From positions 17,748 to 81,747 of the forward strand of contig CALEBF010000012.1 in the NCBI GenBank assembly GCA_937944975.1: 64,000 nucleotides of DNA. Reading direction: 5' to 3'. Below are positions 1 through 64,000 of the stretch, in pieces. The notes beneath the pieces are model-generated. The model saw only the letters and a program-made list of their open reading frames with translations. It was not told the origin of the DNA and did not search any database. The DNA comes from an uncultured Mycoplasmatota bacterium. GTDB lineage: Bacteria > Bacillota_I > Bacilli_A > RF39 > UBA660. The position numbers were made by a program, and so were the translations under genes. Every line of letters starts with the position of its first letter. The first letter of the stretch is position 1.

Positions 1-160
1 AGGGGATTAAAAAATGTTATAAGAATAGTGTGTATATGTGATGTGTTATGAATCGTATTAAAGAATTATAAAAACAAACAGGTAGAATTAAAAAAATTGT
101 AATATATATCTTCAAATGATATAATACATTAAACTGTTACATTAAATATTGGAGGTGGTT

Positions 161-982
161 ATGAAAATATTAATAATTAACATTCCTACAGGGAAGAAAG
201 ATGATAAAAAATTTATGTCTTTTATTAATAATGTATATATTCCTGTACTCAATAATAATATAAATTTAGTTAAAGATCAAAATACAGAAATTACTCATCG
301 ATTTTGCGAATGGGGATTAGGGCCTGTAGAGATGGCATATTGCAGATATATGGACCATTTAGCACAGCCTATGATATATTATGCTGCTAAAAATGCAGAA
401 AAAGAAGGATATGATGCAGTTATTATAAACTGTTTTGGTGATCCAATGCTATGGGAATTAAAACAAGCCTTAAACATTCCAGTTATAGGTTTGGGAGAAG
501 CATCTATGATGTATTCTTTAAATCTAGGGCATAAATTTGGTGTGGTAAGCATTTCACCATACAATAATTTTCAAATTGAAGAAACTATTGAAAAATATGG
601 TTTAACTAAACGTTTTGTTGGCTGTGAGGCGATTGCAAGTTGGGAAAAGGGAGATCAAATAGAAATTGAAGAGACAATAGAGGCTTTTACTCAAGCTGCA
701 AGGAAACTAATCGATAAGGGTGCAGAAGTAATAATTCCAGGATGTTCTGTCACTTCATTTAAAATTAGAGCTATTAAAAGAATGATTGAAATTGATAATG
801 TTCCAATTGTGGATATAATAGGTGTTGCAATTAAACAGGCCGAAATGCTTGTTTCAATGAAAAAATCTGGAAGTAGCTGGATTAGTAGAAAAAATTTATA
901 CCATCAGCCTAATACAAAAACACTAGAAACAGCAGATTATCTTTTGAACAATGAAAATTTGACATTTTGGGATATAAAATAA
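161..982 (+). CDS. Asp/Glu/hydantoin racemase family protein
   Basis: ATG at 161 preceded by GGAGGTG RBS (track ORF starts at an upstream TTG). Motifs AVIINCFGDP and IIPGCSV are typical of the Asp/Glu/hydantoin racemase fold. Confidence 0.55.
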   Translation: MKILIINIPTGKKDDKKFMSFINNVYIPVLNNNINLVKDQNTEITHRFCEWGLGPVEMAYCRYMDHLAQPMIYYAAKNAEKEGYDAVIINCFGDPMLWELKQALNIPVIGLGEASMMYSLNLGHKFGVVSISPYNNFQIEETIEKYGLTKRFVGCEAIASWEKGDQIEIEETIEAFTQAARKLIDKGAEVIIPGCSVTSFKIRAIKRMIEIDNVPIVDIIGVAIKQAEMLVSMKKSGSSWISRKNLYHQPNTKTLETADYLLNNENLTFWDIK

Positions 983-997
983 TTAAGGAGGTAAAGA

Positions 998-1495
998 ATG
1001 GAATATAGAGATATTTATGATAAAAATAAGCAATTAACCGGTAAAACATTTGAAAAAAGTGAGGGTGTTCCAGAAGGCTATTTTTATTTAATGGTGGTTT
1101 GTTTTATGCAAAATAATAAAGGACAGTTTTTAATGCAAAAAAGAGTGCCAGAAAAAGATGGTAAATGGGCAACGACTGGTGGTCATCCTAAAGCTGGAGA
1201 AAATTCACTTGTTGGGATGGTTACCGAAATAAAAGAAGAACTAGGTATAGATGTAAATCCGAATGAGTTACAATTATTTAAAGAAGCAAAAGGAAAAAAT
1301 TCATTTTGTGATTTATATTATTTAAAAAAAGATATAGATATTAAAGATATTACTGCACAAGAAGAAGAAGTAGAAACGGTCAGTTGGCTAACCTTAGATG
1401 AAATTAATAATTTACTTGAAAACGGACAATTTAATAAAGGACATTATATGATGTTGCAAGATTGCTTGAAATTTTTGAATAATAAAAATGATTAA
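998..1495 (+). CDS. NUDIX hydrolase
   Basis: Nudix box GGHPKAGENSLVGMVTEIKEELG (GX5EX7REUXEEXGU). GGAGGT RBS upstream. Confidence 0.7.
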   Translation: MEYRDIYDKNKQLTGKTFEKSEGVPEGYFYLMVVCFMQNNKGQFLMQKRVPEKDGKWATTGGHPKAGENSLVGMVTEIKEELGIDVNPNELQLFKEAKGKNSFCDLYYLKKDIDIKDITAQEEEVETVSWLTLDEINNLLENGQFNKGHYMMLQDCLKFLNNKND

Positions 1496-1504
1496 TTTGT
1501 TAGA

Positions 1505-2404
1505 TTAATCATTTTTTATATACTTGTTTATATCAACATTTAATTTATTTTGTTTTAATAAAAGGTTTATTTTATTAATATAGTCTTTATATTTAGTAGT
1601 TGTTATTGAGAAAGAAGAATTTAAAATGGTTAGTATATGTTTAATTTGTTTTTCTGCATATTGATTAGATAATTCCATAAATTGTGGATAATATTTTTTT
1701 ACTTTTTTTTGTACCCTATTTATATATTCAAAAATGTTAAGATGTTCATCAGTAAAGTCTAAACTAGTTAAACTATTGTTTGAACGTCTCATATAATGAT
1801 ATAAAGGATGACCTATAACTGTATAGGTATTTATTTCGTTAAAAATATTCCACATAAACATTCTATCTTCATTAACACGATAATTTAAAAATTTTTGATT
1901 TATTAAACTTTCTTTTGTAAATAATTTACCCCAAACAGCAAAAGCAATTTTATCTTCTAGATACTCTTTGATTAAAGTGTTTTTTTTATAGACTACTAAT
2001 TCATAGTCATTATAAACATCAAAAATATCACCGTTAACATCGTTAACGTTAATACTGCATCCAACGACATCAGCGTTTGTATTTTTTTGAATTTTTAATA
2101 ATGTTTCAATAAAATTTTTTTCTATATAGTCATCACTGTCTACAAAACTGATATAATTGCCTTTAGCTTTTTCTAATCCAATATTTCTACAAATACTTGG
2201 ACCATTATTTTCAATGTTAATAACAGTAATACGTGTATCATTTTTCGCATAATTATTGCAAATTTTTAAACTATTATCTGTAGAACCATCATTAATTAAA
2301 ATAATGTCTAGTTTTTTATAGCTCTGTTTAATGATAGAATCTAAACATCTGTTTAAATAATTTTCTACATTATATACTGGTACAATGATTGTTACTAAAT
2401 CCAT
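1505..2404 (-). CDS. family 2 glycosyltransferase (GT2)
   Basis: N-terminus IIVPVYNVENYLNRCLDSIIKQSY and LINDGSTDNS, with a DxD-like VDSDDY. Region is AT-rich. Last gene of a coupled four-gene operon. Confidence 0.75.
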   Translation of the reverse strand: MDLVTIIVPVYNVENYLNRCLDSIIKQSYKKLDIILINDGSTDNSLKICNNYAKNDTRITVINIENNGPSICRNIGLEKAKGNYISFVDSDDYIEKNFIETLLKIQKNTNADVVGCSINVNDVNGDIFDVYNDYELVVYKKNTLIKEYLEDKIAFAVWGKLFTKESLINQKFLNYRVNEDRMFMWNIFNEINTYTVIGHPLYHYMRRSNNSLTSLDFTDEHLNIFEYINRVQKKVKKYYPQFMELSNQYAEKQIKHILTILNSSFSITTTKYKDYINKINLLLKQNKLNVDINKYIKND

Positions 2405-2969
2405 AGGAAAGCCTCCTTTTTATTTCTTCTATTATATTGGTTATATCAAAATTAAAATTATTGGTATTAATAACTATATTATATTCGCTATATGTTTTGT
2501 ATTCTACTGTTGTTTCGACTCTTAAGGCATCTTCATATTTTTTATGTTCTCTATTAATAACGCGATTTATTCTTTTGCTTTTATCAGCAATCATCAATAT
2601 TTTATAATTTGCTTTATTGTATAACTCTAGTTTTTCGCAAGCAAACCAATCAATCAAAGGAATAACTCCTTCTTGATTTAAACTATTTATAATATTCAGT
2701 AGACATTTATCTAAATAATTTAAAAATACTTTGTGGATTTTTTCATTTTCTTCATCATTAAAAAAGCAAGCATTTAATACTGTTTTTAAAGGTATATTTT
2801 TCTTAAATATATTTTTCATGTATTTAAGAAAATAAGGATTCTTAATAATGTATTTTTCTATAATGTCATCAACGGAAACATGGACAAAAGTTTGGTCAAT
2901 TTCATTTATTTTTTTACATAATTCGCTTTTGCCTGTGCCACCATAACCGCTTACACAAATGTACATCAT
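2370..2969 (-). CDS. P-loop NTPase / nucleotide-kinase-like protein
   Basis: Walker A GYGGTGKSE close to the N-terminus. Overlaps the flanking genes by 4 and 35 nt, consistent with translational coupling. Confidence 0.5.
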   Translation of the reverse strand: MMYICVSGYGGTGKSELCKKINEIDQTFVHVSVDDIIEKYIIKNPYFLKYMKNIFKKNIPLKTVLNACFFNDEENEKIHKVFLNYLDKCLLNIINSLNQEGVIPLIDWFACEKLELYNKANYKILMIADKSKRINRVINREHKKYEDALRVETTVEYKTYSEYNIVINTNNFNFDITNIIEEIKRRLSYGFSNNHCTSI

Positions 2970-3475
2970 TTCTTTATCAAACCTTTTTCTTTCCTATCAT
3001 TATTTTCTAATAAATGTCTGTTAATAATATTTAAAACAAAGTCATATTCTTTCTCATCATCAGTCATATGAAATATGTTATCAAAACTATAATTTTCTAC
3101 TTTAAGTTTATATTTTTTTCTTATAAATTGCTTTAAATTTTCTATATTTTCGTAGATGAAAGCATCTTTACGTTCAATATATCGTTTTTCAGATGGGGGT
3201 AATAATAAATATAATATACAAATTTGATTAGAATCATATTTATCAACCATTATATCAGCTTTGTAATTACTATATCCTGGTTTACCAGTCCCAGTATCTA
3301 ACGCATAAATATCTTTTATAAATTGTCTATAATCCTTAAATTTCACATATTCTAATGATTCTATAACAGCAAACTTGCTAATATCATTAATTGCCTCTTC
3401 AAAAAAAGGATTCATAGCGTTCCATAAAATTGCAATACTTTTCATAATCATGCCTCCTATATTTATGCTATACAA
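2966..3475 (-). CDS. hypothetical protein (operon member)
   Basis: Clean 169-aa ORF overlapping both neighbours by a few nt. No family recognised by eye. Confidence 0.4.
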   Translation of the reverse strand: MYSINIGGMIMKSIAILWNAMNPFFEEAINDISKFAVIESLEYVKFKDYRQFIKDIYALDTGTGKPGYSNYKADIMVDKYDSNQICILYLLLPPSEKRYIERKDAFIYENIENLKQFIRKKYKLKVENYSFDNIFHMTDDEKEYDFVLNIINRHLLENNDRKEKGLIKK

Positions 3476-4544
3476 TGTAATCGCTTAAATTATTTTTATT
3501 ACTCGTTTGCCACTCAAATCTTTTTAATTTTTTGTCAGTACAATAAGCACAAAAGTCGCAAAAATGCTCTAAATATTCAATTAACTCATCTCCATTTTGA
3601 AAATCATCAATTTTTTTAAAATCGTTTTCTGTAGTTTTAAAATTTGAATTACACTTTTCATTTAAATATTGTATTAATAAAGGATATGAACATCTAGAAA
3701 TAAATCCATCTTTTACAAAAGGAAAATGCCTTCCATAACATAAATTATTTGCTTTTTCCGGATCATTAACTTTTTTTGTTGTTAAACAAGTGTGAAATTC
3801 TAGAATTAGTAAAGTTTCATCTTTTTGCTTACATCCGTTTCCAAAGAAAAATTTAATATTTTTATCGTCTAAAAACTTCACAATTTTATCAGCAATTTTA
3901 TAGGTTGGTTGATATAATGATATATTAAAAAATACATTATTATTCTTTATGCTTTCTATTAACTGATCATCCATCTTTGGAATTAAAAGGCCATTAGAAA
4001 CTAATGCGACTTTTGAATTAGGAAAATATTTTCTAACAATAGGTAGAATTTTCGATAATTCAGAGTGTAATAATGGTTCTCCACCCATTAATCTTATTAA
4101 ATCAATATTAACAAGACTTGATAATTTTTCGATGTCATTTTTAAATTGCTCTATACTAATTTCGTATTTATCACAAATATTCGAAAAGTGAGTACACCCT
4201 TTACATTTTAAATTGCAATGATTAACTAAATTGATTTCTATATATCCGAGCAACGGTTTTTTTAGCAATGAAAATTCACGGATATTATTAATGATACTAT
4301 CATCTATATCAAACAGGTCTAAAATGTATATAGTTTCAATGTTTTGCTTTTTTAGTTGGTTAGAATATTTTGTAATAAAAATAGGTGCTTCCAATATAAG
4401 AATAGAGCTTTTATTATCAAGAATAACTAACTGCTCTAAATTACTAATCGTTCCTTTATAAATATATCCTTTATTTTCCAAACATTTTATAACCGTATCA
4501 TTGTATTTTGTGTTTCCAACTATATAAAATTCACGATATTTCAT
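3468..4544 (-). CDS. radical SAM protein with C-terminal Cys-rich auxiliary region
   Basis: CNLKCKGC (CxxxCxxC) and GGEPLL motifs. C-terminal cysteines (CYG..C..C..CDFCAYC) suggest an auxiliary cluster. About 110 aa N-terminal extension. Probable ATG start at 4544 (AAGGGG RBS); track gives a TTG at 4556. Confidence 0.7.
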   Translation of the reverse strand: MKYREFYIVGNTKYNDTVIKCLENKGYIYKGTISNLEQLVILDNKSSILILEAPIFITKYSNQLKKQNIETIYILDLFDIDDSIINNIREFSLLKKPLLGYIEINLVNHCNLKCKGCTHFSNICDKYEISIEQFKNDIEKLSSLVNIDLIRLMGGEPLLHSELSKILPIVRKYFPNSKVALVSNGLLIPKMDDQLIESIKNNNVFFNISLYQPTYKIADKIVKFLDDKNIKFFFGNGCKQKDETLLILEFHTCLTTKKVNDPEKANNLCYGRHFPFVKDGFISRCSYPLLIQYLNEKCNSNFKTTENDFKKIDDFQNGDELIEYLEHFCDFCAYCTDKKLKRFEWQTSNKNNLSDYIV

Positions 4545-4829
4545 ATAATATAACAACCCCTTATTTCATAAATATAGACATATTATAATCAATTTTAACT
4601 AAAAGTCAAGTGTAAGTTTTTAAATTGATTTTAATGAATTAATTGTTGGTATAGATACTTGGAATTTTTAGACTTGTGTACTAGCAAATATAGTTGAGTA
4701 GCAATCATCATTTATCGTTTATATAAAGTGAAAGTTTGTAGAAGAAACTGAAATAATTTCATTAAAAATTTCAAAAAAAGCGACACAAATCACTGTGTTC
4801 TTTTTTTATACTTAAAATGAGGTGAAAAC

Positions 4830-5612
4830 ATGAAAGTATACGTCGATCTAGTGTTCTTGCTAAACGTAATCTTTGATTTTTTAATCTTGCTTACGACATC
4901 TACGATTCTGCATCGAAGAGCGTCTTATAAGAGACTTTTTTTGGGCTCGATGGTTGGTGCCGTTAGTATTTTCTTTCTCTTTTTAACGTTATCTTCATTT
5001 ACATTATTTTTATTAAAAGTAATGATCAGTATCGGAATGTTGCTTGCGACGTTTGGGTATCATAATTTGAAACAGTTTGTAAGAGAGTTCGCACATCTTT
5101 ACATGGTTAGTATTGTGATGGGTGGCTTTTTATACTTTTTAAATGTTCAATTTTCTTATCAACAAGAAGGTCTTGTTTTTTATCATCGTGGCTTTTCCAT
5201 CAACGTGATCTTTTTATTCATATTTTCGCCTATTATTTTATATACTTATGTAAAACAAGGTAAAAAGAGAGAAGAGTTATACGATCAAATTCATCTAGTC
5301 CAGTTTCACTATCGCGGGAAGACATATGCTTGGAATGGCTTTGTCGATACGGGAAATCATTTGAAAGATCCATACTTTCATCGCCCTGTCATATTGGTAG
5401 AAAAAGATAAGATCGAGGATACGGAGGGAAAGAAAATCTACATTCCTTATGATACGGCAAATCATCATGCGATGTTAGAATGTATTCCTATTACTTCTGT
5501 TACAGTGGATGGAATTCTCAAAAAAAGAAAGATATTGGTGGGGCTTCTAGAAGATAAGATTCATCTAGATGGAGTAGATTGTATTTTACAAACAAGTATA
5601 TGGGAGGGATAA
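4830..5612 (+). CDS. spoIIGA: sporulation sigma-E processing peptidase SpoIIGA
   Basis: Polytopic N-terminus plus C-terminal aspartic-protease DTGN motif. Immediately upstream of sigE. Confidence 0.85.
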   Translation: MKVYVDLVFLLNVIFDFLILLTTSTILHRRASYKRLFLGSMVGAVSIFFLFLTLSSFTLFLLKVMISIGMLLATFGYHNLKQFVREFAHLYMVSIVMGGFLYFLNVQFSYQQEGLVFYHRGFSINVIFLFIFSPIILYTYVKQGKKREELYDQIHLVQFHYRGKTYAWNGFVDTGNHLKDPYFHRPVILVEKDKIEDTEGKKIYIPYDTANHHAMLECIPITSVTVDGILKKRKILVGLLEDKIHLDGVDCILQTSIWEG

Positions 5613-5613
5613 A

Positions 5614-6306
5614 ATGTTAAGAAAAATAATACAGTTTTTACATCGATTATGGAGTGATGGTACAAGTTTGTTTTTTATTGGAAGTAGTGATAAACTACCA
5701 GAACCATTATCAAAAGAGGTTGAAACAGAATGCGTTTTAAAAGCACAAGATGGAGATATTGTCGCACGAGGTAAACTCATTGAACACAATCTAAGGTTGG
5801 TCGTATTTTTAGCAAAAAAGTATGAGAATACAGGAATTGATTTAGAGGATCTCGTCAGTATTGGAACGATTGGTCTAATCAAAGGAGTGAATACTTATCG
5901 GCTCGATAAAAATATTAAACTGGCAACCTACGCTTCCAGATGTATCGATAATGAAATTCTCATGTTCTTAAGAAAGAATAAAAAAAGGCGAGGAGAAATC
6001 AGTTTCGAAGATAATTTATCTTTTGATTCCGAGGGAAATGAGCTACATTTAGAGGATATTTTAGGTACGGAGCCGGATATTGTGACAAAGGGAATCGAAG
6101 AGGCGACGGAAAAAGAATTGCTGTATCGTGAAATCGAAAAATTGAATGGACGTGACAAGCAAATTATGGTATTACGTTATGGCTTGTTCGGACATAAAGA
6201 CATGACACAAAAAGATGTCGCACGTGTTTTAAATATTAGCCAATCCTATATTTCTAGAATCGAAAAGAAAGTCATTCGGAAGCTAAAGAATTTGGTGAAG
6301 TCATAA
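5614..6306 (+). CDS. sigE: RNA polymerase sporulation sigma factor E (pro-sigma-E)
   Basis: Pro-sequence and regions 2-4 closely match B. subtilis pro-sigma-E (YIGGSEALPPPLS vs FIGSSDKLPEPLS; NLRLVV..AKK.ENTGI). Confidence 0.9.
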   Translation: MLRKIIQFLHRLWSDGTSLFFIGSSDKLPEPLSKEVETECVLKAQDGDIVARGKLIEHNLRLVVFLAKKYENTGIDLEDLVSIGTIGLIKGVNTYRLDKNIKLATYASRCIDNEILMFLRKNKKRRGEISFEDNLSFDSEGNELHLEDILGTEPDIVTKGIEEATEKELLYREIEKLNGRDKQIMVLRYGLFGHKDMTQKDVARVLNISQSYISRIEKKVIRKLKNLVKS

Positions 6307-6328
6307 AGAGAGTTATCTCTTTTTTTAT
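6305..6328 (+). terminator. rho-independent terminator after sigE
   Basis: Hairpin AAAGAGAG-tta-TCTCTTT followed by a T-run. Confidence 0.6.
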
Positions 6329-6393
6329 TGTCTCTCTTGAAGAGATACCTGTTTGTGTGCTAGAATAATTTTATAAGATAGACAGGTGGTTTT

Positions 6394-7608
6394 ATGTTAA
6401 CATTTGATTTTAAAACTTATATGGGATCTGTGATTACCAAGGATCAATTCAAAAAGTATTTACCGAGATTACAAAAGATTACAAATCATATGAATCGAAA
6501 ATTAGAGATGTTAGATTGGTTAGATGTTTCGACGTCGATTACGAAAGAAGAACTCGAGAGATTAAAGTCATTGGCACAATATACGAAGTCGCATTGCGAT
6601 CTTTTCATCGTGATCGGAATTGGTGGCTCTTATTTGGGAAGCAAGGCTGTGATCGACGCCATTCATCCTTATTTTGGAAGCGATGGACTTCATCCTGAGG
6701 TGATCTATCTTGGAACATCTTTATCCTCTTCTTATATCAAAGATTTGATTGGATGGATCGGAGATAAAGATGTGATCGTGAACGTGATATCGAAATCTGG
6801 AAATACGTTGGAGCCTAATATCGCATTTACAATTTTTCAAAAGTATTTGCGTCGACGTTATGGAAAAGAAGAATTAGAGCATAGACTTATTATCACGACA
6901 GATGAATCGTCTGGCTCTTTATTAGAATTTGCCAAGAAACATCATTTAAATACACTTTCGATTCCTAAGAATATTGGAGGAAGATTTTCTATATTTACGG
7001 CAGCTGGTCTATTTCCTATGGCGGTTGCAGGAATACAAATTGATTCATTATTAAAAGGAGCAAAGCAAGGTAAAAACTATTTAAATGAAGCGTATATGTA
7101 TGCGATGGTAAGAGATATTTTGAGAAAAGAAGGAAGACAGGTAGAATCGTTTACTGTCTACGAACCAAAACTTGCATATTTTACTGAATGGTTAAAACAG
7201 TTGATGATGGAAACACAAGGAAAGAACAAGAAGGGACTACTTACAACTAGCGCGATCAACACGAGAGATTTACACTCTTTAGGACAATACTATCAGGAGG
7301 GAACAGACAATCTATTCGAAACTGTGATCGCAATTGAGAAAACAACGAAAGTAACAGTTCCTCAATACGAAAAAACACTAGACGAAATCAATTTGATTGC
7401 AGCGAAAGCCGTTGCTTCCGCACACAAAAAAGGAAATACACCAAGTAGTATGATTATCATGGATAAGTTAAATGAAAAAAATCTTGGAAGCTTGTGTTAT
7501 TTCTTTATGATGAGTGCTGCGATTGGAGCGTATTTACTCGGAGTAGATCCATTTAATCAGCCAGGTGTAGAAGTGTATAAGAAAGGAATTAAAAGAAGCT
7601 TAAAATGA
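6394..7608 (+). CDS. pgi: glucose-6-phosphate isomerase
   Basis: GIGGSYLG motif and overall short-form PGI architecture. Confidence 0.8.
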   Translation: MLTFDFKTYMGSVITKDQFKKYLPRLQKITNHMNRKLEMLDWLDVSTSITKEELERLKSLAQYTKSHCDLFIVIGIGGSYLGSKAVIDAIHPYFGSDGLHPEVIYLGTSLSSSYIKDLIGWIGDKDVIVNVISKSGNTLEPNIAFTIFQKYLRRRYGKEELEHRLIITTDESSGSLLEFAKKHHLNTLSIPKNIGGRFSIFTAAGLFPMAVAGIQIDSLLKGAKQGKNYLNEAYMYAMVRDILRKEGRQVESFTVYEPKLAYFTEWLKQLMMETQGKNKKGLLTTSAINTRDLHSLGQYYQEGTDNLFETVIAIEKTTKVTVPQYEKTLDEINLIAAKAVASAHKKGNTPSSMIIMDKLNEKNLGSLCYFFMMSAAIGAYLLGVDPFNQPGVEVYKKGIKRSLK

Positions 7609-8273
7609 GAAAATTTGGAATAATTGTATTAGTCTGCTTTAGTTTATTTCTCTTTGTTGGATGTGGAGATAAAAAAGTTCAAACAGAAGAGAAACAGGAA
7701 CTTACAGATGGAGAAAAATTTAAAAAAGAGTATGAACAATATAATAAATACGTAGCTGACGATGGAACAAAAGAATATCCACAAGTGACGATTACGGAAG
7801 ATAACAAGATGAAATATAGCTCTTTTAAAGAAGTAAAAGAGATTTTAAAAGACGGAACAGGTGTCGTATTCTTTGGAACACCTAAGTCTGATTGGACGAG
7901 AAATGTCGTTCCTATTTTGATTGAAGCGGCAAAGGAAGTCGGGATTGATACCATTTATTATTACGATCATTATGAGGATCGAGATGAAAAACATTTAGAT
8001 GATAATGGAAATATCGTAATCGATAAAGACGGGACAGAAGAGTATCAAGAGCTCGTGACGATTTTATATTCTGAATTAGGACCGTATGAAGGTTTAAACA
8101 ACGATACAATCAAGAGACTTTATTATCCAACTGTCGTATTTGTTAGTGATGGACTTATTTTAGGAAGCCATATTGGTACTATAGAATCACAAACAGATCC
8201 TAAGGCAAAGCTTTCCAGCGCAGAGCAAGAAGAACTTAAGGAAATTTATACGCATTATATGGAATTGATGTAA
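7605..8273 (+). CDS. lipoprotein, function unknown
   Basis: Signal peptide with lipobox LFVGC. Start overlaps the pgi stop. Confidence 0.55.
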   Translation: MRKFGIIVLVCFSLFLFVGCGDKKVQTEEKQELTDGEKFKKEYEQYNKYVADDGTKEYPQVTITEDNKMKYSSFKEVKEILKDGTGVVFFGTPKSDWTRNVVPILIEAAKEVGIDTIYYYDHYEDRDEKHLDDNGNIVIDKDGTEEYQELVTILYSELGPYEGLNNDTIKRLYYPTVVFVSDGLILGSHIGTIESQTDPKAKLSSAEQEELKEIYTHYMELM

Positions 8274-8356
8274 GGAACACAACAACGCAAGTTGTTTTTT
8301 CTTTGGATTGAATAAAAAATCTTTTTTTTCACATCATGAATAAGAAGGAGGAAACC

Positions 8357-9133
8357 ATGGCACGTCACAAAGTAGAAATATGTGGCGTGAATACTGCGAA
8401 TATTAAAGTATTAAGTAGTGAAGAGCAAATGGAATTATTTCGAAAGATGCAAGCTGGGGATCCATTTGCGAAAGATGAATTGATCAAGGGAAATTTAAAA
8501 CTCGTGTTATCCGTCTTACGTAAGTTTAACAATCGTGTCGATAATATGGATGATTTATTTCAGGTAGGATGTATCGGACTGATTAAAGCGATCGATCATT
8601 TTGATCTTTCCTTTGAAGTCAAGTTTTCAACCTATAGTGTTCCGATGATTCTAGGAGAAATCAAGCGTTATTTACGAGATAACAATAGTGTTAGAATTGC
8701 AAGAAGCATCAAAGATACCGCATATAAAGCATTGAAGATCAAGGAAGAGATGACGAATCAAAATGGAAGAGAACCCAGTGTATTAGAAATTAGCAAAGCG
8801 ATGGGACTAACAGAGTATGAAGTGAGCCATGCATTAGATGCTTTAAAAGAAACAGTAAGTATGTTTGAACCAATTTATAATGATGGGGGAGATACGATCT
8901 ATTTGGAAGATCAATTAGAAGACAAAAAATTAGAACGATACCCAATCGAGACGAGGATCGCATTAACAGATGCTTTAGATAGGTTGAAAGGAAAGGAAAA
9001 GTACGTTTTAGAACAACGCTATTTGGTTGGAAAAACACAAATGGAACTAGCAAGTGAGATCGGAATCAGCCAAGCACAGATTTCTCGTTTAGAAAAAAGC
9101 GGAATCGACCATATTAAGAAGATGATATTATAA
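8357..9133 (+). CDS. sigG: RNA polymerase sporulation sigma factor G
   Basis: KVEICGVNT N-terminus as in SigG/SigF, with sigma-70 regions 2 and 4. ATG at 8357 after AAGGAGGA RBS. Confidence 0.85.
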   Translation: MARHKVEICGVNTANIKVLSSEEQMELFRKMQAGDPFAKDELIKGNLKLVLSVLRKFNNRVDNMDDLFQVGCIGLIKAIDHFDLSFEVKFSTYSVPMILGEIKRYLRDNNSVRIARSIKDTAYKALKIKEEMTNQNGREPSVLEISKAMGLTEYEVSHALDALKETVSMFEPIYNDGGDTIYLEDQLEDKKLERYPIETRIALTDALDRLKGKEKYVLEQRYLVGKTQMELASEIGISQAQISRLEKSGIDHIKKMIL

Positions 9134-9158
9134 GCAATGATAACATTGCTTTTTTTGT
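9133..9158 (+). terminator. rho-independent terminator after sigG
   Basis: AGCAATG-ataa-CATTGCT followed by TTTTTTT. Confidence 0.65.
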
Positions 9159-9380
9159 TCAACTGCTAATGGCTGGTGATTATGAATTATTTTTGATATA
9201 ATGAAGTTAGGATTTGCTAAATGATACATGATATTGATTGTTTATAGTTCGAACAAGAAAATGCATATTTGGTGCAATCATGAACCATGTTGAATTTTGT
9301 AGTTTTAAAATAGAGAAATAATAGAGTTCGTTGCTGATAAGAAAGCAGCGTACTCTCATTGCACGTATGGGAGAAATAGT

Positions 9381-10172
9381 ATGAAAATATGGTTAAAGAG
9401 AAACAAAATAGTGATAGGATATTTTATGATATGGTGTATTTTGTGCTGGATAGAAATCAATCAATTTAAACAAATGTCACCTGTATATCAAAATGTCGAT
9501 GTCTTTTCAGCATTTCAATATATTTATATGAATTCTAATTTATCCATGATGGTATTGTTTGGACCTCTCATCGTGATTACTCCAACATTATATCGACTTT
9601 ATTGTGATATGTCTGGAGGAATGTTACGTACTTATTTGACAAGGCAGAGTTATTTTGATTTCCTTAAAAAGAAGATAGTTGCAATGTTACCGTATACTTT
9701 GATGATTTCAATGAGTTATTTACTTTTATTTTTATTTTGCTCTTTTGCATTTCAATTCAATTTTGATGTAGCTTCAACTGCACTGATTGATTCTGCATTT
9801 GAAGCAGTTATGTATACAGAAAATTTACCTATCTTTATGTTTTTAGTATTTTTTATACCAATTTTATGTAGTGCTTTTTGGATTTTAATCGGGTTTATGT
9901 GTATTCGTTTTTCTAAGAATTATTTTGTATCGTTAGCACTTTCTTATATTGTCGTATATATTTATAACTTTTGTGAAAATATGCTAGTCACTTTATTTTC
10001 CATTCCCAACTTTCATTATTCATTTGATGTATTAGTTAGTATCCAAGAGTCTAATATAGAAGATTCTGTTGTTATGATTTTGTATTATTTTGTTGTCATC
10101 ATGGGGGCTATATTTATTACGTGGATATTTTATAGAGATAAAGAAAGATTGGTGATTGATAGTGAGGCATAA
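9381..10172 (+). CDS. polytopic membrane protein (putative ABC-2-type permease)
   Basis: Multiple hydrophobic segments. Upstream of an ABC ATPase and overlapping the next permease gene. Confidence 0.45.
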   Translation: MKIWLKRNKIVIGYFMIWCILCWIEINQFKQMSPVYQNVDVFSAFQYIYMNSNLSMMVLFGPLIVITPTLYRLYCDMSGGMLRTYLTRQSYFDFLKKKIVAMLPYTLMISMSYLLLFLFCSFAFQFNFDVASTALIDSAFEAVMYTENLPIFMFLVFFIPILCSAFWILIGFMCIRFSKNYFVSLALSYIVVYIYNFCENMLVTLFSIPNFHYSFDVLVSIQESNIEDSVVMILYYFVVIMGAIFITWIFYRDKERLVIDSEA

Positions 10173-10920
10173 ATTATATTTATGGAAAGAATTGTTGAAA
10201 TATGAATTAGAAGGAAGCAATTTTAAAGCGGTCATTTTAATGTCCGTTTGTATCAATTTGATTTTTGCAAATATCACGATGTTGCAGGATAACTTTTTTG
10301 CGCAAGTGATTGCTCCTTTTAGGGATTACACTTATGTAATTGCTATCTTGTTGTTACTATGCTTTAATACATTTTATACAGATCGAGCATTTGAGCAAAA
10401 CACAAGTATGATGATAAGATTAAAAAATAAAAAAGAAATGCTTCGAAAATTAGTGTTTCAAATAATTCTTTCTAATACTTTGGTTCTTTTGATCAATCAA
10501 GTAATTTCGGTTACTATTTTAAATTTCACATGCCATTTGCCATTAGATTTTGGATTCTATCATCATTATAATATAACAAATTTACAGTATGTCTTTTTCT
10601 ATTTATTACGTAGCTATATTTTGATAGAACTAATGTTATTATTCGTTTTTTTCATTTGGAAATTGTCTGGACATGTCGGCGCTATAAGTACCTTGATCAT
10701 TTATATTTTTTCAATTGCATTTTCACCTGTGATTGAAGGTGAACGCCTTGGAAATTTTTACAATATGAAATTTCACCCGACGCAGTATTTTTATCAAAAC
10801 TACTATCCTAATTTTTCTTCGGAATTGGTTTTTTCATTTATTTATATTGCAGGGATTGTCATGATTGTAATTGCCCTATACGAGATTACAAGTGTATATA
10901 TGAAAAAGATAGGAGAATAG
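10156..10920 (+). CDS. polytopic membrane protein (putative ABC-2-type permease)
   Basis: Hydrophobic throughout. Sits between a permease gene and the ABC ATPase. Confidence 0.45.
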   Translation: MIVRHKLYLWKELLKYELEGSNFKAVILMSVCINLIFANITMLQDNFFAQVIAPFRDYTYVIAILLLLCFNTFYTDRAFEQNTSMMIRLKNKKEMLRKLVFQIILSNTLVLLINQVISVTILNFTCHLPLDFGFYHHYNITNLQYVFFYLLRSYILIELMLLFVFFIWKLSGHVGAISTLIIYIFSIAFSPVIEGERLGNFYNMKFHPTQYFYQNYYPNFSSELVFSFIYIAGIVMIVIALYEITSVYMKKIGE

Positions 10921-10922
10921 AT

Positions 10923-11567
10923 ATGAAAATAGAAGTAAAACAAGTATCAAAAGAATTTAAAAAGCAAATGGTTTTAAAAGATATCAATGTAACGTTTGAA
11001 TCCGGGAACATCTACGGACTCATCGGAAGAAACGGTTCCGGGAAAAGTGTTTTTTTAAAATTATTATGCGCTTTATACCGCCCAACGAGTGGAGAGATTT
11101 TGTTCGATGGAGAAAATGTGATCAAGGAGAAAAAATTTCCACCTTCTACTGGTGCTCTGATCGAAAAGCCAAGTTTTATAGGAGATTTGACTGGGTTTGA
11201 AAATTTAAAATTGCTTGCATCGATTCAAAAGAAAATCGGGGAAGATGAGATCAATGCGATTTTAAAGAAAGTCGAGCTTTATGAAGAGAAAGATAAAAAG
11301 TATTCCAAGTATTCTCTAGGTATGAAACAAAAATTAGGAATTGCACAGACTTTGATGGAGGACCCAGAGATTATTATATTAGATGAACCTTTTAGCGGAG
11401 TAGAGGATGATACGGCAAGCTCGTTAAGAAATTTGTTGTTAGAAGAAAAAGAAAAAGGAAAATTGATTATTGTTGCAACCCATATGAAAGAAGATTTAGA
11501 AAAGTTAGCTACTGTAACGTATCGCTTTCAAAATGGACAGATGGTAAAACAAGAAAATCAATCGTAA
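10923..11567 (+). CDS. ABC transporter ATP-binding protein
   Basis: Walker A GRNGSGKS, signature-like LSLGMKQKLGIAQ, Walker B IIILDEPFSG. Confidence 0.85.
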   Translation: MKIEVKQVSKEFKKQMVLKDINVTFESGNIYGLIGRNGSGKSVFLKLLCALYRPTSGEILFDGENVIKEKKFPPSTGALIEKPSFIGDLTGFENLKLLASIQKKIGEDEINAILKKVELYEEKDKKYSKYSLGMKQKLGIAQTLMEDPEIIILDEPFSGVEDDTASSLRNLLLEEKEKGKLIIVATHMKEDLEKLATVTYRFQNGQMVKQENQS

Positions 11568-11605
11568 GATGGTTTTCTTTTTCATATATTGAAATAGGTG
11601 AGAAT

Positions 11606-11839
11606 ATGCGTTTATCTGATTTACAAAACAAAGATGTAATTAATGTGAACGATGGAAAGAAAATTGGAAATATTATCGATGTGATGATCGAAAATAGTAC
11701 AGGTCGTTTGGAAAGTTTGATCGTCGAAAAATCTAAGTTTTTAATTTCCATGTTTTCAAACAAGGATGAGATAGAAATTCATTGGGAACAAATAGAAAAA
11801 ATAGGAGAAGATGTAATTTTGGTAAAAATGATTTTTTAA
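11606..11839 (+). CDS. YlmC/YmxH-family sporulation protein (PRC barrel)
   Basis: 77 aa. Opens with MRLSDLQNKDVINVNDGKKIGNIIDV, typical of YlmC/YmxH. Confidence 0.7.
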   Translation: MRLSDLQNKDVINVNDGKKIGNIIDVMIENSTGRLESLIVEKSKFLISMFSNKDEIEIHWEQIEKIGEDVILVKMIF

Positions 11840-11880
11840 TAGGTTAAAATATGATATACTAAAAATAGGGGCGTGGTTGA

Positions 11881-12517
11881 TATGAAACTTGCAATTGTAA
11901 CAGTGATCATGGGAATGTTTTATCTACTTGTTTTAGGCCTTACAGGTCAGGAAGTATGGCTAAATACTTTAATTTCGACAGCACTTGACTTCATACAGAC
12001 ACCTATTTTAATAACTGTAATGAACGTAGTAAAATGGCTTGCGTCTTTTGAGTGTTTATTAATTGTCATGTTGCTTGCTACATTCTATCTGTATCGTAAA
12101 AAGAAAGAACAATCTCTAACTTATTTTCTATGCTTTGTCATCGCAGGGGGACTTGCTATGATTTTCTTGAAAGAATACTATGTTGTCGGGCATCCAGAAT
12201 TAAGTAAATTTTTACCCATTGCAGGACTTGGATACTTGAACATCGACGTGTTGTTTGGAACGTTCCTCTATGGAATGATATATGTATTGATGGATCAGGA
12301 AAATTCACTCGAACGGATGATAAAAAAAGTTTGTCTTGCTCTTATCATCGTCGTAGGAATTGCAAACTTCTATTTAAAAGTGAGCTACTTTAGCGATATT
12401 CTGCTCGGATATTTATTTGGCTTATTCTTGTGTTGGATCTTTGCGAAGGTGATCAAAAGGAACGTGACGAAATTGTCACTTGAAAACGATAGTACAAAAG
12501 ATAAAACTATGATATAA
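11881..12517 (+). CDS. integral membrane protein (possibly PAP2-like)
   Basis: About six TM segments. Weak PAP2-like C-terminal motif region. ATG at 11881. Confidence 0.35.
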
Positions 12518-12535
12518 TAAATTCTAGGTGATAAA

Positions 12536-13570
12536 ATGAAAGTGTTATTACATTCTGATAAACAAGAGCAAATAGCGAAAAGCGGTGTAGGGCGTGCGAT
12601 CGTTCACCAGCAGGAAGCATTGCGATTAAATGGTGTTGAGTATACATTAGATCCAAAAGATACAGATTATGATATCATTCATATCAATACGATTTTTCCG
12701 GAGTCTTATTTCATGGGGAAAAAGGCGAAAAAGATGGGAAAGAAGGTTATTTTTCATGCCCATTCGACAGAGGAAGACTTCCGTAATTCATATTTACTTA
12801 CGAATCAAGTTGCACCATTATTTAAAAAATGGTTGTGTAAACTCTATTCTTCAGCGGATCTTATCATTACGCCAACTCCTTATTCAAAGAGGCTTTTAGA
12901 TAATTATGGATTAGGAAAACCTATCATTGCGATTTCAAATGGGATCGATTTAGATTTTTATAAGCAAGATAAAAAGAAAGCGGAAAACTTTCGAAAGAAA
13001 TATGGTTTTTCCGATACGGATAAAATTATTATCTCTGTAGGTCTCTATATCGAACGAAAAGGTATTTTAGAGTTTGTCGAACTTGCAAAAAAAATGCCAG
13101 AGTACCAATTTATTTGGTTTGGTTATAGCAACTTGAATACAGTACCTTCTAAAATTAAAGAAGCAGTACAAACGAAATTAGATAATTTACATTTTCCCGG
13201 TTACGTTTCTAGGGAAGAATTGCGTGATGCTTATTTGGGATCAGATTTGTTTTTGTTTATGACACATGAAGAGACAGAGGGAATTGTCTTGTTGGAGGCT
13301 CTTGCTAGTAAGATTCCAACGTTGGTGCGAGACATTCCAATTTACGAAGGTTGGTTCGAAGATGGTAAGAACATCTATAAAGCATCTACACTTCCAGAAT
13401 TTGAAGAAAAGATTCATGGCATTTTGAACCATACATTAAAAGATGTTACGGAAGAGGGCTATAAAGTTGCCGAGGAAAGAGATATCAAATCGATTGGCGC
13501 TGAACTTAAAAAGGCGTACGAACGTGTATTAAATGAGCCGGAAAAAACAGAGTTAGAGGAGACAAAGTAG
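12536..13570 (+). CDS. family 4 glycosyltransferase (GT4)
   Basis: GT-B fold with EX7E-like motif EETEGIVLLEALASKIP. Confidence 0.75.
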   Translation: MKVLLHSDKQEQIAKSGVGRAIVHQQEALRLNGVEYTLDPKDTDYDIIHINTIFPESYFMGKKAKKMGKKVIFHAHSTEEDFRNSYLLTNQVAPLFKKWLCKLYSSADLIITPTPYSKRLLDNYGLGKPIIAISNGIDLDFYKQDKKKAENFRKKYGFSDTDKIIISVGLYIERKGILEFVELAKKMPEYQFIWFGYSNLNTVPSKIKEAVQTKLDNLHFPGYVSREELRDAYLGSDLFLFMTHEETEGIVLLEALASKIPTLVRDIPIYEGWFEDGKNIYKASTLPEFEEKIHGILNHTLKDVTEEGYKVAEERDIKSIGAELKKAYERVLNEPEKTELEETK

Positions 13571-13601
13571 AGTGATCTACTTTTTCTATATAGGGTGAGT
13601 T

Positions 13602-14615
13602 ATGCAGGAAAAAATAAATCGAGTATTATGGGTATTTATTCCTATCTTGCTTTTGGGAGTGATTGCTTTCGGGATGATACAAAGTGCTAAGATACGGTCA
13701 TATGGAATGTCTGGACATTATTTTGGACAAGATGTGAAAGTGACTTTGTATGAAAATGACGAAAAGAAAGCGAATCGTGCTTTAACGCAGATAGAAAAAA
13801 TTTTTGAAACTTATCAGAATCTTGCTCGTACCGATCGAAATGATCTTGATAGTTTATACAAAATCAATACGAATACTGAATCCGATGTGAAATTATCGAA
13901 AGAAATGAGTGAATTTTTAAGCTATGGAAAGCAGTGGGAAAAAAATTCCGGAGGGAGAATTCATCTTCAATTAAATGATTTGATAGAAACTTGGAAAACG
14001 CATTTTCAGGATGGAAGCTTGCCAGAAAAAGGAGAATTGGATACAGTTCAAATTCCAAGTGTAGATAGCATGACTGTAGATGACCAAACGCTCCATAAGT
14101 CAGAGAACCTGTTTTTAAATACTTTTCAATATGAAGTTGGGTACACATTAAAACAGGTGGATGCTTACTTGAAAGATCAGGGTATGACGAGATATATTAT
14201 ACAAGTAGGCAGTGATACTATGGTAGGAGATCACTACGGAGAAGATGGCTACAAAGTAGCGCTTGCTTCATCGAAAAACGGGAAGATCGAACGAATTTTA
14301 TCACTTACGAATCAAACGATGGTCACGAAAGGGGCTTATCATGAACAGGTGTTGTTGGAAGATGGTAAGACCTATGGTACGATTCTCGACCCCATAACGA
14401 AATACCCATTTGAAAAAATTAGAAGTGTTACGGTGTTTTCGAAAGATCCATTGCTTGCGGATACGCTTGCATCTATTTTATATCAAATGGATGTAGAAGA
14501 AGGGCGTGCATACATCAAAGATTATGATGATGTAGAAGCCATTTGGACGACTTTAGACGGAAAGGTAGAGACCACTTCTAAAATTGACGATTGGACAAAG
14601 GAGGAGAATGGATAA
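13602..14615 (+). CDS. apbE: FAD:protein FMN transferase (ApbE family)
   Basis: N-terminal TM anchor. ApbE-like segments (DLDSLYKINT; GTILDPITKYP resembling HIIDPRTGYP). Confidence 0.55.
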   Translation: MQEKINRVLWVFIPILLLGVIAFGMIQSAKIRSYGMSGHYFGQDVKVTLYENDEKKANRALTQIEKIFETYQNLARTDRNDLDSLYKINTNTESDVKLSKEMSEFLSYGKQWEKNSGGRIHLQLNDLIETWKTHFQDGSLPEKGELDTVQIPSVDSMTVDDQTLHKSENLFLNTFQYEVGYTLKQVDAYLKDQGMTRYIIQVGSDTMVGDHYGEDGYKVALASSKNGKIERILSLTNQTMVTKGAYHEQVLLEDGKTYGTILDPITKYPFEKIRSVTVFSKDPLLADTLASILYQMDVEEGRAYIKDYDDVEAIWTTLDGKVETTSKIDDWTKEENG

Positions 14616-14666
14616 TTCCTCTTTTGTTTTTTTAGAAAGAATGTTATAATATTACATGGTGAGGAA

Positions 14667-15188
14667 ATGAAAAAAATTACAATTCTAGCGTTTTGTTGTA
14701 TTGTATTAGATCAATTTGTAAAATGGATCGTTACTCATATGATAGAATTTATGGAACAAATATTTGTGATACCCAATTTCTTTTATCTTACGAACGTTCG
14801 AAACTATGGCGCTGCTTGGAGTATATTAGATGGGAATCGTGTGTTTTTTATTTTTATGGCGTTTTTCTGTCTTGCATTGATTTATTATTTCTTTATTTAT
14901 CAGCAAAAGCTAGCGAAAAGAGAAATTTTGGGCTATGGATTACTGATCGGTGGAATTATAGGAAATTTAATCGATCGCATGATACTAGGATATGTTGTAG
15001 ATTATATAGGATTGATTTTCTTTGGATATCACTATCCTGTATTCAATATCGCCGATGTGTGTATTGTCGGTTCAGTGATCATTATTTTTTATCATTTTTG
15101 GAAGGAGCGAAATTCAGATGGAACAGACAATTATCGTCAAAGAAGATCATCCGGAAAGAATCGATCACGACATGATGAGAGAGCTTAA
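14667..15188 (+). CDS. lspA: lipoprotein signal peptidase II
   Basis: NYGAAWS and FNIAD motifs. 3' end overlaps rluD by about 70 nt. Confidence 0.8.
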   Translation: MKKITILAFCCIVLDQFVKWIVTHMIEFMEQIFVIPNFFYLTNVRNYGAAWSILDGNRVFFIFMAFFCLALIYYFFIYQQKLAKREILGYGLLIGGIIGNLIDRMILGYVVDYIGLIFFGYHYPVFNIADVCIVGSVIIIFYHFWKERNSDGTDNYRQRRSSGKNRSRHDERA

Positions 15189-16020
15189 TCTTTCTCGTAG
15201 TGTCGTTCAAAAGATGATTCAAACGAATAAAATTTTAGTGAATCAAAAACCTATTAAAAATAGTTATCGTCTCAAAAAAGGAGACGTTGTCACCGTAGAG
15301 GAATACGTTCCTGAAGAAATGAAGGCGGAACCTGAAAAGATGGATTTAGATATCGTATATGAAGATGACGATGTTATCGTCGTTAATAAACCGAATGGTA
15401 TGGTTGTGCATCCTGCAGTTGGAAATTCACATGGAACGCTCGTAAATGGACTTTTATATCATTCGAAGGAATTGAGTGATGTCAATGGAGAATTTCGTCC
15501 AGGAATCGTCCATCGAATCGATGCAGATACGACAGGGCTATTAATGGTGGCAAAAAACAATCGTGCGCACGAAGCACTTGCACGTCAACTAGAAGAGAAA
15601 ACGACATATCGAAAATACATTGCTCTTGTGTGGGGAGTGATTCCTCACGATACGGGAGAAATCGATGCACCAATTGGACGCGACATAAAGGATCGGAAGA
15701 AAATGGCAGTGACCGCTACAAATAGTAAAGATGCAGTTACGCATTTTAAAGTGTTAAAGCGATATCAAGATGCGACTCTCGTCGAATTACAATTAGAGAC
15801 AGGAAGAACACATCAAATTCGTGTGCATATGAATTATATAGGTCATCCTGTTGTCAACGATCCAGTGTATGGCAAAAGAAAGAAATTTGATGATAGCGGG
15901 CAATGTTTACATGCGGCAGCGCTTGGGTTTCGACATCCGAAAACAGGAGAATATATGGAATTCGAATCAGAACTTCCAGAGTGTTTTACAAATATTTTGA
16001 AGCATTTTGAAGAAAGTTAA
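15118..16020 (+). CDS. rluD: RluA-family 23S rRNA pseudouridine synthase (RluD-like)
   Basis: S4-like N-terminus and catalytic HRIDADTTGLLMVAKN. lspA-rluD linkage is conserved in Firmicutes. Confidence 0.85.
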   Translation: MEQTIIVKEDHPERIDHDMMRELNLSRSVVQKMIQTNKILVNQKPIKNSYRLKKGDVVTVEEYVPEEMKAEPEKMDLDIVYEDDDVIVVNKPNGMVVHPAVGNSHGTLVNGLLYHSKELSDVNGEFRPGIVHRIDADTTGLLMVAKNNRAHEALARQLEEKTTYRKYIALVWGVIPHDTGEIDAPIGRDIKDRKKMAVTATNSKDAVTHFKVLKRYQDATLVELQLETGRTHQIRVHMNYIGHPVVNDPVYGKRKKFDDSGQCLHAAALGFRHPKTGEYMEFESELPECFTNILKHFEES

Positions 16021-16034
16021 AGGAGGTGCTTTCA

Positions 16035-17194
16035 TGGGAGAGGTAACAGTAGAAAAAAATGACGAACTCGTCATGAAATTGCTACATTATTTTATTACAG
16101 AACAAGGATACAATCCGATCGTTCTCCATGGAGCGAAGAATGAAATTTGGTTAGAAAATATCGATGCTAGCTACGGAATTGTTCGAATCAATACCGGATA
16201 TATTCACAACAAAGAACAGTTAGATTTCGATTTGTTTAAAACGAAAAGTATTTTGGGAAAGATCAAAAAGAAAATGATGACGATGCATATGAATGTACTT
16301 TCTTTCTACTTAAACATGGGAGAAAATGTATCGTTTGAAAATGGAGAAAACAGCATTGCCAACGTTACTTGTATCCAACTTACGAAGATTGATGATTTAA
16401 ATGAACATCCTCTTTTGCTAGAGGCTTTTCCTAATATTACTAAGAAAACAACTTATGCGGAAAAAGGAATGGATTTATTTATTAAATTAACGCGTGAAAT
16501 CAATAAAAAGAGTGAGGAAGATGCGATGAGGGCAGAACAAGTCTTTCGCATGAAAAAGCCAGTCATTACTTATCTTTTAATTGCGATTAACATGTTTGTG
16601 TTCATATGTATGTATCTTTTTGGAAATGGTAGCCAAGATCCATTTACATTATTAAGCTTTGGAGCAAATTATGGAGATTTAGTAAGAGCAGGGGAGTATT
16701 ACCGCTTGTTTACTTGTGCCTTTTTACATATCGGTGTTCTACATTTATTTGTTAATATGTATTCTTTATATGTCATCGGTCCACAACTCGAAAGTTTTTT
16801 AGGAAAAACAAAATTCTTAATTGTTTATCTGTTTAGTGCCTTATCGGGAAGCTTATTATCTATTTGCTTTACAGATGGTGTTAGTGCTGGTGCGAGTGGA
16901 GCGCTCTTTGGTCTTTTAGGATCTTTACTATATTTCGGATATCACTATCGTATTTATTTAGGAAGCGTTATGAAATCTCAAATTATTCCTATTATTATTT
17001 TAAACTTAATGATGGGATTCTTCATTGGTGGAGTCGATAATGCAGCTCATATCGGTGGTTTGATTGGTGGAGCACTTATTACAATGGCTCTAGGTGTAAA
17101 ATATAAGTCAACTCTGTTTGAGAAGATCAATGGTTGGATTTTGACGGCAATTTTTCTTGGTTTTATGATTTATATTGGGTTTGTAGGATTATAA
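16035..17194 (+). CDS. rhomboid-family intramembrane serine protease with N-terminal cytoplasmic domain
   Basis: GASGALFGLLG (active-site Ser) and AHIGG (His) in the C-terminal TM core. ATG at 16035 after AGGAGGTG. Confidence 0.75.
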
Positions 17195-17226
17195 AAAAGA
17201 GAATCGTTTGTGATTCTCTTTTTTAT
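17195..17226. terminator. bidirectional terminator between rhomboid gene and lexA
   Basis: AGAGAATC-gtttgt-GATTCTCT flanked by A-run and T-run. Confidence 0.65.
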
Positions 17227-17840
17227 AATTTTCTATATAGTCCTATCGCTTTTCCTAGGATAGTAACTTGATCCAGAATAATTGGATCCATCGTATCGTT
17301 TTCAGGTTGTAATCGAAAGTATCCATCTTCTTTATAGAAACGTTTTAAAGTTACTTCGTTTTCTGCTGTCATTGCTGCGACGATTTCACCGTTACGTGCT
17401 GTATTTGTTTTTTCAATTACGATGATATCTCCATCGAAGATTCCGGCATTGATCATACTTTCTCCACTGACATTGAGAGTGAATACTTCTTTGTTATTTG
17501 GAATCATATAGGCAGGAAGAGAAAAATATTCGTCAGGATGTTCAATCGCTTCGATTGGGCTTCCTGCTGTAATTTTTCCAAGTAGAGGAACTTCTACTAC
17601 CATGTCGTCTTTTGGAGCAAATTCGTTATCTACTAATAATTCGATTGCTCTATTTTTCGTTTCTTCCTTTTTGATCATTCCCTTATTTTCCAAGTTTTGT
17701 AAGTGCACATGTACTGTTGCAGGGGACGAAACACCAATCGCAGCACATATTTCTCTGACCGTTGGTGGGTATCCGTTGCTTACGACGTATTCTTTAATAT
17801 AGGTTAAAATTTCGTCTTGTCTCTTTGTTAATCCTTTCAT
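17223..17840 (-). CDS. lexA: LexA repressor
   Basis: Winged-helix N-terminus, then the S24 peptidase domain with cleavage-site AG and Ser/Lys dyad region. Confidence 0.9.
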   Translation of the reverse strand: MKGLTKRQDEILTYIKEYVVSNGYPPTVREICAAIGVSSPATVHVHLQNLENKGMIKKEETKNRAIELLVDNEFAPKDDMVVEVPLLGKITAGSPIEAIEHPDEYFSLPAYMIPNNKEVFTLNVSGESMINAGIFDGDIIVIEKTNTARNGEIVAAMTAENEVTLKRFYKEDGYFRLQPENDTMDPIILDQVTILGKAIGLYRKL

Positions 17841-17904
17841 AGCAACCTCCTTTTATATTTACAATATAACATATTTCAACACATAAGTCAAACAATTGTT
17901 TGCG

Positions 17905-17991
17905 TGAACAGATGTTCCTGTTTCAGAATGATAGAAAAAACGTAAACACGAACAATTGTTCACAAAAACCATTGACACGAACAACTGTTCG
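17905..17991. promoter_or_regulatory. three LexA (Cheo/SOS) boxes in the lexA / small-ORF divergent intergenic region
   Basis: TGAACAGATGTTCC (17905-17918), CGAACAATTGTTCA (17949-17962), CGAACAACTGTTCG (17978-17991, perfect CGAACnnnnGTTCG). TTGACA at 17972 and TAAGAT at 17995 (17-nt spacer) form a rightward promoter overlapped by the third box. Confidence 0.75.
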
Positions 17992-18026
17992 TAGTAAGAT
18001 AGAAGTACGAAAGAGAGGTAGTAAAG

Positions 18027-18173
18027 ATGAAAGAAATGTTAAAGAGTAAAATCATGGTAGGATTTGTTGCCTTTATCTTAGGAATTACTTATATGAATGG
18101 AGTACAAACAAGAAAGATGGAGGATACGACGAAACAAACACAAGATAGCTATATCGCTATGAATTTAAAATAA
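18027..18173 (+). CDS. small SOS-regulated membrane protein (48 aa), positional analogue of YneA
   Basis: GAGAGGT RBS then ATG. One predicted TM helix (IMVGFVAFILGITYM). Divergent from lexA with LexA boxes in its promoter. Below the 60-aa cutoff of the ORF track. Confidence 0.45.
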   Translation: MKEMLKSKIMVGFVAFILGITYMNGVQTRKMEDTTKQTQDSYIAMNLK

Positions 18174-18239
18174 AACTTTATTCTTGTCTGGAAGTTTGCT
18201 ATAATAAAAAGAGAGTAAAAAAATAGAAAGGGTAGACAT

Positions 18240-20225
18240 ATGGACAAGGATATCATTAGTAATATAAAGTCGTTAGGAATTGATATGATTCATCAAGCAG
18301 GAAGCGGTCATCCAGGAATTGTTCTTGGAGCTGCTCCTATTATATATACGTTGTTTGCATATCATTTGAATATTAATGTAAATGATCCTCATTGGATCAA
18401 TCGAGATCGTTTTGTGATGAGTGCTGGACACGGATCTGCGCTTCTCTATGCGACGATGCTTATGGCAGGTTATCCACTTACGATCGATGATTTAAAGTCT
18501 TTTCGAAAGATTCATTCTAAAACACCAGGACACCCTGAATATGGGTTGACATCGGGAGTTGAGATGTCTACGGGACCATTAGGGCAAGGAATCGCGAGTG
18601 CGGTTGGAATGGCATTAGGTGGAAAGATTTTAGAAACTCGTTATCAGTTGCATCCGCTTGCAAAGAAAAAAGAGAAACGAAAGATGTTGGATCATAGAGT
18701 ATATGTTTTATGTGGCGATGGAGATTTAATGGAAGGGGTCAGCTATGAAGCTTGTTCTTTCGCCGGAAGTCACAATCTGGATAATTTAATCGTCTTATAT
18801 GATTCCAACAGGGTTAGCTTAGATGGTGGAACGGAACATACTTTCACTGAGAACACAAGAGAACGTTTTCATGCGATGGGATGGCATACAGAATTTGTAA
18901 AAGACGGAGAAGATGTTCGTGAAATTAATCGTGCAATCGAAAAAGCAAAAGAATCTGGGAAACCGTCCTTTATAGAAGTTCGAACTGTGATAGGTCGAGG
19001 ATCTTTGGCAGAGGGAACAAATAAAGTTCATGGGAAACCATTATCCAATGAAGATATCGCTCAGTGGAAAGCGAGTTTAAATTTAACGAATGAGGAGTTT
19101 AGTTATTCTAGTGCGTTGCAGACAGAATTTCAGAGATTGATCGTTGCACATAGTCGTGCAAAATACGATGAATGGGCTAGTGAGTATCGTGAATTCACTG
19201 CCGATAAAGCGCTAGAAAAAGATGACGAATTTAATTTTATTTTTGGAAAGCAAATTTCAGTTGATTTACTGAAATATGAATGGGATTTTCGTTCTATTGA
19301 AGCTGAACCACTACGCAACACAAACCAAACGATCATGACAGATATCGCAAAGTTGGTTCCTAATTTTATCGGTGGAAGCGCTGATCTCGCTTCATCGACA
19401 AACGCCTATTTGTTAGGGCAAAAAGATGTGAGTAAGAAGGATTACAATGGAAGAAACATTTGGTTTGGAGTTCGCGAACACGGGATGGCTGCTATTTTAA
19501 ATGGGCTTGCGCTTTCTAATTTTAGACCATTTGGATCTACTTTCTTGACATTTGCCGACTATTTAAAACCAGCGATGAGAATGTCAGCGTTAATGGAGCT
19601 CCCAGTTACTTATGTATTTACGCATGATTCTATTGAGATTGGTAGCGATGGTCCTACACATCAACCAGTAGAGCAACTTGCAATGTTGCGTTCTATACCA
19701 AATATGACAGTATTCCGTCCAGCGGATGCTAGAGAAATTGTCGGTGCTTGGAACTATATTTTAAATCAAAATATGCCTGTTTCTTTGGTGATTTCAAAAA
19801 CAGCTGTTCCTGTTCTTGCTACGACGAATGCTTCAAACGTAGCAAGAGGAGCTTATATTGTAAGAAAAGAAACAGATAAATTAAATGGAATTATCATAGC
19901 GACAGGAACGGAAGTTCATACTGCTATGAAAGTGGCAGAACGCCTCACACAAGAGAAGATCGACTGTCGTGTTGTAAGTATGCCGAGCAGGGAACTTTTC
20001 TTACGTCAAGAGAAAGAATATCAAGAAGAAGTATTGCCAATTGGATATAAAAAGGTAGTGATCGAGGCAGGATCATCGTTCGGATGGCATCAGTTTGTCT
20101 ATAATGAAAGATATTTGATCACTGTGAATGAATTTGGTGCGAGTGGTTCGCCGCAAGATGTTTTAAAAGAAAAAGGATTTGACGAGGAAACAATTTATGG
20201 AAGAGTTCGAAAACTATTACGTTAG
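18240..20225 (+). CDS. tkt: transketolase
   Basis: GSGHPG TPP-binding motif and GDGDLMEG. 661 aa. Confidence 0.9.
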   Translation: MDKDIISNIKSLGIDMIHQAGSGHPGIVLGAAPIIYTLFAYHLNINVNDPHWINRDRFVMSAGHGSALLYATMLMAGYPLTIDDLKSFRKIHSKTPGHPEYGLTSGVEMSTGPLGQGIASAVGMALGGKILETRYQLHPLAKKKEKRKMLDHRVYVLCGDGDLMEGVSYEACSFAGSHNLDNLIVLYDSNRVSLDGGTEHTFTENTRERFHAMGWHTEFVKDGEDVREINRAIEKAKESGKPSFIEVRTVIGRGSLAEGTNKVHGKPLSNEDIAQWKASLNLTNEEFSYSSALQTEFQRLIVAHSRAKYDEWASEYREFTADKALEKDDEFNFIFGKQISVDLLKYEWDFRSIEAEPLRNTNQTIMTDIAKLVPNFIGGSADLASSTNAYLLGQKDVSKKDYNGRNIWFGVREHGMAAILNGLALSNFRPFGSTFLTFADYLKPAMRMSALMELPVTYVFTHDSIEIGSDGPTHQPVEQLAMLRSIPNMTVFRPADAREIVGAWNYILNQNMPVSLVISKTAVPVLATTNASNVARGAYIVRKETDKLNGIIIATGTEVHTAMKVAERLTQEKIDCRVVSMPSRELFLRQEKEYQEEVLPIGYKKVVIEAGSSFGWHQFVYNERYLITVNEFGASGSPQDVLKEKGFDEETIYGRVRKLLR

Positions 20226-20287
20226 GCGAACTCTTTTTTTCGACAAAATATTTCTTTTTCTTATGGTTTAATAAAATAGGTGATAGA

Positions 20288-20734
20288 ATGCGAACATATT
20301 ATATTTTTCATATCAAAAGAGAATGTACTACATATTACAAGGAAAAGCCGAAGGATTTATATCAATTGCTTCATCATTTATTTTTAATGCCAAGACATTA
20401 TGGACGTTACGGGATTTCTTTCTACGACCAAGTTTGTAACCATTTTGATCAAGAAATCTTAAATTTTTATCTTTCAGGAAAATTTCAATTACAACCGCAA
20501 AATGGGATTTTTTACTTTCCGGAAGGAAACTTAGTCCAAATACAGTCATCTTGTTGTATCGTACGAACGAATTCTAACTTTCCAGCAATTTTTCGTACGT
20601 TTTATTATTATAGCCGGGATTTATTTGTCTGTGATTTTTATAATCAAGATTATTTTTGGCTTTCAAAACACTATCATGAAATCCGAAAGACCTCATATAA
20701 TAAAATAGGAGTTGAAAAGATAGGGAATATCTAG
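20288..20734 (+). CDS. sirA: SirA (YneE)-like sporulation inhibitor of replication, putative
   Basis: 148 aa, N-terminus M.RTYYIFHIK resembles SirA. Position tkt-sirA-yneF matches B. subtilis. Confidence 0.45.
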   Translation: MRTYYIFHIKRECTTYYKEKPKDLYQLLHHLFLMPRHYGRYGISFYDQVCNHFDQEILNFYLSGKFQLQPQNGIFYFPEGNLVQIQSSCCIVRTNSNFPAIFRTFYYYSRDLFVCDFYNQDYFWLSKHYHEIRKTSYNKIGVEKIGNI

Positions 20735-20764
20735 TAAAATGTAGTATATAAGGAGGAATGAAAA

Positions 20765-20983
20765 ATGGCATTTGTGATAGATTTATTACAAATTTTAGGT
20801 GGTTTTATCGTAGGAGCGATTGCAGGATTCTTTATTGCTCGTAATTATATGAAAAAGTATATGAAGAAAAACCCACCTATTAATGAACAAATGATTCGTG
20901 CGATGATGTCGCAGATGGGGAGAACTCCAAGTCAAAAACAAGTAAAACAAACAATGAAAGCAATGACTAAGTACATGGACTAG
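20765..20983 (+). CDS. yneF: UPF0154 family small membrane protein YneF
   Basis: 72 aa, N-terminal TM followed by a basic tail. Syntenic with B. subtilis yneF. Confidence 0.6.
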
Positions 20984-21013
20984 CATTGCTTTTTATTTGA
21001 GGAGGAATAAAGA

Positions 21014-21715
21014 GTGAAAAAAATAGGGGTATTGGCACGTCCGGAAAAACACGATGAGAGATTGTATTGGTGTATCAATGGAGAGATAAAACAAGTGATT
21101 ATGGAGTATGGATATTTACCGTATCTCATATATCCAACACATTTAAATGACGAATTAAATGAAAAAGATTTCCATATGTTAGAAGAACAATTAAAAGAAT
21201 GCAGTGGCGTTATATTACAAGGAGGTTCAGAAATTTATGGCTATGATCGATATGCGTGTTCTTATTTATACGAACATGATATTCCTACTTTGGGAATTTG
21301 TTTAGGAATGCAGACGATGGCAGAAGGAAAACTGGGACGTTTGGAAGATATGAAAATAAAACAACACTACGATAGAAAAGATGCATCGTATGCACATGAA
21401 AATTGGATTCAACCAGGAACAAGATTGTTCGACATCGTGGAAGAGATCAAAATTCCAGTTAATTCTAGGCATCATGATTATGTTTTAGATACGGATTTTT
21501 TTGTTAGTTCTTATAGTAAAGATGGAATTATCGAAGCGATCGAAGATACACATAAAAAATTTTATATTGGGGTACAGTGGCATCCAGAGTCTATGATCGC
21601 ATATGATAAAGTAAGTAAAAAGTTATTTGATGCATTTTTTCAAATGATAGGAGGCCAAAATGAAACTAAAACAAATAGCGCACATCGTGAACGGGAAGAT
21701 CCTTTCAGGGAGTGA
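21014..21715 (+). CDS. class I glutamine amidotransferase-like / peptidase C26 gamma-glutamyl hydrolase family protein
   Basis: GICLGMQ nucleophile motif and H..WHPE. Confidence 0.7.
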   Translation: MKKIGVLARPEKHDERLYWCINGEIKQVIMEYGYLPYLIYPTHLNDELNEKDFHMLEEQLKECSGVILQGGSEIYGYDRYACSYLYEHDIPTLGICLGMQTMAEGKLGRLEDMKIKQHYDRKDASYAHENWIQPGTRLFDIVEEIKIPVNSRHHDYVLDTDFFVSSYSKDGIIEAIEDTHKKFYIGVQWHPESMIAYDKVSKKLFDAFFQMIGGQNETKTNSAHREREDPFRE

Positions 21716-23015
21716 CGAACGAGATATACATGATCACGTCTCTATCGATACGCGTACGATGAGTGAGGGAGATATATTTATTGCTATTGTAGGAAAAACG
21801 CAAGATGGGCATATCTACGTGAAAGAAGCTGAGAAAAAGAAAGCAGGCGTTATCATCGTATCGCAGGAAATAGAAGATGTTTCAGCTCCGGTGATATTGG
21901 TATCCGATACGACAGAAGCTCTTTTGGCAATGGCAAAACACCATAAAAACACGCATTTTCACGGACTTTTGATTGCGATCACTGGTAGTGTCGGAAAGAC
22001 GACGACGAAGGAAATGGTCGCTCACATTTTGAGTAAAAAGTATCGTGTAGCAAAGTCTCCGGGAAATTATAACAATCATATAGGCGTCCCCCTTACTTTA
22101 CTATCCTTACAAGATGCGGATGAAATTTGTGTTCTTGAGTTGGGCATGAATCATGAGGGAGAAATTTCGAGACTTTCACGTATAAGTGAACCTCACGTTG
22201 CAATGATAACGAAAATAGGAAGTGCTCATATTGGATTCTTAGGTTCTATGGAACGTATTATGCATGCGAAAATGGAAATTACAGACGGTTTGAAAAATGG
22301 AATATTATTGGTGAATGGCGATGATAAGCGATTGAGTAAGTTAAGAGATACGAAAAATTATCAAGTAGGTTTTTGTGGTATCCGTAGAAACGCGATGACA
22401 AAAGTAAGTGAAATTGACGCAACTCTAGATACTTTATCATTTCAACTTTTAGAAGATCATAAGAAATATCACTTCTTTTATCCTTATGGAGGTAAGCATC
22501 TACTTACAAACTTACTTTTAGCGATTGAAATGGGTATTTTATGTGATGTTCCTATCGAATTGATCCAGGAAGCAGTGAGAGAAATGCCTTGTTTTGAAAA
22601 AAGATTAGAAAAAATCTCTTTAAAAGGAAATAATATTCTAATCGACGATACATATAATGCTAGTTTAGATTCTGTACTTGCTGACATTGATTATATGAAT
22701 CTTTATCATGGGAAAAAATTGTTTATATTCGGAGATATTTTAGAGGTAGGTACATTTGGAAAAAGGATTCACCGGGAAATCGCGAAGAAATTAAAGAAAT
22801 GTCACAATTTAGAAGTCCTTTGTATCGGAGAAGAAACAAAGCAATTTTCCAAACTGTTAAAGCGATGTGCACATTTTGATACAGCAGACGAATTAATGAA
22901 AACATTAGATTATGCGAAATTAGAAGATACTTTTATTTTGGTAAAAGGATCGCGTAAGATGCATTTGGATCTGGTTGCTACGAAGATAAAGGATGATTGG
23001 AAGTTATCGAATTGA
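21660..23015 (+). CDS. murF: UDP-N-acetylmuramoyl-tripeptide--D-alanyl-D-alanine ligase
   Basis: Mur-ligase P-loop ITGSVGKTTTKEM and MurF-type N-terminus. Overlaps the upstream gene by 56 nt. Confidence 0.85.
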   Translation: MKLKQIAHIVNGKILSGSDERDIHDHVSIDTRTMSEGDIFIAIVGKTQDGHIYVKEAEKKKAGVIIVSQEIEDVSAPVILVSDTTEALLAMAKHHKNTHFHGLLIAITGSVGKTTTKEMVAHILSKKYRVAKSPGNYNNHIGVPLTLLSLQDADEICVLELGMNHEGEISRLSRISEPHVAMITKIGSAHIGFLGSMERIMHAKMEITDGLKNGILLVNGDDKRLSKLRDTKNYQVGFCGIRRNAMTKVSEIDATLDTLSFQLLEDHKKYHFFYPYGGKHLLTNLLLAIEMGILCDVPIELIQEAVREMPCFEKRLEKISLKGNNILIDDTYNASLDSVLADIDYMNLYHGKKLFIFGDILEVGTFGKRIHREIAKKLKKCHNLEVLCIGEETKQFSKLLKRCAHFDTADELMKTLDYAKLEDTFILVKGSRKMHLDLVATKIKDDWKLSN

Positions 23016-23078
23016 AATGAAAACAATTGACACAATTTGCAAATAAATATACAATGAAGTAGCAAGGGAAGAGGGTTT

Positions 23079-23579
23079 ATGAAAGATATTAAATTTAAAG
23101 AAGGAAATGACTTATTTAACTACAGGGTGGCAGCGGTAATCGAATCGAATTCGAAATATTTATTTCAGAAAATGCCAAATGATATGAATTATACGTTGGT
23201 AGGAGGAAGAGTTCGTTTCATGGAGTCGACAAAAGAGGCCTTAATTAGAGAAGTTTTAGAAGAAGTTGGATACGATATTACAAATGATGACTATCACGTT
23301 GCAGAGATTGCTGAAAATTTTTTTGATTATAAAGATGAAGAAGGAGTTATTCATAAGGTTCAAACATTGTTATTTATCTATAAAGTAAAAATTTTAAAGA
23401 AATCAAACATTATCAAAGATACAATTTTTACAATGCAGGACAAAGACAGTACGACTCTACATTGGCTTAGTTATGATGAAGCAAAAAAAGCTTCTATCTT
23501 ACCATCTATAGCAAAACGCTTGCTACAAGAAGATTCATTGCAATATGAAGTTATAAATGACTGTAAGTATGGAAAATAA
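23079..23579 (+). CDS. NUDIX hydrolase
   Basis: Nudix box GGRVRFMESTKEALIREVLEEVG. Confidence 0.7.
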   Translation: MKDIKFKEGNDLFNYRVAAVIESNSKYLFQKMPNDMNYTLVGGRVRFMESTKEALIREVLEEVGYDITNDDYHVAEIAENFFDYKDEEGVIHKVQTLLFIYKVKILKKSNIIKDTIFTMQDKDSTTLHWLSYDEAKKASILPSIAKRLLQEDSLQYEVINDCKYGK

Positions 23580-23893
23580 TATATAAAGTCCAAGTAATAT
23601 AAAATTCAAGTAAAAACGTAGATACTTTTATTTAGAGTCTATGTTTTTATTTTCATGAAAAATAGAAGGAATTTTGAATTATAGTTTATATCATATTTAT
23701 AGAGAGTTATTGAAGAAGTGATCTTTTGATAACATTAGGAAGATTGTTTTATTTATCGATTATATAAAATTTATCCCTTTTTTCCTGACAACTGGACAAG
23801 CGTGTGATATTTTGCTATATTATTAGTGCATAAGTGATTATGCTGTGCGCTGTTGCATATAATAATAACGCAACTTGTTGCAAAAAAAAGCTA

Positions 23894-23995
23894 GTGATTC
23901 CCACTATGAGAGGAAATTGAAAAGAAGCGATTCCGGCTTTGACAGGAACTTAAAAAAGCGGCGATTCCGGCCATAACAGTGAACTTAAAAAAGGG
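23894..23995 (+). ncRNA. ToxI/antiQ-like antitoxin RNA: about 2.9 tandem 33-34-nt repeats
   Basis: Units begin at 23894, 23927 and 23961 (GYGATTCC...ARGAAMTTRAAAAG). They lie directly upstream of a terminator and a ToxN-family gene, as in type III TA loci. Confidence 0.6.
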
Positions 23996-24026
23996 ACTAG
24001 AGAGCAAACTCTAGTCCTATTTTTTA
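23994..24026 (+). terminator. rho-independent terminator between antitoxin repeats and toxin gene
   Basis: GGACTAGAG-agcaaa-CTCTAGTCC followed by TTTTTT. Confidence 0.75.
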
Positions 24027-24057
24027 ATTAGAATGCAATATGTTCGAAGGTGATTTT

Positions 24058-24567
24058 ATGAAAAATTTTATATTGGTAAGATTGGATTATAATTATTGTG
24101 ATTATTTAAGACAGTTTGATGATAAAGTTCCTTATAATAAAAATAAAAAAGAATTAAGACCATTTATAGGAATTTTATTTGAAAGAAATAATTGTAAGTA
24201 CTTTGCACCATTATCTAGTCCTAAGCCGAAACATAAAACAATGAAAACTACTTTAGATTTTCTAAAAATAGACAATGGTAATTTAGGAACAATTAATTTT
24301 AATAATATACTACCAGTAACAAATCAAAATATCATTAAGTTGGATTTAGATAAGGATTGTTTTACAAGACAAGAAGAAAAATACATAAAGTTGTTAAAGG
24401 AACAATTGTTTTGGTTAAACCGTAATGATGATAAATTATATGGTAGATCTAAAAAGTTATATAATAAATACGTTAATGGGATATTAAATCATGGTATTGC
24501 TAAAAGATGCTGTAATTTTACATTATTGGAGGAAAAATGTATCGAATATAATAGAATCAAAACATAG
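24058..24567 (+). CDS. toxN: ToxN/AbiQ-family endoribonuclease toxin (type III toxin-antitoxin / abortive infection)
   Basis: Recalled ToxN/AbiQ hallmarks: YL..FDDKVP, PFIGI..E....Y.APLSSPKPKH, C.F.LLEEK. AAGGTGA RBS before the ATG at 24058. Confidence 0.75.
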   Translation: MKNFILVRLDYNYCDYLRQFDDKVPYNKNKKELRPFIGILFERNNCKYFAPLSSPKPKHKTMKTTLDFLKIDNGNLGTINFNNILPVTNQNIIKLDLDKDCFTRQEEKYIKLLKEQLFWLNRNDDKLYGRSKKLYNKYVNGILNHGIAKRCCNFTLLEEKCIEYNRIKT

Positions 24568-24592
24568 ATACCGTTGTTTTGATATCTATGTT

Positions 24593-24973
24593 TTATTTTT
24601 GATTTGCTCTCATATTGATTCCGAGCATACTACCAAATATTGTAATCATCATTAAAATAGCGTCGTATAAAATGTTTGTAAGACGGAATGGATCATCCAG
24701 GAAGAATAGTTGAATGAGTGTAAATATGATGATAAAGCCTAGACTCAGTTTTAGACCTTCTAACCATCCCTTTGATTTACTTTTTTTACCAAGTAGGATA
24801 CCTGCTGCAAACAGCGACAAAAACGGTATTAGTAATTTTAGAATGGTAAAAAAGTTCCCTGTTACAAGGTTGAAATAGTTTAGAATCGTTAAAATAAAAC
24901 TAGATACTAACAGCGATAACAATCCAACTCCTAAACAGATTCCCATGGTTTCAAAATATTTTTTGTAATTCAT
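24593..24973 (-). CDS. small integral membrane protein
   Basis: 126 aa with 3-4 TM segments. Confidence 0.4.
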   Translation of the reverse strand: MNYKKYFETMGICLGVGLLSLLVSSFILTILNYFNLVTGNFFTILKLLIPFLSLFAAGILLGKKSKSKGWLEGLKLSLGFIIIFTLIQLFFLDDPFRLTNILYDAILMMITIFGSMLGINMRANQK

Positions 24974-25045
24974 AATCTCACCTAATATAATCTATGTGTT
25001 TGTATAAAAAAATATGTTTGGCTCATAACAAAATAGGGTGATACT

Positions 25046-25675
25046 ATGTATATTGTAATCATTTTAAAAACAATATTTCTCTATCTTTTTATTATGGTAG
25101 GATTCCGTATTATGGGGAAAAAGGAAGTGGGACAGTTAAGTGTCATTGATTTGATCGTATCTATTTTAATTGCAGAACTTGCTGCGCTTTCTTTGGAAAC
25201 TGCAGAACAGTCATTATTAAAGTCTATCGTTCCCATTACGACGTTAATTTTGATTCAAATCTCGCTTAGTTATTGGTCCTTGAAGAATAGTAAAGTTCGA
25301 ACGATTTTAGAAGGAAGTCCGACCGTTATCATCAAAGATGGAAAGTTGAATTTTAGTGCGATGTCAAAAATTAGATATAGTTTAGATGATCTTATCTTAC
25401 AATTACGCGAAAAAGGATATCAAAGTATTGAAGAGGTTAGTTTTGCAATCTTAGAGAATAATGGCTCTTTATCTGTTTTTGAAGGAACGCACGAATATCC
25501 TATGCCTCTTATTTTAGATGGCGTGATCGACGAGGTCGTCTTAGGAGAGATCGGAAAAGATAAAGGATGGCTAATGAGACTTTTGGATCGTAAAAAGGTA
25601 CGGTTAGAGAACGTATTTTATGCATTTTATACGAAGAAAAAAACGTTTATTATTACGCAAGATGAATTAGAATAA
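25046..25675 (+). CDS. DUF421 (YetF-like) membrane protein
   Basis: N-terminal TM segments then the MGKKEVGQLSVIDLIV pattern typical of DUF421. Confidence 0.55.
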   Translation: MYIVIILKTIFLYLFIMVGFRIMGKKEVGQLSVIDLIVSILIAELAALSLETAEQSLLKSIVPITTLILIQISLSYWSLKNSKVRTILEGSPTVIIKDGKLNFSAMSKIRYSLDDLILQLREKGYQSIEEVSFAILENNGSLSVFEGTHEYPMPLILDGVIDEVVLGEIGKDKGWLMRLLDRKKVRLENVFYAFYTKKKTFIITQDELE

Positions 25676-25677
25676 AA

Positions 25678-25706
25678 ATAAAATGTCTTTTGGACATTTT
25701 ATTTTT
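25678..25706. terminator. bidirectional terminator
   Basis: AAATGTC-ttttg-GACATTT flanked by A- and T-runs. Confidence 0.6.
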
Positions 25707-26724
25707 CGATGTAATGATAGTTACTAGAGCGAATCAAACGATTCATGATTGCGATCCCAAGGCCTTCTTTTTTTACTCCTTCGATTAAAATTTGCGTTGG
25801 TTCATAGGTATCAACTTTTCTAAGGAGTGTAAATATATTATGTGAAATCTCATCATAGTTATGGATACTTCCATGAGAGACAAATTTATCGCAGCGAATT
25901 TTATTTTCATGTTCTTTAAACCCAATCACAACGGTACCAGGCGTAACGTTTTCGTTTACAAGATCAATCTGTGTTTTTTCGTCATCGCTATAAATTAGGA
26001 TACAAGGACTTTTAGGCGCATAGTGTTTATATTTCATTCCTGGGCTTCTGACAACTCCCTCTGCTTTTTCGAAGATATGTTTGTCGATTGATACGATCCC
26101 TACGACTTCTTTGATATCCTCTGGTGTGATTTTTCCGGGCCTTAAAATGGTTGGAATTCCATCGATGACGCGTACGACAGTCGATTCGATCCCGATATCA
26201 GATGGTCCGCCATCGATGATGATGTCTACCTTTCCATCAAACTCTTCCTTGATATCTTCGATGTTGGTTCCACTTGGCCTGCTGGATATATTTGCGCTTG
26301 GAGCAGCGACTGGAACATCTGCACACTTCAAAATTTCATGTGCGATTTTATTGGAAGGCATGCGGATTCCTACGGTATCTAAGTGAGCAGATACGTTATC
26401 TGGAACGATCGATTTCTTTTTTAAGATGAGTGTAAAAGGTCCAGGGAAAAAAGCATCGATCAGTTTCTTTTCCATATTGTTGATATCACAAGCAAGTTCG
26501 TCTAATTGTTTAAAATCGTGAATATGGACGATGAGAGGGTTGTCATTTGCTCTTCCTTTTGCCTCAAAAATATGGTCGACCGCATCTTTTCGTAATGCGT
26601 TCGCACCCACACCATATACAGTTTCTGTTGGGAATATTACGAGTCCACCATTTTGCAAGACTTGTGCAGCCCTTTGTAGTTCTTCTTTATTGATCGCTTG
26701 TTTAAAATCGTAAATTTTTGTCAT
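25699..26724 (-). CDS. tsaC: L-threonylcarbamoyladenylate synthase (Sua5/YwlC long form)
   Basis: ETVYGVGANA motif in the YrdC domain plus Sua5 C-terminal domain. 341 aa. Confidence 0.85.
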   Translation of the reverse strand: MTKIYDFKQAINKEELQRAAQVLQNGGLVIFPTETVYGVGANALRKDAVDHIFEAKGRANDNPLIVHIHDFKQLDELACDINNMEKKLIDAFFPGPFTLILKKKSIVPDNVSAHLDTVGIRMPSNKIAHEILKCADVPVAAPSANISSRPSGTNIEDIKEEFDGKVDIIIDGGPSDIGIESTVVRVIDGIPTILRPGKITPEDIKEVVGIVSIDKHIFEKAEGVVRSPGMKYKHYAPKSPCILIYSDDEKTQIDLVNENVTPGTVVIGFKEHENKIRCDKFVSHGSIHNYDEISHNIFTLLRKVDTYEPTQILIEGVKKEGLGIAIMNRLIRSSNYHYIEK

Positions 26725-26800
26725 ATTTTCACCCGGTGAATATTATACACTCAATTTTTGAAAAAATATAGTATAATAAAAATAGAATAGGAGTGAGGAC

Positions 26801-27379
26801 ATGGGCCATAACCGCAAAGAACAAATGAGACGATATTTTAATGCATCTTACGATTCTAAATTACATTTGAATCAACATTATATAAAAGGAGAAAAAGCTG
26901 TAATTCCAATTCACGTAGAAGCAACCTCGGATATCTATTCTCAGTACGACAAAGAAAACAGAGTTTTAAATGAAACTTTAGTTTCTTATATCGAGCAGAT
27001 TGCTTATTATATTCCATATCAACATTCGATCGTATTGGAGTTCGAGGGAATGACTTTTTCCGAGGAAGAAAAAGCTCTGCTCGTCGATGCGATCACGGAT
27101 CAATTTGGACTTGTTACACACGATATGTCTGTAGAACTTAGGTATAACACGATCAAGTCGATCAATCTATTTTTGATCGGATGTCTCGTACTCGCCTTAT
27201 CGTTTTTCTTGCGCAATGTCGAACATATGAATTATTTTAGCGAAATTCTGTCGATCATAGGAACGTTTTCTATCTGGGAATTTGTCAATACGATCTGGTT
27301 TGAACGTAAGATGAAAAAGATTGACAAGATGAATTCTGGTCAACTTTCTTCATGCACTGTTACATTTGTCGAAGATTAG
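26801..27379 (+). CDS. hypothetical membrane protein
   Basis: Two C-terminal hydrophobic segments. No family recognised. Confidence 0.35.
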   Translation: MGHNRKEQMRRYFNASYDSKLHLNQHYIKGEKAVIPIHVEATSDIYSQYDKENRVLNETLVSYIEQIAYYIPYQHSIVLEFEGMTFSEEEKALLVDAITDQFGLVTHDMSVELRYNTIKSINLFLIGCLVLALSFFLRNVEHMNYFSEILSIIGTFSIWEFVNTIWFERKMKKIDKMNSGQLSSCTVTFVED

Positions 27380-28674
27380 GCATCATGAAACATTTTTCGT
27401 ACGGAAAGATATTGGTGAAGTGTTACGTAGATAACGTTACTTGCCATTGCGATGACGAGTCCCCACATACCGATATTTAGGTAGCTTGCTCCAAACAGAA
27501 TGAGTGTACGTAAAACCATTCCTTGCAGTGTTCCCATCATGGCAGTTTTTGCTTTCCCTGTTGCCTGAAGAGTGCTTGTGAGAGGGGCTTGGATATAATG
27601 GAGAATAAAAATAGGAGCGAGGACTCTTAGATAATCGACTCCTTGATTGGTGTGATAAATAAGATGTAGAAAGATTTCTGGAAATAGACAAAATAGAATT
27701 GTAATAGGAATTCCGATAAGCAAAGAAAACCCAATTGCCTGTCGGATTTTTGTTTTTGTATAGGTATAACGTCTTTTTTCGTAGTTGCGACTTACGACCG
27801 GAATCAATGCTTGGCTGATTGCCATAGAAAAGAAAGATGGAAGTAGCAATAGTGGGAGGACGTATCCATTTAAAATTCCATATTGATTGACGATGAAGGA
27901 ATTAGAATATCCAATTTTTAATAGGACGTACGTTAAGAGAATCGGTTCAAAAAAAGATCCAATACTTCCAATGAGTCTACTGCCTGTTGCAGGCAAACTA
28001 ATCGATAGAATCTCTTTGATGTTTTTCTTTTTCGGTTTGAAATCTTGTTTTGAAATTGTAAAGTTTTTCGGTAAAAAGAAGAAGAGAACGAGAATTGAAG
28101 TGAGTTCGCTTGCGATATTTGATAGAATGATAAAAGCGACCGCATATTCGATTCCCTTGACGAGAAAAATGGGAATTCCAATGGCGAGAATTACGAGTCT
28201 TACGATATCCTCAGTAACGTTGGACACGACGTGAGGTACCATGCGTTGTTTTCCAAAAAAGTATCCGCGCAAGATACTAGAAACACTGATAAACGGAAGG
28301 ACAAAGCCGATTGCGATGAGTCCGTAAAAGCATCTGGGTTCGTGTAAAAGTTCTGAAGCAAGATACGAAGCTCCAAAGAAAAGACCAATTAAGATAATGA
28401 AATTGAGAATAAGAGAGATAGGCAAAATGGAGAAGACTAAATTTTTATGATCGTTTCGTTCTTTGGCTACGAGTGTGGAGATGGCGATTGGAAAACCGAG
28501 TTGCGCAAGGGCAATCAACAGCATGAACGTAGGATTCATAAGCATGTAAATTCCGATTCCTTCTGTTCCAATTAAACGTGTCATGACGATTTTGATCATC
28601 ATTCCTAGAATTTTGGTGATGAGACCGCCGATCATTAAAATAATAGTGGAACGAATAAATTTGCTTTTGTACAT
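27376..28674 (-). CDS. MOP-superfamily flippase (SpoVB / polysaccharide biosynthesis protein family)
   Basis: About 12-14 TM segments. N-terminus LIGTEGIGIYMLMNPTF typical of SpoVB/Wzx-like MOP exporters. Confidence 0.6.
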   Translation of the reverse strand: MYKSKFIRSTIILMIGGLITKILGMMIKIVMTRLIGTEGIGIYMLMNPTFMLLIALAQLGFPIAISTLVAKERNDHKNLVFSILPISLILNFIILIGLFFGASYLASELLHEPRCFYGLIAIGFVLPFISVSSILRGYFFGKQRMVPHVVSNVTEDIVRLVILAIGIPIFLVKGIEYAVAFIILSNIASELTSILVLFFFLPKNFTISKQDFKPKKKNIKEILSISLPATGSRLIGSIGSFFEPILLTYVLLKIGYSNSFIVNQYGILNGYVLPLLLLPSFFSMAISQALIPVVSRNYEKRRYTYTKTKIRQAIGFSLLIGIPITILFCLFPEIFLHLIYHTNQGVDYLRVLAPIFILHYIQAPLTSTLQATGKAKTAMMGTLQGMVLRTLILFGASYLNIGMWGLVIAMASNVIYVTLHQYLSVRKMFHDA

Positions 28675-28816
28675 ACGATCACCTGATTCATCATATGAAA
28701 GGATAGGACAAAAAATACGATAGCAGGTGAATTCTTTTAAAAACGTATCGATAACACTTTAAAAACATAGGAAATTGGTTTATAATAAATATGAGCTTAT
28801 CGAGGTTAGGAGGAAA

Positions 28817-29081
28817 TATGGCAGACACTTTTCAAACGCAGCAAGAGTTGTATCGCAGAGTTCGACCTGCCCTTAGTTCTAAAGCGGAAGAGATGCGCCG
28901 CTTGGGATATACGTTTATCAAAGAAGAGGACGTGTGGAATTTTTTGAAAGAATCGAAGTGGAAGCAGGCAAAAGGACTTTCTTTAGCACAACTTGTAAGT
29001 GATATTTTAAATGCGGAAAACGACTTGATTCAAAAGTATGTTTTGGATCGGTTAAAGCATGTAGAAAGAAAGATAGATTAA
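28817..29081 (+). CDS. comN: post-transcriptional regulator ComN (YrzD)-like protein
   Basis: About 88 aa. Directly upstream of secDF, as yrzD is in B. subtilis. Confidence 0.5.
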
Positions 29082-29094
29082 CAGGAGGAGTTTT

Positions 29095-31410
29095 ATGAAA
29101 GCAAAAGAAAAAATAAAAAAGAAAGAAAAAAAGTCGATTGTAAAACCATTGCTCGGGGTGTTGGTCGTTGCAATCGTGGTTGGGTGTGCGATGATTCCAC
29201 TGATGCAAAACTTGAATTTCGGCCTTGATTTACAAGGAGGATTTGAAGTTTTATATAAAGTGGAGAGCATCGATGGAAAAAAAGTAACGTCAGATATGAT
29301 GAAAAGTACGTATAAGACGATCGAAAAGAGAATCGATGTGTTAGGTGTAACAGAACCTAGTATCGTCGTAGAGGGAGACGATCGCATCCGTGTACAATTA
29401 GCGGGGGTGACAGATCCAGAAGAAGCTCGTAATTTGATTAGCCAAGCTGCCAATTTGACTTTCCGCGATACGAGCGATAATTTGATCATGTCAAGTGACG
29501 TATTAAAAAGTGGTGGAGCAAAAGTATCTCAAGATTCCTACGGAAAACCAGCAGTTGCTCTGTCGGTTGCGGATAATTCTAAATTTTATAGGGCAACCAA
29601 AAAAGTAAGTGAAATGTCGGATAATCGATTAGTCATCTGGCTAGATTTTGATCCAGAGACTGATTCATTTCAAACAGAACGAGCAAAATGCGGGTCCCTT
29701 TCTGATTCAAAATGTCTTTCTGTTGCGACGGTTTCGCAAGGTTTTTCAAGCGATGTTATCATCCAAGGAAGCAAAGATAAACCATTTACAGAACAAGAGG
29801 TCAATAGTCTAGTGGAATTGATCAATTCAGGAAGTTTACCGACAAAGTTGACGGAAGTTTCATCTAAGACGGTCGTCGCTTCTTTCGGAGCTGATTCTTT
29901 GTCTAAAACATTTGTCGCTGGTGTTGTAGGAGTTGCAGGGATTATTTTACTGATGTGTGCGGTTTATCGTTTTTCTGGTTTTATCGCAAGTATTGGGTTG
30001 TTATTCTATACGGCCATTACCTTCTTAGTATTCTGGTTGATCGGTGGGGTACTTACTTTACCTGGAATCGCAGCACTCGTGATCGGAATCGGTATGGCAG
30101 TCGATGCGACAGTTATTAGTTTTTCTCGTATCAAAGATGAGTTGTATAATGGTACGAAATTAAACATGGCTTTTAAACTAGGAAATAAAAACTCATTTAT
30201 GACGATTTTTGATTCCAATATCACGACGTTGATTTCGGCAGTTATTTTATTTATCTTTGGAGAAAGTAGTGTCAAAGGATTTGCAACGATGTTAATCATC
30301 AGTACGATTGTAACGATGGTAGTCATGGTATTTATCACGAGATATCTTGTCGGTCTTTTTGTAAAAACAGGTTACTTTAACGATAAATTGCGTGCTTTTA
30401 TCGGAATTCGTACAGAAGAAATTCCAAAGATTGAGAAAAAGGAAAAACGTGTACATGAAGATTGGAAAAATGTCGATTTCGTAGGTAAGAGAAAATGGTT
30501 CTTCTTAGCTTCAAGTTTGATGATTGTGATCGGAATGATATCTCTTGGAGTAAATGGATTACATCTTGGAATCGACTTTAAAGGTGGATCTTCGATTACA
30601 GTACAAAGTAGTCAAAAATTGACTGAGAAAGCACTCACCAAAGATATCGAGTCATTAGGATATGAAGTGATCGAGACAGATCAAATTGACGATGAAACAT
30701 ATTCTATTAAGATAGAAGATTCTTTAAGTCGTAAACAAGTGTTGGAGACAGAAGATTATTTTGAAGAAAAATACGAAGCTACGACAGATATTGGAGTGGT
30801 TTCTAATATCGTAAAGCAAGAGCTTGTAAAAAATGCAGTAATTTCTGTTATCTTGGCAAGTATTGCGATTGTAATCTACGTATCCCTTAGATTTACGTTT
30901 AAGTTTGCAATTGCAGCGATTATCGCATTATTCCATGATGTCTTCATGATTTTTACAGTATTTAGTTTATTCCAAATCCAAGTATCTAGTATCTTTATTG
31001 CAGCGGTTCTTTCTATTATTGGATATTCGATCAACGATACGATCGTAACTTTCGACCGTATTCGCGAAAATATTCATGCGAAATTTAAAAATAAATTAAA
31101 GACGAAAGAAGATTTGAATGAAGTTGTTAATATTAGTTTAAGAGAAACTTTGAATCGTAGTTTGATAACGACATTTACAACGTTGATTCCAGTATTTAGT
31201 TTAATTTTACTTGGATCACACGAAATCATTACATTTAATTTAGCACTTTTTGTAGGATTCGTAGTAGGAGTATACTCATCTATTTTTATCGCTAGTCAAT
31301 TATGGATCGAATTTTCAAAACGAAATATAGGAAAAGCAAATCAAAAGAGATGGTATGAAGAAGAGAGTGACGAGGTAGAAGAGCTTACCGTAAAAGGAAT
31401 TAACGCATAA
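29095..31410 (+). CDS. secDF: protein translocase subunit SecDF (fused)
   Basis: 771 aa with two periplasmic-loop plus six-TM modules. Confidence 0.85.
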   Translation: MKAKEKIKKKEKKSIVKPLLGVLVVAIVVGCAMIPLMQNLNFGLDLQGGFEVLYKVESIDGKKVTSDMMKSTYKTIEKRIDVLGVTEPSIVVEGDDRIRVQLAGVTDPEEARNLISQAANLTFRDTSDNLIMSSDVLKSGGAKVSQDSYGKPAVALSVADNSKFYRATKKVSEMSDNRLVIWLDFDPETDSFQTERAKCGSLSDSKCLSVATVSQGFSSDVIIQGSKDKPFTEQEVNSLVELINSGSLPTKLTEVSSKTVVASFGADSLSKTFVAGVVGVAGIILLMCAVYRFSGFIASIGLLFYTAITFLVFWLIGGVLTLPGIAALVIGIGMAVDATVISFSRIKDELYNGTKLNMAFKLGNKNSFMTIFDSNITTLISAVILFIFGESSVKGFATMLIISTIVTMVVMVFITRYLVGLFVKTGYFNDKLRAFIGIRTEEIPKIEKKEKRVHEDWKNVDFVGKRKWFFLASSLMIVIGMISLGVNGLHLGIDFKGGSSITVQSSQKLTEKALTKDIESLGYEVIETDQIDDETYSIKIEDSLSRKQVLETEDYFEEKYEATTDIGVVSNIVKQELVKNAVISVILASIAIVIYVSLRFTFKFAIAAIIALFHDVFMIFTVFSLFQIQVSSIFIAAVLSIIGYSINDTIVTFDRIRENIHAKFKNKLKTKEDLNEVVNISLRETLNRSLITTFTTLIPVFSLILLGSHEIITFNLALFVGFVVGVYSSIFIASQLWIEFSKRNIGKANQKRWYEEESDEVEELTVKGINA

Positions 31411-31430
31411 ACGAATAGAGGGTGTTATAA

Positions 31431-33599
31431 ATGACGAAAAAAGATTCTAACGTAACATATGAGAAGTTAGAACAAGAGTGTAAAAAATATATGAAAGAGG
31501 AAGATATCGCGCTCATAAAAAAAGCCTATGAGTTTGCGAAAGAGTGTCATATGGGAGAACTACGCTTAACAGGAGAGGATTACATCGAACATCCTCTCTC
31601 TGTTGCTTATATTCTCTCGCATATGAATGCGGACTGTGCGACGATTTGTGCAGGGCTTATGCACGACTTGTTAGAGGAAAATGATGATGCTTTACCTTAT
31701 TTGAAAGAAACGTTTGGAGAAGATATCGTTTCGATCATCGAAGGAGTTACCGTGATCAATCGTTTGAACTTTGAAGGAGATACACAGTCTTTGATTGCGA
31801 ATCATAGAAAGATTTTGGTTGGGCTTTCGGAAGATGTGCGTGTCATCTTTGTAAAAATGGCAGATCGCCTTCACAACATGAGAACTCTTTGGGCACTTCC
31901 TGAGAAGTCGCAAAAAGAAAAAGCAAAAGAGACGCTCGATATCTTGACACCGATTGCGCACCGCTTAGGTATGAACCACATTAAAAGCGAGTTAGAAGAT
32001 TTATCTCTTCGCTATTTAAAACCGGACGTATATTTCTCTATCGTCGAACAGTTAAATCAGACGAAATCAGAGCGTGATCAATACGTTACTGATATGATAG
32101 AGAGTATCCATAAAATGTTGGAGGAAGCAAACATTCCACATAAGATCAAGGGAAGAGCAAAAAGTATCTATAGCATCTATAAAAAACTCGATAAAGGAAA
32201 GAAGTTTAGCGACATCTATGATTTACTTGCCCTACGTGTATTTGTAGATACCGAAGCTGAGTGTTATCAAGTACTAGGAATTATTCACTCGAAATTTAAG
32301 CCGAAGCCAAAACGTTTTAAAGACTATATTGCCATGCCGAAGACCAATATGTATCAATCTCTACATACGACAGTATTTGGGGTAGATGAACAACTATTCG
32401 AAATTCAGATTCGTACTTACGAGATGGATATGGTGGCTGAAAACGGTATCGCATCTCACTGGTCTTATAAAGAAAAAGGAAGCAGCACGAAGGCAAGCTT
32501 GCAAAATGCGATGGAACAAAAGTTGCAATTTTTCCGTTCTCTTATGGAATTGAAGCAAGAGGGGGCAAGCGAAGAAGAAATTGCAAACTCTGTTGCAGAT
32601 GAAGTTTTAAAAGAAAATGTATATGTATTTACTCCACAGGGAGATGTGATTGAATTATCGAAAGGAAGCACGCCAATTGATTTTGCTTACCGTGTTCACA
32701 GTAAAGTTGGAGATCAGATGGTAGGAGCCATCGTCAATAATAATATCGTTCCTTTGGATTACGAATTAAAAGATAACGATATCGTTAAAATCAATACGAG
32801 TAAAAACTCCCCTGGACCTAGTAAAGAATGGTTAAATATCGCACATACAGCCCAAGCGAAAAATAAAATTCGTGCATTTTTCCATCGCATCGATAAAGAA
32901 GATTACTTGAAACGTGGAGAAGAAGCGATCAATAAAGAGTTACGAAAAAGAAAGATTGCTTTTAATGATTTCTTTACTGATGCAAACGAACAAAAAATAT
33001 TAAAAGAATTGAAATATGATACATTAAATGAAGTTTATATTAACGTAGGGAATGGGAAATTGCCTGTTGGAACTCTGTTAAACATTATTTTTAATGAGAC
33101 AGAGACCAAAGAAGAGCTCATTTTAAAAAGGACGCAAAACAATAAAGTGTACGTACCAGCGATTAAAAACGATATCGTCGTCGATGGAATCGATGAGATT
33201 AAAGTAAATATCGCAAGTTGTTGTAAACCGATTCCAGGAGATCCAATTGCTGGATATATAACGAAAGGAAATGGAATTACAGTTCATCGTATGAGTTGCC
33301 CGAACATTCATGATTTGCAAGAGAGAATGATTTCTGTTCATTGGAACGAAGAGATTCAAAAGAAATATCCAACAACTGTCTTAGTACATGCAATAGAAGA
33401 AAAGAATGTGCTTTTAGATATTATTTCTAAGACGAGTAATACGAATGTTACTGTTCAAGGAATACAGACACTTCATACAAACGATGGATTTTTATATAAA
33501 ATTACAGTCATTCTTTCTAATAAAGAACAATTAGATAAATTTATGAATGATGTAAGAAGTATTTCTGAAGTCCGCGATGTAGAAAGATGGATGCAATAA
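31431..33599 (+). CDS. relA: bifunctional (p)ppGpp synthetase/hydrolase Rel
   Basis: HD hydrolase domain, synthetase domain, and TGS/ACT C-terminal domains. 722 aa. Confidence 0.9.
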   Translation: MTKKDSNVTYEKLEQECKKYMKEEDIALIKKAYEFAKECHMGELRLTGEDYIEHPLSVAYILSHMNADCATICAGLMHDLLEENDDALPYLKETFGEDIVSIIEGVTVINRLNFEGDTQSLIANHRKILVGLSEDVRVIFVKMADRLHNMRTLWALPEKSQKEKAKETLDILTPIAHRLGMNHIKSELEDLSLRYLKPDVYFSIVEQLNQTKSERDQYVTDMIESIHKMLEEANIPHKIKGRAKSIYSIYKKLDKGKKFSDIYDLLALRVFVDTEAECYQVLGIIHSKFKPKPKRFKDYIAMPKTNMYQSLHTTVFGVDEQLFEIQIRTYEMDMVAENGIASHWSYKEKGSSTKASLQNAMEQKLQFFRSLMELKQEGASEEEIANSVADEVLKENVYVFTPQGDVIELSKGSTPIDFAYRVHSKVGDQMVGAIVNNNIVPLDYELKDNDIVKINTSKNSPGPSKEWLNIAHTAQAKNKIRAFFHRIDKEDYLKRGEEAINKELRKRKIAFNDFFTDANEQKILKELKYDTLNEVYINVGNGKLPVGTLLNIIFNETETKEELILKRTQNNKVYVPAIKNDIVVDGIDEIKVNIASCCKPIPGDPIAGYITKGNGITVHRMSCPNIHDLQERMISVHWNEEIQKKYPTTVLVHAIEEKNVLLDIISKTSNTNVTVQGIQTLHTNDGFLYKITVILSNKEQLDKFMNDVRSISEVRDVERWMQ

Positions 33600-34057
33600 T
33601 GAGAACGATTATACAGAGAAGTTTACAATCTAATGTCAAGGTAGATGGCAAAATTATTGGAGAAATTGAAAAAGGACTTGTAATTCTCGTGGGATTTACA
33701 TATGATGATACTATAGAGGATATTAAAAAAATGGTCGATAAAATCGTTCATCTTCGTATTTTTGACGATGAAAACGGAGTTATGAATCGTTCTTTATTAG
33801 ATGTTGGTGGAGAAGTTTTGAGTGTTTCACAATTTACTTTATATGCCGATACGAAAAAAGGACGAAGACCTAGCTATATGAAAGCTTTGAGAGGAGAAGA
33901 GGCGATTCATCTATATGATCAGTTTAATTTATTGTTAAAAGATCATAATATAGATGTAAGCACTGGTATATTTGGTGCGGATATGAAAGTCTCTATTACG
34001 AATGATGGACCAATTACGATAGCGTTAGAAAGTGAGGAGTGGCATGTTAAAAAATAG
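33599..34057 (+). CDS. dtd: D-aminoacyl-tRNA deacylase
   Basis: MRTIIQRS..V...G.IEKGLVILVGF and C-terminal SNDGPIT. rel-dtd linkage is conserved. ATG overlaps the rel stop (TAATG). Confidence 0.85.
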   Translation: MRTIIQRSLQSNVKVDGKIIGEIEKGLVILVGFTYDDTIEDIKKMVDKIVHLRIFDDENGVMNRSLLDVGGEVLSVSQFTLYADTKKGRRPSYMKALRGEEAIHLYDQFNLLLKDHNIDVSTGIFGADMKVSITNDGPITIALESEEWHVKK

Positions 34058-35162
34058 GATTGACTATAAATTAGTAAATATCGCACTGATTGCCGGTATC
34101 ATCTATCTTTTATATCATACCGGTAAGTTATGGATGGGAGTAACAGATAAAATTATTGCAATTACATTGCCATTTTTCTTTTCTTTTATCATTGCCTATG
34201 CTTTTCATCCAGCAGTCAAGTATCTGGAGAAAAAAAGCTTTCCAAAATCAATTGCAATCTTTGCAGTCGTTGCCATTATCGTAAGTTTATTTGCGATTAC
34301 GGCGGTTTTAATTGCGCCGTTATTATTCGATCAACTATCTAGTTTATTCAATAGCATCATTTCATTCTTAAAAGAGATGTCTATCAATTACGATTGGAAT
34401 GTCGGGCCATTACAAGATTCGTTATCTAAAACATTTAAAGAAATTATCGTGAATTTAGGAAAATATGTATCTGATGGAGCCTTATCTGTAATCGGGGTTT
34501 CTCTATCTGTCATATCTGCGATCGTCATTTCATTTTCCGCATTCATTTATTTCTTGATTGACATGGATCGAATTCGTGAAGGGGTTAGAAAATTCTTAAA
34601 GAAAACTTCAACACGTGCATTTCGTTATGTTCAAACCCTAGATCATGAAATGCACAATTATTTAACAGGATTTGTTAAAATCATCTTTATCTCTTTAATC
34701 GAATATACATTAGCATTCTATATCATAGGACATCCAAATGCATTATTATTAGGTTTTCTAGCGGCAGTTGCCACATTGATTCCTTATTTCGGAGGAATTG
34801 TCGTTAACTGCATCGCTGTGATTACTGCGTTTGTCTCAGGTCCAATTTTATTCATCAAAACGATTATTGCTTTTCTAGTGCTATCTAGTTTGGATGGATA
34901 TTTGATCAATCCACTTGTCTATGGTAAGACGAATGAGGTCCATCCAATCGTCGTTATTATGTCTGTCTTTGCAGGAGGAATTCTATTTGGAGTTACGGGA
35001 ATTATACTTTCATTACCATGCGCGATTTTACTTATCGCGACATATAAATTTTTCCGTGAAGATATCGTAGATAAATATGAAGAGATCAAAGAAAACAAAG
35101 ACGAAAAAGAAAAAACGATTCGAAAAAAACAAAAGCATAAAAAAAGTTCTAGCACAGTCTAG
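34044..35162 (+). CDS. AI-2E family transporter (YtvI/TqsA-like)
   Basis: 8-TM architecture with the conserved central pattern of PF01594. Confidence 0.55.
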   Translation: MLKNRIDYKLVNIALIAGIIYLLYHTGKLWMGVTDKIIAITLPFFFSFIIAYAFHPAVKYLEKKSFPKSIAIFAVVAIIVSLFAITAVLIAPLLFDQLSSLFNSIISFLKEMSINYDWNVGPLQDSLSKTFKEIIVNLGKYVSDGALSVIGVSLSVISAIVISFSAFIYFLIDMDRIREGVRKFLKKTSTRAFRYVQTLDHEMHNYLTGFVKIIFISLIEYTLAFYIIGHPNALLLGFLAAVATLIPYFGGIVVNCIAVITAFVSGPILFIKTIIAFLVLSSLDGYLINPLVYGKTNEVHPIVVIMSVFAGGILFGVTGIILSLPCAILLIATYKFFREDIVDKYEEIKENKDEKEKTIRKKQKHKKSSSTV

Positions 35163-35270
35163 AATTTTTTAAATTTATAAAAGAAAGAATTATAGAAAAA
35201 CATCGACTCCTTTCTTGACAAAAAAGAAAGGAACTAGGTATAATAGTAACAGAATGATAGCGAGGGGTAC

Positions 35271-36003
35271 TATGTCTAAATGGAAATATTTCATTGTTTT
35301 GCTGTTTTGTTTGGCAATTTTTCCAGATGTTGTATCTGCAGAGTCTTGTGATTATAATGTGTTATCCAGATTAAAAAATTATGCTAGTAATATAAAATAT
35401 GACTATAGTTATACCGAGCAAAATAATCAAGTTGTATTTACTGCGCGTTTTACAAATATTTCTGATAATGTCATTTTAACAGATAAGACAACGGGACAAA
35501 CTTATACAAATGTCGGAGAAATTACAATAGGAAACTTACAGCCTGGGAAGAGTTATGAATTTACTGTGATTCCTTCAAACAAAGGTTTAACAAGCGTGAT
35601 TAGACGTCAAAATATCTGGGGACAATGGGTGGAATATGAAGTTCCAACAGATGTAAACGAAAGTTGTAGAAACACAGAGTTAAAGAAGATTTATATTACA
35701 CTTCCATCGTACAACCCTTATTATAAATTACCTGTATGTGAAGGTGCAGAAGAATACGATATGTGTTTTAAATGGCAAAAGCACGAATTATCGGAAGAAC
35801 AATTTATAGAAGATGTAACAGAATATAAAGAGAAACATGCTGTACAAGAAGATGACGACAAAGAAAAAAAAGAAACATCATTGATAGAACAAATTATTAA
35901 GTTATTGCGAGACTATTATTATGTTCCAATTACGATCGCAATTATTATCGTAATTGCAGCAGTTTATATAAAGAAGAAACGAGAAGCAGAGGAAGGCTGG
36001 TAG
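35271..36003 (+). CDS. secreted Cys-rich protein with C-terminal TM anchor, unknown function
   Basis: TTGACA (35212) and TATAAT (35236) lie inside the track ORF. The real start is the ATG at 35271 after GAGGGG. Signal peptide, then eight Cys, then a TM anchor. Confidence 0.5.
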
Positions 36004-36004
36004 T

Positions 36005-38179
36005 ATGAAAAAGATATTTTACGGAATATTAGTCATTGGTATTGTTGGAATTATGGGATATGCTACACTACAAAATGCTGAGGAAGTTGAGGCAAAACCT
36101 ATTCCTCAAGATGAGTTATGTAAACAACCTGGTTATTTTGAAGATAGTTTTAGTTACAAAGAAAATGAATATTGTTCAACTACTTGTGTAGCAAAAGGAT
36201 ATACTGATTTTCCAACTGATATTACAACGGTAAATGTCGATCAAACAGTAAATGCCGGAGGACAATTTCAATGGGAAGAGATTCGAATCAATACGGAATT
36301 TGAATGTACGACAAACATCGATTATTCAAAGTGGTATAACGATTATAATCGCTTGATTGAAACTGCTAAACAAGCCTTGAGAAATATCGCTAGGGAAGCG
36401 CATCAATATCACACAAGAGATGTTATTGGACCTTGTAATATTCGAATTTATAATGGAACATATACAACTTATTCGAATACGAATTCATACGCTAGTGAAT
36501 GTTATAACTATGCCAATAGTACTAATGAATACATTAATTCAATTAGTAAAGTAAATGAATATGCTCCAAATGCTAATTGGAAGAGTGAAGCAACACGACA
36601 ACATATTTCTTTTGACGCACAATATTTTGAGCAAGGAACTAGAGATTGTTATTCATTGGGAGCAACTGGTGATCAGGGTAAGGCGTGTAAACCTGGATAC
36701 AGACCTGATGGTGCGAGCTTATGTTGTAAAGTTAATTCTTGGTATGAGTACAAATGTTATACAGAAAATTATAGTGTATCTAAGGGTGAACTAATTAAAT
36801 ATGAGAAAGTTCAATGTGGAGATACGGCAGATACATGTCATGTTGTAGATACTAAATATTATTGTAGTCAATCTATGCCTGTTTGGGATGTTAATTACGA
36901 TAACTATTGGGTAGATGTATTTAACGATGCAATGAGAAAATTAAAATCAATGGGATCCAATGGATTACCAGGAAAGTTAAAAGCTTGCAATGAATCAAGT
37001 GAGAAGAGAATTCAAAAAATTGCAAAGGATCCACGCACGATTGTACATTATGTAGATCCAACTGACAATTATCATGACGCGGAGAATTTACAGTTAGAAA
37101 CTGTGGTAGAACAGCCACTCACTATGACGACAACTCAAAAAACACCTGCTGCTAATCCAAACATACCGGTGTTGAATACAATTGCTGATGGGGTGTCTAA
37201 CAATGGGAACAGTAGTTTTAGTTTTACTGCATTGGGAAAAACTGCAGGTGTTAGATTATATACACAAACGACCTCAGCTGCTTATTCTCAATATGCCAAT
37301 ACTCAAGTTAAGAAAAAGGCAACTGCAAAATATAAATACGAGTTACCGGATGGATTTTATCAATATACGTTAAAACCTGATGGAAATATCGTTCATAAAC
37401 CGGGATCTACAGGAGCAAGTATGGCAAATCAAGGATCTATTAGCTCTTATGTGGATAGTGGGCGTTATATCGATTTAGGATACTCTAGCTATCCAGTACA
37501 TTATCAGACTCCAACGGGAATTTATCCGATTTCCTTAACTTATAATATTCCAGGAGTTATCGATGGAGATCGTTTGTACGAATGTATGTATCGTGTTAAA
37601 AATCGAATTGCTTGTCCAGAAGGTGAATGCCCTGATCCTGGAGAAGAAACGCCACCTGGAGATGGAGGAAATGATAATCCGACATGTCCAGATGGAGTGT
37701 GTGATGACGACGATCTATATTCTGGGCTCAATGTTGTGTATCGTTCAATAGCGTTATCTGCTCCGTTCCACTATAGAAATGGTAGGGTAAGAGAATCAGG
37801 TGAAAACTGGACTGATCAAGACATAAGCGAATTTATTTTAAACAACCGCGGAGTTTCAGATGATGATGTATATAATAAACAACCAATTTATGAATTTACT
37901 TTGACTCCTGCAGCGATTGCTGATATTCGAAAGTATAATAGTACGCATGAATTTTCTGATTTTAGAACGATGACGTGCTATGGAAAAGATGAGGAAGGAA
38001 AATCGATTGGTACAAAATGTAAGAGTCAATTTATCGACGACATGAAAGGTGTTTTAAATGCATCTGGATCTTGTATTACAAATCGTAGTGCTGCCGGCTT
38101 CTATAGTTGTGCTGGAAAGAAGTCAAATCAGGATCAAATTGATGTCGCGAAGATGTTAAATAAGAATGGAAGTTTATAA
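36005..38179 (+). CDS. large secreted Cys-rich protein (724 aa), unknown function
   Basis: Signal peptide/TM, many paired Cys, and a CPEGECPDPGEETPPGDGGNDNPTCPDGVCDDDD linker. Translationally coupled to the upstream gene. Confidence 0.5.
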   Translation: MKKIFYGILVIGIVGIMGYATLQNAEEVEAKPIPQDELCKQPGYFEDSFSYKENEYCSTTCVAKGYTDFPTDITTVNVDQTVNAGGQFQWEEIRINTEFECTTNIDYSKWYNDYNRLIETAKQALRNIAREAHQYHTRDVIGPCNIRIYNGTYTTYSNTNSYASECYNYANSTNEYINSISKVNEYAPNANWKSEATRQHISFDAQYFEQGTRDCYSLGATGDQGKACKPGYRPDGASLCCKVNSWYEYKCYTENYSVSKGELIKYEKVQCGDTADTCHVVDTKYYCSQSMPVWDVNYDNYWVDVFNDAMRKLKSMGSNGLPGKLKACNESSEKRIQKIAKDPRTIVHYVDPTDNYHDAENLQLETVVEQPLTMTTTQKTPAANPNIPVLNTIADGVSNNGNSSFSFTALGKTAGVRLYTQTTSAAYSQYANTQVKKKATAKYKYELPDGFYQYTLKPDGNIVHKPGSTGASMANQGSISSYVDSGRYIDLGYSSYPVHYQTPTGIYPISLTYNIPGVIDGDRLYECMYRVKNRIACPEGECPDPGEETPPGDGGNDNPTCPDGVCDDDDLYSGLNVVYRSIALSAPFHYRNGRVRESGENWTDQDISEFILNNRGVSDDDVYNKQPIYEFTLTPAAIADIRKYNSTHEFSDFRTMTCYGKDEEGKSIGTKCKSQFIDDMKGVLNASGSCITNRSAAGFYSCAGKKSNQDQIDVAKMLNKNGSL

Positions 38180-38197
38180 TTTCCATTCTTTTTTTCA
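38164..38197 (+). terminator. rho-independent terminator
   Basis: GAATGGAA-9 nt-TTCCATTC followed by T8. Confidence 0.7.
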
Positions 38198-38214
38198 TTA
38201 CTTTTAACAAAAAT

Positions 38215-38242
38215 TTGACAAAATCAAACTTTTGTATATAAT
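38215..38242 (+). promoter_or_regulatory. sigma-A-type promoter (TTGACA, 16 nt, TGtTATAAT)
   Basis: Near-consensus -35 and extended -10 upstream of the lipoprotein gene. Confidence 0.6.
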
Positions 38243-38270
38243 AGGAGTCATCAGGGAGGAGAATGATACA

Positions 38271-38879
38271 ATGGCTTTGAGTAAAACACAAAGCAAAAAG
38301 GCTTTATATAAGAAAGCTTTAGCTGCATTACTTGCAGGAACAATGGGAATGGGAATTGCTGGATGTAGCAATTCAAACGAAGGAACACAACCAGATTCAA
38401 AAGAACAAACGTCAGAGGTAAATGAAGATCCGAAAAGTGAGAAATTTGAACTTCCAACAGAAACGATGAGTGTTGAGGAAACACAGGCTTTGGAAGTTGG
38501 AACAGAGATTATGTTGACAGATTTAAGTAAAATGCCAAACGAAGCAACTTTAGAAGAAATGAATCGTTCTACAGCGTATTTATTAGATTTAAGTTTTAAG
38601 GATCAGAACGGAAAAGATATTGAGGGTGGAGTTATTATGAGTGGAACTTTACCTGATGGAATTTTAGATACAGGGTATATAGATGAACCATTAGAAGATG
38701 GCACAACAAGAAGAACAAAACTAGTTGGGATAACTATCGCACAAGTAGATTCATTTACTCAAGATGAAAATGGACAATGGATCAAAATGCTTACAGATGG
38801 TGAATATTTGTATGAAGGAACTCCTGTTGTTTCAGAAAAATTGTTACAACAATTTGGTGGACCTCAAAAAACTAAATAG
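38271..38879 (+). CDS. lipoprotein, paralogue family member A
   Basis: ATG at 38271 after GGAGG. Lipobox GIAGC. Shares the motif ..EET..L.....I....L.KMPNE.TLEE......Y.......NG with the 41619 and 42330 products. Confidence 0.5.
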   Translation: MALSKTQSKKALYKKALAALLAGTMGMGIAGCSNSNEGTQPDSKEQTSEVNEDPKSEKFELPTETMSVEETQALEVGTEIMLTDLSKMPNEATLEEMNRSTAYLLDLSFKDQNGKDIEGGVIMSGTLPDGILDTGYIDEPLEDGTTRRTKLVGITIAQVDSFTQDENGQWIKMLTDGEYLYEGTPVVSEKLLQQFGGPQKTK

Positions 38880-38895
38880 GGAAACTATTCACATT

Positions 38896-38934
38896 AAAAA
38901 TTGCTTTTAATATATAAAAGCAATTTTTTGTTTT
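38896..38934 (+). terminator. rho-independent terminator
   Basis: AAAATTGCTTTTA-5 nt-TAAAAGCAATTTT followed by a T-run. Confidence 0.65.
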
Positions 38935-39024
38935 AATAACATAGTTATTGATGATGAGGATATCAATTGACATTCTTTTTTTTATTCCGTATAATGAGCT
39001 TAGTATATAGTAAAGAGGGGTAAG

Positions 39025-40377
39025 ATGGGAAAACACAATAGAAAATCATTAAACAAAAAAAGTGTAATTGTTTTATATGCAAAAAAGTATATGAAGATTA
39101 TAGTAGGAATTGTTATCACGTTGATTGTGATAATTTGTGTTGCGACCATGTGGAACCAAGAACGGTTGAAAACGATTGCTGCTGATGTAAGAGAAATTAT
39201 GGAAAAAAATGACCTGACACAAGGACTTTTCCATATCAAAGGAAGTCGAGTTTATTATGAAGATAATGATAAGAAAGAACTAGTGGGTACACTACCTCTC
39301 TTTGGATGGGTAAATGGATATGTGCATTTGACGGAAAATAATGAAATGATTCGTATTTGGAATCATGGGTGGATTACATATAAAAATTATAATCAAAAGA
39401 ATATGAAAACTAGTCTGTTGTTTGCAAATCAAATGCTTACGTACAACACGATGGAAAATGAACAAGTATTTATTGTTCCTTCTACTGGAACTTATAAAAT
39501 AGAGTTATGGGGAGCAAAAGGCGGAGAATCTACTGCTTACCGTGATACGAATCCTTATGTTGGAAAAGGAGCTTATGTTTCAGGAGAAATCTTTTTGTGG
39601 AAAGGTGAGAAACTTTATTTACAAGTTGGATCAAAAGGGGAAGATGGAGAAAAGATTGAAGATTTGAGAAGATTTACTGCCTTTGGATATCCTTCTTCCG
39701 GTGGTAAAGGAGGATATAATGGTGGTGGAGACGGAATGGATGATTCTGAATTAAGCGCCGGCGGAGGTGGCGGAGGAGCTACCGATATTCGTCTAGTTTC
39801 TGGAAATTGGGATGACTTTGATTCTCTTAAGTCACGTATTATGGTTGCCGGAGGTGGCGGAGGAATGAGTCGGTTATATACTTATACTAACACTTCATAC
39901 GCGGATGCTGGATCAAGTGGATCTGGTGGAACTACAGAGGGTATAAAAGCGAAAGTGGTTTTATTTGATGACAATATATATGGTTATGGTTCTACACAAA
40001 CAGAAGGTTATCAATTTGGTGTTGGAGAAAATGGAGAATGGTGCTTATCTACATTAAATGGCCTTGGTGGAGGAGCTGGAGGTTATATGGGATCTCACTC
40101 CGGTGCTTGTAATAAAACAGACTGGTATCTTCCAACAGGTGCTGGCGGTGCTTCTTCATATGTATCTGGATGCAAGAATTGTAAGGCAATTAAAGAATCA
40201 TCTACAGAAGATAATTTAGAATTCGAAAAGAACAGTACTCATTATTCGGGCAAAAAATTTAAAAATATCGTTATGATCGATGGTGATAGCGAGATGCCAA
40301 GTACGAAGGATACGAAAAAGAAAATGACTGGTAATAATGGCGATGGTTATGCACGTATTACAAAGGTAGGTTGGTAA
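39025..40377 (+). CDS. glycine-rich membrane-anchored protein (Gly_rich-like domain)
   Basis: Own promoter (TTGACA 38967, TATAAT 38990). N-terminal TM. TGTYKIELWGAKGG start, followed by repeated GGGGGG tracts. Confidence 0.5.
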   Translation: MGKHNRKSLNKKSVIVLYAKKYMKIIVGIVITLIVIICVATMWNQERLKTIAADVREIMEKNDLTQGLFHIKGSRVYYEDNDKKELVGTLPLFGWVNGYVHLTENNEMIRIWNHGWITYKNYNQKNMKTSLLFANQMLTYNTMENEQVFIVPSTGTYKIELWGAKGGESTAYRDTNPYVGKGAYVSGEIFLWKGEKLYLQVGSKGEDGEKIEDLRRFTAFGYPSSGGKGGYNGGGDGMDDSELSAGGGGGGATDIRLVSGNWDDFDSLKSRIMVAGGGGGMSRLYTYTNTSYADAGSSGSGGTTEGIKAKVVLFDDNIYGYGSTQTEGYQFGVGENGEWCLSTLNGLGGGAGGYMGSHSGACNKTDWYLPTGAGGASSYVSGCKNCKAIKESSTEDNLEFEKNSTHYSGKKFKNIVMIDGDSEMPSTKDTKKKMTGNNGDGYARITKVGW

Positions 40378-40378
40378 C

Positions 40379-41503
40379 ATGATAGATAAGAGATTTATAT
40401 ATTTTGTTTTAGGGATTATTTTAGTTTTTATCGTATTAGAGTTTCTGCTTACCTATGTGCCTTTTTTAGAAAAAGAAACTGCGTATGCTTCGTTTGTAGA
40501 ACAAACAGATAAAATAAAAAAAGAAAAAGTAAATGAGATTACTGAATATCAGTTTGATAATGGCAATTTATATCGGACGCCAACTGGAGATATTTTTGGT
40601 TCCTGGGAGTATCCTAATTTCTGTATCGTTCAAGAATATCCAAGTAAAAAACCTGTGATTACAAGTGAATGCGAAAAAATCACTTATGATATTGCAGCAA
40701 AACATATAGAAAAGACAAGCGATACAAAAGATCTATTAGATGATACGGAAGTAACCGGGAAAGATACGACAAAGCCATTTAGTAGTAAAAAATACTTTGT
40801 AGGGACAAATCCTAATAACTATTTATATTATTCTGGTAGTTGTTATCGAGTTGTAAATATCGCTCAAAATGATACTGTGAAAGTTGTTTACGAGGGAATT
40901 GCAAATTCTGATGGAAGTTGTACTGATGTTGCTGATAATAATTCAGGAATGGTTATGCTTTATACTTGGGATGAAAATAAACAAAGATCTGGTAACTTTG
41001 AGAATGCTTCTACGTTAAAAGGAAATCTCGATCGTTTTTATGAAGAAGAAGAGATCAATACAGTAGCTATGAAGCAACCGATTGATACCAGTGTTATCGC
41101 AATGGCCGATTGGTATATTGGAAAAGTAAACGAAGGCAATACGACGTTACTTGAAGATATACAAAATGAACGAAGCGAAATATCAACGACACAGTTTCCA
41201 TTAGGGCTTTTAAATAATAGTGACTATTTAAAAATATCATGTCAAACATCTGGAGGTAAATCGACTACAGATTGCTCTAAGAATAACTATTTATATAAGT
41301 CAAAATATCAATGGTGGATGATCAACTATGGTGAAGAAAAAGATGCATGGTTTGTTCATAAAGATGGTACGATGAAGTCAGATACAATTGGTTATTCTCA
41401 TGAATATCGATTTAGTGGCGTTAGGATGGCATTCTACTTAAAAGCAGACACTTTACTAACTGGAAATGGAACGGAGAATAGCCCATATCGCATTATTAAA
41501 TAA
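40379..41503 (+). CDS. membrane-anchored extracellular protein, unknown function
   Basis: Coupled to the upstream gene (1-nt gap). N-terminal TM. C-terminus ...YQWWMINYG....AWFVHKDGT......YGVRMAFYLK resembles C-terminal modules of some Firmicute surface proteins. Confidence 0.45.
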   Translation: MIDKRFIYFVLGIILVFIVLEFLLTYVPFLEKETAYASFVEQTDKIKKEKVNEITEYQFDNGNLYRTPTGDIFGSWEYPNFCIVQEYPSKKPVITSECEKITYDIAAKHIEKTSDTKDLLDDTEVTGKDTTKPFSSKKYFVGTNPNNYLYYSGSCYRVVNIAQNDTVKVVYEGIANSDGSCTDVADNNSGMVMLYTWDENKQRSGNFENASTLKGNLDRFYEEEEINTVAMKQPIDTSVIAMADWYIGKVNEGNTTLLEDIQNERSEISTTQFPLGLLNNSDYLKISCQTSGGKSTTDCSKNNYLYKSKYQWWMINYGEEKDAWFVHKDGTMKSDTIGYSHEYRFSGVRMAFYLKADTLLTGNGTENSPYRIIK

Positions 41504-41511
41504 TAAATGAT

Positions 41512-41541
41512 AAAACCAATATCTCGCTATATTGGTTTTTA
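41512..41541 (+). terminator. rho-independent terminator
   Basis: AAACCAATAT-ctcgct-ATATTGGTTT followed by TT. Confidence 0.65.
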
Positions 41542-41618
41542 CATGTGATTTACAAACTGCTTGACAACTAGAATCATTCTTGTATAATATTTTTTTGTTA
41601 ATAAGGGGGGTGGATGAA

Positions 41619-42239
41619 ATGTTATTGATTGAAAAAAAGAAAACATTGTATAAAAAAATGCTTGCTATAGCGCTTGCTACTACTGCTACATTAGGAATGA
41701 CTGGATGCAATAATAACGAAATAGGTTCAGAAGAAGAATATTCTGATGTCATGATGAATAATGGTTCGAGATATGATGATAAAACATTTCAACAGGAACC
41801 GTTGAGTAAAAAATATTTACCCGAAGCTATTATGGATAGCACTAAAACAAAGCTTTTAGCAACTGGTACATATATTGATGCAGAGGATTTAAACGAGATG
41901 CCGGATGAGAAGACGCTTGAATTGAATGATCAGGCAATTTGTTATTGGTATTCAAGTAGTACAGAACAAAACGGAGAATTAGTGAACACAAAATATGCGT
42001 TGTCATACCCAGAGTTTTTATATCCTGATGGTGCTGCTACAGTTATGAAAGAAGAAGGAAAAGACGTAATCCATTTTCTTGGAATTGAGATTGTCGATAT
42101 CATTGATTATCAAAAAGACAAGGATGGAGATTACGAGAAATACATTCAACTTGAATCAAATGAGATTGTATCTGCTGGGCGTGTCTTGTCAGAAAGTAAG
42201 ATAGAGGAATTAGATGGAAATCAAAAAGTATTAAAATAA
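41619..42239 (+). CDS. lipoprotein, paralogue family member B
   Basis: Promoter TTGACA/TATAAT near 41560-41590. AAGGGGGG RBS and ATG at 41619. Lipobox GMTGC. Paralogous to 38271 and 42330. Confidence 0.5.
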   Translation: MLLIEKKKTLYKKMLAIALATTATLGMTGCNNNEIGSEEEYSDVMMNNGSRYDDKTFQQEPLSKKYLPEAIMDSTKTKLLATGTYIDAEDLNEMPDEKTLELNDQAICYWYSSSTEQNGELVNTKYALSYPEFLYPDGAATVMKEEGKDVIHFLGIEIVDIIDYQKDKDGDYEKYIQLESNEIVSAGRVLSESKIEELDGNQKVLK

Positions 42240-42265
42240 GATGGAATTGATTTCCATTTTTTTGT
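42240..42265 (+). terminator. rho-independent terminator
   Basis: ATGGAA-ttgatt-TTCCAT followed by TTTTTT. Confidence 0.65.
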
Positions 42266-42329
42266 TTGACAAGTATTTAGAATTGAGATACTATGATATT
42301 AGATAAAAGATTAAAGATTGAGGGGTTTT

Positions 42330-42893
42330 ATGATGCAAAACATTGTTAGATATAATCAGGCATTTAGAGAAAAACTTTTCAGTAGAAGTTCTGAGCTTGT
42401 CTTGAATAAGGCTATTTCTTTGGAAGAGGATGACAATGTTTCTTATTTACCACATACGACTATGAGTAAAGAAGAGACTAATCAGTTAATCCTTTGTCAA
42501 GAAATTAAAGTTGAAAATTTGAAAAAGATGCCTAATGAAAAAGTATTAGATGAACGTATGATGACATTAGCATATCATTACCGTACGTTATTGGATCGAA
42601 ATGGAAAACTAGAACCTCTCGATTTGAAAGTGACAGTAGGCGAACCTCTTCGCAATGATCAATTATTTCGAAAGCGGTGTTATTTGGAGAATGGTAAACT
42701 GTATGATCTCCACTATGTTTTTGATGCGATTTCAATTCATCCGGTGTTTCGATATTATCAATTAAGAGAAGATCAGGAAGGAATTTTTTATAAATTAGGT
42801 ATTGTCAATGGAAAAGAACTTCCATGCGGTGTGGTAAAATCTCCTAAAAAAGTACGTGAATTAAGTCAAAATTACTACATACAAACAATTTAG
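42330..42893 (+). CDS. cytoplasmic paralogue (family member C) of the two lipoproteins
   Basis: No signal peptide. Shares the TMSKEET...L.KMPNEKVL.E....AY.......NG block. Own TTGACA promoter. Confidence 0.45.
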   Translation: MMQNIVRYNQAFREKLFSRSSELVLNKAISLEEDDNVSYLPHTTMSKEETNQLILCQEIKVENLKKMPNEKVLDERMMTLAYHYRTLLDRNGKLEPLDLKVTVGEPLRNDQLFRKRCYLENGKLYDLHYVFDAISIHPVFRYYQLREDQEGIFYKLGIVNGKELPCGVVKSPKKVRELSQNYYIQTI

Positions 42894-42904
42894 AAGATAT
42901 ATTA

Positions 42905-43140
42905 TATTCTTGACGTTTGATAGAAAATCTTATATACTAAGAGTAGATTTCAGATGAAGTGGAAGAGTATAAAAAGATACACTTTAAAGAGACGATATGG
43001 TTGGTGAAAATATCGAGTGTTATTTTTAGAAGACACCATGGATGAAAACGTAGTCTTTGCGTTAAAAAGAGCGAGGTAGAGAAGTCTATGAAATAAGGTG
43101 GTACCGCGCGATCAGCGCCCTTATATCTAGCTTCTTTTTA
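42905..43140 (+). promoter_or_regulatory. T-box riboswitch leader
   Basis: Conserved T-box sequence AAGGTGGTACCGCGCG at 43095-43110, followed by a short GC hairpin and a T-run. hisS-aspS operons in Firmicutes are classically T-box controlled. Confidence 0.55.
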
Positions 43141-43158
43141 TTGTTTAAGGGGGATTTT

Positions 43159-43695
43159 ATGGAATTGCAGGAAGCGATCAAAAACCGGAGAAGTGTTCGC
43201 AAGTTTAATGAAGAGAATGTCTCGAAAGAAGAAATCATGAAAATTTTGGAAAGTGCTCGTCTAGCACCCTCTGCCAAAAATATGCAACCGTGGCATTTTG
43301 TCGTATTAAGAAACGAGCAAATAGAGCACGTCTATCAAATGATGGTAGAAAAAATGGAAAAGGATGAGAGTGCGCGTGGAGCAGAGCCCACTTCTCGAAC
43401 AGTGAGAAGAGCGAATACTTTGATTTTAGTATTTAATACGATGCCTGATGATAGTACGATCAACATGGAACAATCGATTGGAGCTGCAATTGAACACATG
43501 CTTTTAACTGCAACAGAACTTGAGATTGGTAGTGTATGGATTCGAATGACATATATTATCGAAGATGAATTACGAGATTGTTACCATATGGATGGTATGC
43601 GGTTGAGTGCAACTGTAGCGCTTGGACATTACGATGAATTACCTAGTCCAAGACCTAGAAAAGAATTAGAAGATATCATGACTTGGTATGAATAA
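43159..43695 (+). CDS. nitroreductase-family protein
   Basis: N-terminus IKNRRSVRKF, typical of NfsB/NfnB-like nitroreductases. AAGGGGGA RBS. Confidence 0.7.
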   Translation: MELQEAIKNRRSVRKFNEENVSKEEIMKILESARLAPSAKNMQPWHFVVLRNEQIEHVYQMMVEKMEKDESARGAEPTSRTVRRANTLILVFNTMPDDSTINMEQSIGAAIEHMLLTATELEIGSVWIRMTYIIEDELRDCYHMDGMRLSATVALGHYDELPSPRPRKELEDIMTWYE

Positions 43696-43707
43696 AGGAG
43701 GAAGAAT

Positions 43708-45033
43708 ATGATACAAAAGCCAAAAGGAACTTATGATGTGTATGGAACACAAGGGGAAAAAATATTATATTTAGAAAATTTATTAGCATCTCTAATGGAA
43801 AAGTATAATTATCAGTACTTACGTACACCGCTCTTTGAACAGAGTGATCTATTTCACCGTGGCGTAGGAGAGACAACTGATATTGTAACCAAGGAAACAT
43901 ACGATTTTACTGATCGCGGAAATCGTAATATGACGTTACGTCCAGAAGGGACGGCTGGAGTTGTCCGCAGTTTTATCGAAAATAAAATGTATGGAGATCC
44001 AACACAACCGATTAAAACTTGGTATTATGGACCGATGTATCGTTATGAAAGACCACAAGCGGGAAGATTTCGTGAATTTTATCAATTTGGCGTAGAGGCA
44101 TTCGGTAGCAACGATCCGATGTTAGATGCTGAAATTATTAGTATTCCAGTTAATTTTTATCGTTTACTTGGATTAAAAGGGATCAAAGTAAATATCAATA
44201 GCCTAGGAGATACAGAATCACGTTTAAAATATCGTGAGGCGTTACTAGATTATTTTAAACCTCATTTAGACGAGCTTTGTGAAGATTGTAAGTCTAGATA
44301 TAAGAAAAACCCACTTCGTATGTTAGATTGTAAAGTGGATGCTGAAAAAGAGATTATGAAAAAAGCACCAAAGATGAAAGATTATTTGACGGAAGAGAGT
44401 AAGAAACATTTCGAGCTTGTGAAGAAATATTTGGAAGCGATGAATATCGAATATATAGAAAATCCAAACTTAGTGCGTGGTCTTGACTATTATACTTATA
44501 CAGTATTTGAAGTCGAAGCTGCCGTAGAGGGGTTTGGTAGCCAAAATGTATTATGTGCGGGTGGAAGATACAATGATCTCGTACGTACGATTGGTGGACC
44601 TGATACGCCAGGGGTTGGATTTGCACTTGGTATGGAAAGACTTCTTACTGCATTAGAATATGAGCATATCGAACTTCCGATCGAATCAGGAGTAGATGTA
44701 TATGTTGTGCCAATCGAAGAAGCGCAAAAGCCATATGCGGCATCTTTAGTACAAGCACTTCGTATGACGGGATACAAAGTAGAGACTGATTATATGAATC
44801 GAAGTATGAAGAGTAATTTTAAAATGAGCGATCGCGTCAGTGCGAAATATGTCATTTTACTTGGAGAGACAGAAGTTGAATCAAATGAATTAACTGTAAA
44901 AGATAACCGTACAAAACAAGAATATAAAGTGATGTTAGAAGATATCGTCGATTTTTTAGATCAGAATTTAGATGGTGAGGTCCACGAATGTCATTGTGGG
45001 GGAAACTGTCATTGTCAAAAGGAGGAAAAGTAG
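43708..45033 (+). CDS. hisS: histidine--tRNA ligase
   Basis: Class II motifs (motif 2 FRYERPQAGRFREFYQ; GGRYD motif 3) and C-terminal anticodon-binding domain. Confidence 0.9.
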   Translation: MIQKPKGTYDVYGTQGEKILYLENLLASLMEKYNYQYLRTPLFEQSDLFHRGVGETTDIVTKETYDFTDRGNRNMTLRPEGTAGVVRSFIENKMYGDPTQPIKTWYYGPMYRYERPQAGRFREFYQFGVEAFGSNDPMLDAEIISIPVNFYRLLGLKGIKVNINSLGDTESRLKYREALLDYFKPHLDELCEDCKSRYKKNPLRMLDCKVDAEKEIMKKAPKMKDYLTEESKKHFELVKKYLEAMNIEYIENPNLVRGLDYYTYTVFEVEAAVEGFGSQNVLCAGGRYNDLVRTIGGPDTPGVGFALGMERLLTALEYEHIELPIESGVDVYVVPIEEAQKPYAASLVQALRMTGYKVETDYMNRSMKSNFKMSDRVSAKYVILLGETEVESNELTVKDNRTKQEYKVMLEDIVDFLDQNLDGEVHECHCGGNCHCQKEEK

Positions 45034-45034
45034 T

Positions 45035-46351
45035 ATGAATCGAATTAAATTAAAGGACTTAGATCAATATTTTGGGAAAGAAATAGAAGTACAGGCATTC
45101 GTTGAAAATATTCGCGATTTACAGTACGTTCAATTCGTTATCTTACGTGATGGAAGTGCGACAGTGCAGATGACGATTGAAAAAAGCGAAGAGAAGAATG
45201 CATCATTGGTTGAACTTTTTAAGGAATTACCTCTTGAAAGTACGATCAAGGCCAAAGTACTTGTCTCTGAAAATCCTAAAGTGAAATTACGTGGAATGGA
45301 ATTGTTACCGATTGAAGTAGAAGTGACGAGTCGTTCTAAAAACGAACTTCCAATCGATTTAAAAGATAAAGAAAAAACGCTGAGAGAGACGAGATTAGAT
45401 TATCGTTTCTTAGATTTACGTCGCAAGGATAATCATCTTTTATTCGAATGTGAGACTTATCTAGAACATATGATGAGAGAGTATTTTATCGCTCATGAAT
45501 ATATGGAAATACACTCTCCTAAAATTGCTGCAGGGGCTGCTGAGTCTGGTGCGGAGGTATTTAAGATCGATTATTTTGGAGAGGAAGCTTGCCTTTCACA
45601 ATCACCACAATTTTACAAACAAATGGCGATTGCTGCTGGGTTTGATCAAGTATTTGAGATTGGCCCTGCGTTTCGTGCTGAAAATTCTCATACAAGTTAT
45701 CATGCAACCGAGATTAACATGGCCGATGTAGAAATCGGATGGATCCATTCATTTGAAGATGTCATGGATATGGAAGAAGAATTTTTAAAGTATGTCATTT
45801 CTAAATTGAACGAAAAATATGGAGAGGAGATCAAGTCTACATTCCATGTCGATTTAGTTGATACGAGTATTCCATTTGCCCGTGTTACATTTAATGAAGC
45901 AAAACGTATTTTAAAAGAGGAATGCAATTTTGTAGGAGAAAGAGAAGATGATTTTGAACGTCAAGAAGAAATGCTAATTTGCGAGTATTTTAAAAAGAAA
46001 ACGGGAACAGATTTTGTCTTTGTAACGAAGTTCCCATTTGCTGCACGACCTTTCTATCATATGCTTGATAGTGATGGAAACACATGTAGTTACGACTTAT
46101 TATTTAGAGGAATTGAACTTACGACAGGAGCACAAAGAGAACATCGTAGAGATATTTTAGAACACCAAATGATCGAAAAAGAGATCGATCCAAAGTCTCT
46201 TGCGTTCTATCTTGAATTCTTCGAGTACGGATGTCCACCACATGGAGGATTCGCAATCGGAATCGGACGCTTTATGATGCAATTATTCAATATTGATAAT
46301 ATTCGTGAGGCTACATTTATCTATCGTGGTCCTACGAGGTTAAATCCTTAA
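45035..46351 (+). CDS. aspS: aspartate--tRNA ligase, short archaeal/eukaryal-type class IIb
   Basis: QSPQFYKQ flipping-loop signature of AspRS. About 439 aa, with no bacterial insertion domain. hisS-aspS synteny. Track ORF extends 5' into hisS. ATG at 45035 after GGAGGA. Confidence 0.7.
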   Translation: MNRIKLKDLDQYFGKEIEVQAFVENIRDLQYVQFVILRDGSATVQMTIEKSEEKNASLVELFKELPLESTIKAKVLVSENPKVKLRGMELLPIEVEVTSRSKNELPIDLKDKEKTLRETRLDYRFLDLRRKDNHLLFECETYLEHMMREYFIAHEYMEIHSPKIAAGAAESGAEVFKIDYFGEEACLSQSPQFYKQMAIAAGFDQVFEIGPAFRAENSHTSYHATEINMADVEIGWIHSFEDVMDMEEEFLKYVISKLNEKYGEEIKSTFHVDLVDTSIPFARVTFNEAKRILKEECNFVGEREDDFERQEEMLICEYFKKKTGTDFVFVTKFPFAARPFYHMLDSDGNTCSYDLLFRGIELTTGAQREHRRDILEHQMIEKEIDPKSLAFYLEFFEYGCPPHGGFAIGIGRFMMQLFNIDNIREATFIYRGPTRLNP

Positions 46352-46427
46352 GAAAGCTAGTGAATTTTCACTAGTTTTTTCATGCGTTTTTCACAGAATC
46401 GGTGTATAATGAATGAGAGGTGATACT

Positions 46428-47102
46428 ATGAAGATACTTGTTGTAGATGATGAAGCACTCATTCGCTCTGTCGTAATAGAATATGTAGAAAACGAAGGAT
46501 ATGAGGTGGTCGAAGCAGAAAATGGTTTAGATGCGGTAGAAATCGTTCGTAACGATCCATCTATCGATCTTATGATATTAGATATCATGATGCCTAAGAT
46601 GGATGGGTATACTGCATATGAAGAGATTAAGAAGATACGTAACCTTCCGACGATTATGCTTTCTGCAAGAGGAGAAGAGTACGATAAACTCATGGGATTC
46701 CAACTTGGAATCGATGACTACTTAACCAAACCATTTAGTCCAAAGGAACTGGTTGCACGTATGAAGGCAGTTATGAAGCGTTATCTAGAAAGAACCGAGG
46801 GGGACTTATTTCATTATAAAGGACTTAAGATTGATTTTAAAGGCCGTGTTGTTACCATAGATGAAGAGGAAGTAAAATTGACTCCAAAAGAGTATGAATT
46901 ATTGACATACTTTGTTACAAATCCTAATATTGCACTCTCTAGAGAGCAGCTTTTAAATCAAATTTGGGGGTATGACTTTTTTGGAGATGATCGAACGATC
47001 GATACACACGTTAAGATGTTGCGTAACAATTTAGGACCATATCGTGATTTGATTGTAACCGTTAGAAGTATGGGGTATAAGTTTGAAATTAAAGAAAAAT
47101 AG
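46428..47102 (+). CDS. OmpR-family response regulator
   Basis: Receiver domain (VVDDE, phospho-Asp region DIMMP) plus winged-helix C-terminus. TGtTATAAT at 46403. Confidence 0.85.
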   Translation: MKILVVDDEALIRSVVIEYVENEGYEVVEAENGLDAVEIVRNDPSIDLMILDIMMPKMDGYTAYEEIKKIRNLPTIMLSARGEEYDKLMGFQLGIDDYLTKPFSPKELVARMKAVMKRYLERTEGDLFHYKGLKIDFKGRVVTIDEEEVKLTPKEYELLTYFVTNPNIALSREQLLNQIWGYDFFGDDRTIDTHVKMLRNNLGPYRDLIVTVRSMGYKFEIKEK

Positions 47103-48480
47103 TTTAGGGGTTAAGATATGGCTGTATCTCTGTTTATTCTCGCTTTTGATTTTAGTGTTTCTATGGTTATTTCAGGTTCTCTTTCTAAATACATATTATG
47201 AATGGGTCAAAAGTAAACAGATTCGTACATTAGCCTCTGATTTAAGAAACCAGTATAAAGATAATGATTGGACGGAACTTTTAGATGATATGGCTTATGA
47301 AAAGGGAATTTGTATTGAAGTATCGAAAGATAATCGTACGATATATACCTCATCTGCTTTCAATCGTGGTTGTATGATTAACAGTGATCGAAATCCTAGT
47401 ATTTTATATTATAAAAACGATTTTATAGAAAGTGGAAAAAGAAAGAAAGAGTACGAGCTGATCAATCCGGCTTTAAATAATAAGACGTTATTTTATGGAA
47501 TTAAACTAGATCAAGATACGTATGGATTTATCAGTGCTTCTCTAGAACCTTTAGACGAGGGAGCACGCATTATTAAAAGTCAGTTAATTTATGTATCGAT
47601 CGGTGTTTTTGTTCTTTCTTTGTTGATCGGATACGTCTTATCAAAAAAACTTTCCAGACCGATTGTCAAAGTAAATAAAACAGCGCTCAAAATGGCAGAA
47701 GGAAATTACGATATTACGTTTAAAACCGAAGAAGATATCGATGAAATCAATCAATTAGTACAGACATTGAATCATGCGAAAGATGAGCTATCTAAGACGG
47801 AAGAATTAAGAAGAGATTTGCTTGCAAACGTAGGACATGATTTAAAAACACCACTTACGATGATCAAGGCATATGCGGAAATGGTGCGAGATCTTACTTA
47901 TAATAAAAAACAGAAGAGAATTCAAAATTGTAATGTCATTATAGAAGAAGCGGATCGCATGACGGGGCTCGTTAATGATATCGTAGATTTATCACAACTA
48001 CAATCACGTGTCTTAGAGATGCATATGGAACGATTTAATATTACGGAGCTCGTTTATACAATTTTAAAACGTTACGATATTTTAAAAGAAAAAGAAGTTC
48101 TTAAGTTTGTATTCGATGAAAAGAACGATTACTATGTATATGCAGATAAAAAGAAGTTAGAACAAGTCATCTATAATTTGCTTAACAATGCAATCAATTA
48201 TACTGGTGAAGATAATACAGTAACGATTCGCTTGATTCCAAAAGAAGATGTGATCCGAGTTGAAATTTCAGATACTGGAAAGGGAATTAAAGAAGAGGAC
48301 TTACCTCACATTTGGGATCGTTATTATAAAAATAGTAAAAAGCATAAACGAAATGCAGTAGGTACGGGAATTGGTCTTTCTATCGTCAAAAATATTTTAA
48401 TCAATCATCATTTTGAATATGGTGTGATTTCGAAAAAAGGAAAAGGAACGACTTTCTATTTTGAAGCAACGAAAAAATAA
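47083..48480 (+). CDS. sensor histidine kinase
   Basis: Two TMs, HAMP-like region, H-box ANVGHDLKTPL, and N/G boxes (NLLNNAINYT; GTGIGLS). Confidence 0.85.
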   Translation: MKLKKNSLGVKIWLYLCLFSLLILVFLWLFQVLFLNTYYEWVKSKQIRTLASDLRNQYKDNDWTELLDDMAYEKGICIEVSKDNRTIYTSSAFNRGCMINSDRNPSILYYKNDFIESGKRKKEYELINPALNNKTLFYGIKLDQDTYGFISASLEPLDEGARIIKSQLIYVSIGVFVLSLLIGYVLSKKLSRPIVKVNKTALKMAEGNYDITFKTEEDIDEINQLVQTLNHAKDELSKTEELRRDLLANVGHDLKTPLTMIKAYAEMVRDLTYNKKQKRIQNCNVIIEEADRMTGLVNDIVDLSQLQSRVLEMHMERFNITELVYTILKRYDILKEKEVLKFVFDEKNDYYVYADKKKLEQVIYNLLNNAINYTGEDNTVTIRLIPKEDVIRVEISDTGKGIKEEDLPHIWDRYYKNSKKHKRNAVGTGIGLSIVKNILINHHFEYGVISKKGKGTTFYFEATKK

Positions 48481-48577
48481 TGTGCAAACATTGTTTTTTT
48501 TGTTTCACCGAACTTTCATGAAAACGTCAATTTCTCTTCGCTTTTTCTACATAGAATAGAAGAGGAAAGGAGATCAT

Positions 48578-48822
48578 ATGTATATTATTAAAAACACATT
48601 GAAAAATGTTATTCGAAACAAAGGGAAAAGTATATGGTATCTTTGGAAAGAGTGGAGCTGGAAAGTCGACGTTGATGTCTCTGATCGCTGGTCTTGAAAA
48701 GCTAAGTATCGGAGCAACGAAGAAGCAAATTCGTCATCATTATTTCACACTCTACAAAAGTAAAACAAAAAGTAGATGAAATATATCATTTAAAAAATGG
48801 ACGATTAGCGCCTACTCACTAG
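48578..48822 (+). pseudogene. ABC transporter ATP-binding protein remnant (frameshifted/deleted)
   Basis: ATG 48578 gives MYIIKNTLKNVIRNKGKS. A second frame gives Walker A GIFGKSGAGKSTLMSLIAGL and then an early stop. A C-terminal fragment IYHLKNGRLA is also present. No intact ABC ORF exists. Confidence 0.55.
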
Positions 48823-48880
48823 GCGTTTTTCGTTGCGAGAACGTATTACTCGTGCTATAATACGCTTTATGGAGGCACAT

Positions 48881-49729
48881 ATGAGACCACAAGATTATAT
48901 ATACGAGAAGAAAAGACAAATTATAGATGTGTTTTGTACGTTGTATGGAGAAGAATACCTAGATTATTTTTCTCATATTTTTGATGAACTTGTATTTTTA
49001 TATCCACATATCAATCAGGAAGATTATGACTATATATGGAAACTATTTTATCGAAACGAGATGAATTACAACGCATTGCCACAAACGTTAATTTTAGAGA
49101 TGCTCGAAGCGAGTATAGGAAGTTTCCGACCGATTTTAATGAACGATGGCGGAGATTTAAAAATACGTAAACTTATCATTTGTGGTCTCGATCGTATCGA
49201 TCATCCAAATATGGACATCGTACTTTTACACGAATTAAAGCACGCGCTTACATATCATTACAAGCTCTATGTTCACGATCAAGAGTTGCTGAGTCTCTCT
49301 GAAAAGTGTGGAGTCAATATTGTGCACAAGAATTATTTTTATGGAAAGCAAAATGTAAAGTGGAATCGTTTTTCTCCTGTGAACGAGGTGTTGACACAAA
49401 AAGATGCGAGGCTTTGTGAACTAGAATTGATGCAATTTGGTGGGATTTTTCCAAAATGCAAGGTCGTGAGAAATGATAGAAAACCATGGTCAGATCGTTA
49501 CATTCCACTATTTCAAGAAGTTACAAACGAAGGATTTCAGATGTTACGAGATGCTGAAATGAAGGAGAAGATGGGAATATATACAGATCCTGTCAATGAA
49601 GTGTTTCTCACGAAATTATTTCAAGTGATGAAAGAATATAAGGAATCAATGGAAAAGGGAGATAAGACAATGGGAAGACAACTTTGTAAACGATTCGCAA
49701 CAGTTGTCGAGGAAGCTACAAAAAAGTAA
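48881..49729 (+). CDS. hypothetical protein with HExxH motif
   Basis: TATAAT at 48855 and GGAGG RBS, ATG at 48881. LLHELKHAL suggests a possible zincin-like metalloprotease. Confidence 0.4.
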   Translation: MRPQDYIYEKKRQIIDVFCTLYGEEYLDYFSHIFDELVFLYPHINQEDYDYIWKLFYRNEMNYNALPQTLILEMLEASIGSFRPILMNDGGDLKIRKLIICGLDRIDHPNMDIVLLHELKHALTYHYKLYVHDQELLSLSEKCGVNIVHKNYFYGKQNVKWNRFSPVNEVLTQKDARLCELELMQFGGIFPKCKVVRNDRKPWSDRYIPLFQEVTNEGFQMLRDAEMKEKMGIYTDPVNEVFLTKLFQVMKEYKESMEKGDKTMGRQLCKRFATVVEEATKK

Positions 49730-49856
49730 AAACTCGTATAAAAAGACTTGAAACTTCATAAATTTTCATGTATATTATAAATGTACTTATTCTTGGTTTA
49801 AGAAGTCTCCGACTTTTTCTCGGAATAAGCGTATAATATAAGAAAGGAGAACAGAC

Positions 49857-50126
49857 ATGGCTTTAAGTAAAGAAAAAAAGGCAGAGATCGTAAAGAAATT
49901 TGCGAAAGATGCAAAAGATACTGGATCTTCTGAAGTACAAATTGCTATTTTAACTGAAGAGATCAAAGAATTAACTGAACACTTAAAAGTACATAGTCAC
50001 GATTATCATTCTAGAAGAGGACTTTTAAAGAAAGTAGGACAAAGACGTAGTTTATTAAATTACTTATTCAAAACTGACGTTACTAGATATAGAAAAATCG
50101 TTAAAGACTTAGGTTTAAGAAAATAA
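49857..50126 (+). CDS. rpsO: 30S ribosomal protein S15
   Basis: 89 aa, matches S15 along its whole length. Confidence 0.9.
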
Positions 50127-50181
50127 GGAAAAAAGTAGGCACTCGTTTTTGGGTGTCTTTATTTTTATAGATGGAGGATAT

Positions 50182-52407
50182 ATGAAGAAGATATTTGAAC
50201 TAGATTTTAGGGGTAGAAAATTAGTAGTAGAACATGGAGAATTAGCAAAACAAGCAAGCGGTGCGGTTCTCGTTCGTTACGGAGATACAGTTGTACTATC
50301 TACGGCAGTCGTGAGTAAAAAATCAAATGTACTTGCTGACTTTTTTCCGCTTATGGTACTTTATCAAGAAAAACTATACTCTGTTGGTAAAATTCCAGGA
50401 GGATTTATCAAAAGAGAAGGTAGACCAAGTGAAAATGCAACACTTGCAGCTCGTATGATCGATCGCCCTATGAGACCATTATTCCCAAGTGATTTTAAAA
50501 ACGAAGTACAAATCGTCAATACTGTGTTATCAGTAGATCAAGACAATTCACCAGAGATGGCTGCACTATTCGGTTCATCTTTAGCAACGTCTATTTCTGA
50601 AATTCCATTCGATGGACCAGTTGCTGCGGTTAAAGTAGGAAGAGTCAATGGAGAATTTGTCATCAATCCGACGACAGAACAAATAGAACTTAGCGATATC
50701 GATCTTACGGTAGCTGGAACGAAAGAAGCGATCAACATGGTCGAAGCTGGAGCGAAAGAAGTAAGTGAAGAAGACATGTTAGAAGCTTTGATGTTTGGAC
50801 ATGAAGCGATCAAAGAGTTAGTTGCTTTCCAAGAAAAGATCATCGCTGAGATCGGATTACCAAAGATGGAATATGAAGTTTTAGAAATTTCTGATGAAGT
50901 GAAAGAAAACGTCAAAAAATTAGCAACTGATCCTTTAAATAAAGCACTTCGCATTAAAGATAAATTAGAAAAATATAGAGCGATCGACGAAATCAAAGAA
51001 AAGATTGTAGAACAATATAAAGAAGAAAATAAAGACTTAGATGCTGAAGAATTAGAACATCTCATTACAGGTGTAAAATTAGTATTGGAAGAAATTGAAT
51101 ATGAGATCTTTAGACAAATCGTCGTAAAGGAAAAAACGAGAGCTGATGGAAGAAGTATGACGGAGATCCGCCCACTTTCTACGGATATCGACTTACTTCC
51201 ACGTACACATGGATCCGCACTTTTTACAAGAGGCCAAACACAAGCTTTAGGTGTTGTTACACTAGGAGCGTTGGGGGAACATCAAGTATTAGATGGACTT
51301 GGAATTGAAGATCAAAAACGATTCATGTTACATTATAACTTTCCTCAATTTAGCGTTGGAGAAACAGGACGTTATGGTGCTCCAGGAAGAAGAGAAATCG
51401 GGCATGGAGCCCTCGGAGAGAGAGCTTTATTACAAGTAATTCCATCAGAAGAAGAATTCCCATATACGATCCGTGTCGTAAGTGAAGTATTAGAAAGTAA
51501 TGGTTCTTCTTCTCAAGCAAGTATTTGTGCGGGATGTATGGCATTGATGGCAGCCGGAGTTCCAATCAAAGCACCAGTTGCAGGAATTGCGATGGGACTG
51601 ATTACTGATGGAGATGATTACACGATTTTAACTGATATCCAAGGAATGGAAGATCATCTTGGAGATATGGATTTCAAAGTAGCAGGAACGAGAGATGGAA
51701 TCTGTGCATTACAGATGGATATCAAGATCAAGGGGATTACAAAACAGATTTTAAAAGAAGCACTTGCACAGGCAAAACAAGCTCGTTTTGAAATTTTGGA
51801 TGTGATTACAAAGCAAATCGCAGAACCTAGAAAAGAAGTTAGTAAATATGCACCTAAGACGATGACATTTACAATCGATCCAAACAAGATCAAAGATGTA
51901 ATCGGAAAAGGTGGAGAGATGATTACGAAGATCATTTTAGAAGCAAGCCATGTAAACGCTGTTACTGATATCAATGCAGTCAAAGTAGACTTAGAAGATG
52001 ACGGACGCGTTATTATCTACCATACAGATCAAGACATTATCAATACGACAGCTGAGATGATTCAAAACATCGTAAGAGAAGTAGAAGTAGGAAAAGTATA
52101 CAATGGTAAAGTTGTCAAAGTAGAGGATTTCGGATGTTTTGTCGAATTATGGCCAGGATGTGAAGGACTTGTACACGTATCACAATTAGATACAGCACGT
52201 GTAGAAGATCCGAAAGAGTTTGTCAAAGTAGGAGATGAAATTCTAGTAAAATCTCTCGGTACCGATAAAAAGGGTAGACTAAACTTATCTAGAAAAGAAG
52301 TACTTGCTCCTGGAAGCAACGATAAGAAAAAAGAACAAGAAAAAACCGAGAAAAAGGAAAAGAAAAAAGTAGAGCAAGAAGAGAAGGAAATGGAAGAAAA
52401 TGAATAG
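50182..52407 (+). CDS. pnp: polynucleotide phosphorylase
   Basis: Two RNase PH domains plus KH and S1 domains. K/E-rich C-terminal tail. ATG at 50182 after GGAGGA. Confidence 0.9.
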
Positions 52408-52447
52408 TTTTCTTCTTTTTTTCGTGTATAATAAAGTTGGTGATAAA

Positions 52448-54085
52448 ATGAAGTACATCAAAAAGCATAAGGAAGTTATCTTGTTGGTTTTGATTTCTAG
52501 TTTAGTAATGATATGGGTAATGGGTGATACTCATTTACTAGGTCATGATACAAGGTTTCATCTAGCGAATATCGAAAATTTAAAGAATTCTATTTCATGG
52601 AACAATTTATTTCCTACAGATGCGATCGTATCCAACTTATCATTTGACATGGGTTATGGACTTTATCTTTTTTACCCGATCATGCCTCACTTACTCGTTG
52701 CATATCTAGCAAAGTTCTTAAGCTTCTTTACAGTCGATACTTATACATCGCTTTCTATTTTTTACATTTTCATAATGATTGCTAGTGTTCTACTCATCTA
52801 TCAACTATCGAAAAAACTTTCTAAGAACTGTCTCGTTGCTTTCTTCTCAGGTCTTATCTTTTTATTGATGCCATACCGCATTGGGACGATGGCGGTAAGA
52901 GGATCGTTAAATGAATCGATGATTTCGCTTTTTGTTCCAATGATACTGTTATCTATCTTAGCATGGAAGGAGAAAAATTGGAAAAACTTTTATCTTTTAT
53001 TCATCGTGGGTTGGATTGGTCTTCTTTGGTCACATATGACGATGGCTTTATATACAGTTATCTTCGTTTTACCGTTTTTGTATTACATGAAAGATGAGTT
53101 AAAGGATAAAATTGCTTTAAAACACGGTATTTTAGCGATTTTGGCAGTTACAGTAGTCGTAATACCTGGAATTGTTCAAACGTTCTCACAAAGCGGCTAT
53201 CTTGTCTTTTACGATGGATATATGACAAGATTATCTTTACTAGAAGAAAACTTTCTATCTTGGAAAGATTATCTATTTATGAATACTAACTACGATTGGA
53301 CAGTTCCATATTTTATCCCAATCGCATTGCTTCTTTCCTTAATCGTAAGTTTCTATACTTATCTAAAGCAGAAAAAGGATACTTATCTTACTATTCTATG
53401 GATATGGATACCAGTATTTATCTTGATGATGTCTTCTTTTTTCCCATGGGAGATATTGCCAAAATCTTTGTGGATGATTCAATTTCCATGGAGACTATTA
53501 GGACTACTTAGTATCGTGATTGCCTTATTAACTCCCCTTATGCTACAAAATAAGAAGTTAAATAAATTATTCTTGCTATTCTTTGTCGTTCTTTTCATTC
53601 AGATGATTCCTTTTTTACAAATGTTAAAAGATCGCCCATATCATATCGATAAGATCGATATCGATGATGGAAGAGGGAATATCGTCGAATATTATCCAGA
53701 AGAGTACCTCGAATATCCTAGTTTTTTTGAAATCGATGATCAGAGTATCAGCATAGTAGATGGAGATGCGGTCGTAGAGATATTATCCAATCGAACACAC
53801 GATCTAAAAATCAAAGTAAAAACAGACGATATCGTCACATTAGAACTACCTAAAATATATTATAATGGATACGTAATAGAAGATGAAAGTAATCATAAAG
53901 AGTACGTAGGTCGAAGTAAACATGGACGGATCGAAGTCACCATTAAAAAGAGTGGCACTTACCATATTTACTACCGCGATCTACCAATTGTAACCACTTT
54001 AAAAATAGTCCGAATCATCGCTTGTATCGGAATCGCTTTAGGTGTTATATCACATTATAAAAAGTTACTTTACGTAAAAAAATAG
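52448..54085 (+). CDS. polytopic membrane protein (possibly GT-C-like), unknown function
   Basis: TATAAT and GGTGA RBS lie inside the track ORF, so the ATG at 52448 is the start. About 12 TM segments plus a C-terminal soluble domain. Confidence 0.4.
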   Translation: MKYIKKHKEVILLVLISSLVMIWVMGDTHLLGHDTRFHLANIENLKNSISWNNLFPTDAIVSNLSFDMGYGLYLFYPIMPHLLVAYLAKFLSFFTVDTYTSLSIFYIFIMIASVLLIYQLSKKLSKNCLVAFFSGLIFLLMPYRIGTMAVRGSLNESMISLFVPMILLSILAWKEKNWKNFYLLFIVGWIGLLWSHMTMALYTVIFVLPFLYYMKDELKDKIALKHGILAILAVTVVVIPGIVQTFSQSGYLVFYDGYMTRLSLLEENFLSWKDYLFMNTNYDWTVPYFIPIALLLSLIVSFYTYLKQKKDTYLTILWIWIPVFILMMSSFFPWEILPKSLWMIQFPWRLLGLLSIVIALLTPLMLQNKKLNKLFLLFFVVLFIQMIPFLQMLKDRPYHIDKIDIDDGRGNIVEYYPEEYLEYPSFFEIDDQSISIVDGDAVVEILSNRTHDLKIKVKTDDIVTLELPKIYYNGYVIEDESNHKEYVGRSKHGRIEVTIKKSGTYHIYYRDLPIVTTLKIVRIIACIGIALGVISHYKKLLYVKK

Positions 54086-54153
54086 CAATCGATACTTTTA
54101 TAAGAAAGAGAAAAATGTTATACTGATATTAGAAATATATGGGGGTATATTTT

Positions 54154-55635
54154 ATGGATTATGATTTTAATAGTACAATCGATAATATTCGAAAGTTGAT
54201 GACACAAGCACTAGAACGATTCGAGGAAGAAGTTGCCGAGGCTTTATTAGATAATGAACGGTTTTATGCTTTTCGCGGTGAAGATGCTTTAAGTGATTTG
54301 GGAGTTCGTGTTCAAGGAATGGATTATTATTTACAAGAAAAATATTCTGACCTCGTACAGGTGCCTACGAAACAGAAATTACAAAGGGCACTAGGTGACC
54401 TTTTGGAAAAATTAGAAGAATTATATGTTACTATGGAAGGATTAGGAAATGAAAAGCAAGTAGAGAAATTTGAAAATTATCTAGTACAACTTCATCAAGC
54501 TTTTACAAGTGGTAAAATCATTCGCAATGATTTCAATAGCGACGAGTTTGAAGAATTACGATCGACTGTTGGAAATTTCTATTTAAATTCTATGCCATTT
54601 GACCCTATGGAACACGGATATCAAGAATTAACTAACACCTGTAGACAGGCGCAGAATAGATTCGAAGATCGAATGGATGAATTAAATCGTTCTTTGCAAA
54701 GATATATCGATCAAAAGTTAAATATAGAAATTACTGTATTCTTGGCAGAGAAAGAAGAGATGTTAGAAAGACAAGAAAAAGACAAAGAGGAAATAAAACA
54801 AGAAATTACTAGGGAACAACCCGAGGAGGTAATTGAACAGGATTTAAAAACAGAAGAACGAGAAAATACGAGTGATACCCCTGAAACTGAAAAAGTGGAA
54901 GAAACAAAGGGAAAGACTCCTGCTACTTCAACACCATCTGAAAAAACAGATGCGAAAACGATACAAACAGAAGAACAAGAAAAAGAAAACGATTTACCTG
55001 AAGTTTCTAATATAGAGGAACAAAATAAAAACGACGATGACATGCAGGCACAACAATTATTAGCGCAAGAAGAAAGGATAAGAGAGTTAGAGCAACTCAT
55101 CGCAAAACAAGAAGCAAGCATCGCAGAAAAGAATCAGAGAATCGTCGAACTTGAAGAACATAAAAATAAACTTAGTGAAACGATCGATCAAATTGAGCAG
55201 CAAATGACTACATTGCAAGGAAAAGTTGCAGAATTAACAACAAGAGAGGCAGAAAAAGATCAGGAAATAAAAAAATTAAAGGAAGAAAATTATCTTCTAC
55301 ATAGCCGTAATGATGCAAAAGATGAACTAATTACATCATTACGAGATGAAATTAAAAATATGCACCAAACACCCCCACAGAAGGAAGAGTTAACAAATGA
55401 AGAGGATTTAGAGCAAACTTATCAATTGTTACATTCGTTTACAGAAGAACAAAAACAAGAATTTTATAAGAGCTCTAAGTCCGAAGAAGCTTTAGAAGAA
55501 TTGGTGCACTTAAAATTAAACGGGACAGTCTCTCCATCTCATCAAGAATTATTAGATGAACTGATTCTTACATTGTTGGATGGGAGAAGTTCGGTTACTA
55601 TCGATAATGAGAAACTGAGTGAAGCTCATAGATAA
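54154..55635 (+). CDS. acidic coiled-coil protein, unknown function
   Basis: Long heptad-like E/K/Q-rich central region. Confidence 0.4.
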   Translation: MDYDFNSTIDNIRKLMTQALERFEEEVAEALLDNERFYAFRGEDALSDLGVRVQGMDYYLQEKYSDLVQVPTKQKLQRALGDLLEKLEELYVTMEGLGNEKQVEKFENYLVQLHQAFTSGKIIRNDFNSDEFEELRSTVGNFYLNSMPFDPMEHGYQELTNTCRQAQNRFEDRMDELNRSLQRYIDQKLNIEITVFLAEKEEMLERQEKDKEEIKQEITREQPEEVIEQDLKTEERENTSDTPETEKVEETKGKTPATSTPSEKTDAKTIQTEEQEKENDLPEVSNIEEQNKNDDDMQAQQLLAQEERIRELEQLIAKQEASIAEKNQRIVELEEHKNKLSETIDQIEQQMTTLQGKVAELTTREAEKDQEIKKLKEENYLLHSRNDAKDELITSLRDEIKNMHQTPPQKEELTNEEDLEQTYQLLHSFTEEQKQEFYKSSKSEEALEELVHLKLNGTVSPSHQELLDELILTLLDGRSSVTIDNEKLSEAHR

Positions 55636-55657
55636 GTATTAGAAGGGATGTATCACG

Positions 55658-56602
55658 ATGGTTTACGTATTGTATGGAACAGACTTATATCTACGCAAAA
55701 AAGAACTTGAAAAAATCATGAAAGAGCACCAGTTAGAATCGATTGATTGTAGTCGATATGATTTTTTGATAACACCTTTAAAAGACATTGTAGAAGATGC
55801 TTCTACAGTTTCTTTGTTTCATAGTGAAAAGATGATTTTAGTAGATAATGCGTATTTTCTTTCAGGCGCTACCAAAAAGGCAAGTGTAGAGCAAAATATC
55901 GACGATTTAAGTTTATATTTAGATCATCTAAATCCGGAGAGTCATTTAGTATTTATAGTCGATACCGATAAATTAGATGAGCGAAAGAAAATCGTCAAAA
56001 AGATAAAACAGGTGGGAGTGATCAAAGAGTGTTCACAACCCAAAGATATACAAAAGCTTATCTCTCTTATGGCTGGAGATTATCAAATAGATTATCAAGC
56101 TAAGCAACTATTGATAGAAAGGACAAAGGGGGATTTATTACTGTTGGAGCAAGAGCTTGAGAAACTAAAAATGTACCGTTATAACGAAAAAATAATTTCC
56201 CTAGAAGACGTAGAAAATTATACGACAAAAACAGTAGACATGGATATTTTTCACTTTATTGAAAATATCGTTGCAAACAAAAAAGAAGCTGCGCTTGCTA
56301 CCTACGATGAGATGCTGAAAAACAACGAAGAGCCGATTAAAATTATCATTATGCTGGCAAATCAATTTCGGCTTATTTTTCAAGCAAAAACACTATATAA
56401 AAAGGGGTATACAGAAAAAGATATCGCATCTACTCTTGGAATTCATCCATATCGGATTAAATTAGCACTTCAGAGTGGGCGTAATTTTCAATGTGATCAA
56501 TTGCTGATGTATTTAAAAAAATTAGCTTTATTAGATAGTAAAATAAAACATGGAGAAATCGAAAAAAAATTTGCTCTCGAACGATTTATTTTAGAATTAT
56601 AG
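55658..56602 (+). CDS. holA: DNA polymerase III subunit delta
   Basis: 314 aa, N-terminus VLYGTDLYLRKKELEKI and overall HolA-like pattern. Confidence 0.65.
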   Translation: MVYVLYGTDLYLRKKELEKIMKEHQLESIDCSRYDFLITPLKDIVEDASTVSLFHSEKMILVDNAYFLSGATKKASVEQNIDDLSLYLDHLNPESHLVFIVDTDKLDERKKIVKKIKQVGVIKECSQPKDIQKLISLMAGDYQIDYQAKQLLIERTKGDLLLLEQELEKLKMYRYNEKIISLEDVENYTTKTVDMDIFHFIENIVANKKEAALATYDEMLKNNEEPIKIIIMLANQFRLIFQAKTLYKKGYTEKDIASTLGIHPYRIKLALQSGRNFQCDQLLMYLKKLALLDSKIKHGEIEKKFALERFILEL

Positions 56603-56610
56603 GTGATTTT

Positions 56611-57219
56611 ATGAGAATTGGAATTGATATCGATGGAGTTATCAATAATGTCGATCAATTAAAGTTGGATTATCTTTATCAATTTTGCATTACGCGAGAT
56701 AAAAAAGTTAAAAATGCAAATGGCTTTATCATCTCGCGTATGGCAGATTTAAACGCAAGGGAAATTGAAGAATTTCAAGCGTACTATCGACCGCTATTAT
56801 TGCGCAATGCGAAGGCAAGACCATTCGCTTCTGAAATCATCGATAAATTGATGTTTGAGGGACATAAAATCATTCTTTTGACAAGCGAAAAAGGGTACGG
56901 AAGAAACCATACCCCGATTTATCAGTGGCTCATTAAAAACAATATTCATTATCATGAAATTGTCTTTACAAGAAGAAAACAATATGCCTGTCAAAGTTAT
57001 AAAATAGATTTAATGATCGATGATAATTATACTTTGTTTCAAAAGATACCACCTAATATTTGTTGCTTTTGTTATGAGACACGCTACAATCGCTTTTATT
57101 TTCAACGGAATGTGATTCATGTACACTCTTGGTATGACATCTACGATAAAATAACGAATTGGGATCAGACAATACTAGATTACGAACGTCGTAAAATTCG
57201 TAATAAAATTAGAAACTGA
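56611..57219 (+). CDS. HAD-superfamily 5'(3')-deoxyribonucleotidase-like protein
   Basis: DIDGV nucleophile motif at the N-terminus. C-terminal MIDDN. Confidence 0.55.
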   Translation: MRIGIDIDGVINNVDQLKLDYLYQFCITRDKKVKNANGFIISRMADLNAREIEEFQAYYRPLLLRNAKARPFASEIIDKLMFEGHKIILLTSEKGYGRNHTPIYQWLIKNNIHYHEIVFTRRKQYACQSYKIDLMIDDNYTLFQKIPPNICCFCYETRYNRFYFQRNVIHVHSWYDIYDKITNWDQTILDYERRKIRNKIRN

Positions 57220-57226
57220 CAGAATC

Positions 57227-58204
57227 TCACATTCTGTTTTTATTTGTGTATTTTTCTATCGCACAAGCAATAAGTTGTTGTTTCAATAAAACTTTACTTC
57301 CTTTTTTGAACGTAACTGACATAGTACCATCTAACGACTCTTCGACGGTTGATTTCATCGCTCCTTTGCATGGAGCTTTTAAACGGTTCTTCTTTCCTGG
57401 CTTTAATCGTATAGTTAAATCATAGTTTCCTTTCTGAAACTCTAGTATCATCACTTCATTTTGGCTTTTTCTATAAGATGTTAGTTTAGAATGATTATAA
57501 GTCGTAAATTTATACTGTTTACTTCCTAATTGTAGGACACATAAGAAACCTTGGAAAGATATTATGCCAAAAGGAATATCGGCGACTGCTAACATTACGC
57601 TGATTTTCTTAATATCTCTCGATTCTTTTTTTAATGTATTCGCCTGTGCCCATAGATAATTTTTAGGAAAACTAGTTCCGTAATCTTTTTCGCTATAACC
57701 ATATCCATCTTCGAAATCAATTTTTTTTCCTTGGTAAATAAAATGTCCATCGATGTAGTGATGCATACTTATAATTCCATGTGAACATTTCATTGGAAGA
57801 TATGAAAATGGTCCCATAATAGTAGGAGAGAAAAAAGTAGCATGATAAGGAGTAATTTCACTAAAAAATAAGTTGGTTTTCAAATGGATCTCGTCGTTTG
57901 ATATATTTAATATCAATTGATCTTTTGAAAAATAATTTCCATTTAACTCGATCGAAAACGGTTCTTCATGGAAACTAATTTCCTCGATAGGGTATTTACA
58001 ATAATAACTACGATGTGTTATATTTTCAGTCACTTGAATAAAAGCATGCGCATCCTCTGTACAAATTCCAACGATGATAGCAAAGCTGATTTTTTTATCT
58101 GCCGTTACTAACTTATAATACCATCCTTCAAAGTATTTCTTTTTTGTCGTACTTCCTTGTAAACATACTTGATCTTTCTTTTTCGTATTCTTCCCTCCAT
58201 TCAA
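57227..58204 (-). CDS. tocopherol-cyclase-like family protein
   Basis: FEGWYYK N-terminal signature resembling the tocopherol cyclase family. Confidence 0.35.
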   Translation of the reverse strand: MNGGKNTKKKDQVCLQGSTTKKKYFEGWYYKLVTADKKISFAIIVGICTEDAHAFIQVTENITHRSYYCKYPIEEISFHEEPFSIELNGNYFSKDQLILNISNDEIHLKTNLFFSEITPYHATFFSPTIMGPFSYLPMKCSHGIISMHHYIDGHFIYQGKKIDFEDGYGYSEKDYGTSFPKNYLWAQANTLKKESRDIKKISVMLAVADIPFGIISFQGFLCVLQLGSKQYKFTTYNHSKLTSYRKSQNEVMILEFQKGNYDLTIRLKPGKKNRLKAPCKGAMKSTVEESLDGTMSVTFKKGSKVLLKQQLIACAIEKYTNKNRM

Positions 58205-58273
58205 AATAATCTATGATTCAAAAAATAATTTAGAACAAAATGGTCATACTACTATTAGAAAGAAAGGTGATTT

Positions 58274-58705
58274 ATGAAAGAGACAATAACTTTATTAAAT
58301 CATATTTATCAGATGTGTGAACTGATTTTAACTAAGTTTGAACCTATTTTAAAAGAAGTGGAAGATGTCGAATTTAAATCCGAAGTAAAAAGAGAAAAAG
58401 CATTATTTGAAGAGATTAAATATTTAGCTGATGGTCTACTTGCTTCATTAAAAGAAGAAGAGAAGGTGCCGGGGAAAATACATAAATTTAGTTCTTATTT
58501 ATCGACTAAATTAAGTACACTCACGAATAATGAACCTAGGCATATTTCAAATGTAATGTTAGAAGGAGAAAGAGAATATCAAAAAGACATCCAAGAAAAA
58601 ATACACGCTTGTCCAAAAGCGGATGTATCCGTAATTGAACTTGCTACAAGATTGAATCATACTTTAGAAGAAAATATACAGGTGTTAAAAAAATGGACAA
58701 AATAA
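58274..58705 (+). CDS. hypothetical protein
   Basis: 143 aa ORF with its own terminator at 58706-58729. Confidence 0.4.
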   Translation: MKETITLLNHIYQMCELILTKFEPILKEVEDVEFKSEVKREKALFEEIKYLADGLLASLKEEEKVPGKIHKFSSYLSTKLSTLTNNEPRHISNVMLEGEREYQKDIQEKIHACPKADVSVIELATRLNHTLEENIQVLKKWTK

Positions 58706-58757
58706 AACGAGAAAGATCTCGTTTTTTATTGTTTTTAGTATAAATACAGAGGCCTAG

Positions 58758-59750
58758 TTAAATCAGTTTCGCGGGCTTTTCTATTTTTTTGCAGAGATAT
58801 TCTGCAAGTCTTTCCGATCTTTCATTTTCGTGAATAATTGAATATAATATGCGCACTATAGAGTGTTCGAATGATAAGTGTTGATTGTTTAATAAAAGAA
58901 TGCCATTTTTTCCTTCGATTGTATTTTTAGATTCATATTCAGCAATGATATCTTTTGGCTGTTTTGAACCAATCAATACGCCGTATTGATAATTCCTACT
59001 ATGTGAACTAGATAAAGTTAAAAACATATCTCCAATTCCAGCACTTGTAAAAATAGTTTCTTTTTGACATCCACATTTTTCTAACATATATTTTACTATA
59101 CAAACTGCTTGTTGAAAGTAAAATGCTTTTGTAGATTCTGTCATCCCCAGTCCGTGCAATATGCCTGATCCGATCGCTAAAACATTTTTTAAAATACCGC
59201 ATAATTCTACACCTTTCAGGTCACTGGTTCCTTCGATTGAAAGTGATGAGGTTTCCAAAACTTCTTTAACCAAATCTACTACGATATCGTCGTTTGTCGC
59301 TAAAGTAAGTTCAACTGGCATATTTTGTATGATGTCTGTTGCAAATGATGGACCAGCGAGTACGCCATAATTGGAAATTTTTAATCCACCAGCAAATGCT
59401 TCATGCATCCATAATTTATTCCCGGGAAAAACCCCTTTAGATCCGATGATTACAATTTGATAAGATAGAACCAATCCCTTTAAATTTGTCAACAATTCTG
59501 CTAAATACGGGGTTGGCGTTGCTATGATAATTATATTTGCATCTTGTACTGCTGACGCTAAATCATTGCTGAATTTGAGGGCTTTGGGAAGTGCGACATT
59601 TTCTAGATATGGACTCTGATACGTTTCTACTAATTTCTCATATTCCTCTTTGATCGGAGTATATAAAGTAACGTCCTTTTGATTTTGAATTGCTCTATAG
59701 CCAAGCGATAACCCGTAAGCTCCTGTGCCTAAAATTGTAATTTTCATCAT
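58758..59750 (-). CDS. gpsA: NAD(P)H-dependent glycerol-3-phosphate dehydrogenase
   Basis: ILGTGAYG Rossmann motif and GpsA architecture. Confidence 0.85.
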   Translation of the reverse strand: MMKITILGTGAYGLSLGYRAIQNQKDVTLYTPIKEEYEKLVETYQSPYLENVALPKALKFSNDLASAVQDANIIIIATPTPYLAELLTNLKGLVLSYQIVIIGSKGVFPGNKLWMHEAFAGGLKISNYGVLAGPSFATDIIQNMPVELTLATNDDIVVDLVKEVLETSSLSIEGTSDLKGVELCGILKNVLAIGSGILHGLGMTESTKAFYFQQAVCIVKYMLEKCGCQKETIFTSAGIGDMFLTLSSSHSRNYQYGVLIGSKQPKDIIAEYESKNTIEGKNGILLLNNQHLSFEHSIVRILYSIIHENERSERLAEYLCKKIEKPAKLI

Positions 59751-60982
59751 CGTTCATTTCCTCCTAAAAATTTTTCTATTTTCTGATATACTTCTTTTAA
59801 CATACGTTCATGTTGGCTCGTCGTCTTCGGCTGAAAATATTTTTTCTGTTTGAGTGTATCCGGCAGATATTGTTGTTTTACAATTCCATTTGGATAGTCA
59901 TGAGGATATTTATAATCTTTCGAATTCGTTTTAATATGATGAGGAACGTTTCCTGCTTTTCCTTTTCGAATGTCGTTGATTGCTTCATCTAAAGCGATAT
60001 GTGCGCTATTTGATTTAGGAGAAAGAGCAAGCTCTATTACGACTGTTCCAAGTGGAATTCTAGCTTCTGGGAATCCCAAACGTTCTGCTGCTTCGATTGC
60101 AGCCATGACACGTGGACCCATCGATGGATTCGCAAGTCCTATATCTTCGTATGCAATTACTGCCATCCTTCTACAAATACTATCTAAATCTTCTACTTCG
60201 ATCAATCTTGCTAAATAGTGAAGGGCTGCATTTACATCGCTTCCTCTGATCGATTTTTGAAACGCTGATAATACATCGTAATGTCCATCTTCGTTACGAT
60301 CGTGAAAGAAGATAGGCTTTTGATGAATTCTTTCTAGTACACTTGCTGTTACGTGATAATCACTTGCTGCGTAATATGCGACTTCTAATAAATTATAGGC
60401 AGCTCTCAAATCTCCTCCAGATAAACTTGTAATCATTTGGTAACACTCTTCATCAACTACGATATTTTCTAATATGTTCGATGCTACCGCGCGTTTTAAA
60501 CCACTTATAATATCCTCTTCTTCTAATGGGAGTAGTTCAAAGATTTGACAACGACTTCGAATTGCTGGGTTGATCTTGTGGTAGGGATTAGAGGTCGTCA
60601 TCCCGATCAATATGATAAGTCCACTCTCTAAATAGGGAAGTAGTAGATCCTGTTTATCTTTATTTAAACGATGTATTTCATCCATTATGACGACCATGGA
60701 CCCATACATCTTTGCTTCTTCTATGACGATATCAAAATCTTTTTTACTATGAATGACTGCATTTAACATTCTATGGCGTAAGCCAAGTTCCTCTACGATT
60801 GCAGTTGCGATCGTCGTCTTTCCAATTCCTGGCTTTCCATATAGAATCATCGAAAATAATCTATGATTCTTTACCATGTGATATAAAATTTTATCTTTTC
60901 CTACTAAATGTTGTTGTCCAATGACATCTTCTAATTTCTTCGGACGTAATTTCATCGCTAATGGTTCGTTCATTTTTATCAC
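59747..60982 (-). CDS. rarA: replication-associated recombination protein A (AAA+ ATPase)
   Basis: Walker A GKPGIGKTT, Walker B VVIMDEIHR, and MgsA C-terminal domain. Confidence 0.85.
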   Translation of the reverse strand: MIKMNEPLAMKLRPKKLEDVIGQQHLVGKDKILYHMVKNHRLFSMILYGKPGIGKTTIATAIVEELGLRHRMLNAVIHSKKDFDIVIEEAKMYGSMVVIMDEIHRLNKDKQDLLLPYLESGLIILIGMTTSNPYHKINPAIRSRCQIFELLPLEEEDIISGLKRAVASNILENIVVDEECYQMITSLSGGDLRAAYNLLEVAYYAASDYHVTASVLERIHQKPIFFHDRNEDGHYDVLSAFQKSIRGSDVNAALHYLARLIEVEDLDSICRRMAVIAYEDIGLANPSMGPRVMAAIEAAERLGFPEARIPLGTVVIELALSPKSNSAHIALDEAINDIRKGKAGNVPHHIKTNSKDYKYPHDYPNGIVKQQYLPDTLKQKKYFQPKTTSQHERMLKEVYQKIEKFLGGNER

Positions 60983-61098
60983 CTTATATTATTTTATCAA
61001 AAATTACATCAGTTGAATAGCATCTTTTATCTGTCAAGTAGACACTTGTAGGATGAGAAATATGAAAATGCGTGATATAATGTTTATGGTGAGTAGAT

Positions 61099-62016
61099 AT
61101 GATAACAATTTATAAAAACGAAAACAGCCAATTAAAAAAACAAAAAGAAATAGAAGTAGGAACATGGATCAACGTCGATCATTTTTCAAGTGAAGAGTTA
61201 GACGAGATTCATAAAAGTACAAACATTGAATTGAGCTTACTAAAAAAATTGATGGATACGCACGAAACCGCACGTGTCGAACAGAGAGAGGATACTGTTT
61301 TGATCGTTTTAAAAGTACCGATCAAAAAATATAACGGTTATCGTACTGTACCATTAGGTATTATCGTTGCACCAAATCACATTGTGACGATTTGTAACGA
61401 AGGAAATCAAGTGTTTAAACAACCATTAGAAGATAGTTCGTTAAATCCTTTGGAGAAAACAAATTTTACGATCCAGATCTTCTACTATGTTGCAACACTT
61501 TATCTCTCTCATTTGGAAGAAGTTCAAAATGATTTGCAAAATCAGGAAAAATCACTTTACCATGCTACGAATAATACTGCATTAAAAGGGCTTATGAAAA
61601 TTGAAAAAAGTTTAGTATATTTTATGCAATCGCTATCCTCTAACGAGATGGTTTTAGAGAGGATCGCAAGTGGGAATGTACTTCCTTTATATAAAGGAGA
61701 TGAGCGTTTATTAGAAGACGCTATGATCGAAAATAGACAGGCGATCGCGATGGCAAATTTATACCAAGAATTACTGTCTAGCTTAACGGACTCTTATGGG
61801 ACGATCATTTCAAACAATCTAAATCAAATTATGAAGTTTTTAGCAGGCGTCACTATTGTAATCTCTATACCAACGATGGTATCTTCCTTCATTGGAATGA
61901 ACGTTCCACTTGGGAAACTTGGAGAAGATCCGATGGCATTTATTTATCTATGTATCTTTTCACTAATTATCTCACTTATCGTCGCATTCTATTTAAAGAG
62001 AAAGAATATGTTGTAA
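61099..62016 (+). CDS. corA: CorA-family magnesium/cobalt transporter
   Basis: GMN motif (FIGMNVPL) before the last TM. Confidence 0.8.
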   Translation: MITIYKNENSQLKKQKEIEVGTWINVDHFSSEELDEIHKSTNIELSLLKKLMDTHETARVEQREDTVLIVLKVPIKKYNGYRTVPLGIIVAPNHIVTICNEGNQVFKQPLEDSSLNPLEKTNFTIQIFYYVATLYLSHLEEVQNDLQNQEKSLYHATNNTALKGLMKIEKSLVYFMQSLSSNEMVLERIASGNVLPLYKGDERLLEDAMIENRQAIAMANLYQELLSSLTDSYGTIISNNLNQIMKFLAGVTIVISIPTMVSSFIGMNVPLGKLGEDPMAFIYLCIFSLIISLIVAFYLKRKNML

Positions 62017-62017
62017 T

Positions 62018-62902
62018 ATGAATCATTTTTTAGAGTGTATCGAAGAGTTTTTAAATTATTTATATATCGATAAAAAATATAGTGAAAATACAATTCAGTC
62101 TTATGAACGTGACCTCATGAAATACTATGAATTTCTAGGACACCCTGAATTAGAAAATGTAAAAAAAGAAGATATTAAACGCTATTTAGCCTACTTAAAA
62201 GAACAGCATCTAGGAGATAAAACGATGTCTAGAAATATATCTTGTCTACGTTCTTTTTATAAGTTTTTACTTATGGAGAGAATCATCCAAAAAAATCCAA
62301 TCGAATTTATAGAACTACCTAAAATTAGGAAGACATTACCATCCGTTCTTTCGGAAGAAGAGGTAGAGAAACTATTGGATGTTTCACTTACGGATCATTA
62401 TAGCTATCGCAATAAAGCAATGCTAGAATTAATGTATGCGACAGGACTTCGTGTGAGTGAACTCGTAAACTTAGAACTCAACGATATCGATTTTTATACA
62501 GATACTGTTCGTACGTTAGGAAAGGGAAGTAAAGAAAGAATTATTCCTCTTGGAGATTACGCAAAAGAAGCACTTCGTATCTACATTGAAGACCACCGAC
62601 CTAAAATGATGAAAAGAACACCTAATAATTATGTGTTTGTCAACAATCATGGAAATAAAATGACACGACAAGGATTTTTTAAAATACTCAAAAAGTTAGC
62701 AAAAGAAAAGGAGATTAAAACTCCATTCTCTCCACATACTTTAAGACATTCTTTTGCAACGCATCTACTCAATCACGGTGCCGATTTAAGAAGTATTCAA
62801 GAGTTATTAGGACACAGTGATATTTCAACAACACAAATTTATACGCATGTAACAAATGAAAAAGTAAAACAGGAATATGACGATTTTCACCCACATGCAT
62901 AA
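62018..62902 (+). CDS. xerD: tyrosine recombinase XerD/XerC
   Basis: RHSFATHLL ... GHSDISTTQIYTHV with catalytic Tyr. Confidence 0.8.
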   Translation: MNHFLECIEEFLNYLYIDKKYSENTIQSYERDLMKYYEFLGHPELENVKKEDIKRYLAYLKEQHLGDKTMSRNISCLRSFYKFLLMERIIQKNPIEFIELPKIRKTLPSVLSEEEVEKLLDVSLTDHYSYRNKAMLELMYATGLRVSELVNLELNDIDFYTDTVRTLGKGSKERIIPLGDYAKEALRIYIEDHRPKMMKRTPNNYVFVNNHGNKMTRQGFFKILKKLAKEKEIKTPFSPHTLRHSFATHLLNHGADLRSIQELLGHSDISTTQIYTHVTNEKVKQEYDDFHPHA

Positions 62903-62915
62903 GAAAGGAAACAAT

Positions 62916-64000
62916 ATGAAAAGAAGAAAAGATATTACGCCAACTATTTTTAGAGAATATGATTTAAGAGGTATTTATCCGACAGATATCGATAGCGATG
63001 TCGCATATACGATAGGAAAGTCGTTCGGATCTTATATTCAAACAATGGGAGAAACAACGACGATTGTTGGACACGATAATAGAGAGTCCGGAGAAGAACT
63101 ATATCAGGCTTTTTTAGAAGGGTTAAAGGAAACCGGAGTCCACGTATTATCGTTAGGGCTCGTAACGACACCAATGTATTATTATGCTAAGAAAAAAGAA
63201 AAATTAAAGACAGGTGTCATGATTACAGCAAGCCACAATCCAAGAGAGTATAATGGATTCAAAGTTTCTTTTTCGGAAGTAGGAAACGCTTATGGGGACG
63301 CCATTAGAGAATTTCAAAAGTTTACAGAAGCTTGTGAGTTTAAAGAAGGAAATGGAGATATTACGCCATATTCTATTCACGATGACTATTTAGCTTTGAT
63401 TAAAAATTCTATTAAACTCGGAAGGCATCGTATGAAAGTTGTCGTCGATTGTGGAAATGGGACTGGCTCTATTATCGTAAAAGAAGTGATGCAACAATTT
63501 CCAATCAAAGTAGAATACTTATATTGCGAAAGTGATCCAACATTCCCAAATCATCATCCAGATCCGGCTGTTTCTAAAAACATGATAGATCTTGGTAAAA
63601 AGGTGGTAGAATTAGGGTACGATCTTGGGATTGGAATTGATGGAGACGCCGATCGTGTCGGATTCGTCGATAATAAAGGAAAGGTCGTTCCGATCGATCA
63701 ATTTATGCTTTTAGTGTATCGTGATTTAAACAATCACTTAAAGAATAGAAAGGCGTTATTCGATGTAAAATGTGGAAAATCTCTCATCGATGGCCTAGAA
63801 GATTTAGGAATAGAGCCTGTGATGTATCGAACAGGTGCTAGTTATACTAATATGATGGTTAACACCGGAGATTTTGATTTTGGAGGAGAATTTTCTGGAC
63901 ATGTCTTCTTCCGCGATAAATTTCCTGGATTCGATGATGGTATTTATGCAGGATTGCGCATGATCGAAATTCTATCTAAGAAAAGAAAATCTTTTACAAA
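62916..64000 (+). CDS. phosphoglucomutase/phosphomannomutase family protein (3' partial at window edge)
   Basis: Active-site TASHNP. ATG at 62916 after AAAGGAAA. The frame runs off the window. The minus-strand ORF 62950-63174 inside it is spurious. Confidence 0.75.
   Translation, partial: MKRRKDITPTIFREYDLRGIYPTDIDSDVAYTIGKSFGSYIQTMGETTTIVGHDNRESGEELYQAFLEGLKETGVHVLSLGLVTTPMYYYAKKKEKLKTGVMITASHNPREYNGFKVSFSEVGNAYGDAIREFQKFTEACEFKEGNGDITPYSIHDDYLALIKNSIKLGRHRMKVVVDCGNGTGSIIVKEVMQQFPIKVEYLYCESDPTFPNHHPDPAVSKNMIDLGKKVVELGYDLGIGIDGDADRVGFVDNKGKVVPIDQFMLLVYRDLNNHLKNRKALFDVKCGKSLIDGLEDLGIEPVMYRTGASYTNMMVNTGDFDFGGEFSGHVFFRDKFPGFDDGIYAGLRMIEILSKKRKSFT

Follow-up and report, generated by a model that had tools for sequence, protein, structure and literature searches.

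Small membrane-bound inhibitors of cell division that are induced in the SOS response are now regarded as more widely distributed than SulA, and only a handful of them (YneA, SosA, ChiZ, DivS and SidA) are known, with the mode by which they arrest septal peptidoglycan synthesis still open. YneA has about 105 residues, and SidA has 29. The transmembrane (TM) segment of YneA binds TM7 of FtsW, and SosA, ChiZ and SidA are predicted to behave alike (PMC13396833). In B. subtilis, the YneA TM alone localizes to the division site without inhibiting division, and the LysM domain is required (PMC13396833, 2026). Staphylococcal SosA, a protein of 77 aa with 25-60% identity within the genus, depends on its membrane-proximal segment for activity, and its extreme C-terminus governs CtpA-dependent turnover (PMC6851548). 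SidA is a mini-protein with almost no extracellular part, which blocks FtsW-dependent constriction (PMC9578287, PMC13396833).

The window analyzed here is the whole stretch of 64,000 nucleotides (64 kb) in which a small ORF stands divergent from lexA, as a previous sequence-only reading had described; its coordinates, with lexA on the minus strand and the ORF on the plus strand, were all correct. As the position, regulation, topology and conservation pattern of this ORF match those published for YneA and SosA, its 48-aa product is probably, by analogy, an SOS-induced membrane division inhibitor of a new minimal family, which would act in a YneA/SosA-like manner and be a detectable member of neither group. 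The features of the locus are as follows.

17223-17840, minus strand: lexA, encoding the SOS repressor (205 aa; TIGR00498, E = 8.3e-70, 234.5 bits against a cut-off of 110.95; PF01726 and PF00717)
17863-17891, minus strand: lexA promoter (promoter scan, 10/12 matches)
17889-17902, no strand: SOS box 1, CAAACAATTGTTTG, a degenerate palindrome overlapping the lexA -35
17905-17918, no strand: SOS box 2, TGAACAGATGTTCC, an extra box, exact GAAC-N4-GTTC
17949-17962, no strand: SOS box 3, CGAACAATTGTTCA, an extra box, exact GAAC-N4-GTTC
17972-18000, plus strand: small-gene promoter, with -35 TTGACA (17972-17977), a 17-nt spacer and -10 TAAGAT (17995-18000)
17978-17991, no strand: SOS box 4, CGAACAACTGTTCG, CGAAC-N4-GTTCG with 0 mismatches, filling the -35/-10 spacer of the small gene
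18013-18019, plus strand: Shine-Dalgarno (SD) sequence GAGAGGT, 7 nt 5' of the ATG
18027-18173, plus strand: small gene, a 48-codon ORF for a predicted single-pass membrane protein of 48 aa
18197-18205, plus strand: TGcTATAAT, an extended -10 read from the sequence and conserved in the related locus L081
18240-20225, plus strand: tkt (transketolase; TIGR00232, E = 1.6e-223)
20288-20734, plus strand: 148-aa ORF, weakly SirA-like (PF10747 SirA, E = 0.0055, 17.6 bits against a cut-off of 26)
20765-20983, plus strand: 72-aa membrane protein of the UPF0154/YneF family (PF03672, E = 1.4e-30)

The lexA product matched both the LexA_DNA_bind and the Peptidase_S24 domains of Pfam. Its promoter is composed of a -35 TTGACT (17891 to 17886), a 17-nt spacer and a TG-extended -10 TATATT ending at 17863, and the same arrangement is seen in related loci. 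Box 1 is likely the operator for lexA autoregulation and is the only lexA-side box kept by nearly all relatives; a box of the form CAAACAnnTGTTTG beside 'agt' (reverse complement of TTGACT) occurs in most of 75 loci. Box 2 is shared by the closest relatives only, has an altered form in L081 and is missing in most relatives, and box 3 has an identical copy in L081 and a similar extra box in L008. In the whole window, exact GAAC-N4-GTTC occurs four times against 0.71 expected, a count reached in 0 of 100 shuffles, and three of these four matches lie within 86 bp of the lexA/ORF spacer (17906, 17950 and 17979). Three LexA boxes had been claimed for this spacer, and the three exact ones are indeed present, but the total rises to four with the degenerate box over the lexA -35.

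The further claim of a perfect box inside the spacer of a rightward-pointing TTGACA/TAAGAT promoter holds for box 4, and the same design was found in all 75 loci, each with TTGAnn (TTGACA in 68), then a 14-bp box and then a -10, the -35 beginning 51-64 nt 5' of the ATG throughout. The operators of relatives were read by position-anchored extraction and are mostly CGAAT.../AAAC... variants, which a strict box pattern missed. The consensus of promoter and operator across the 75 loci is 'TTGACA + CGAA[C/T]-N3-TGTTCG + -10', with base counts in the spacer box of C62 G54 A73 A75 C44/T23 ... T66 G63 T69 T65 C52 G65. For B. subtilis and S. aureus, the published consensus of this box reads CGAACN4GTTCG (PMC9578287). 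In Firmicutes, genes are assigned to the LexA regulon by a CGAAC-N4-GTTCG operator over core promoter elements, and the small gene carries such an operator in that place. Judged from its operator, membership of the small gene in the LexA regulon, under LexA repression, is well supported.

The comparison covered lexA loci of related uncultured gut Bacilli. At 72 of the 77 loci having enough upstream sequence, an ORF of 35-95 aa that encodes a TM and begins with an ATG behind an SD was detected in the same place, as against 0.1 per 77 loci in dinucleotide shuffles and 0 on the opposite strand; after manual review, a single-TM ORF of 42-57 aa was recognized there at 75 of 79 evaluable lexA loci. 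Conservation in relatives, which had been suggested as a check of the ORF, was thus borne out, with a dN/dS of 0.05-0.25 over 33 close pairs. The ribosome-binding site proposed ahead of the ORF, GAGAGGT, was also found as described, with GGAGG or AGGAG lying equally far from the start codon in relatives. In addition, the small ORF adjoins lexA whichever gene is next, be it tkt, a polA-like gene, a glycosyltransferase gene or yneF. Since purifying selection acts on the ORF and its protein sequence at loci that differ in their downstream gene, it is the protein itself that is selected. These comparisons give good support to the coding status of the 48-aa ORF as a genuine gene. Four related lineages have lost the cassette, which indicates that it is dispensable.

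The gene order in the window is lexA<>ORF-tkt-SirA-like-YneF, and the order in B. subtilis is presumably lexA<>yneA-yneB-ynzC-tkt-sirA-yneF. In the latter species, ynzC and yneF have the locus tags BSU17880 and BSU17910, respectively (PMC3814617). In terms of gene order, the window neighborhood mirrors the B. subtilis lexA/yneA locus, with the small gene in the yneA slot and the neighborhood running on into tkt, the SirA-like gene and yneF, whereas yneB and ynzC are absent from the window locus. The SirA likeness of the 148-aa ORF is weak, because it comes from a sub-threshold full-length match (profile positions 1-137 of 140), the only Pfam match of this ORF; a phmmer search of PDB sequences returned no SirA, only villin-1 (E = 0.19) and a phage tail terminator (E = 0.43). 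Since the window encodes MurF and sporulation genes, the organism presumably makes peptidoglycan, and the target for such an inhibitor would be present. The same genes rule out a wall-less mollicute without need for LysM, and a cell wall is predicted for most RF39-type orders (PMC10868615). Among the 32 window ORFs scanned, no FtsW, PBP2B or other PBP, or CtpA/YlbL-type protease was found.

The small-gene product, MKEMLKSKIMVGFVAFILGITYMNGVQTRKMEDTTKQTQDSYIAMNLK (48 aa), consists of a basic N-terminus (residues 1-8), a TM (about 9-27) and a polar tail of 21 aa ending in YIAMNLK, which makes up about 40% of the protein and is predicted to be extracytoplasmic. The N-terminal flank carries a net charge of +2.8, against -1.0 behind the TM, and hydropathy together with the positive-inside rule predicts an N-in/C-out topology for 72 of 75 family proteins, whose tails measure 16-27 aa. 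The AF2 model is a single helix (mean pLDDT 94 for residues 11-20 and 87 for 21-30), in which the TM helix is continuous into a low-confidence tail; being one long helix with such a tail, the model is uninformative on the C-terminal motif and makes a fold search meaningless. Hydropathy, charge pattern and the AF2 helix all support the one TM helix that the sequence-only reading had assigned. Conservation peaks in the TM and juxtamembrane segment, with a large-subclade consensus of LFYxVIxxGVxxLNxRFxYLN, and again in a C-terminal [IVL]-x-[ILM]-N, the linker between them being variable. In 99% of sequences the column after the TM is L/M/V, with E/D/N next to it, and the C-terminal columns hold [IVL] in 100%, any residue, a hydrophobic residue (mostly I/L/M) in 93%, and then N.

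Like yneA of B. subtilis and Listeria, the small gene is divergent from lexA and has its promoter under Cheo-type LexA boxes, and its product is predicted to cross the membrane once, near the N-terminus, leaving the C-terminus outside. The TM of the 48-aa family is constrained in sequence, consistent with the binding of the YneA TM to TM7 of FtsW (PMC13396833). Unlike YneA, which has an extracellular LysM, the 48-aa protein lacks this domain, and the Pfam and NCBIfam searches and the listed profile-search matches gave no sequence homology to YneA. Since YneA needs peptidoglycan binding by LysM and the tail here has only about 21 aa, the inhibitory step must differ from that of YneA, and it is not obvious that a 21-aa tail would be sufficient for inhibition.

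SosA of Staphylococcus, a late-stage inhibitor, is similar in several respects: its gene is divergent from lexA, and it is a small bitopic protein that lacks LysM and has its C-terminus outside the cell (PMC6851548). The family alignment also resembles SosA in its layout, a variable stretch between two conserved parts, namely the membrane-proximal segment and the extreme C-terminus (PMC6851548). In contrast, the 48-aa protein is about 30 residues shorter, with a tail of about 21 aa versus about 47 aa in SosA, and its family comes from a different, uncultured lineage; among the profile matches listed, none was named SosA. SidA and DidA of Caulobacter and ChiZ and DivS of Actinobacteria are likewise damage-induced small membrane proteins on the late divisome (PMC9578287, PMC13396833), but they are unrelated in sequence, come from another phylum and have another type of operator; moreover, sidA does not lie beside lexA, and ChiZ has a LysM.

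A single-sequence search found only 5 homologs. The wider searches, which used a 67-sequence profile and an exhaustive HMMER scan over 5.8 and 1.84 billion proteins, retrieved only about 213 clusters of homologs (50% identity), and the best-scoring 150 of these are all 34-83 aa. Among the matches listed in the profile searches, none was named YneA or SosA and none exceeded 83 aa, all being unnamed or 'hypothetical'; a few with a length of about 77 aa seem to be ORFs called from too early a start, or else products of read-through. No LysM (PF01476) or any other Pfam match was found in the window protein or in 67 family members, in agreement with the earlier statement that the product has no LysM, and the NCBIfam library gave 0 families at E<=1 for the 48-aa protein. 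As the profile searches never reached a named or domain-bearing protein, they provide no link to YneA, SosA or LysM. From the sequences retrieved, the family is confined to uncultured gut Bacilli (RF39-like lineages) and was previously undescribed.

The label of a YneA analog or minimal SOS division inhibitor, given in the sequence-only reading, is plausible and has been strengthened, although it is not proven, and by analogy it offers the best available explanation. In an undamaged cell, LexA would occupy the operator filling the -35/-10 spacer of the small gene, as suggested by the sequence and position of this operator; in this genome three further boxes are present, and through the separate operator over the lexA -35 LexA would repress lexA itself. 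DNA damage would then bring about RecA-stimulated self-cleavage of LexA and de-repression, as established for the SOS response, and translation could begin at once, given the strong SD and a 5'UTR that is short (about 20 nt) and without structure. The protein is expected to insert with its tail of about 21 aa outside the cell, and its conserved TM and juxtamembrane segment may engage the late divisome; the most plausible partner is the septal peptidoglycan synthase FtsW-PBP2B, and septation would be blocked until repair is complete. More speculatively, if SosA and YneA are a guide, an extracytoplasmic PDZ protease of the CtpA/YlbL type might use the C-terminal [IVL]-x-[ILM]-N as its handle, and its clearance of the protein might reset the checkpoint. 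We tentatively propose, with somewhat less than even confidence, that the family of about 48 aa comprises the SOS division checkpoint effectors of RF39-like gut Bacilli, positional descendants in the yneA slot without a peptidoglycan-binding domain, which might block the SEDS-bPBP septal synthase using no more than the TM, the juxtamembrane motif (LNxRFxYLN in the majority of members) and a strand at the C-terminus, [IVL]-x-[ILM]-N.

It is unlikely, though worth weighing, that the small gene encodes an SOS-regulated membrane protein of another role, such as the modulation of a membrane protease, a transporter, sporulation septation or DNA uptake, or that the locus serves as an SOS-inducible promoter for downstream tkt or polA. 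Most related loci have no terminator 3' of the small ORF, none was found between the small gene and tkt in the window (18173-18240), and a polA-like gene is next in about 20 loci; tkt may therefore be reached by read-through, and a share of the selective value could lie in SOS-driven read-through downstream. The sporulation genes and the SirA-like neighbor would also suit a role of this kind. Nevertheless, the ORF is under purifying selection although the downstream gene varies, the TGcTATAAT at 18197-18205 is likely tkt's own promoter, and no positive evidence points to any specific alternative function.

An SOS-induced toxin that perturbs the membrane, causing depolarization and then dormancy or persistence with no specific division block, appears distinctly improbable. 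The small gene does recall tisB and dinQ of E. coli in encoding a LexA-controlled, very small single-TM protein (PMC8145889, PMC3567139) without a recognizable domain. However, type I toxins are restrained by antisense RNAs and by structured, translationally inert primary transcripts (PMC5066626), whereas the small gene has neither an antisense RNA partner nor a long structured 5'UTR or inert transcript: its SD is unpaired in the predicted mRNA fold, which is not significant (z = -1.35), the promoter scan detected no minus-strand promoter besides that of lexA, and an Rfam scan of the lexA/ORF spacer gave only palindrome-driven matches far below threshold. Type I toxins of this kind consist almost entirely of the TM helix, and the sizeable polar tail is unlike TisB and DinQ; its conserved motifs point to contacts with particular proteins and not to general damage of the membrane, and the fixed position beside lexA fits division inhibitors, not TisB or DinQ.

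The hydrophobic segment could also be read as a signal peptide, in which case signal peptidase would, after DNA damage, free some 20-25 aa as an extracellular peptide, either a signal or an inactive by-product. The layout allows this, with a basic n-region, about 20 uncharged residues, small residues at possible sites (..NG/VQ, ..IGA/.., ..LNA/RF) and a polar tail. Mo and Burkholder reportedly found in 2010 that YneA is processed and released, the full-length form being active, which counts for such a reading. A bolder version would have the cleaved tail released as an extracellular DNA-damage signal. An exported-peptide precursor is nonetheless very doubtful, since conservation is greatest in the hydrophobic segment and the residues that directly follow it and lowest midway through the putative mature peptide, which is the opposite of the pattern usual in precursors, and the AF2 TM helix continues into the tail. 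Finally, a chance ORF or upstream leader in the lexA-tkt spacer, which the very short length, the lack of a database family and the AT-rich intergenic setting might suggest, is effectively refuted by the locus counts against shuffles, the dN/dS, the conserved SD, the retention beside different downstream genes and the 213 homolog clusters.

If the division-inhibitor reading is true, these proteins would rank as the smallest SOS division inhibitors of Gram-positive bacteria and would provide a natural, minimal template for peptides that inhibit FtsW. As the YneA TM docks on TM7 and yet needs LysM, a LysM-free family of 48 aa would show the minimal requirements for an FtsW block, and the two short motifs that it conserves outside the cell can be mutated directly. 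The family would also give a first handle on the DNA-damage checkpoint of the large, uncultured, genome-reduced group of RF39-like gut Bacilli, in a lexA<>inhibitor-tkt-sirA-yneF neighborhood that appears ancient in Bacilli, while the inhibitor itself would have evolved beyond recognition. The family is systematically missed or mis-started by gene callers; in close relatives, they do call the small ORF as a nameless or hypothetical protein (P0002, P0003), often with the start placed at a spurious upstream ATG.

The region 17223-20225 holds three genes, namely lexA, a divergent 48-codon ORF (the small ORF) and tkt, and the 186-bp spacer between the first two carries two back-to-back promoters together with a cluster of LexA operators (SOS boxes).

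17223-17840, minus strand: lexA (TIGR00498, 8e-70; LexA_DNA_bind and Peptidase_S24)
17891-17863, minus strand: lexA promoter, with -35 TTGACT (17891..17886), 17-nt spacer and TG-extended -10 TATATT ending at 17863
17889-17902: SOS box 1, CAAACAATTGTTTG, a degenerate palindrome overlapping the lexA -35
17905-17918: SOS box 2, exact GAAC-N4-GTTC
17949-17962: SOS box 3, exact GAAC-N4-GTTC
17972-18000, plus strand: small-gene promoter, with -35 TTGACA (17972-17977), 17-nt spacer and -10 TAAGAT (17995-18000)
17978-17991: SOS box 4, CGAACAACTGTTCG, exactly occupying the -35/-10 spacer of the rightward promoter
18013-18019, plus strand: small-gene SD GAGAGGT, 7 nt 5' of the ATG
18027-18173, plus strand: small ORF, 48 codons
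18197-18205, plus strand: TGcTATAAT element, tkt's own, kept in the close relative L081
18240-20225, plus strand: tkt (TIGR00232, 1.6e-223)
20288-20734, plus strand: conserved 148-aa ORF, directly 3' of tkt

The sequence-only reading had counted three LexA boxes in this spacer; the boxes are present, but they number four, including the degenerate one on the lexA -35. Its perfect box inside the TTGACA/TAAGAT promoter was recovered, as was the ORF with its GAGAGGT RBS, and CGAACAACTGTTCG shows no deviation from CGAAC-N4-GTTCG, the SOS box of B. subtilis and S. aureus (PMC9578287). Exact GAAC-N4-GTTC occurs four times in the whole 64 kb (0.71 expected; four reached in 0/100 shuffles), and three of the four lie inside one 86-bp stretch of the spacer.

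For comparison, 80 related loci were fetched via LexA, one genome per species, all from uncultured gut 'Bacilli/Tenericutes/Firmicutes' MAGs with LexA identity of 61-81%. A detector for ATG ORFs of 35-95 aa, with an SD and an N-proximal TM segment, on the strand divergent from lexA, was positive in 72 of the 77 loci having enough upstream DNA (controls: 0.1/77 for dinucleotide-shuffled sequence, none for the opposite strand, 2/72 for a distal region), and the detected ORFs start 118-231 nt (median ~132) from lexA. After manual review of the misses, in which L011 was rescued and L047 proved to be a truncated locus, the small ORF was counted in 75/79 loci. Nei-Gojobori dN/dS was 0.05-0.25 in all 33 computable close pairs, which come from several subclades, and in L081, at ~86-90% nucleotide identity, the four boxes, promoter, SD and reading frame are all kept. 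Conservation in relatives, earlier proposed as a check on this ORF, is therefore well documented, and by this pattern the comparison shows the small ORF to be a selected protein-coding gene. Its conserved start is the ATG of MKEM..., with the SD just 5'; the gene-caller versions of public assemblies for L081-L084 (P0002 and P0003, 57 and 66 aa) begin at an upstream ATG that sits in the predicted -10/5'UTR and are very probably mis-starts. The gene 3' of the small ORF varies (tkt, polA-like, glycosyltransferase, yneF and others) and adjacency to lexA is constant, indicating linkage to lexA rather than to tkt. Four species (L025, L060, L071 and L079) have lost the promoter and small ORF together, yet retain lexA and its own box; the next gene then follows directly, polA-like in L060 and a glycosyltransferase in L071. 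These natural knock-outs may be compared for divisome and peptidoglycan gene content.

The promoter of the small gene has the same design in 75/75 loci: TTGAnn, a 14-bp box and the -10, in that order, with the -35 starting 51-64 nt 5' of the ATG. The -35 is TTGACA in 68/75 loci and the -10 is usually TGnTAnnAT; within the box, positions 3 and 4 are A in 73/75 and 75/75 loci, and positions 9-12 are T, G, T and T in 63-69/75. These alignments establish a conserved, putatively LexA-binding operator inside the core promoter of the small gene. Most loci also carry, next to or overlapping the lexA -35, a second box, CAAACAnnTGTTTG. In the window and its closest relatives (L081, 5844-6027; L008) the spacer is expanded to 186 nt, compared with ~130 nt in the clade, and carries extra boxes; in the window, two additional ones at 17905-17962 bring the operators to four, against the two typical of the clade.

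The family proteins are 42-57 aa long (median 48), with a TM segment starting at about residue 8 and a C-terminal tail of 16-27 aa (median 21). Net charge is +2.8 in the N-flank and -1.0 over the ten residues past the TM, and from these flank charges an N-in/C-out topology is predicted for 72/75 proteins. The single TM helix noted earlier agrees with an AF2 model from a 45-sequence alignment, which is a single helix with mean pLDDT of 94 over residues 11-20 and 87 over 21-30, lower in the tail. Lysines are conserved in the N-terminus (aligned positions 2 and 6 in window-protein numbering), and the TM segment is constrained in sequence. The conserved juxtamembrane segment reads LFYxVIxxGVxxLNxRFxYLN in the largest subclade and, family-wide, a hydrophobic L/M/V (99%) followed by E/D/N; a highly variable acidic or polar linker leads to a C-terminal motif of [IVL] (100% hydrophobic), any residue, a hydrophobic residue (93%, mostly I/L/M) and N, represented in the window protein by YIAMNLK. 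Sequence and comparison together thus describe a very small protein, bitopic by prediction, in which elements of the TM, the juxtamembrane segment and the C-terminus are conserved.

Neither Pfam nor NCBIfam matched the window protein, and Pfam matched none of the 67 aligned family members, in keeping with the lack of a LysM domain remarked on earlier. Searching 5.8 billion proteins with a family profile gave 66 matches of 38-83 aa, all unnamed or 'hypothetical protein', from sources including Candidatus Faecimonas, Bacilli bacterium and Mycoplasmatota. HMMER, run exhaustively over 1.84 billion representatives, gave 213 clusters (E<=1e-3), and the 150 top-scoring ones are all 34-83 aa. The few longer matches that were looked at resemble ORF calls extended too far or products of apparent read-through. 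As the matches are small and unnamed, these searches connect the family with neither YneA nor LysM proteins, nor with any other named protein; within their reach it is new in sequence and occurs only in a gut lineage that is uncultured and genome-reduced.

The gene order of B. subtilis, which we take to be lexA<>yneA-yneB-ynzC-tkt-sirA(yneE)-yneF, offers a reference for the neighbourhood. The sole Pfam match of the 148-aa ORF is SirA (PF10747), the sporulation inhibitor of replication, at full length but below threshold (E 0.0055), and phmmer with this ORF found no SirA among PDB sequences, only villin-1 and a phage tail terminator (E 0.19 and 0.43). The 148-aa ORF lies where B. subtilis sirA does, between tkt and yneF, and is possibly a SirA that has diverged strongly; a UPF0154/YneF gene (1.4e-30) lies 3' of it. 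Judged by synteny, with tkt, the SirA-like gene and yneF in shared order, the small ORF takes the place of yneA in a gene neighbourhood that is ancient in Bacilli; the sequence-only reading had likewise compared it with yneA as the gene divergent from lexA. In B. subtilis, ynzC and yneF bear the locus tags BSU17880 and BSU17910 (PMC3814617). Several relatives have simply lexA<>ORF-yneF, and ORFs similar to the 148-aa ORF lie directly 3' of the small gene in L006 and L040.

In the SOS response, RecA-stimulated cleavage of LexA relieves repression, and ChiZ and DivS, like YneA and SosA, are small membrane proteins. A LexA-controlled small membrane division inhibitor beside lexA is a known kind of system, and both yneA and sosA adjoin lexA (PMC6851548 for SosA), SosA having no clear homology to other Gram-positive inhibitors (PMC6851548). 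The YneA TM docks on FtsW TM7 and blocks septal peptidoglycan synthesis, and the same site is predicted for SosA, ChiZ and SidA (PMC13396833). SosA activity requires a conserved membrane-proximal segment, and its extreme C-terminus controls CtpA-dependent turnover (PMC6851548); YneA is cleared by CtpA and YlbL (PMC6051672). Since the two-motif conservation of the small protein, juxtamembrane and C-terminal, fits this scheme closely, we lean towards a late-division inhibitor: DNA damage would lead to LexA cleavage and de-repression of the small gene, the TM and juxtamembrane region would act on the late divisome, probably the FtsW-PBP2B synthase, and the C-terminal motif would serve as a turnover signal. 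The call of the gene and its regulon is solid. YneA, however, requires its LysM domain, which the small protein lacks. As the shortest candidate of this kind in Firmicutes, by predicted length, the family would bear on how little protein suffices for an FtsW block.

Another membrane role, or service chiefly as an SOS promoter for downstream genes, is unlikely, although transcription probably does run on. No terminator was found between the small ORF and tkt in the window, and only ~10/75 loci have a terminator-like hairpin <=40 nt from the small-ORF stop, so that read-through from the SOS promoter into the gene 3' is likely. In ~20 related loci (L042-L075 and others) the small ORF precedes a gene for a polA-like 5'-3' exonuclease/DNA polymerase I (MKKIILVDGNNLLFRSYY...), usually with no terminator between them, and polA in these species could therefore be inducible by SOS-driven read-through. 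A TisB/DinQ-like SOS toxin is quite unlikely: the implied 5'UTR in the window is short (~20 nt) and open, with SD and ATG unpaired in a predicted mRNA fold no better than shuffles (z = -1.35), no minus-strand promoter besides that of lexA was found that would point to an antisense partner, and the polar tail is conserved. An Rfam scan found no family in the lexA-small ORF region. A signal-peptide precursor of an exported peptide is, on the conservation profile, very improbable, because conservation peaks in the hydrophobic part and is lowest at the centre of the tail. That the small ORF is a non-gene can practically be discounted beside its conservation.

Further genes of the window (G+C 34%) bear on the late-division inhibitor through the cell envelope. 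MurF is encoded above its curated cut-off, along with the following genes.

4830-5612: SpoIIGA-like
5614-6306: SigE-like
6394-7608: glucose-6-phosphate isomerase, inserted among the SpoIIGA-, SigE- and SigG-like genes
8336-9133: SigG-like
27376-28674, minus strand: SpoVB-like

Most sporulation-gene matches score under equivalog cut-offs. Judged from this gene content, the organism is walled and probably spore-forming, which fits the inference for RF39-type orders (PMC10868615); thus the missing LysM is not explained by missing peptidoglycan. Sporulation genes are present in MAGs whose record titles read 'Tenericutes/Bacilli'.

Three other loci were seen in the window.

23884-23993: 34-nt tandem repeat, 3.2 copies, just 5' of ToxN
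24040-24567: ToxN (PF13958, 1.7e-46)
39025-40377: 450-aa membrane-anchored protein strongly matching the ALK/LTK glycine-rich domain (PF12810, 2.9e-46)
57227-58204, minus strand: 325-aa ORF matching the tocopherol cyclase family (PF14249, 2e-17)

The stretch 23884-24567 resembles a ToxIN-like, type III toxin-antitoxin locus, with the repeat as a possible array of ToxI-like antitoxin RNA; a ToxN gene sits at the same place in the close relatives L081 and L082. Around the 450-aa protein, ORFs that look secreted or lipoprotein-like form a cluster (35215-42239); four of them were scanned and gave no family match. The tocopherol cyclase family match is unexpected in a gut Firmicute.

What the first reader, a model, noticed from the sequence alone, without database searches (positions are those of the whole stretch)
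23580..24567. Type III toxin-antitoxin (ToxIN/AbiQ-like) module with an RNA repeat antitoxin
A 170-aa protein (24058-24567) carries the recalled hallmark segments of the ToxN/AbiQ endoribonuclease family: YL..FDDKVP, PFIGI...Y.APLSSPKPKH, C.F.LLEEK. Directly upstream are about 2.9 tandem 33-34-nt repeats (23894-23995), then a strong intrinsic terminator (23994-24026), and the gene follows. This is the diagnostic layout of type III TA / abortive-infection loci: a repeat RNA processed by the toxin into pseudoknot antitoxin units, with a terminator attenuating toxin transcription. A 34-nt repeat length and this host have not, to my knowledge, been characterised, so it may be a new ToxIN subfamily.
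Basis: partly seen in the sequence, partly recalled or inferred. Interest (0 to 1): 0.75.

Follow-up and report, generated by a model that had tools for sequence, protein, structure and literature searches.

The report
Ordinary ToxIN toxin–RNA antitoxin locus
This is a genuine but typical type III toxin–antitoxin (ToxIN/AbiQ-family) module in an uncultured gut Bacilli bacterium: three RNA pseudoknot repeats, a terminator and a ToxN endoribonuclease gene, the same design already characterised in Bacillus thuringiensis, including its 34-nt repeat.

Summary
ORF 24058-24567 (169 aa) matches Pfam ToxN_toxin over its full length (E=1.5e-46). Its predicted fold matches ToxN_Bt, ToxN_Ec, ToxN_Pa and AbiQ (TM 0.76-0.79), and the catalytic residues are kept. 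Upstream on the same strand lie three 32-38-nt units (23882-23986) bounded by four A-tracts, then an intrinsic terminator (23993-24025) and a Shine-Dalgarno site. About 73 of 76 related genome loci with enough upstream DNA carry the same array, and 76 of 77 parsed loci have the terminator. Across 121 distinct units, both helices of an H-type pseudoknot show compensatory changes. toxN is under purifying selection (dN/dS 0.07-0.20).

The novelty claim fails. ToxI of B. thuringiensis pAW63 is 34 nt x 2.9 and its complex structure is solved (4ATO), and the unit plan here is the same. The new points are minor: a large, experimentally untouched gut sub-clade whose RNA Rfam's ToxI model misses, units that are position-specific and not homogenised, and one degenerate A4 junction. 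Toxicity, RNA processing and phage defence are inferred, not shown. Verdict: new member of a known kind, low interest.

The parts
23613..23647 (+). Hairpin/terminator after the NUDIX gene. It is copy 1 of a direct repeat that brackets the toxIN cassette (AAAACGTAGATAC..TCTATGTTTT).
   Evidence: The pattern occurs exactly twice in the 64-kb window, 0 expected. Inverted repeat I3. Also present in L001.
23793..23821 (+). Promoter-like element P1: TGGACA, 17 nt, TATATT, with an upstream TG (extended -10).
   Evidence: Consensus scan, 10 of 12 matches with TG. The same TAGACA/TTGACT-17-TGnTATATT arrangement is conserved in most related loci. Promoter use is not tested.
23828..23843 (+). Palindrome or 5' hairpin GCATAA-GTGA-TTATGC. 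It contains GTGATT (23834-23839), a possible -35 for P2.
   Evidence: Predicted hairpin in the RNA fold. Relatives show ACATAAGTGATTATGT versus ACTTAAGTGATTAAGT, a compensatory change. Its role is inferred.
23858..23863 (+). Second -10-like element (P2), TATAAT within TGCATATAAT, 18 nt after GTGATT.
   Evidence: TGCATATAAT is conserved in 39 of 77 related loci. The same string is the -10 region directly upstream of ToxI in pAW63. Not tested.
23870..23881 (+). Leader hairpin B (GCAAC-TT-GTTGC) directly before the first A-tract.
   Evidence: Predicted in the fold. Relatives carry GCTACTTAGTAGC, GCCTTATGGC or GCTATTAACAATAGC at the same place, so the stem covaries.
23882..23919 (+). toxI unit 1 (A8 tract plus GCTAGTGATTCCCACTATGAGAGGAAATTG). 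Helix 1 is UAGU/ACUA. Helix 2 is UUCCC / G(A)GGAA.
   Evidence: Pseudoknot pairs supported. Same-position units are 0.92 identical across the sub-clade.
23920..23951 (+). toxI unit 2 (AAAAGAAGCGATTCCGGCTTTGACAGGAACTT). Its 5' junction has only four A's (GAAAAG).
   Evidence: An A4 tract is found in only 2 of 215 family units, here and in L001. The one strain variant, 23928C>T, keeps the pair as G-U.
23952..23986 (+). toxI unit 3 (AAAAAAGCGGCGATTCCGGCCATAACAGTGAACTT). It has a conserved 1-nt insertion (T at 23980) in the 3' strand of helix 2.
   Evidence: An identical unit occurs in 6 loci. The inserted base varies T/C/A between relatives.
23987..23992 (+). Terminal A6 tract. It supplies the 3' junction (putative cleavage site) for unit 3.
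   Evidence: Every related array ends in such a tract directly before the terminator.
23993..24025 (+). Intrinsic terminator between toxI and toxN (GGGACTAGAG-AGCAAA-CTCTAGTCCT, A, T6).
   Evidence: A hairpin plus T-rich tail follows the array in 76 of 77 loci, with a nearly invariant core ACTAGAGAGCAMACTCTAGT.
24047..24054 (+). Shine-Dalgarno sequence AAGGTGAT for toxN.
   Evidence: Sequence. GAAGGTGAT or GGAGGTGAT is conserved before the start codon in relatives.
24058..24567 (+). toxN, a 169-aa ToxN/AbiQ-family endoribonuclease toxin.
   Evidence: Pfam PF13958 E=1.5e-46, profile positions 3-159 of 159. PADLOC AbiQ 1.5e-38. PDB 4ATO 3.4e-22, 2XD0 7.6e-19, 7D8O 3.2e-18, 4GLK 4.2e-11. AF2 pLDDT 87 with Foldseek TM 0.76-0.79 to those four. 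dN/dS 0.07-0.20.
24559..24594 (.). Hairpin after toxN. It is a bidirectional terminator shared with the convergent DUF3792 gene (24593-24973, minus strand), and is copy 2 of the direct repeat bracketing the cassette.

Best explanation
This is a chromosomal type III toxin-antitoxin module of the ToxIN family. One transcript starts upstream of 23882, from one or both of two conserved promoter-like elements. It carries a short structured leader, then three ToxI units.

Most transcripts stop at the terminator (23993-24025). A minority read through into toxN, so RNA antitoxin is made in excess over toxin. ToxN, a sequence-specific endoribonuclease, cuts the precursor within the A-tracts between units. 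Each released unit of about 34 nt folds into an H-type pseudoknot. Helix 1 is GGY/RCC-type. In helix 2 the hairpin loop UUCCN pairs with N'(A)GGAA downstream. The single-stranded A-rich tails sit in the active sites of neighbouring ToxN molecules and hold the toxin in an inactive closed protein-RNA complex, by analogy a 3:3 triangle.

When ToxI supply fails, typically through phage-induced shut-off of host transcription, free ToxN cleaves A-rich RNAs and aborts the infection or arrests growth.

Shown here: the family membership and fold of the protein, the conserved catalytic residues, the repeat-terminator-gene layout, its conservation in about 73 loci, the pseudoknot base pairs by covariation, and purifying selection on both gene and RNA.

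Inferred by homology: cleavage in the A-tract, the stoichiometry of the complex, terminator attenuation, toxicity, and the abortive-infection role.
For: Protein: Pfam ToxN_toxin at 158.9 bits against a cut-off of 25, full length. PADLOC AbiQ. The best solved relatives are all ToxN/AbiQ. The predicted fold matches 4ATO, 7D8O, 2XD0 and 4GLK at TM 0.76-0.79, while CptN reaches only 0.52.

The catalytic set K33/T52/S53/K55 plus Y110 and Q117 (PMC8860590) aligns to R34/S53/S54/K56/Y109/Q116. These are invariant or nearly invariant in 35 relatives. K-to-R at the first position also occurs in E. coli ToxN clusters 4 and 5, and Ser at the second position is what AbiQ has.

Layout: tandem array, terminator and gene. 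These are exactly the identification criteria of PMC3401426.

Conservation: the array was found by TRF in about 73 of 76 loci with enough upstream DNA, and the terminator in 76 of 77.

RNA structure: on 61 units of canonical geometry, 93.1% of cells are paired against 25-51% when partners are slid. The covariation score is 0.386 against 0.168 in shuffles (0 of 500 reach it). Double changes occur at three helix-1 pairs (GC 30 / AU 29; UA 38 / CG 20) and at the helix-2 closing pair (CG 26 / GC 26 / AU 2 / GU 2). Over all 121 distinct units, 117 keep that closing pair, using C-G, G-C, A-U, U-A and G-U.

The unit plan is the same as in ToxI_Bt (34 nt), a lactococcal array (36 nt), and Fusobacterium, C. 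botulinum and ToxI_Pa arrays.

Selection: dN/dS is 0.07-0.20 with dS about 1-1.5 against most relatives, yet identical RNA units are shared by up to 15-16 loci. Against L001 the array has 2 substitutions in 110 nt, versus about 29 in 510 nt for toxN and 16 in 147 nt for the promoter/leader.
Against: There is no experimental evidence for this locus or its sub-clade: no toxicity test, no RNA processing data, no phage assay.

Rfam's ToxI model does not hit the array even at E<=10. This is weak evidence, because that model also misses ToxI_Pa and other ToxI arrays.

The unit1/unit2 junction has only four A's, an outlier in the family. If this ToxN needs A/AAAA as ToxN_Bt does, that junction may be cut poorly.

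W57 of ToxN_Pa, reported as needed for toxicity in ToxN_Ec, aligns to K58 here.

The locus sits among housekeeping genes and is fixed in every strain contig seen. Its present biological role, defence or mere persistence, is therefore open.
Confidence: 0.9

Rival explanations
1. It is the same molecular module, but its biological role here is selfish persistence or stabilisation of a genomic segment (addiction), not abortive-infection phage defence.
For: ToxIN_Bt has a documented plasmid-retention role during sporulation (PMC4615649, listed). The cassette looks inserted: toxN has lower GC (0.24 against 0.30-0.40), and a hairpin found only twice in 64 kb brackets it. 78 of 80 related loci lie in other genomic contexts. 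It is fixed in all strain contigs seen.
Against: Several ToxIN/AbiQ members give phage resistance (PMC3401426 abstract; PMC5086642). The locus lies between core genes (MurF, Sua5/TsaC, DUF421), not on an obvious mobile element that would need stabilising. The two roles are not mutually exclusive.
Confidence: 0.25
2. It is a decaying or domesticated remnant: ToxN no longer toxic, or the array no longer an antitoxin, kept only by inertia.
For: The array is more degenerate than in many relatives (76% matches against 90-100%). One junction has only A4. Unit 3 has an insertion in helix 2.
Against: The ORF is intact, dN/dS is 0.07-0.20 and the catalytic residues are invariant. All three units keep both helices. 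Each unit type is conserved at its own position across species with saturated dS. The array evolves more slowly than the CDS against L001. The helix-2 insertion is itself conserved across more than 15 genomes.
Confidence: 0.05
3. The repeats act as DNA (iterons or operator sites), or as a cis-acting leader/attenuator for the downstream gene, not as a trans-acting processed RNA antitoxin.
For: The array and terminator lie in the 5' region of toxN. A palindrome overlaps a promoter-like element upstream.
Against: The compensatory changes preserve intramolecular Watson-Crick and G-U pairs, including 23 G-U/U-G cells. G-U pairs make sense only for RNA. The architecture is that of crystallised ToxI pseudoknots (4ATO, 2XD0). 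No DNA-binding protein is encoded in the cassette.
Confidence: 0.03

Closest known systems
ToxIN_Bt of Bacillus thuringiensis pAW63 (PDB 4ATO; Rfam ToxI RF02519)
   Same: It is the best sequence and fold match among solved structures (E=3.4e-22; TM 0.79). The 34-nt unit length and about 3 units are the same. Units are likewise non-identical (75% matches). The unit plan is the same: A-tract, GGTG, loop, ACC, then a complement of the loop. A TGCATATAAT motif lies upstream, and a terminator lies before toxN.
   Different: Protein identity is only about 29-33%. The RNA sequence differs enough that Rfam ToxI scores nothing here but 59 bits on pAW63. This locus is chromosomal in a gut MAG lineage, not on a conjugative plasmid. 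It has a longer conserved leader upstream of the array. The A/AAAA cleavage specificity is known for Bt only.
ToxIN_Pa of Pectobacterium atrosepticum pECA1039 (PDB 2XD0/2XDD) and ToxIN_Ec (7D8O)
   Same: The fold is the same (TM 0.76-0.79), as is the catalytic constellation and the order of repeats, terminator and toxin.
   Different: Those arrays have 36-nt units, 5.5 nearly identical copies in Pa, and cut at AA/AU or GAAAU, not in a pure A-tract. W57 is replaced by K58 here.
AbiQ/antiQ of Lactococcus lactis pSRQ900 (PDB 4GLK) and the related lactococcal pCV56A-type locus
   Same: AbiQ uses Ser at the catalytic position equivalent to T52, as here. antiQ is 35 nt x 2.8 and is cut at A/AAA. The lactococcal 36-nt unit AAAAAAGCGGTGAATCTCCACCATCAAGTGAGAATC shares its first 13 nt (AAAAAAGCGGTGA) and CACCAT with the consensus unit of the window's family.
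   Different: AbiQ itself is a more distant sequence match (E=4.2e-11). The helix-2 sequence differs (UCUC/GAGA against UUCC/GGAA). Those loci are plasmid-borne.

Membership tests
[quoted passage not shown] | The toxin belongs to the ToxN/AbiQ sequence family (Pfam PF13958). | tested here: met
   158.9 bits against a cut-off of 25, E=1.5e-46, profile positions 3-159 of 159. PADLOC AbiQ E=1.5e-38.
[quoted passage not shown] | ToxN fold. | tested here: met
   AF2 model with pLDDT 87.1 and pTM 0.80. The top four Foldseek PDB hits are 4ATO, 7D8O, 2XD0 and 4GLK, TM 0.76-0.79. The model is a prediction, not a solved structure.
[quoted passage not shown] | Catalytic residues K33, T52, S53, K55 (ToxN_Pa/Ec numbering) and RNA-holding Y110, Q117. 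| tested here: met
   They align to R34, S53, S54, K56, Y109 and Q116 and are invariant or nearly invariant in 35 relatives. K-to-R and T-to-S are substitutions known in active family members. W57 aligns to K58, which differs.
[quoted passage not shown] | Tandem direct repeats of about 31-46 nt directly upstream of the toxin gene on the same strand. | tested here: met
   Period 34, 3.2 copies, 23884-23993. Three complete units. Conserved in about 73 of 76 related loci.
[quoted passage not shown] | Rho-independent terminator between the repeats and the toxin gene. | tested here: met
   A 10-bp stem plus T6 at 23993-24025. Present in 76 of 77 related loci. Its attenuating function is not tested.
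[quoted passage not shown] | Each repeat unit folds into a hairpin-type pseudoknot with single-stranded tails. | tested here: met
   Covariation in both helices: 93% paired against 25-51% in slid controls, 0 of 500 shuffles reach the score, and four pairs show double changes. 117 of 121 units keep the helix-2 closing pair. Tertiary triplexes cannot be assessed.
[quoted passage not shown] | The toxin processes the precursor at an A-rich site between units. | not testable with these tools
   A-tracts of 4-8 A's bound every unit, consistent with A/AAAA (ToxN_Bt) or A/AAA (AbiQ). Cleavage itself needs an experiment.
[quoted passage not shown] | The toxin is toxic, the RNA neutralises it, and the pair confers abortive infection. 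| not testable with these tools
   Only indirect support: purifying selection on the gene and the RNA.
Rfam ToxI (RF02519) | The RNA scores at or above the family's gathering threshold (50 bits). | tested here: not met
   No hit even at E<=10. Control: the 34-nt model hits only ToxI_Bt (59.2 bits) and misses ToxI_Pa and the lactococcal and Fusobacterium arrays. The model is narrow, so this does not argue against ToxI function.
CptIN and TenpIN families of type III TA | The toxin is related to CptN or TenpN. | tested here: not met
   Pfam reports only ToxN_toxin above threshold. CptN (4RMO) is a distant fold match, TM 0.52, E=0.015.

The most novel reading that the evidence does not exclude
In the window's sub-clade the three ToxI units are not interchangeable copies. 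They are three distinct, position-specific pseudoknot types, each conserved across species for longer than synonymous sites take to saturate. Unit 3 carries a conserved helix-2 bulge, and in this species the unit1/unit2 junction is reduced to A4. This could mean an ordered or heterotypic assembly: a defined ToxI-1/2/3:ToxN3 complex, graded affinities, or an uncut two-unit RNA. That would differ from the homotypic repeat model derived from ToxI_Pa.
Probability: 0.15. Interest if true: 0.5.

Novelty: new member of a known kind. Interest (0 to 1): 0.22.

Why it matters
This is mainly an annotation result. It places a complete, apparently functional ToxIN module in the chromosome of an uncultured gut Bacilli lineage. 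The unannotated RNA antitoxin, leader, terminator and true start codon are now mapped.

It also shows that this ToxN sub-clade is very common: 1,736 protein clusters at E<=1e-10 and at least 542 GTDB species representatives. Almost all carry a conserved ToxI array that Rfam does not recognise.

The 121 natural unit variants form a ready-made covariation data set for ToxI-ToxN specificity. The contrast between position-specific and homogenised arrays is a small, testable question about how repeat antitoxins evolve. None of this changes the understanding of type III systems.

Tried and rejected
1. Rfam search of 23500-24700 at E<=10 gave only chance snoRNA and miRNA hits. The positive control showed that the ToxI model is Bt-specific, so I gave the negative no weight.

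2. NCBIfam had no model hit for the protein, although PGAP names homologs 'type III toxin-antitoxin system ToxN/AbiQ family toxin'.

3. MAFFT on all 121 units did not gap the variable loop, so helix 2 looked weak (76% paired). I redid the test on 61 units chosen only by length and register and added a motif-anchored tally.

4. I searched for an empty site. All 10 places shown, from 22 contigs read that carry the identical DUF421 neighbour, have toxIN at the same site. Insertion therefore remains inferred from the bracketing hairpin repeat and the low GC.

5. I tested whether the cassette is phage-borne. The best IMG/VR relative is only 46% identical, so I rejected this for the sub-clade.

6. 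ATG 24040 as start codon was rejected. It is not conserved in L001, and there is no Shine-Dalgarno site before it.

7. The single-strand MFE fold of the precursor cannot represent pseudoknots and pairs distant units. I used it only for the leader hairpins and the terminator.

8. I could not decide which of the two promoter-like elements is used.
Full report
OBSERVATION.

The ORF at 24058-24567 (+) encodes 169 aa containing CDYLRQFDDKVPYN, RPFIGILFERNNCKYFAPLSSPKPKH and CCNFTLLEEKC.

Tandem Repeats Finder reports an array at 23884-23993 with period 34, 3.2 copies and 76% matches. The repeat finder gives three copies spaced 33 and 34 nt apart. Reading the bases directly, there are three complete units: 23882-23919, 23920-23951 and 23952-23986. 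Four A-tracts delimit them: A8 at 23882-23889, A4 at 23920-23923, A6 at 23952-23957 and A6 at 23987-23992.

An intrinsic terminator follows immediately. Its stem is 23993-24002 / 24009-24018, the loop is AGCAAA and the T6 run is at 24020-24025. The scan found three terminator-like sites in the 1.4-kb region against 0.2 expected from shuffles.

AAGGTGAT at 24047-24054 is a Shine-Dalgarno sequence 3 nt before ATG 24058. The upstream in-frame ATG at 24040, which the ORF lister and some gene callers use (175 aa), reads GGG in the closest relative.

THE PROTEIN.

- Pfam gives ToxN_toxin (PF13958) at 158.9 bits (cut-off 25), E=1.5e-46, covering profile positions 3-159 of 159.
- PADLOC gives AbiQ at E=1.5e-38.
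- The only significant solved relatives are ToxN of B. thuringiensis (4ATO, 3.4e-22), ToxN of Pectobacterium (2XD0, 7.6e-19), ToxN of E. coli (7D8O, 3.2e-18) and AbiQ (4GLK, 4.2e-11).
- An AlphaFold model built on 35 relatives (pLDDT 87.1, pTM 0.80) matches those same four structures at TM 0.76-0.79. The next hit, CptN, reaches only TM 0.52.

The residues reported at the ToxN catalytic centre are Lys33, Thr52, Ser53 and Lys55, with Tyr110 and Gln117 holding the RNA (PMC8860590). In the HMMER alignment to 2XD0 they align to R34, S53, S54, K56, Y109 and Q116. All are invariant or nearly invariant among 35 relatives. Lys-to-Arg at the first position is also seen in E. coli clusters 4 and 5. Ser at the second position is what AbiQ uses. 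Trp57 is replaced by K58.

Against ten relatives plus L001, dN/dS is 0.07-0.20.

THE RNA.

I fetched 80 genome loci encoding relatives that are 59-93% identical. Almost all come from gut metagenome-assembled genomes labelled uncultured Bacilli, Tenericutes, Erysipelotrichaceae or Clostridia.

TRF finds a tandem array of 34-40 nt, 2.2-4.2 copies, ending 41-210 nt before the gene in about 73 of the 76 loci with enough upstream DNA. The remaining loci have one or two recognisable units. In 76 of 77 parsed loci a hairpin with a T-rich tail follows the array directly, with a nearly invariant core ACTAGAGAGCAMACTCTAGT.

The family consensus unit is AAAAAAGCGGTGATTCCCACCATAAGAGGAACTT. The 214 units collapse to 121 distinct sequences.

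I proposed an H-type pseudoknot. Helix 1 pairs the bases before GA with the bases after UUCCN. In helix 2 the hairpin loop UUCCN pairs with N'(A)GGAA downstream.

On the full MAFFT alignment, where length variants are misaligned at the 3' side, helix 1 is already clear: GC 78 / AU 41 at one pair and UA 61 / CG 38 / UG 21 at another, with 1 of 121 rows unpaired at each.

On the 61 units of canonical geometry, selected by length and register only:
- 93.1% of cells are paired, against 25-51% when the partners are slid by 1-3 columns.
- The covariation score is 0.386 against 0.168 in shuffles, and no shuffle of 500 reaches it.
- The helix-2 closing pair is CG 26, GC 26, AU 2, GU 2.

A motif-anchored tally over all 121 units finds C-G 47, G-C 44, A-U 22, U-A 2, G-U 2 and 4 mismatches for that pair. 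G-U pairs and intramolecular compensation show that the selected object is an RNA structure.

All three units of the window fit both helices. Unit 3 carries a one-base insertion in the 3' strand of helix 2 (T at 23980). The insertion is conserved in position but varies in identity across more than 15 genomes.

COMPARISON WITH CHARACTERISED ToxI RNAs.

I pulled the arrays from pAW63, pECA1039, a lactococcal plasmid, a Fusobacterium plasmid and a C. botulinum plasmid.
- ToxI_Bt: AAAAATTGGTGTAACCTTACCGTAGTAGGTGCTA, 34 nt, 3.1 copies by TRF, 75% matches.
- Lactococcal unit: AAAAAAGCGGTGAATCTCCACCATCAAGTGAGAATC, 36 nt.

All share the same plan: an A-tract, GGTG, a loop, ACC, then a stretch complementary to the loop.

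The review PMC5086642 gives ToxI_Pa as 36 nt x 5.5, ToxI_Bt as 34 nt x 2.9 and antiQ as 35 nt x 2.8. It gives the cleavage sites as AA/AU, A/AAAA and A/AAA. The best-matching solved complex has exactly that length and copy number.

[quoted passage not shown] All are met.

Rfam's ToxI model (RF02519, 34 positions) does not hit the window even at E<=10. As a control, it hits only ToxI_Bt (59 bits) and misses ToxI_Pa and the lactococcal and Fusobacterium arrays. The negative therefore says only that this RNA sub-family is not in Rfam.

UPSTREAM REGION.

Two promoter-like elements are conserved.
- P1 is TGGACA-17-TATATT with an upstream TG, at 23793-23821.
- P2 is GTGATT-18-TATAAT at 23834-23863. 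Its TGCATATAAT string is also the -10 region in front of ToxI_Bt.

Between and after them lie three structures:
- the palindrome GCATAA-GTGA-TTATGC (23828-23843), which changes in a compensatory way in relatives;
- a TGCA-N4-TGCA-type hairpin in relatives;
- hairpin B (23870-23881), whose stem covaries.

I cannot tell which promoter is used. If P1 is used, the transcript has a structured leader of about 55 nt that the characterised ToxIN loci lack.

CONTEXT.

The neighbours are housekeeping genes: a peptidase C26/GATase, MurF and a NUDIX hydrolase upstream, then DUF3792, DUF421/YetF, Sua5/TsaC and a polysaccharide-synthesis/MATE-like flippase downstream.

The 10 strain-level places shown, from 22 contigs read that carry the identical DUF421 protein, all have toxIN at the same site. 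One is GCA_902493485.1, which is 100% identical over 23580-24620. At most four differences occur in that 1,041-nt stretch. The only substitution inside a unit, 23928C>T, turns a C-G pair into U-G.

Against L001 (ToxN 93% identical, same flanks) the array has 2 substitutions in 110 nt. toxN has about 29 in 510 nt, and the promoter/leader has 16 in 147 nt.

The other 78 loci share none of the window's flanking genes. toxN has lower GC than its surroundings (0.24 against 0.30-0.40). A hairpin that occurs only twice in the 64-kb window brackets the cassette (23613-23647 and 24559-24594). Together these suggest an old insertion of a mobile cassette, but I found no empty site.

The sub-clade is not represented on IMG/VR viral contigs, where the best relative is 46% identical.

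The family is large: 1,736 protein clusters at E<=1e-10 and at least 542 confirmed matches in the GTDB species representatives.

MECHANISM.

By homology, the locus should work as ToxIN does.
1. The array is transcribed in excess because most transcripts stop at the terminator.
2. ToxN cuts the precursor in the A-tracts.
3. Each pseudoknot, with its A-rich tails, occupies the active sites of neighbouring ToxN molecules in a closed, inactive complex.
4. Loss of ToxI supply frees ToxN to cleave A-rich RNA.

Shown here are family membership, fold, catalytic residues, layout, pseudoknot pairs and selection. Inferred are cleavage, stoichiometry, attenuation, toxicity and the defence role.

WHAT IS SLIGHTLY UNUSUAL.

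In the window's sub-clade (23 loci with three units), units at the same position in different species are 0.87-0.92 identical. Units at different positions are only 0.72-0.79 identical, even within one locus. This holds although synonymous sites of toxN are saturated.

In the more distant loci the opposite holds. Units are homogenised within a locus (0.86-0.92) and show no position effect.

The window and L001 also have the only A4 junction among 215 units. Whether the three unit types are functionally distinct is open. ToxI_Bt is likewise heterotypic, so this is a small refinement, not a new kind of system.

VERDICT.

The type III TA interpretation is supported at about 0.9 confidence. The novelty claim is refuted. 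This is a new, uncharacterised member of a known kind, and its interest is low.

Noticed in passing
window 23613-23647 and 24559-24594: Two similar terminator hairpins (AAAACRTAGATAC..TCTATGTTTT) occur only twice in the 64-kb window and bracket the toxIN cassette as a direct repeat. toxN also has lower GC (0.24) than its flanks. This may be a scar of cassette insertion into a bidirectional terminator.
   Followed up: partly
window 23005-23560 versus L001 2530-2580: The NUDIX gene (23079-23579) is absent from the closest relative L001. There, the MurF 3' end is fused to the last ~30 nt of the NUDIX gene at an 8-nt microhomology (GAAGTTAT). This indicates a deletion in L001 that also shortens MurF by two residues.
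   Followed up: partly
window 23882-23986; loci L001-L025 versus L026-L080: Units are position-specific in the window's sub-clade: 0.87-0.92 identity for the same position across species, against 0.72-0.79 between positions. In more distant loci they are homogenised within each array (0.86-0.92). These are two modes of repeat evolution in one family.
   Followed up: yes
window 23920-23923: The junction between units 1 and 2 has only four A's (GAAAAG). Only 2 of 215 units in the family, here and in L001, have so short a tract, and 169 have A6. Processing at this junction may be inefficient.
   Followed up: partly
window 23793-23881 and the equivalent regions of L001-L080: The upstream region is conserved, with two promoter-like elements (TAGACA-17-TGnTATATT, and GTGATT-18-TATAAT within TGCATATAAT), a covarying palindrome around GTGA, and a covarying hairpin just before the first A-tract. 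TGCATATAAT is also the -10 region upstream of ToxI in pAW63.
   Followed up: partly
window 24029-24034; relatives such as L003 and L005-L008, between terminator and RBS: Many relatives carry a conserved AGTATATAAT between the terminator and the toxN ribosome-binding site, and the window has TAGAAT. This may be a weak internal promoter for toxN, or just AT-rich spacer.
   Followed up: no
L052, L063 (one unit); L062 (two units, the first missed by the parser): Some relatives have only one or two ToxI units, flanked by A-tracts, before the conserved terminator. The minimal natural array in this family is therefore a single unit.
   Followed up: no
L083 (pECA1039), L082, L081 versus Rfam RF02519: Rfam's ToxI model is a 34-nt B. 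thuringiensis-type model. It does not detect the prototype ToxI of Pectobacterium or other ToxI arrays at gathering threshold, so most ToxI RNAs would go unannotated by Rfam.
   Followed up: yes
L081 1474-2346 (Fusobacterium polymorphum plasmid pKKCOM1330A): The ToxN homolog closest to the window among plasmids (47.5% identity) is annotated as a 290-aa protein, so the ToxN domain carries a C-terminal extension of about 120 aa. An HNH endonuclease gene follows it. Its ToxI array is 37 nt x 3.4.
   Followed up: no
window 23581-23612: A 16-nt tandem duplication (ATATAAAGTCCAAGTA / ATATAAAATTCAAGTA) lies directly after the NUDIX stop codon. L001 has only one copy-like stretch there. Its significance is unknown.
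   Followed up: no

Follow-up and report, generated by a model that had tools for sequence, protein, structure and literature searches.

Under the modular-pilin concept (PMC8179133), type IV pilins such as PilB and PilC of Streptococcus sanguinis carry a bulky C-terminal binding module, lectin-like in the case of PilC, on a long N-terminal helix and a small β-sheet (PMC8179133, PMC9934059). In the gut Clostridia Roseburia, Ruminococcus and Eubacterium, a DUF5411-CpaF-PilC/GspF operon has been predicted, by computation only, to be secretion-related (Miller, Stern & Burstein 2022, PMC9523054). Tad/Flp (type IVc) pili have an ATPase of the CpaF/TadA family and a CpaB/RcpC protein, with TadB, TadC, the TadV peptidase and TadZ. 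F-type conjugation has TraN alongside the thioredoxin-like TraF/TrbB on F-like plasmids. Among potential binding domains, the N-terminal DUF6273 domain of an IgA peptidase is C-type-lectin-like (PMC12237041, PMC12402451); DUF6273 is also contained in phage receptor-binding proteins and is a target domain of DGRs (PMC10743442).

Here, we analysed a window of 64,000 nucleotides from an uncultured Mycoplasmatota bacterium of the gut, assigned to RF39 and the Candidatus Fimihabitans group (GCA_937944975.1, contig CALEBF010000012.1, positions 17,748 to 81,747) and compared a block of seven genes within it, designated g1 to g7, with these systems.

Results

Genes and transcription units of the block

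The initial annotation had described seven consecutive plus-strand genes encoding exported or membrane-anchored proteins. The open reading frames are present, between 35272 and 42893 and in five transcription units; their start codons were reset by RBS context, which moved the g1 start by one nucleotide, from 35271 to 35272. The g1 gene (35272–36003) encodes a 243-amino acid type I membrane protein; its features are a signal peptide, a C-terminal transmembrane (TM) segment, conserved Cys (5 cysteines in total), a conserved ...GW end and an Fn3-like region, whose matches to Fn3 were weak and under the cut-off. One nucleotide downstream, g2 (36005–38179) encodes a 724-amino acid secreted protein that contains 24 cysteines and begins with a signal peptide. 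The same 1-nucleotide spacing separates g4 (39025–40377), which encodes a 450-amino acid membrane-anchored protein (15% Gly) composed of an N-terminal TM helix, a module of ~100 residues and an ALK/LTK-type glycine-rich domain (GRD), from g5 (40379–41503), whose 374-amino acid product has a 44-residue N-terminal helix with a predicted TM segment, a small pilin-like sheet and a DUF6273-type C-type-lectin-like head. Two genes encode paralogous lipoproteins: g3 (38271–38879; 202 residues, lipobox IAGC), the fastest-evolving gene of the block, and g6 (41619–42239; 206 residues, lipobox MTGC). Their third paralogue, g7 (42330–42893; 187 residues, 27–31% identical to g3 and g6), has no signal peptide or lipobox. 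All seven genes are intact, evolve under purifying selection and have stayed together, and the G+C content of the block resembles that of its flanks.

A near-consensus promoter for each unit had been claimed, and all five were found on the plus strand. Four match the TTGACA/TATAAT consensus at 12/12 positions: P1 (35215..35244, with a spacer of 18) drives g1-g2, P2 (38215..38242) g3, P3 (38967..38995) g4-g5 and P4 (41561..41588) g6. The fifth, P5 (TTGACA-17-TACTAT, 42266..42294), drives g7 and matches at 10/12. The four perfect sites are the only ones in the whole window, for which 0.17 would be expected by chance, and none of 100 shuffles reached four. In the divergent allele L003, P2 and P4 are likewise 12/12, P1 is 11/12 at the same position and P5 occupies the same site.

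The terminators reported for this region were confirmed. Four plus-strand hairpins followed by U-runs fold: T1 after g2 (38162..38190; 13-bp stem, −13.4 kcal/mol, z −4.6), which overlaps the g2 stop codon, T2 after g3 (38896..38928; 14-bp A+T-rich stem, −12.4 kcal/mol, z −4.0), T3 after g5 (41512..41539; 11-bp stem, −11.2 kcal/mol, z −3.4) and T4 after g6 (42238..42260; 9-bp stem, −8.1 kcal/mol, z −3.3). They are A+T-rich and of modest stability (−8 to −13 kcal/mol). No terminator hairpin was found 3′ of g7, before the T-box promoter, or 3′ of the AI-2E gene. T2 is absent from L003-type alleles, in which a gap of 22 nucleotides separates g3 from g4 and g3-g4-g5 form a single unit; the individual insulation of every unit is thus not a conserved arrangement. 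The flanks are as originally described, an AI-2E transporter gene (PF01594) on one side and, on the other, a T-box leader (42945–43125, RF00230 match) followed by nitroreductase-hisS-aspS.

The g families within a machine cluster of other genera

The same block lies at the same site in L001–L010, L014 and L015; it is kept as a unit in every same-genus relative examined. In five other RF39-like genomes (L011/L040, L012, L016, L017 and L018), homologues of the g families lie within one co-directional cluster, which comprises secA, a TraF-like thioredoxin, bPH_3, a lipoprotein, g1, g2, g4 and g5, then a 536-aa membrane protein, DUF5411, CpaB, a CpaF/VirB11-family ATPase and two polytopic membrane proteins, and then a 54–61-aa pilin-like protein, two 140–150-aa pseudopilin-like proteins and VirB3/VirB6/VirB4-like genes. 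The homologues directly upstream of DUF5411-CpaB-ATPase are 32–37% (g1), 27–33% (g2), 43–49% (g4) and 30–42% (g5) identical to the block proteins. A g3-like lipoprotein is embedded in the cluster of L011/L040, L012 and L018 and was not detected at that of L016 or L017. The arrangement is partly present in L054 and L064. Homologues of g1 adjoin g2-like genes in L011, L012, L016–L018 and L093, the last with the order g1-like, 1243-aa g2-like protein, DUF5411; the DUF5411 of L054 has a divergent g2-like protein as its direct neighbour. This recurrence of the families in a Tad-like/T4SS-like cluster of other genera, together with the maintenance of the block as a unit at one site, supports the earlier proposal of a dedicated, co-inherited cell-surface system rather than random hypotheticals.

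Within the cluster, family models matched for DUF5411 (E 4e-53), T2SSE (E 7e-29) and RcpC/CpaB (31.6 bits, cut-off 28.8), and the TraF-like thioredoxin and the P-loop_TraG domain of the VirB4-like protein both scored above cut-off. No Pfam or NCBIfam model matched the presumed TadB-, TadC-, Flp- and TadE-like proteins, so the cluster is called Tad-like on account of its ATPase, its CpaB and the order of its genes. As in Tad/Flp systems, it has a CpaF/TadA-family ATPase and a CpaB/RcpC-like protein; the place of TadB/TadC is taken by two polytopic membrane proteins in a row, and a ~58-aa pilin-like protein comes before two ~140-aa pseudopilin-like proteins. It differs in that no TadV peptidase or TadZ was identified in it, that T4SS-like genes are attached and that, for the genome under study, no machine genes lie inside the window. 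With the clostridial operon (PMC9523054) it shares DUF5411, a CpaF-family ATPase, polytopic membrane proteins and a large exported protein encoded upstream, whereas the host here belongs to the RF39 Bacilli, VirB4/VirB3/VirB6-like genes and a TraF-like thioredoxin are added, and the exposed components are encoded at a second, separate locus; no GRD or DUF6273 components are reported for the clostridial operon in that study.

The closest relative of the window that has a name belongs to Candidatus Fimihabitans. Fifteen machine loci of the Fimihabitans type (L094–L108) contain all 12 other families of the cluster, and searches of them for g1–g7 gave no match. What is missing from this cluster is exactly the set of g families, which sit between the AI-2E gene and hisS. 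Searches of the 64-kb window by tblastn and HMM found no ATPase, DUF5411, CpaB or pilin-like genes. The ATPase of the L094–L108-type loci and HIU22059.1 are the same protein; the latter comes from Ca. Fimihabitans intestinipullorum, a contig of which (L015) carries the block, and sample ERZ28614638 yields both a machine locus (L106) and a block contig (L006). These data place block and machine together at the genus level, by organism name, and in one co-occurring sample.

Putative pilin-like carriers with predicted binding heads

The block proteins had been described as unknown surface proteins without recognisable enzymatic domains; two of them, g4 and g5, do have recognisable features. Residues 153–447 of g4 match the PF12810 (GRD) model end to end (E 2.9e-46; 158.9 bits vs a cut-off of 24.5), and g5 models as a pilin-like fold with a DUF6273-type head. 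Prepilin-type proteins have heads homologous to the GRD (hhalign E 8e-60), and the N-terminal modules of g4 and g5 show weak similarity to each other (hhalign probability 59%). A prepilin N_methyl motif is present in P0027, a relative of g5, and a canonical KGFTLIE-type prepilin N-terminus in 17 of the 111 GRD proteins of related MAGs; these 17 include all eight (8/8) GRD proteins whose genes diverge from one for a T2SSE ATPase. Neither g4 nor g5 has the class III signal motif (G/FTLxE), on which processing by prepilin peptidase depends, and the retrieved loci showed no gene for such a peptidase.

Like the modular type IV pilins of S. sanguinis, g5, and probably g4, have a long N-terminal helix, a small β-sheet and a bulky C-terminal binding module, that of g5 being lectin-like as in PilC, and relatives of both the GRD and DUF6273 heads remain joined to genuine prepilin N-termini. 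Unlike those pilins, neither g4 nor g5 carries the G-1 and E+5 of a class III signal peptide or such a peptide itself, and their genes lie away from the machine genes. The associated ATPase belongs to the CpaF/VirB11 rather than the PilB/PilF type, and neither ALK-type GRD nor DUF6273 heads were among the described examples that were located.

Divergent alleles at a conserved site

Between near-conspecific genomes, DNA identity is 94–98% in the flanks and 30–60% in g1–g3, and the breaks, near 35200 and 42900, are abrupt. The dS values are ~0.2 in the flanks vs 0.8–2.2 in the block, and those of dN/dS are 0.01–0.05 and 0.08–0.59, respectively. In g5–g7, similarity to a sister species exceeds that of the flanks. 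For g3, amino acid identity falls to 36–44% in relatives with flanks 95–99% identical (dN/dS 0.34–0.59), g7 retains its length and 76–98% identity, and g6 has no match in the L015 allele. Judged by these sequence comparisons, the block is a within-species hypervariable, recombining allelic island.

Variation in g2 centres on a cassette of ~160 residues (approximately 121–280; 36365..36845, plus strand), which is 17–82% identical among alleles that are otherwise 88–100% identical; DNA identity to L008 over 36400–36800 is 37%. The cassette lies on a cysteine scaffold, with Cys 144, 215, 228, 240, 251, 271 and 278 conserved. No match to g2 was found in Pfam, NCBIfam or PDB sequences, and its AF2 model was poor (mean pLDDT 50). 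Its conserved C-terminal domain is common to more than 400 clusters of large proteins, so the families are not lineage-specific, as had been supposed, but extend beyond one lineage.

Discussion

We consider it somewhat probable that the block is a surface-exposed contact module that was relocated away from its parent, an uncharacterised envelope machine descended from type IV filament and type IV secretion systems. The block would be a coherent system because it encodes the exposed parts of a machine whose motor genes lie elsewhere. We infer the functional link between the two; the block probably determines what the cell sticks to, in an adhesin role. Counting against this reading are the lack of machine genes in the window, the missing class III motif of g4 and g5, the weak resemblance between their N-terminal modules, and the TadB-, TadC-, Flp- and TadE-like proteins that fit no curated model.

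A less probable alternative is an autonomous island of surface antigens or adhesins, ordinary Sec-exported proteins anchored by lipid or TM segments and working without a pilus or secretion machine; the adjacency to the ATPase cluster elsewhere would then reflect a common envelope neighbourhood by secA and not a functional complex. The exported members all have standard Sec, lipoprotein or signal-anchor N-termini with no prepilin motif, and g1, g2, g3 and g6 could function without a dedicated machine. The block also has its own promoters and terminators and is physically apart from the machine across the whole genus, and hypervariability is typical of any exposed antigen. Against such autonomy, the tight co-directional order g1-g2-DUF5411 recurs at g1/g2 identities down to 27–37%, g5 and many GRD proteins are prepilins or derive from them, and the Fimihabitans machine locus misses exactly the genes of the block.

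The secretion-type ATPase cluster that accompanies these families in relatives would also suit a locus for interbacterial antagonism, in which g2 or g4/g5 is a contact-dependent effector and the small paralogues, including cytoplasmic g7, are immunity-like proteins, an arrangement that would explain why the alleles are so diverse. Polymorphism is indeed high, and there is a multi-copy family of small proteins with one cytoplasmic copy, but none of the block proteins showed a toxin, nuclease, peptidase, Rhs/LXG/PT-type, immunity or defence signature. Moreover, g2 varies internally and its C-terminus is its most widely conserved part, whereas polymorphic toxins vary at the C-terminal tip, and extracellular lipoproteins such as g3 and g6 are an unusual place for immunity against an enzymatic toxin. 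We regard this explanation as very unlikely, and slightly more so an origin from a prophage or integrative element that left receptor-binding-type proteins behind. Such a remnant would account for the sharp boundaries at ~35200 and ~42900 and for allelic replacement, and the GRD does match three PHROG families (E 7e-28 to 8e-24), with DUF6273 a phage receptor-binding and DGR-target domain (PMC10743442). Yet the block contains no integrase, transposase, capsid, tail or replication genes, flanking repeats or DGR-like repeat pairs, its G+C is flank-like, the same site is occupied in every relative, and no close relatives of g4/g5 in IMG/VR or of g2 in phage or plasmid records were found.

If the block is the contact module of the machine, g4 and g5 would be pilin-derived carriers, each presenting its predicted binding head, the ALK-type GRD or the DUF6273 domain, on a long N-terminal helix and small sheet. 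Membrane-anchored g1 and secreted g2 may form a disulfide-rich exposed component, oxidised by the membrane thioredoxin of the machine cluster, with the hypervariable g2 cassette setting ligand or partner specificity; the lipoproteins may be accessory or assembly factors. The consensus promoters predict high, probably constitutive expression, as expected for structural surface proteins needed in trans by a machine encoded elsewhere. The deeply divergent alleles would be swapped by homologous recombination in the conserved flanks, and their pattern points to diversifying, frequency-dependent selection, possibly by phages, host immunity or partner recognition.

By analogy only, g2 resembles TraN in being a Cys-rich, exported protein of ~700 residues with conserved ends and a hypervariable centre, whose relatives are encoded beside a TraF-like thioredoxin and T4SS-like genes. 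It differs in having no detectable similarity to TraN or any Pfam family and no plasmid homologues, and in belonging to a monoderm-type host without an outer membrane. The domain that in ALK/LTK lies in the cytokine-binding ectodomain of a receptor kinase heads, in g4, a small bacterial membrane-anchored, pilin-like protein.

Seven consecutive genes for surface-type proteins

The block, with start codons chosen by the context of the ribosome-binding site, consists of seven genes, all on the plus strand. The products of g1 (35272-36003) and g2 (36005-38179) have signal peptides, the former featuring a C-terminal transmembrane anchor as well and the latter containing 24 cysteines, and those of g4 (39025-40377; 15% glycine) and g5 (40379-41503) have an N-terminal transmembrane helix. 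As the criterion for bacterial lipoproteins, we used a lipobox, [LVI][ASTVI][GAS]C, that ends a signal peptide. The products of g3 (38271-38879; IAGC, residues 29-32) and g6 (41619-42239; MTGC, residues 27-30) belong to this class, whereas their paralogue g7 (42330-42893) has neither an export signal nor a lipobox. The initial annotation had described seven consecutive plus-strand genes for surface-type proteins, and our ORF calls and feature analysis agree with this description. Its interpretation, a dedicated surface or interbacterial system of lineage-specific proteins, holds in part and can be made far more specific.

The block is a sharp-edged island of recombining alleles

The block is flanked by an AI-2E transporter gene on one side and by a T-box leader ahead of nitroreductase-hisS-aspS on the other. 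The housekeeping proteins in these flanks share 95-99% identity with their counterparts in three block-carrying contigs from relatives (L003, L005 and L008). Against L003 and L005, the g1, g2 and g3 proteins are 36-51% identical and the g4 and g5 proteins 67-70%. At the DNA level, the flanks are 94-98% identical to those of L003 and a further contig, L014; the identity falls abruptly at about position 35200 to 30-60% over g1-g3, and recovers past about 42900. L008 has about 89% identity to the window in the flanks, yet 96-97% in g5-g7, and in L005 the g1-g5 segment is divergent and g6-g7 near-identical. Synonymous divergence (dS) from L003 is about 0.2 in the flanks and 0.8-2.2 in the block; that from L008 is 0.04-0.2 in g5-g7 and 0.6-0.9 in the flanks. 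In the flanks, dN/dS ranges from 0.01 to 0.05; the block genes have values of 0.08-0.59, with the maximum in g3. These patterns of identity and substitution rate indicate that the block genes are functional and fast-evolving and that their alleles recombine between lineages. The allele of L015, a contig of Candidatus Fimihabitans intestinipullorum, lacks g6, with g5 running straight to g7 (~12440-12602); thus, the number of lipoprotein paralogues, and hence the gene content, is variable. Gene calls and a repeat search found no integrase, flanking repeats or DGR template/variable pairs.

Block families are embedded in a secretion-related cluster in other genera

Full-length g2 homologues are rare, forming eight 90% clusters among 5.8 billion proteins, and all eight are part of this seven-gene block, which keeps its chromosomal position. 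More distant genomes present another arrangement, in which homologues of g1, g2, g4 and g5 occur together and co-directionally (L011/L040, L012, L016, L017 and L018). A g3-like lipoprotein gene lies alongside in L011/L040, L012 and L018; none was detected in L016 or L017. The cluster that embeds these genes runs from secA through genes for a membrane-bound, TraF-like thioredoxin and for a bPH_3 protein to the g-family genes and a gene for a 536-aa membrane protein. It continues with DUF5411, CpaB, a CpaF/VirB11-family ATPase and two polytopic membrane proteins, followed by a 54-61-aa pilin-like protein, two pseudopilin-like proteins of 140-150 aa, and VirB3-, VirB6- and VirB4-like genes. The embedded arrangement is partial in L054 and L064, and an independent contig, L093, has a g1-like gene followed by genes for a 1243-aa g2-like protein and DUF5411.

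The DUF5411-CpaF core matches an operon of gut Clostridia that has been predicted computationally as 'secretion-related' and never characterised (PMC9523054). That operon is defined by DUF5411, a CpaF ATPase and a PilC/GspF-like membrane protein encoded together. Genes of these three kinds are present in the relatives' g-embedding clusters and in a separate Fimihabitans locus; the window itself has no DUF5411, CpaF ATPase or PilC/GspF-like gene. A TadA/CpaF ATPase and a CpaB/RcpC protein likewise occur in the relatives' clusters and the Fimihabitans machine locus and are absent from the window (machine scores: T2SSE, E 7e-29; RcpC, 31.6 bits versus 28.8; TIGR03177, E 2e-8, which is below the cut-off). 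The machine proteins of 300, 260, 58, 140 and 145 aa had no match in Pfam or NCBIfam, including TadB/TadC (T2SSF), Flp, TadE/TadF and TadV, and resemble TadB/TadC, Flp and TadE/TadF by position, size and hydrophobic N-termini alone. A VirB4-family ATPase was clearly recognised in L099, a machine locus rather than the window (P-loop_TraG, 47.7 bits versus 25.8; AAA_10, 43.6 versus 27.5), and PrgI, TrbL_4 and T4SS_pilin gave sub-threshold matches in the machine locus. Neither a coupling protein nor a relaxase was found in 20 kb of the machine loci, which end within the VirB4-like gene, and no prepilin peptidase was recognised in the loci examined.

The machine of the window's genus lacks exactly the block families

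The closest named block-carrying relative is Candidatus Fimihabitans intestinipullorum, which belongs to GTDB genus UMGS1648 in the order RF39 (PMC8035907). Fifteen machine loci of this type (L094-L108) share the order secA, thioredoxin, bPH_3, 537-aa membrane protein, a 220-nt gap, DUF5411, CpaB and ATPase, through to the VirB4-like gene. HMMs of g1-g7 had no match in these loci, and all twelve other families were found there; the absent families are therefore exactly those of the block. Because the two sets complement each other, we read the block as a relocated part of the machine, and this is the strongest argument for that reading.

The link between machine and block was made at the genus level, by a named cluster member and a shared sample. 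The most populous ATPase cluster, to which these fifteen loci belong, includes HIU22059.1, which NCBI names from Candidatus Fimihabitans intestinipullorum, and one machine locus (L106) and one block contig (L006) come from the same metagenome. Both the base composition and the ranking of identities to other genera fit a single lineage; the G+C and tetranucleotide comparison is compatible and does not discriminate. The ATPase family, with 7594 clusters at 75-96% identity, was too big and too strongly conserved for one machine copy to be singled out.

The cluster next to secA in the Fimihabitans-type genomes (for example, L099 5500-21290) is a conserved hybrid: its T4SS_pilin, TrbL and PrgI-like proteins are weak matches, its VirB4-like ATPase is clear, and it seems to form a core, chromosomally encoded machine of Tad-like plus T4SS-like type. 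Otherwise near-identical loci of this set differ between secA and the thioredoxin gene (for example, L099 4911-5252 and L100 4647-5477), where small ORFs of 97, 106, 113, 168 or 180 aa are found. This interval may be a second variable spot. In L096, L098, L105 and L106, secA is apparently truncated, with a 41-aa SEC-C remnant.

Head domains of g4 and g5 and their possible pilin-like anchors

The initial annotation had found no recognisable domain in these proteins; for g4 this was incorrect. Residues 153-447 constitute a full-length ALK/LTK-type glycine-rich domain (GRD; PF12810, 158.9 bits versus a cut-off of 24.5, E 2.9e-46, profile positions 6-242 of 243). Our search of the literature on bacterial PF12810/GRD proteins yielded nothing relevant. 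The domain is homologous to the GRD of prepilin-type proteins (hhalign E 8e-60); the alignment covered the GRD alone, leaving the N-terminal module unaligned. The N-terminal modules of g4 and g5 resemble each other weakly (probability 59%).

For g5 there was no match in Pfam, and a profile search of PDB sequences gave none that was useful. Its AlphaFold2 model is confident (pLDDT 84, pTM 0.84) and has an N-terminal helix of 44 residues, then a small sheet and a C-terminal globular domain; the pilin fold is defined by an alpha1 helix of about 50 residues packed against an antiparallel sheet. A distant g5 homologue, P0027, has both a prepilin N_methyl motif and DUF6273 (PF19789), a C-type-lectin-like domain that in phage proteins is receptor-binding and DGR-targeted (PMC10743442). 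The motif and domain of P0027, the g5 model and the role of DUF6273 in phages converge on a probable modular-pilin architecture for g5. This is the architecture of the described modular pilins (PMC8179133), from which g5 differs in lacking the class III signal motif. Such a signal has a short basic leader, G at -1, a hydrophobic alpha1-N and E at +5 (Pfam N_methyl); neither an N_methyl match nor a G-[FYM]-[TS]-L-x-E motif is present in g4, g5 or their orthologues.

A canonical prepilin N-terminus was found in 17 of the 111 GRD proteins of related genomes, including all eight that are encoded divergently from a T2SSE ATPase gene. The latter, in other uncultured Bacilli (L027, L035, L038, L041, L043, L059, L063 and L083), are GRD prepilins of about 530 aa located about 650 bp from the ATPase gene, a second arrangement in which GRD-headed pilins repeatedly accompany a motor gene. 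In related MAGs, GRDs are found in giant proteins of 2400-4800 aa as well (L021, L023, L031, L039 and L019), and Segatella albensis (L034) has a tandem run of GRD-only ORFs (~280-305 aa), each beginning with VQTFTAP.

g1, g2 and the lipoprotein family

All Fn3 matches of g1 were sub-threshold. For g2, no Pfam family was matched at E <= 1 and nothing in NCBIfam, and its profile had no match among PDB sequences; the profile of the lipoprotein family likewise had none in PDB, Pfam or NCBIfam. Structure prediction was discarded as a guide to the g2 fold, with a mean pLDDT of 50 and a pTM of 0.40, and a Foldseek comparison with PDB was meaningless. In a profile search of 1.84 billion representatives, the C-terminal 150-280 residues of g2 emerged as a domain that more than 400 clusters share at their extreme C-terminus. 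The proteins sharing it are large (700-1300 aa) and without Pfam annotation, and one has a dockerin. A motif like GLNVVYRPISL...NW...NNR...VYN..P.Y.FTLT at residues ~560-715 of g2 marks this undescribed domain. Among alleles that are otherwise 88-100% identical, residues ~121-280 of g2 drop to 17-82% identity, with seven cysteines fixed.

A probable variable surface module of an envelope machine

The locus probably encodes modular surface proteins associated with type IV filaments or secretion, a known kind of system, and is an unusual variant of it: GRD and putative DUF6273 heads would stand on pilin-like anchors without a prepilin motif, the layout is split between two loci, and the alleles form a sharp-edged island. 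The best-supported interpretation makes the block the source of the exposed, ligand-contacting parts of the Tad-like/T4SS-like machine, and builds on co-inheritance, synteny in other genera, two-locus complementarity, the assignment of domains and folds, and the population-genetic signature. The g4 and g5 proteins would be two pilin-derived carriers with a GRD and a lectin-like head, respectively; g1 and g2 would form a disulfide-rich pair, probably oxidised by the thioredoxin of the cluster; and g3, g6 and g7 may be accessory proteins of the lipoprotein family. These proteins would associate physically with the machine, be displayed on the cell surface and bind ligands there, with strong expression from the consensus promoters and diversification by a selective agent acting at the surface.

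The main rival explanation would make the block proteins autonomous Sec-dependent surface antigens; the complementary family content of the two loci is what most favours a machine part instead. Mobile-element origin has little support: PHROGs matched the GRD domain alone, IMG/VR scans for relatives of g4 and g5 were essentially negative, and g2 had no tblastn match in 72,556 plasmids or in phages. A toxin-immunity role has little support as well, with no match to the PADLOC defence models.

The machine-part interpretation can be extended by analogy, in a form that we consider improbable. The g2 protein, held by g1, would be a functional analogue of TraN, the F-type mating-pair stabilisation protein; its disulfide-scaffolded hypervariable cassette and the g4/g5 heads (GRD and lectin-like) would choose the partner, a bacterium or a host surface, for the chromosomally encoded hybrid machine of the RF39 core, and the divergent, recombining alleles would be compatibility or 'mating' types within the species. 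The likeness of g2 to TraN lies only in its cysteine richness and variable centre; it lacks the sequence relationship, with no match in Pfam (E <= 1), PDB or plasmids. If true, this reading would imply a dedicated system for cell-cell contact or DNA exchange in uncultured gut Bacilli of reduced genome, and would for the first time place the bacterial ALK-type GRD in a functional context, that of an adhesin head borne by a pilin.

RF39 bacteria, which have small genomes and are uncultured, are common in the gut. The locus suggests what their main exposed, rapidly diversifying surface apparatus is and ties it to a conserved envelope machine with DUF5411 and a CpaF/VirB11-type ATPase that was previously just computationally predicted in Clostridia. 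Bacterial homologues of the ALK/LTK GRD gain a genomic and structural context, as a head on pilin-type scaffolds, and the lectin-like DUF6273 fold appears to be used likewise. With its sharp edges inside near-identical flanks, the island lends itself to strain typing as a natural marker, and to testing for frequency-dependent selection (by phage, IgA or partner recognition) in a gut commensal.

Transcription signals of the block and the adjoining T-box operon

Perfect TTGACA-N16-18-TATAAT sites at 35215, 38215, 38967 and 41561, ahead of g1, g3, g4 and g6, respectively, are the only perfect promoter matches in the whole 64-kb window (chance expectation, 0.17; at least four in 0 of 100 shuffles), and g7 is preceded by a 10/12 site. 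Hairpins with a U-run, A+T-rich and of moderate stability, lie 3' of g2, g3, g5 and g6 (z-scores, -3.3 to -4.6); folding analysis of the block gave no terminator hairpin 3' of g7. The positions of these signals therefore define the units g1-g2, g3, g4-g5, g6 and g7. The divergent allele of L003 keeps promoters ahead of g1, g3, g6 and g7, and its g3-g4 gap is just 22 nt, so that the units are not invariably insulated from one another.

Beyond the block, the T-box leader (42945-43125; RF00230, 103 bits) has its own 10/12 promoter at 42910 and precedes the nitroreductase gene, which heads the hisS-aspS operon, an unusual position for such a gene in a T-box operon of aminoacyl-tRNA synthetases.
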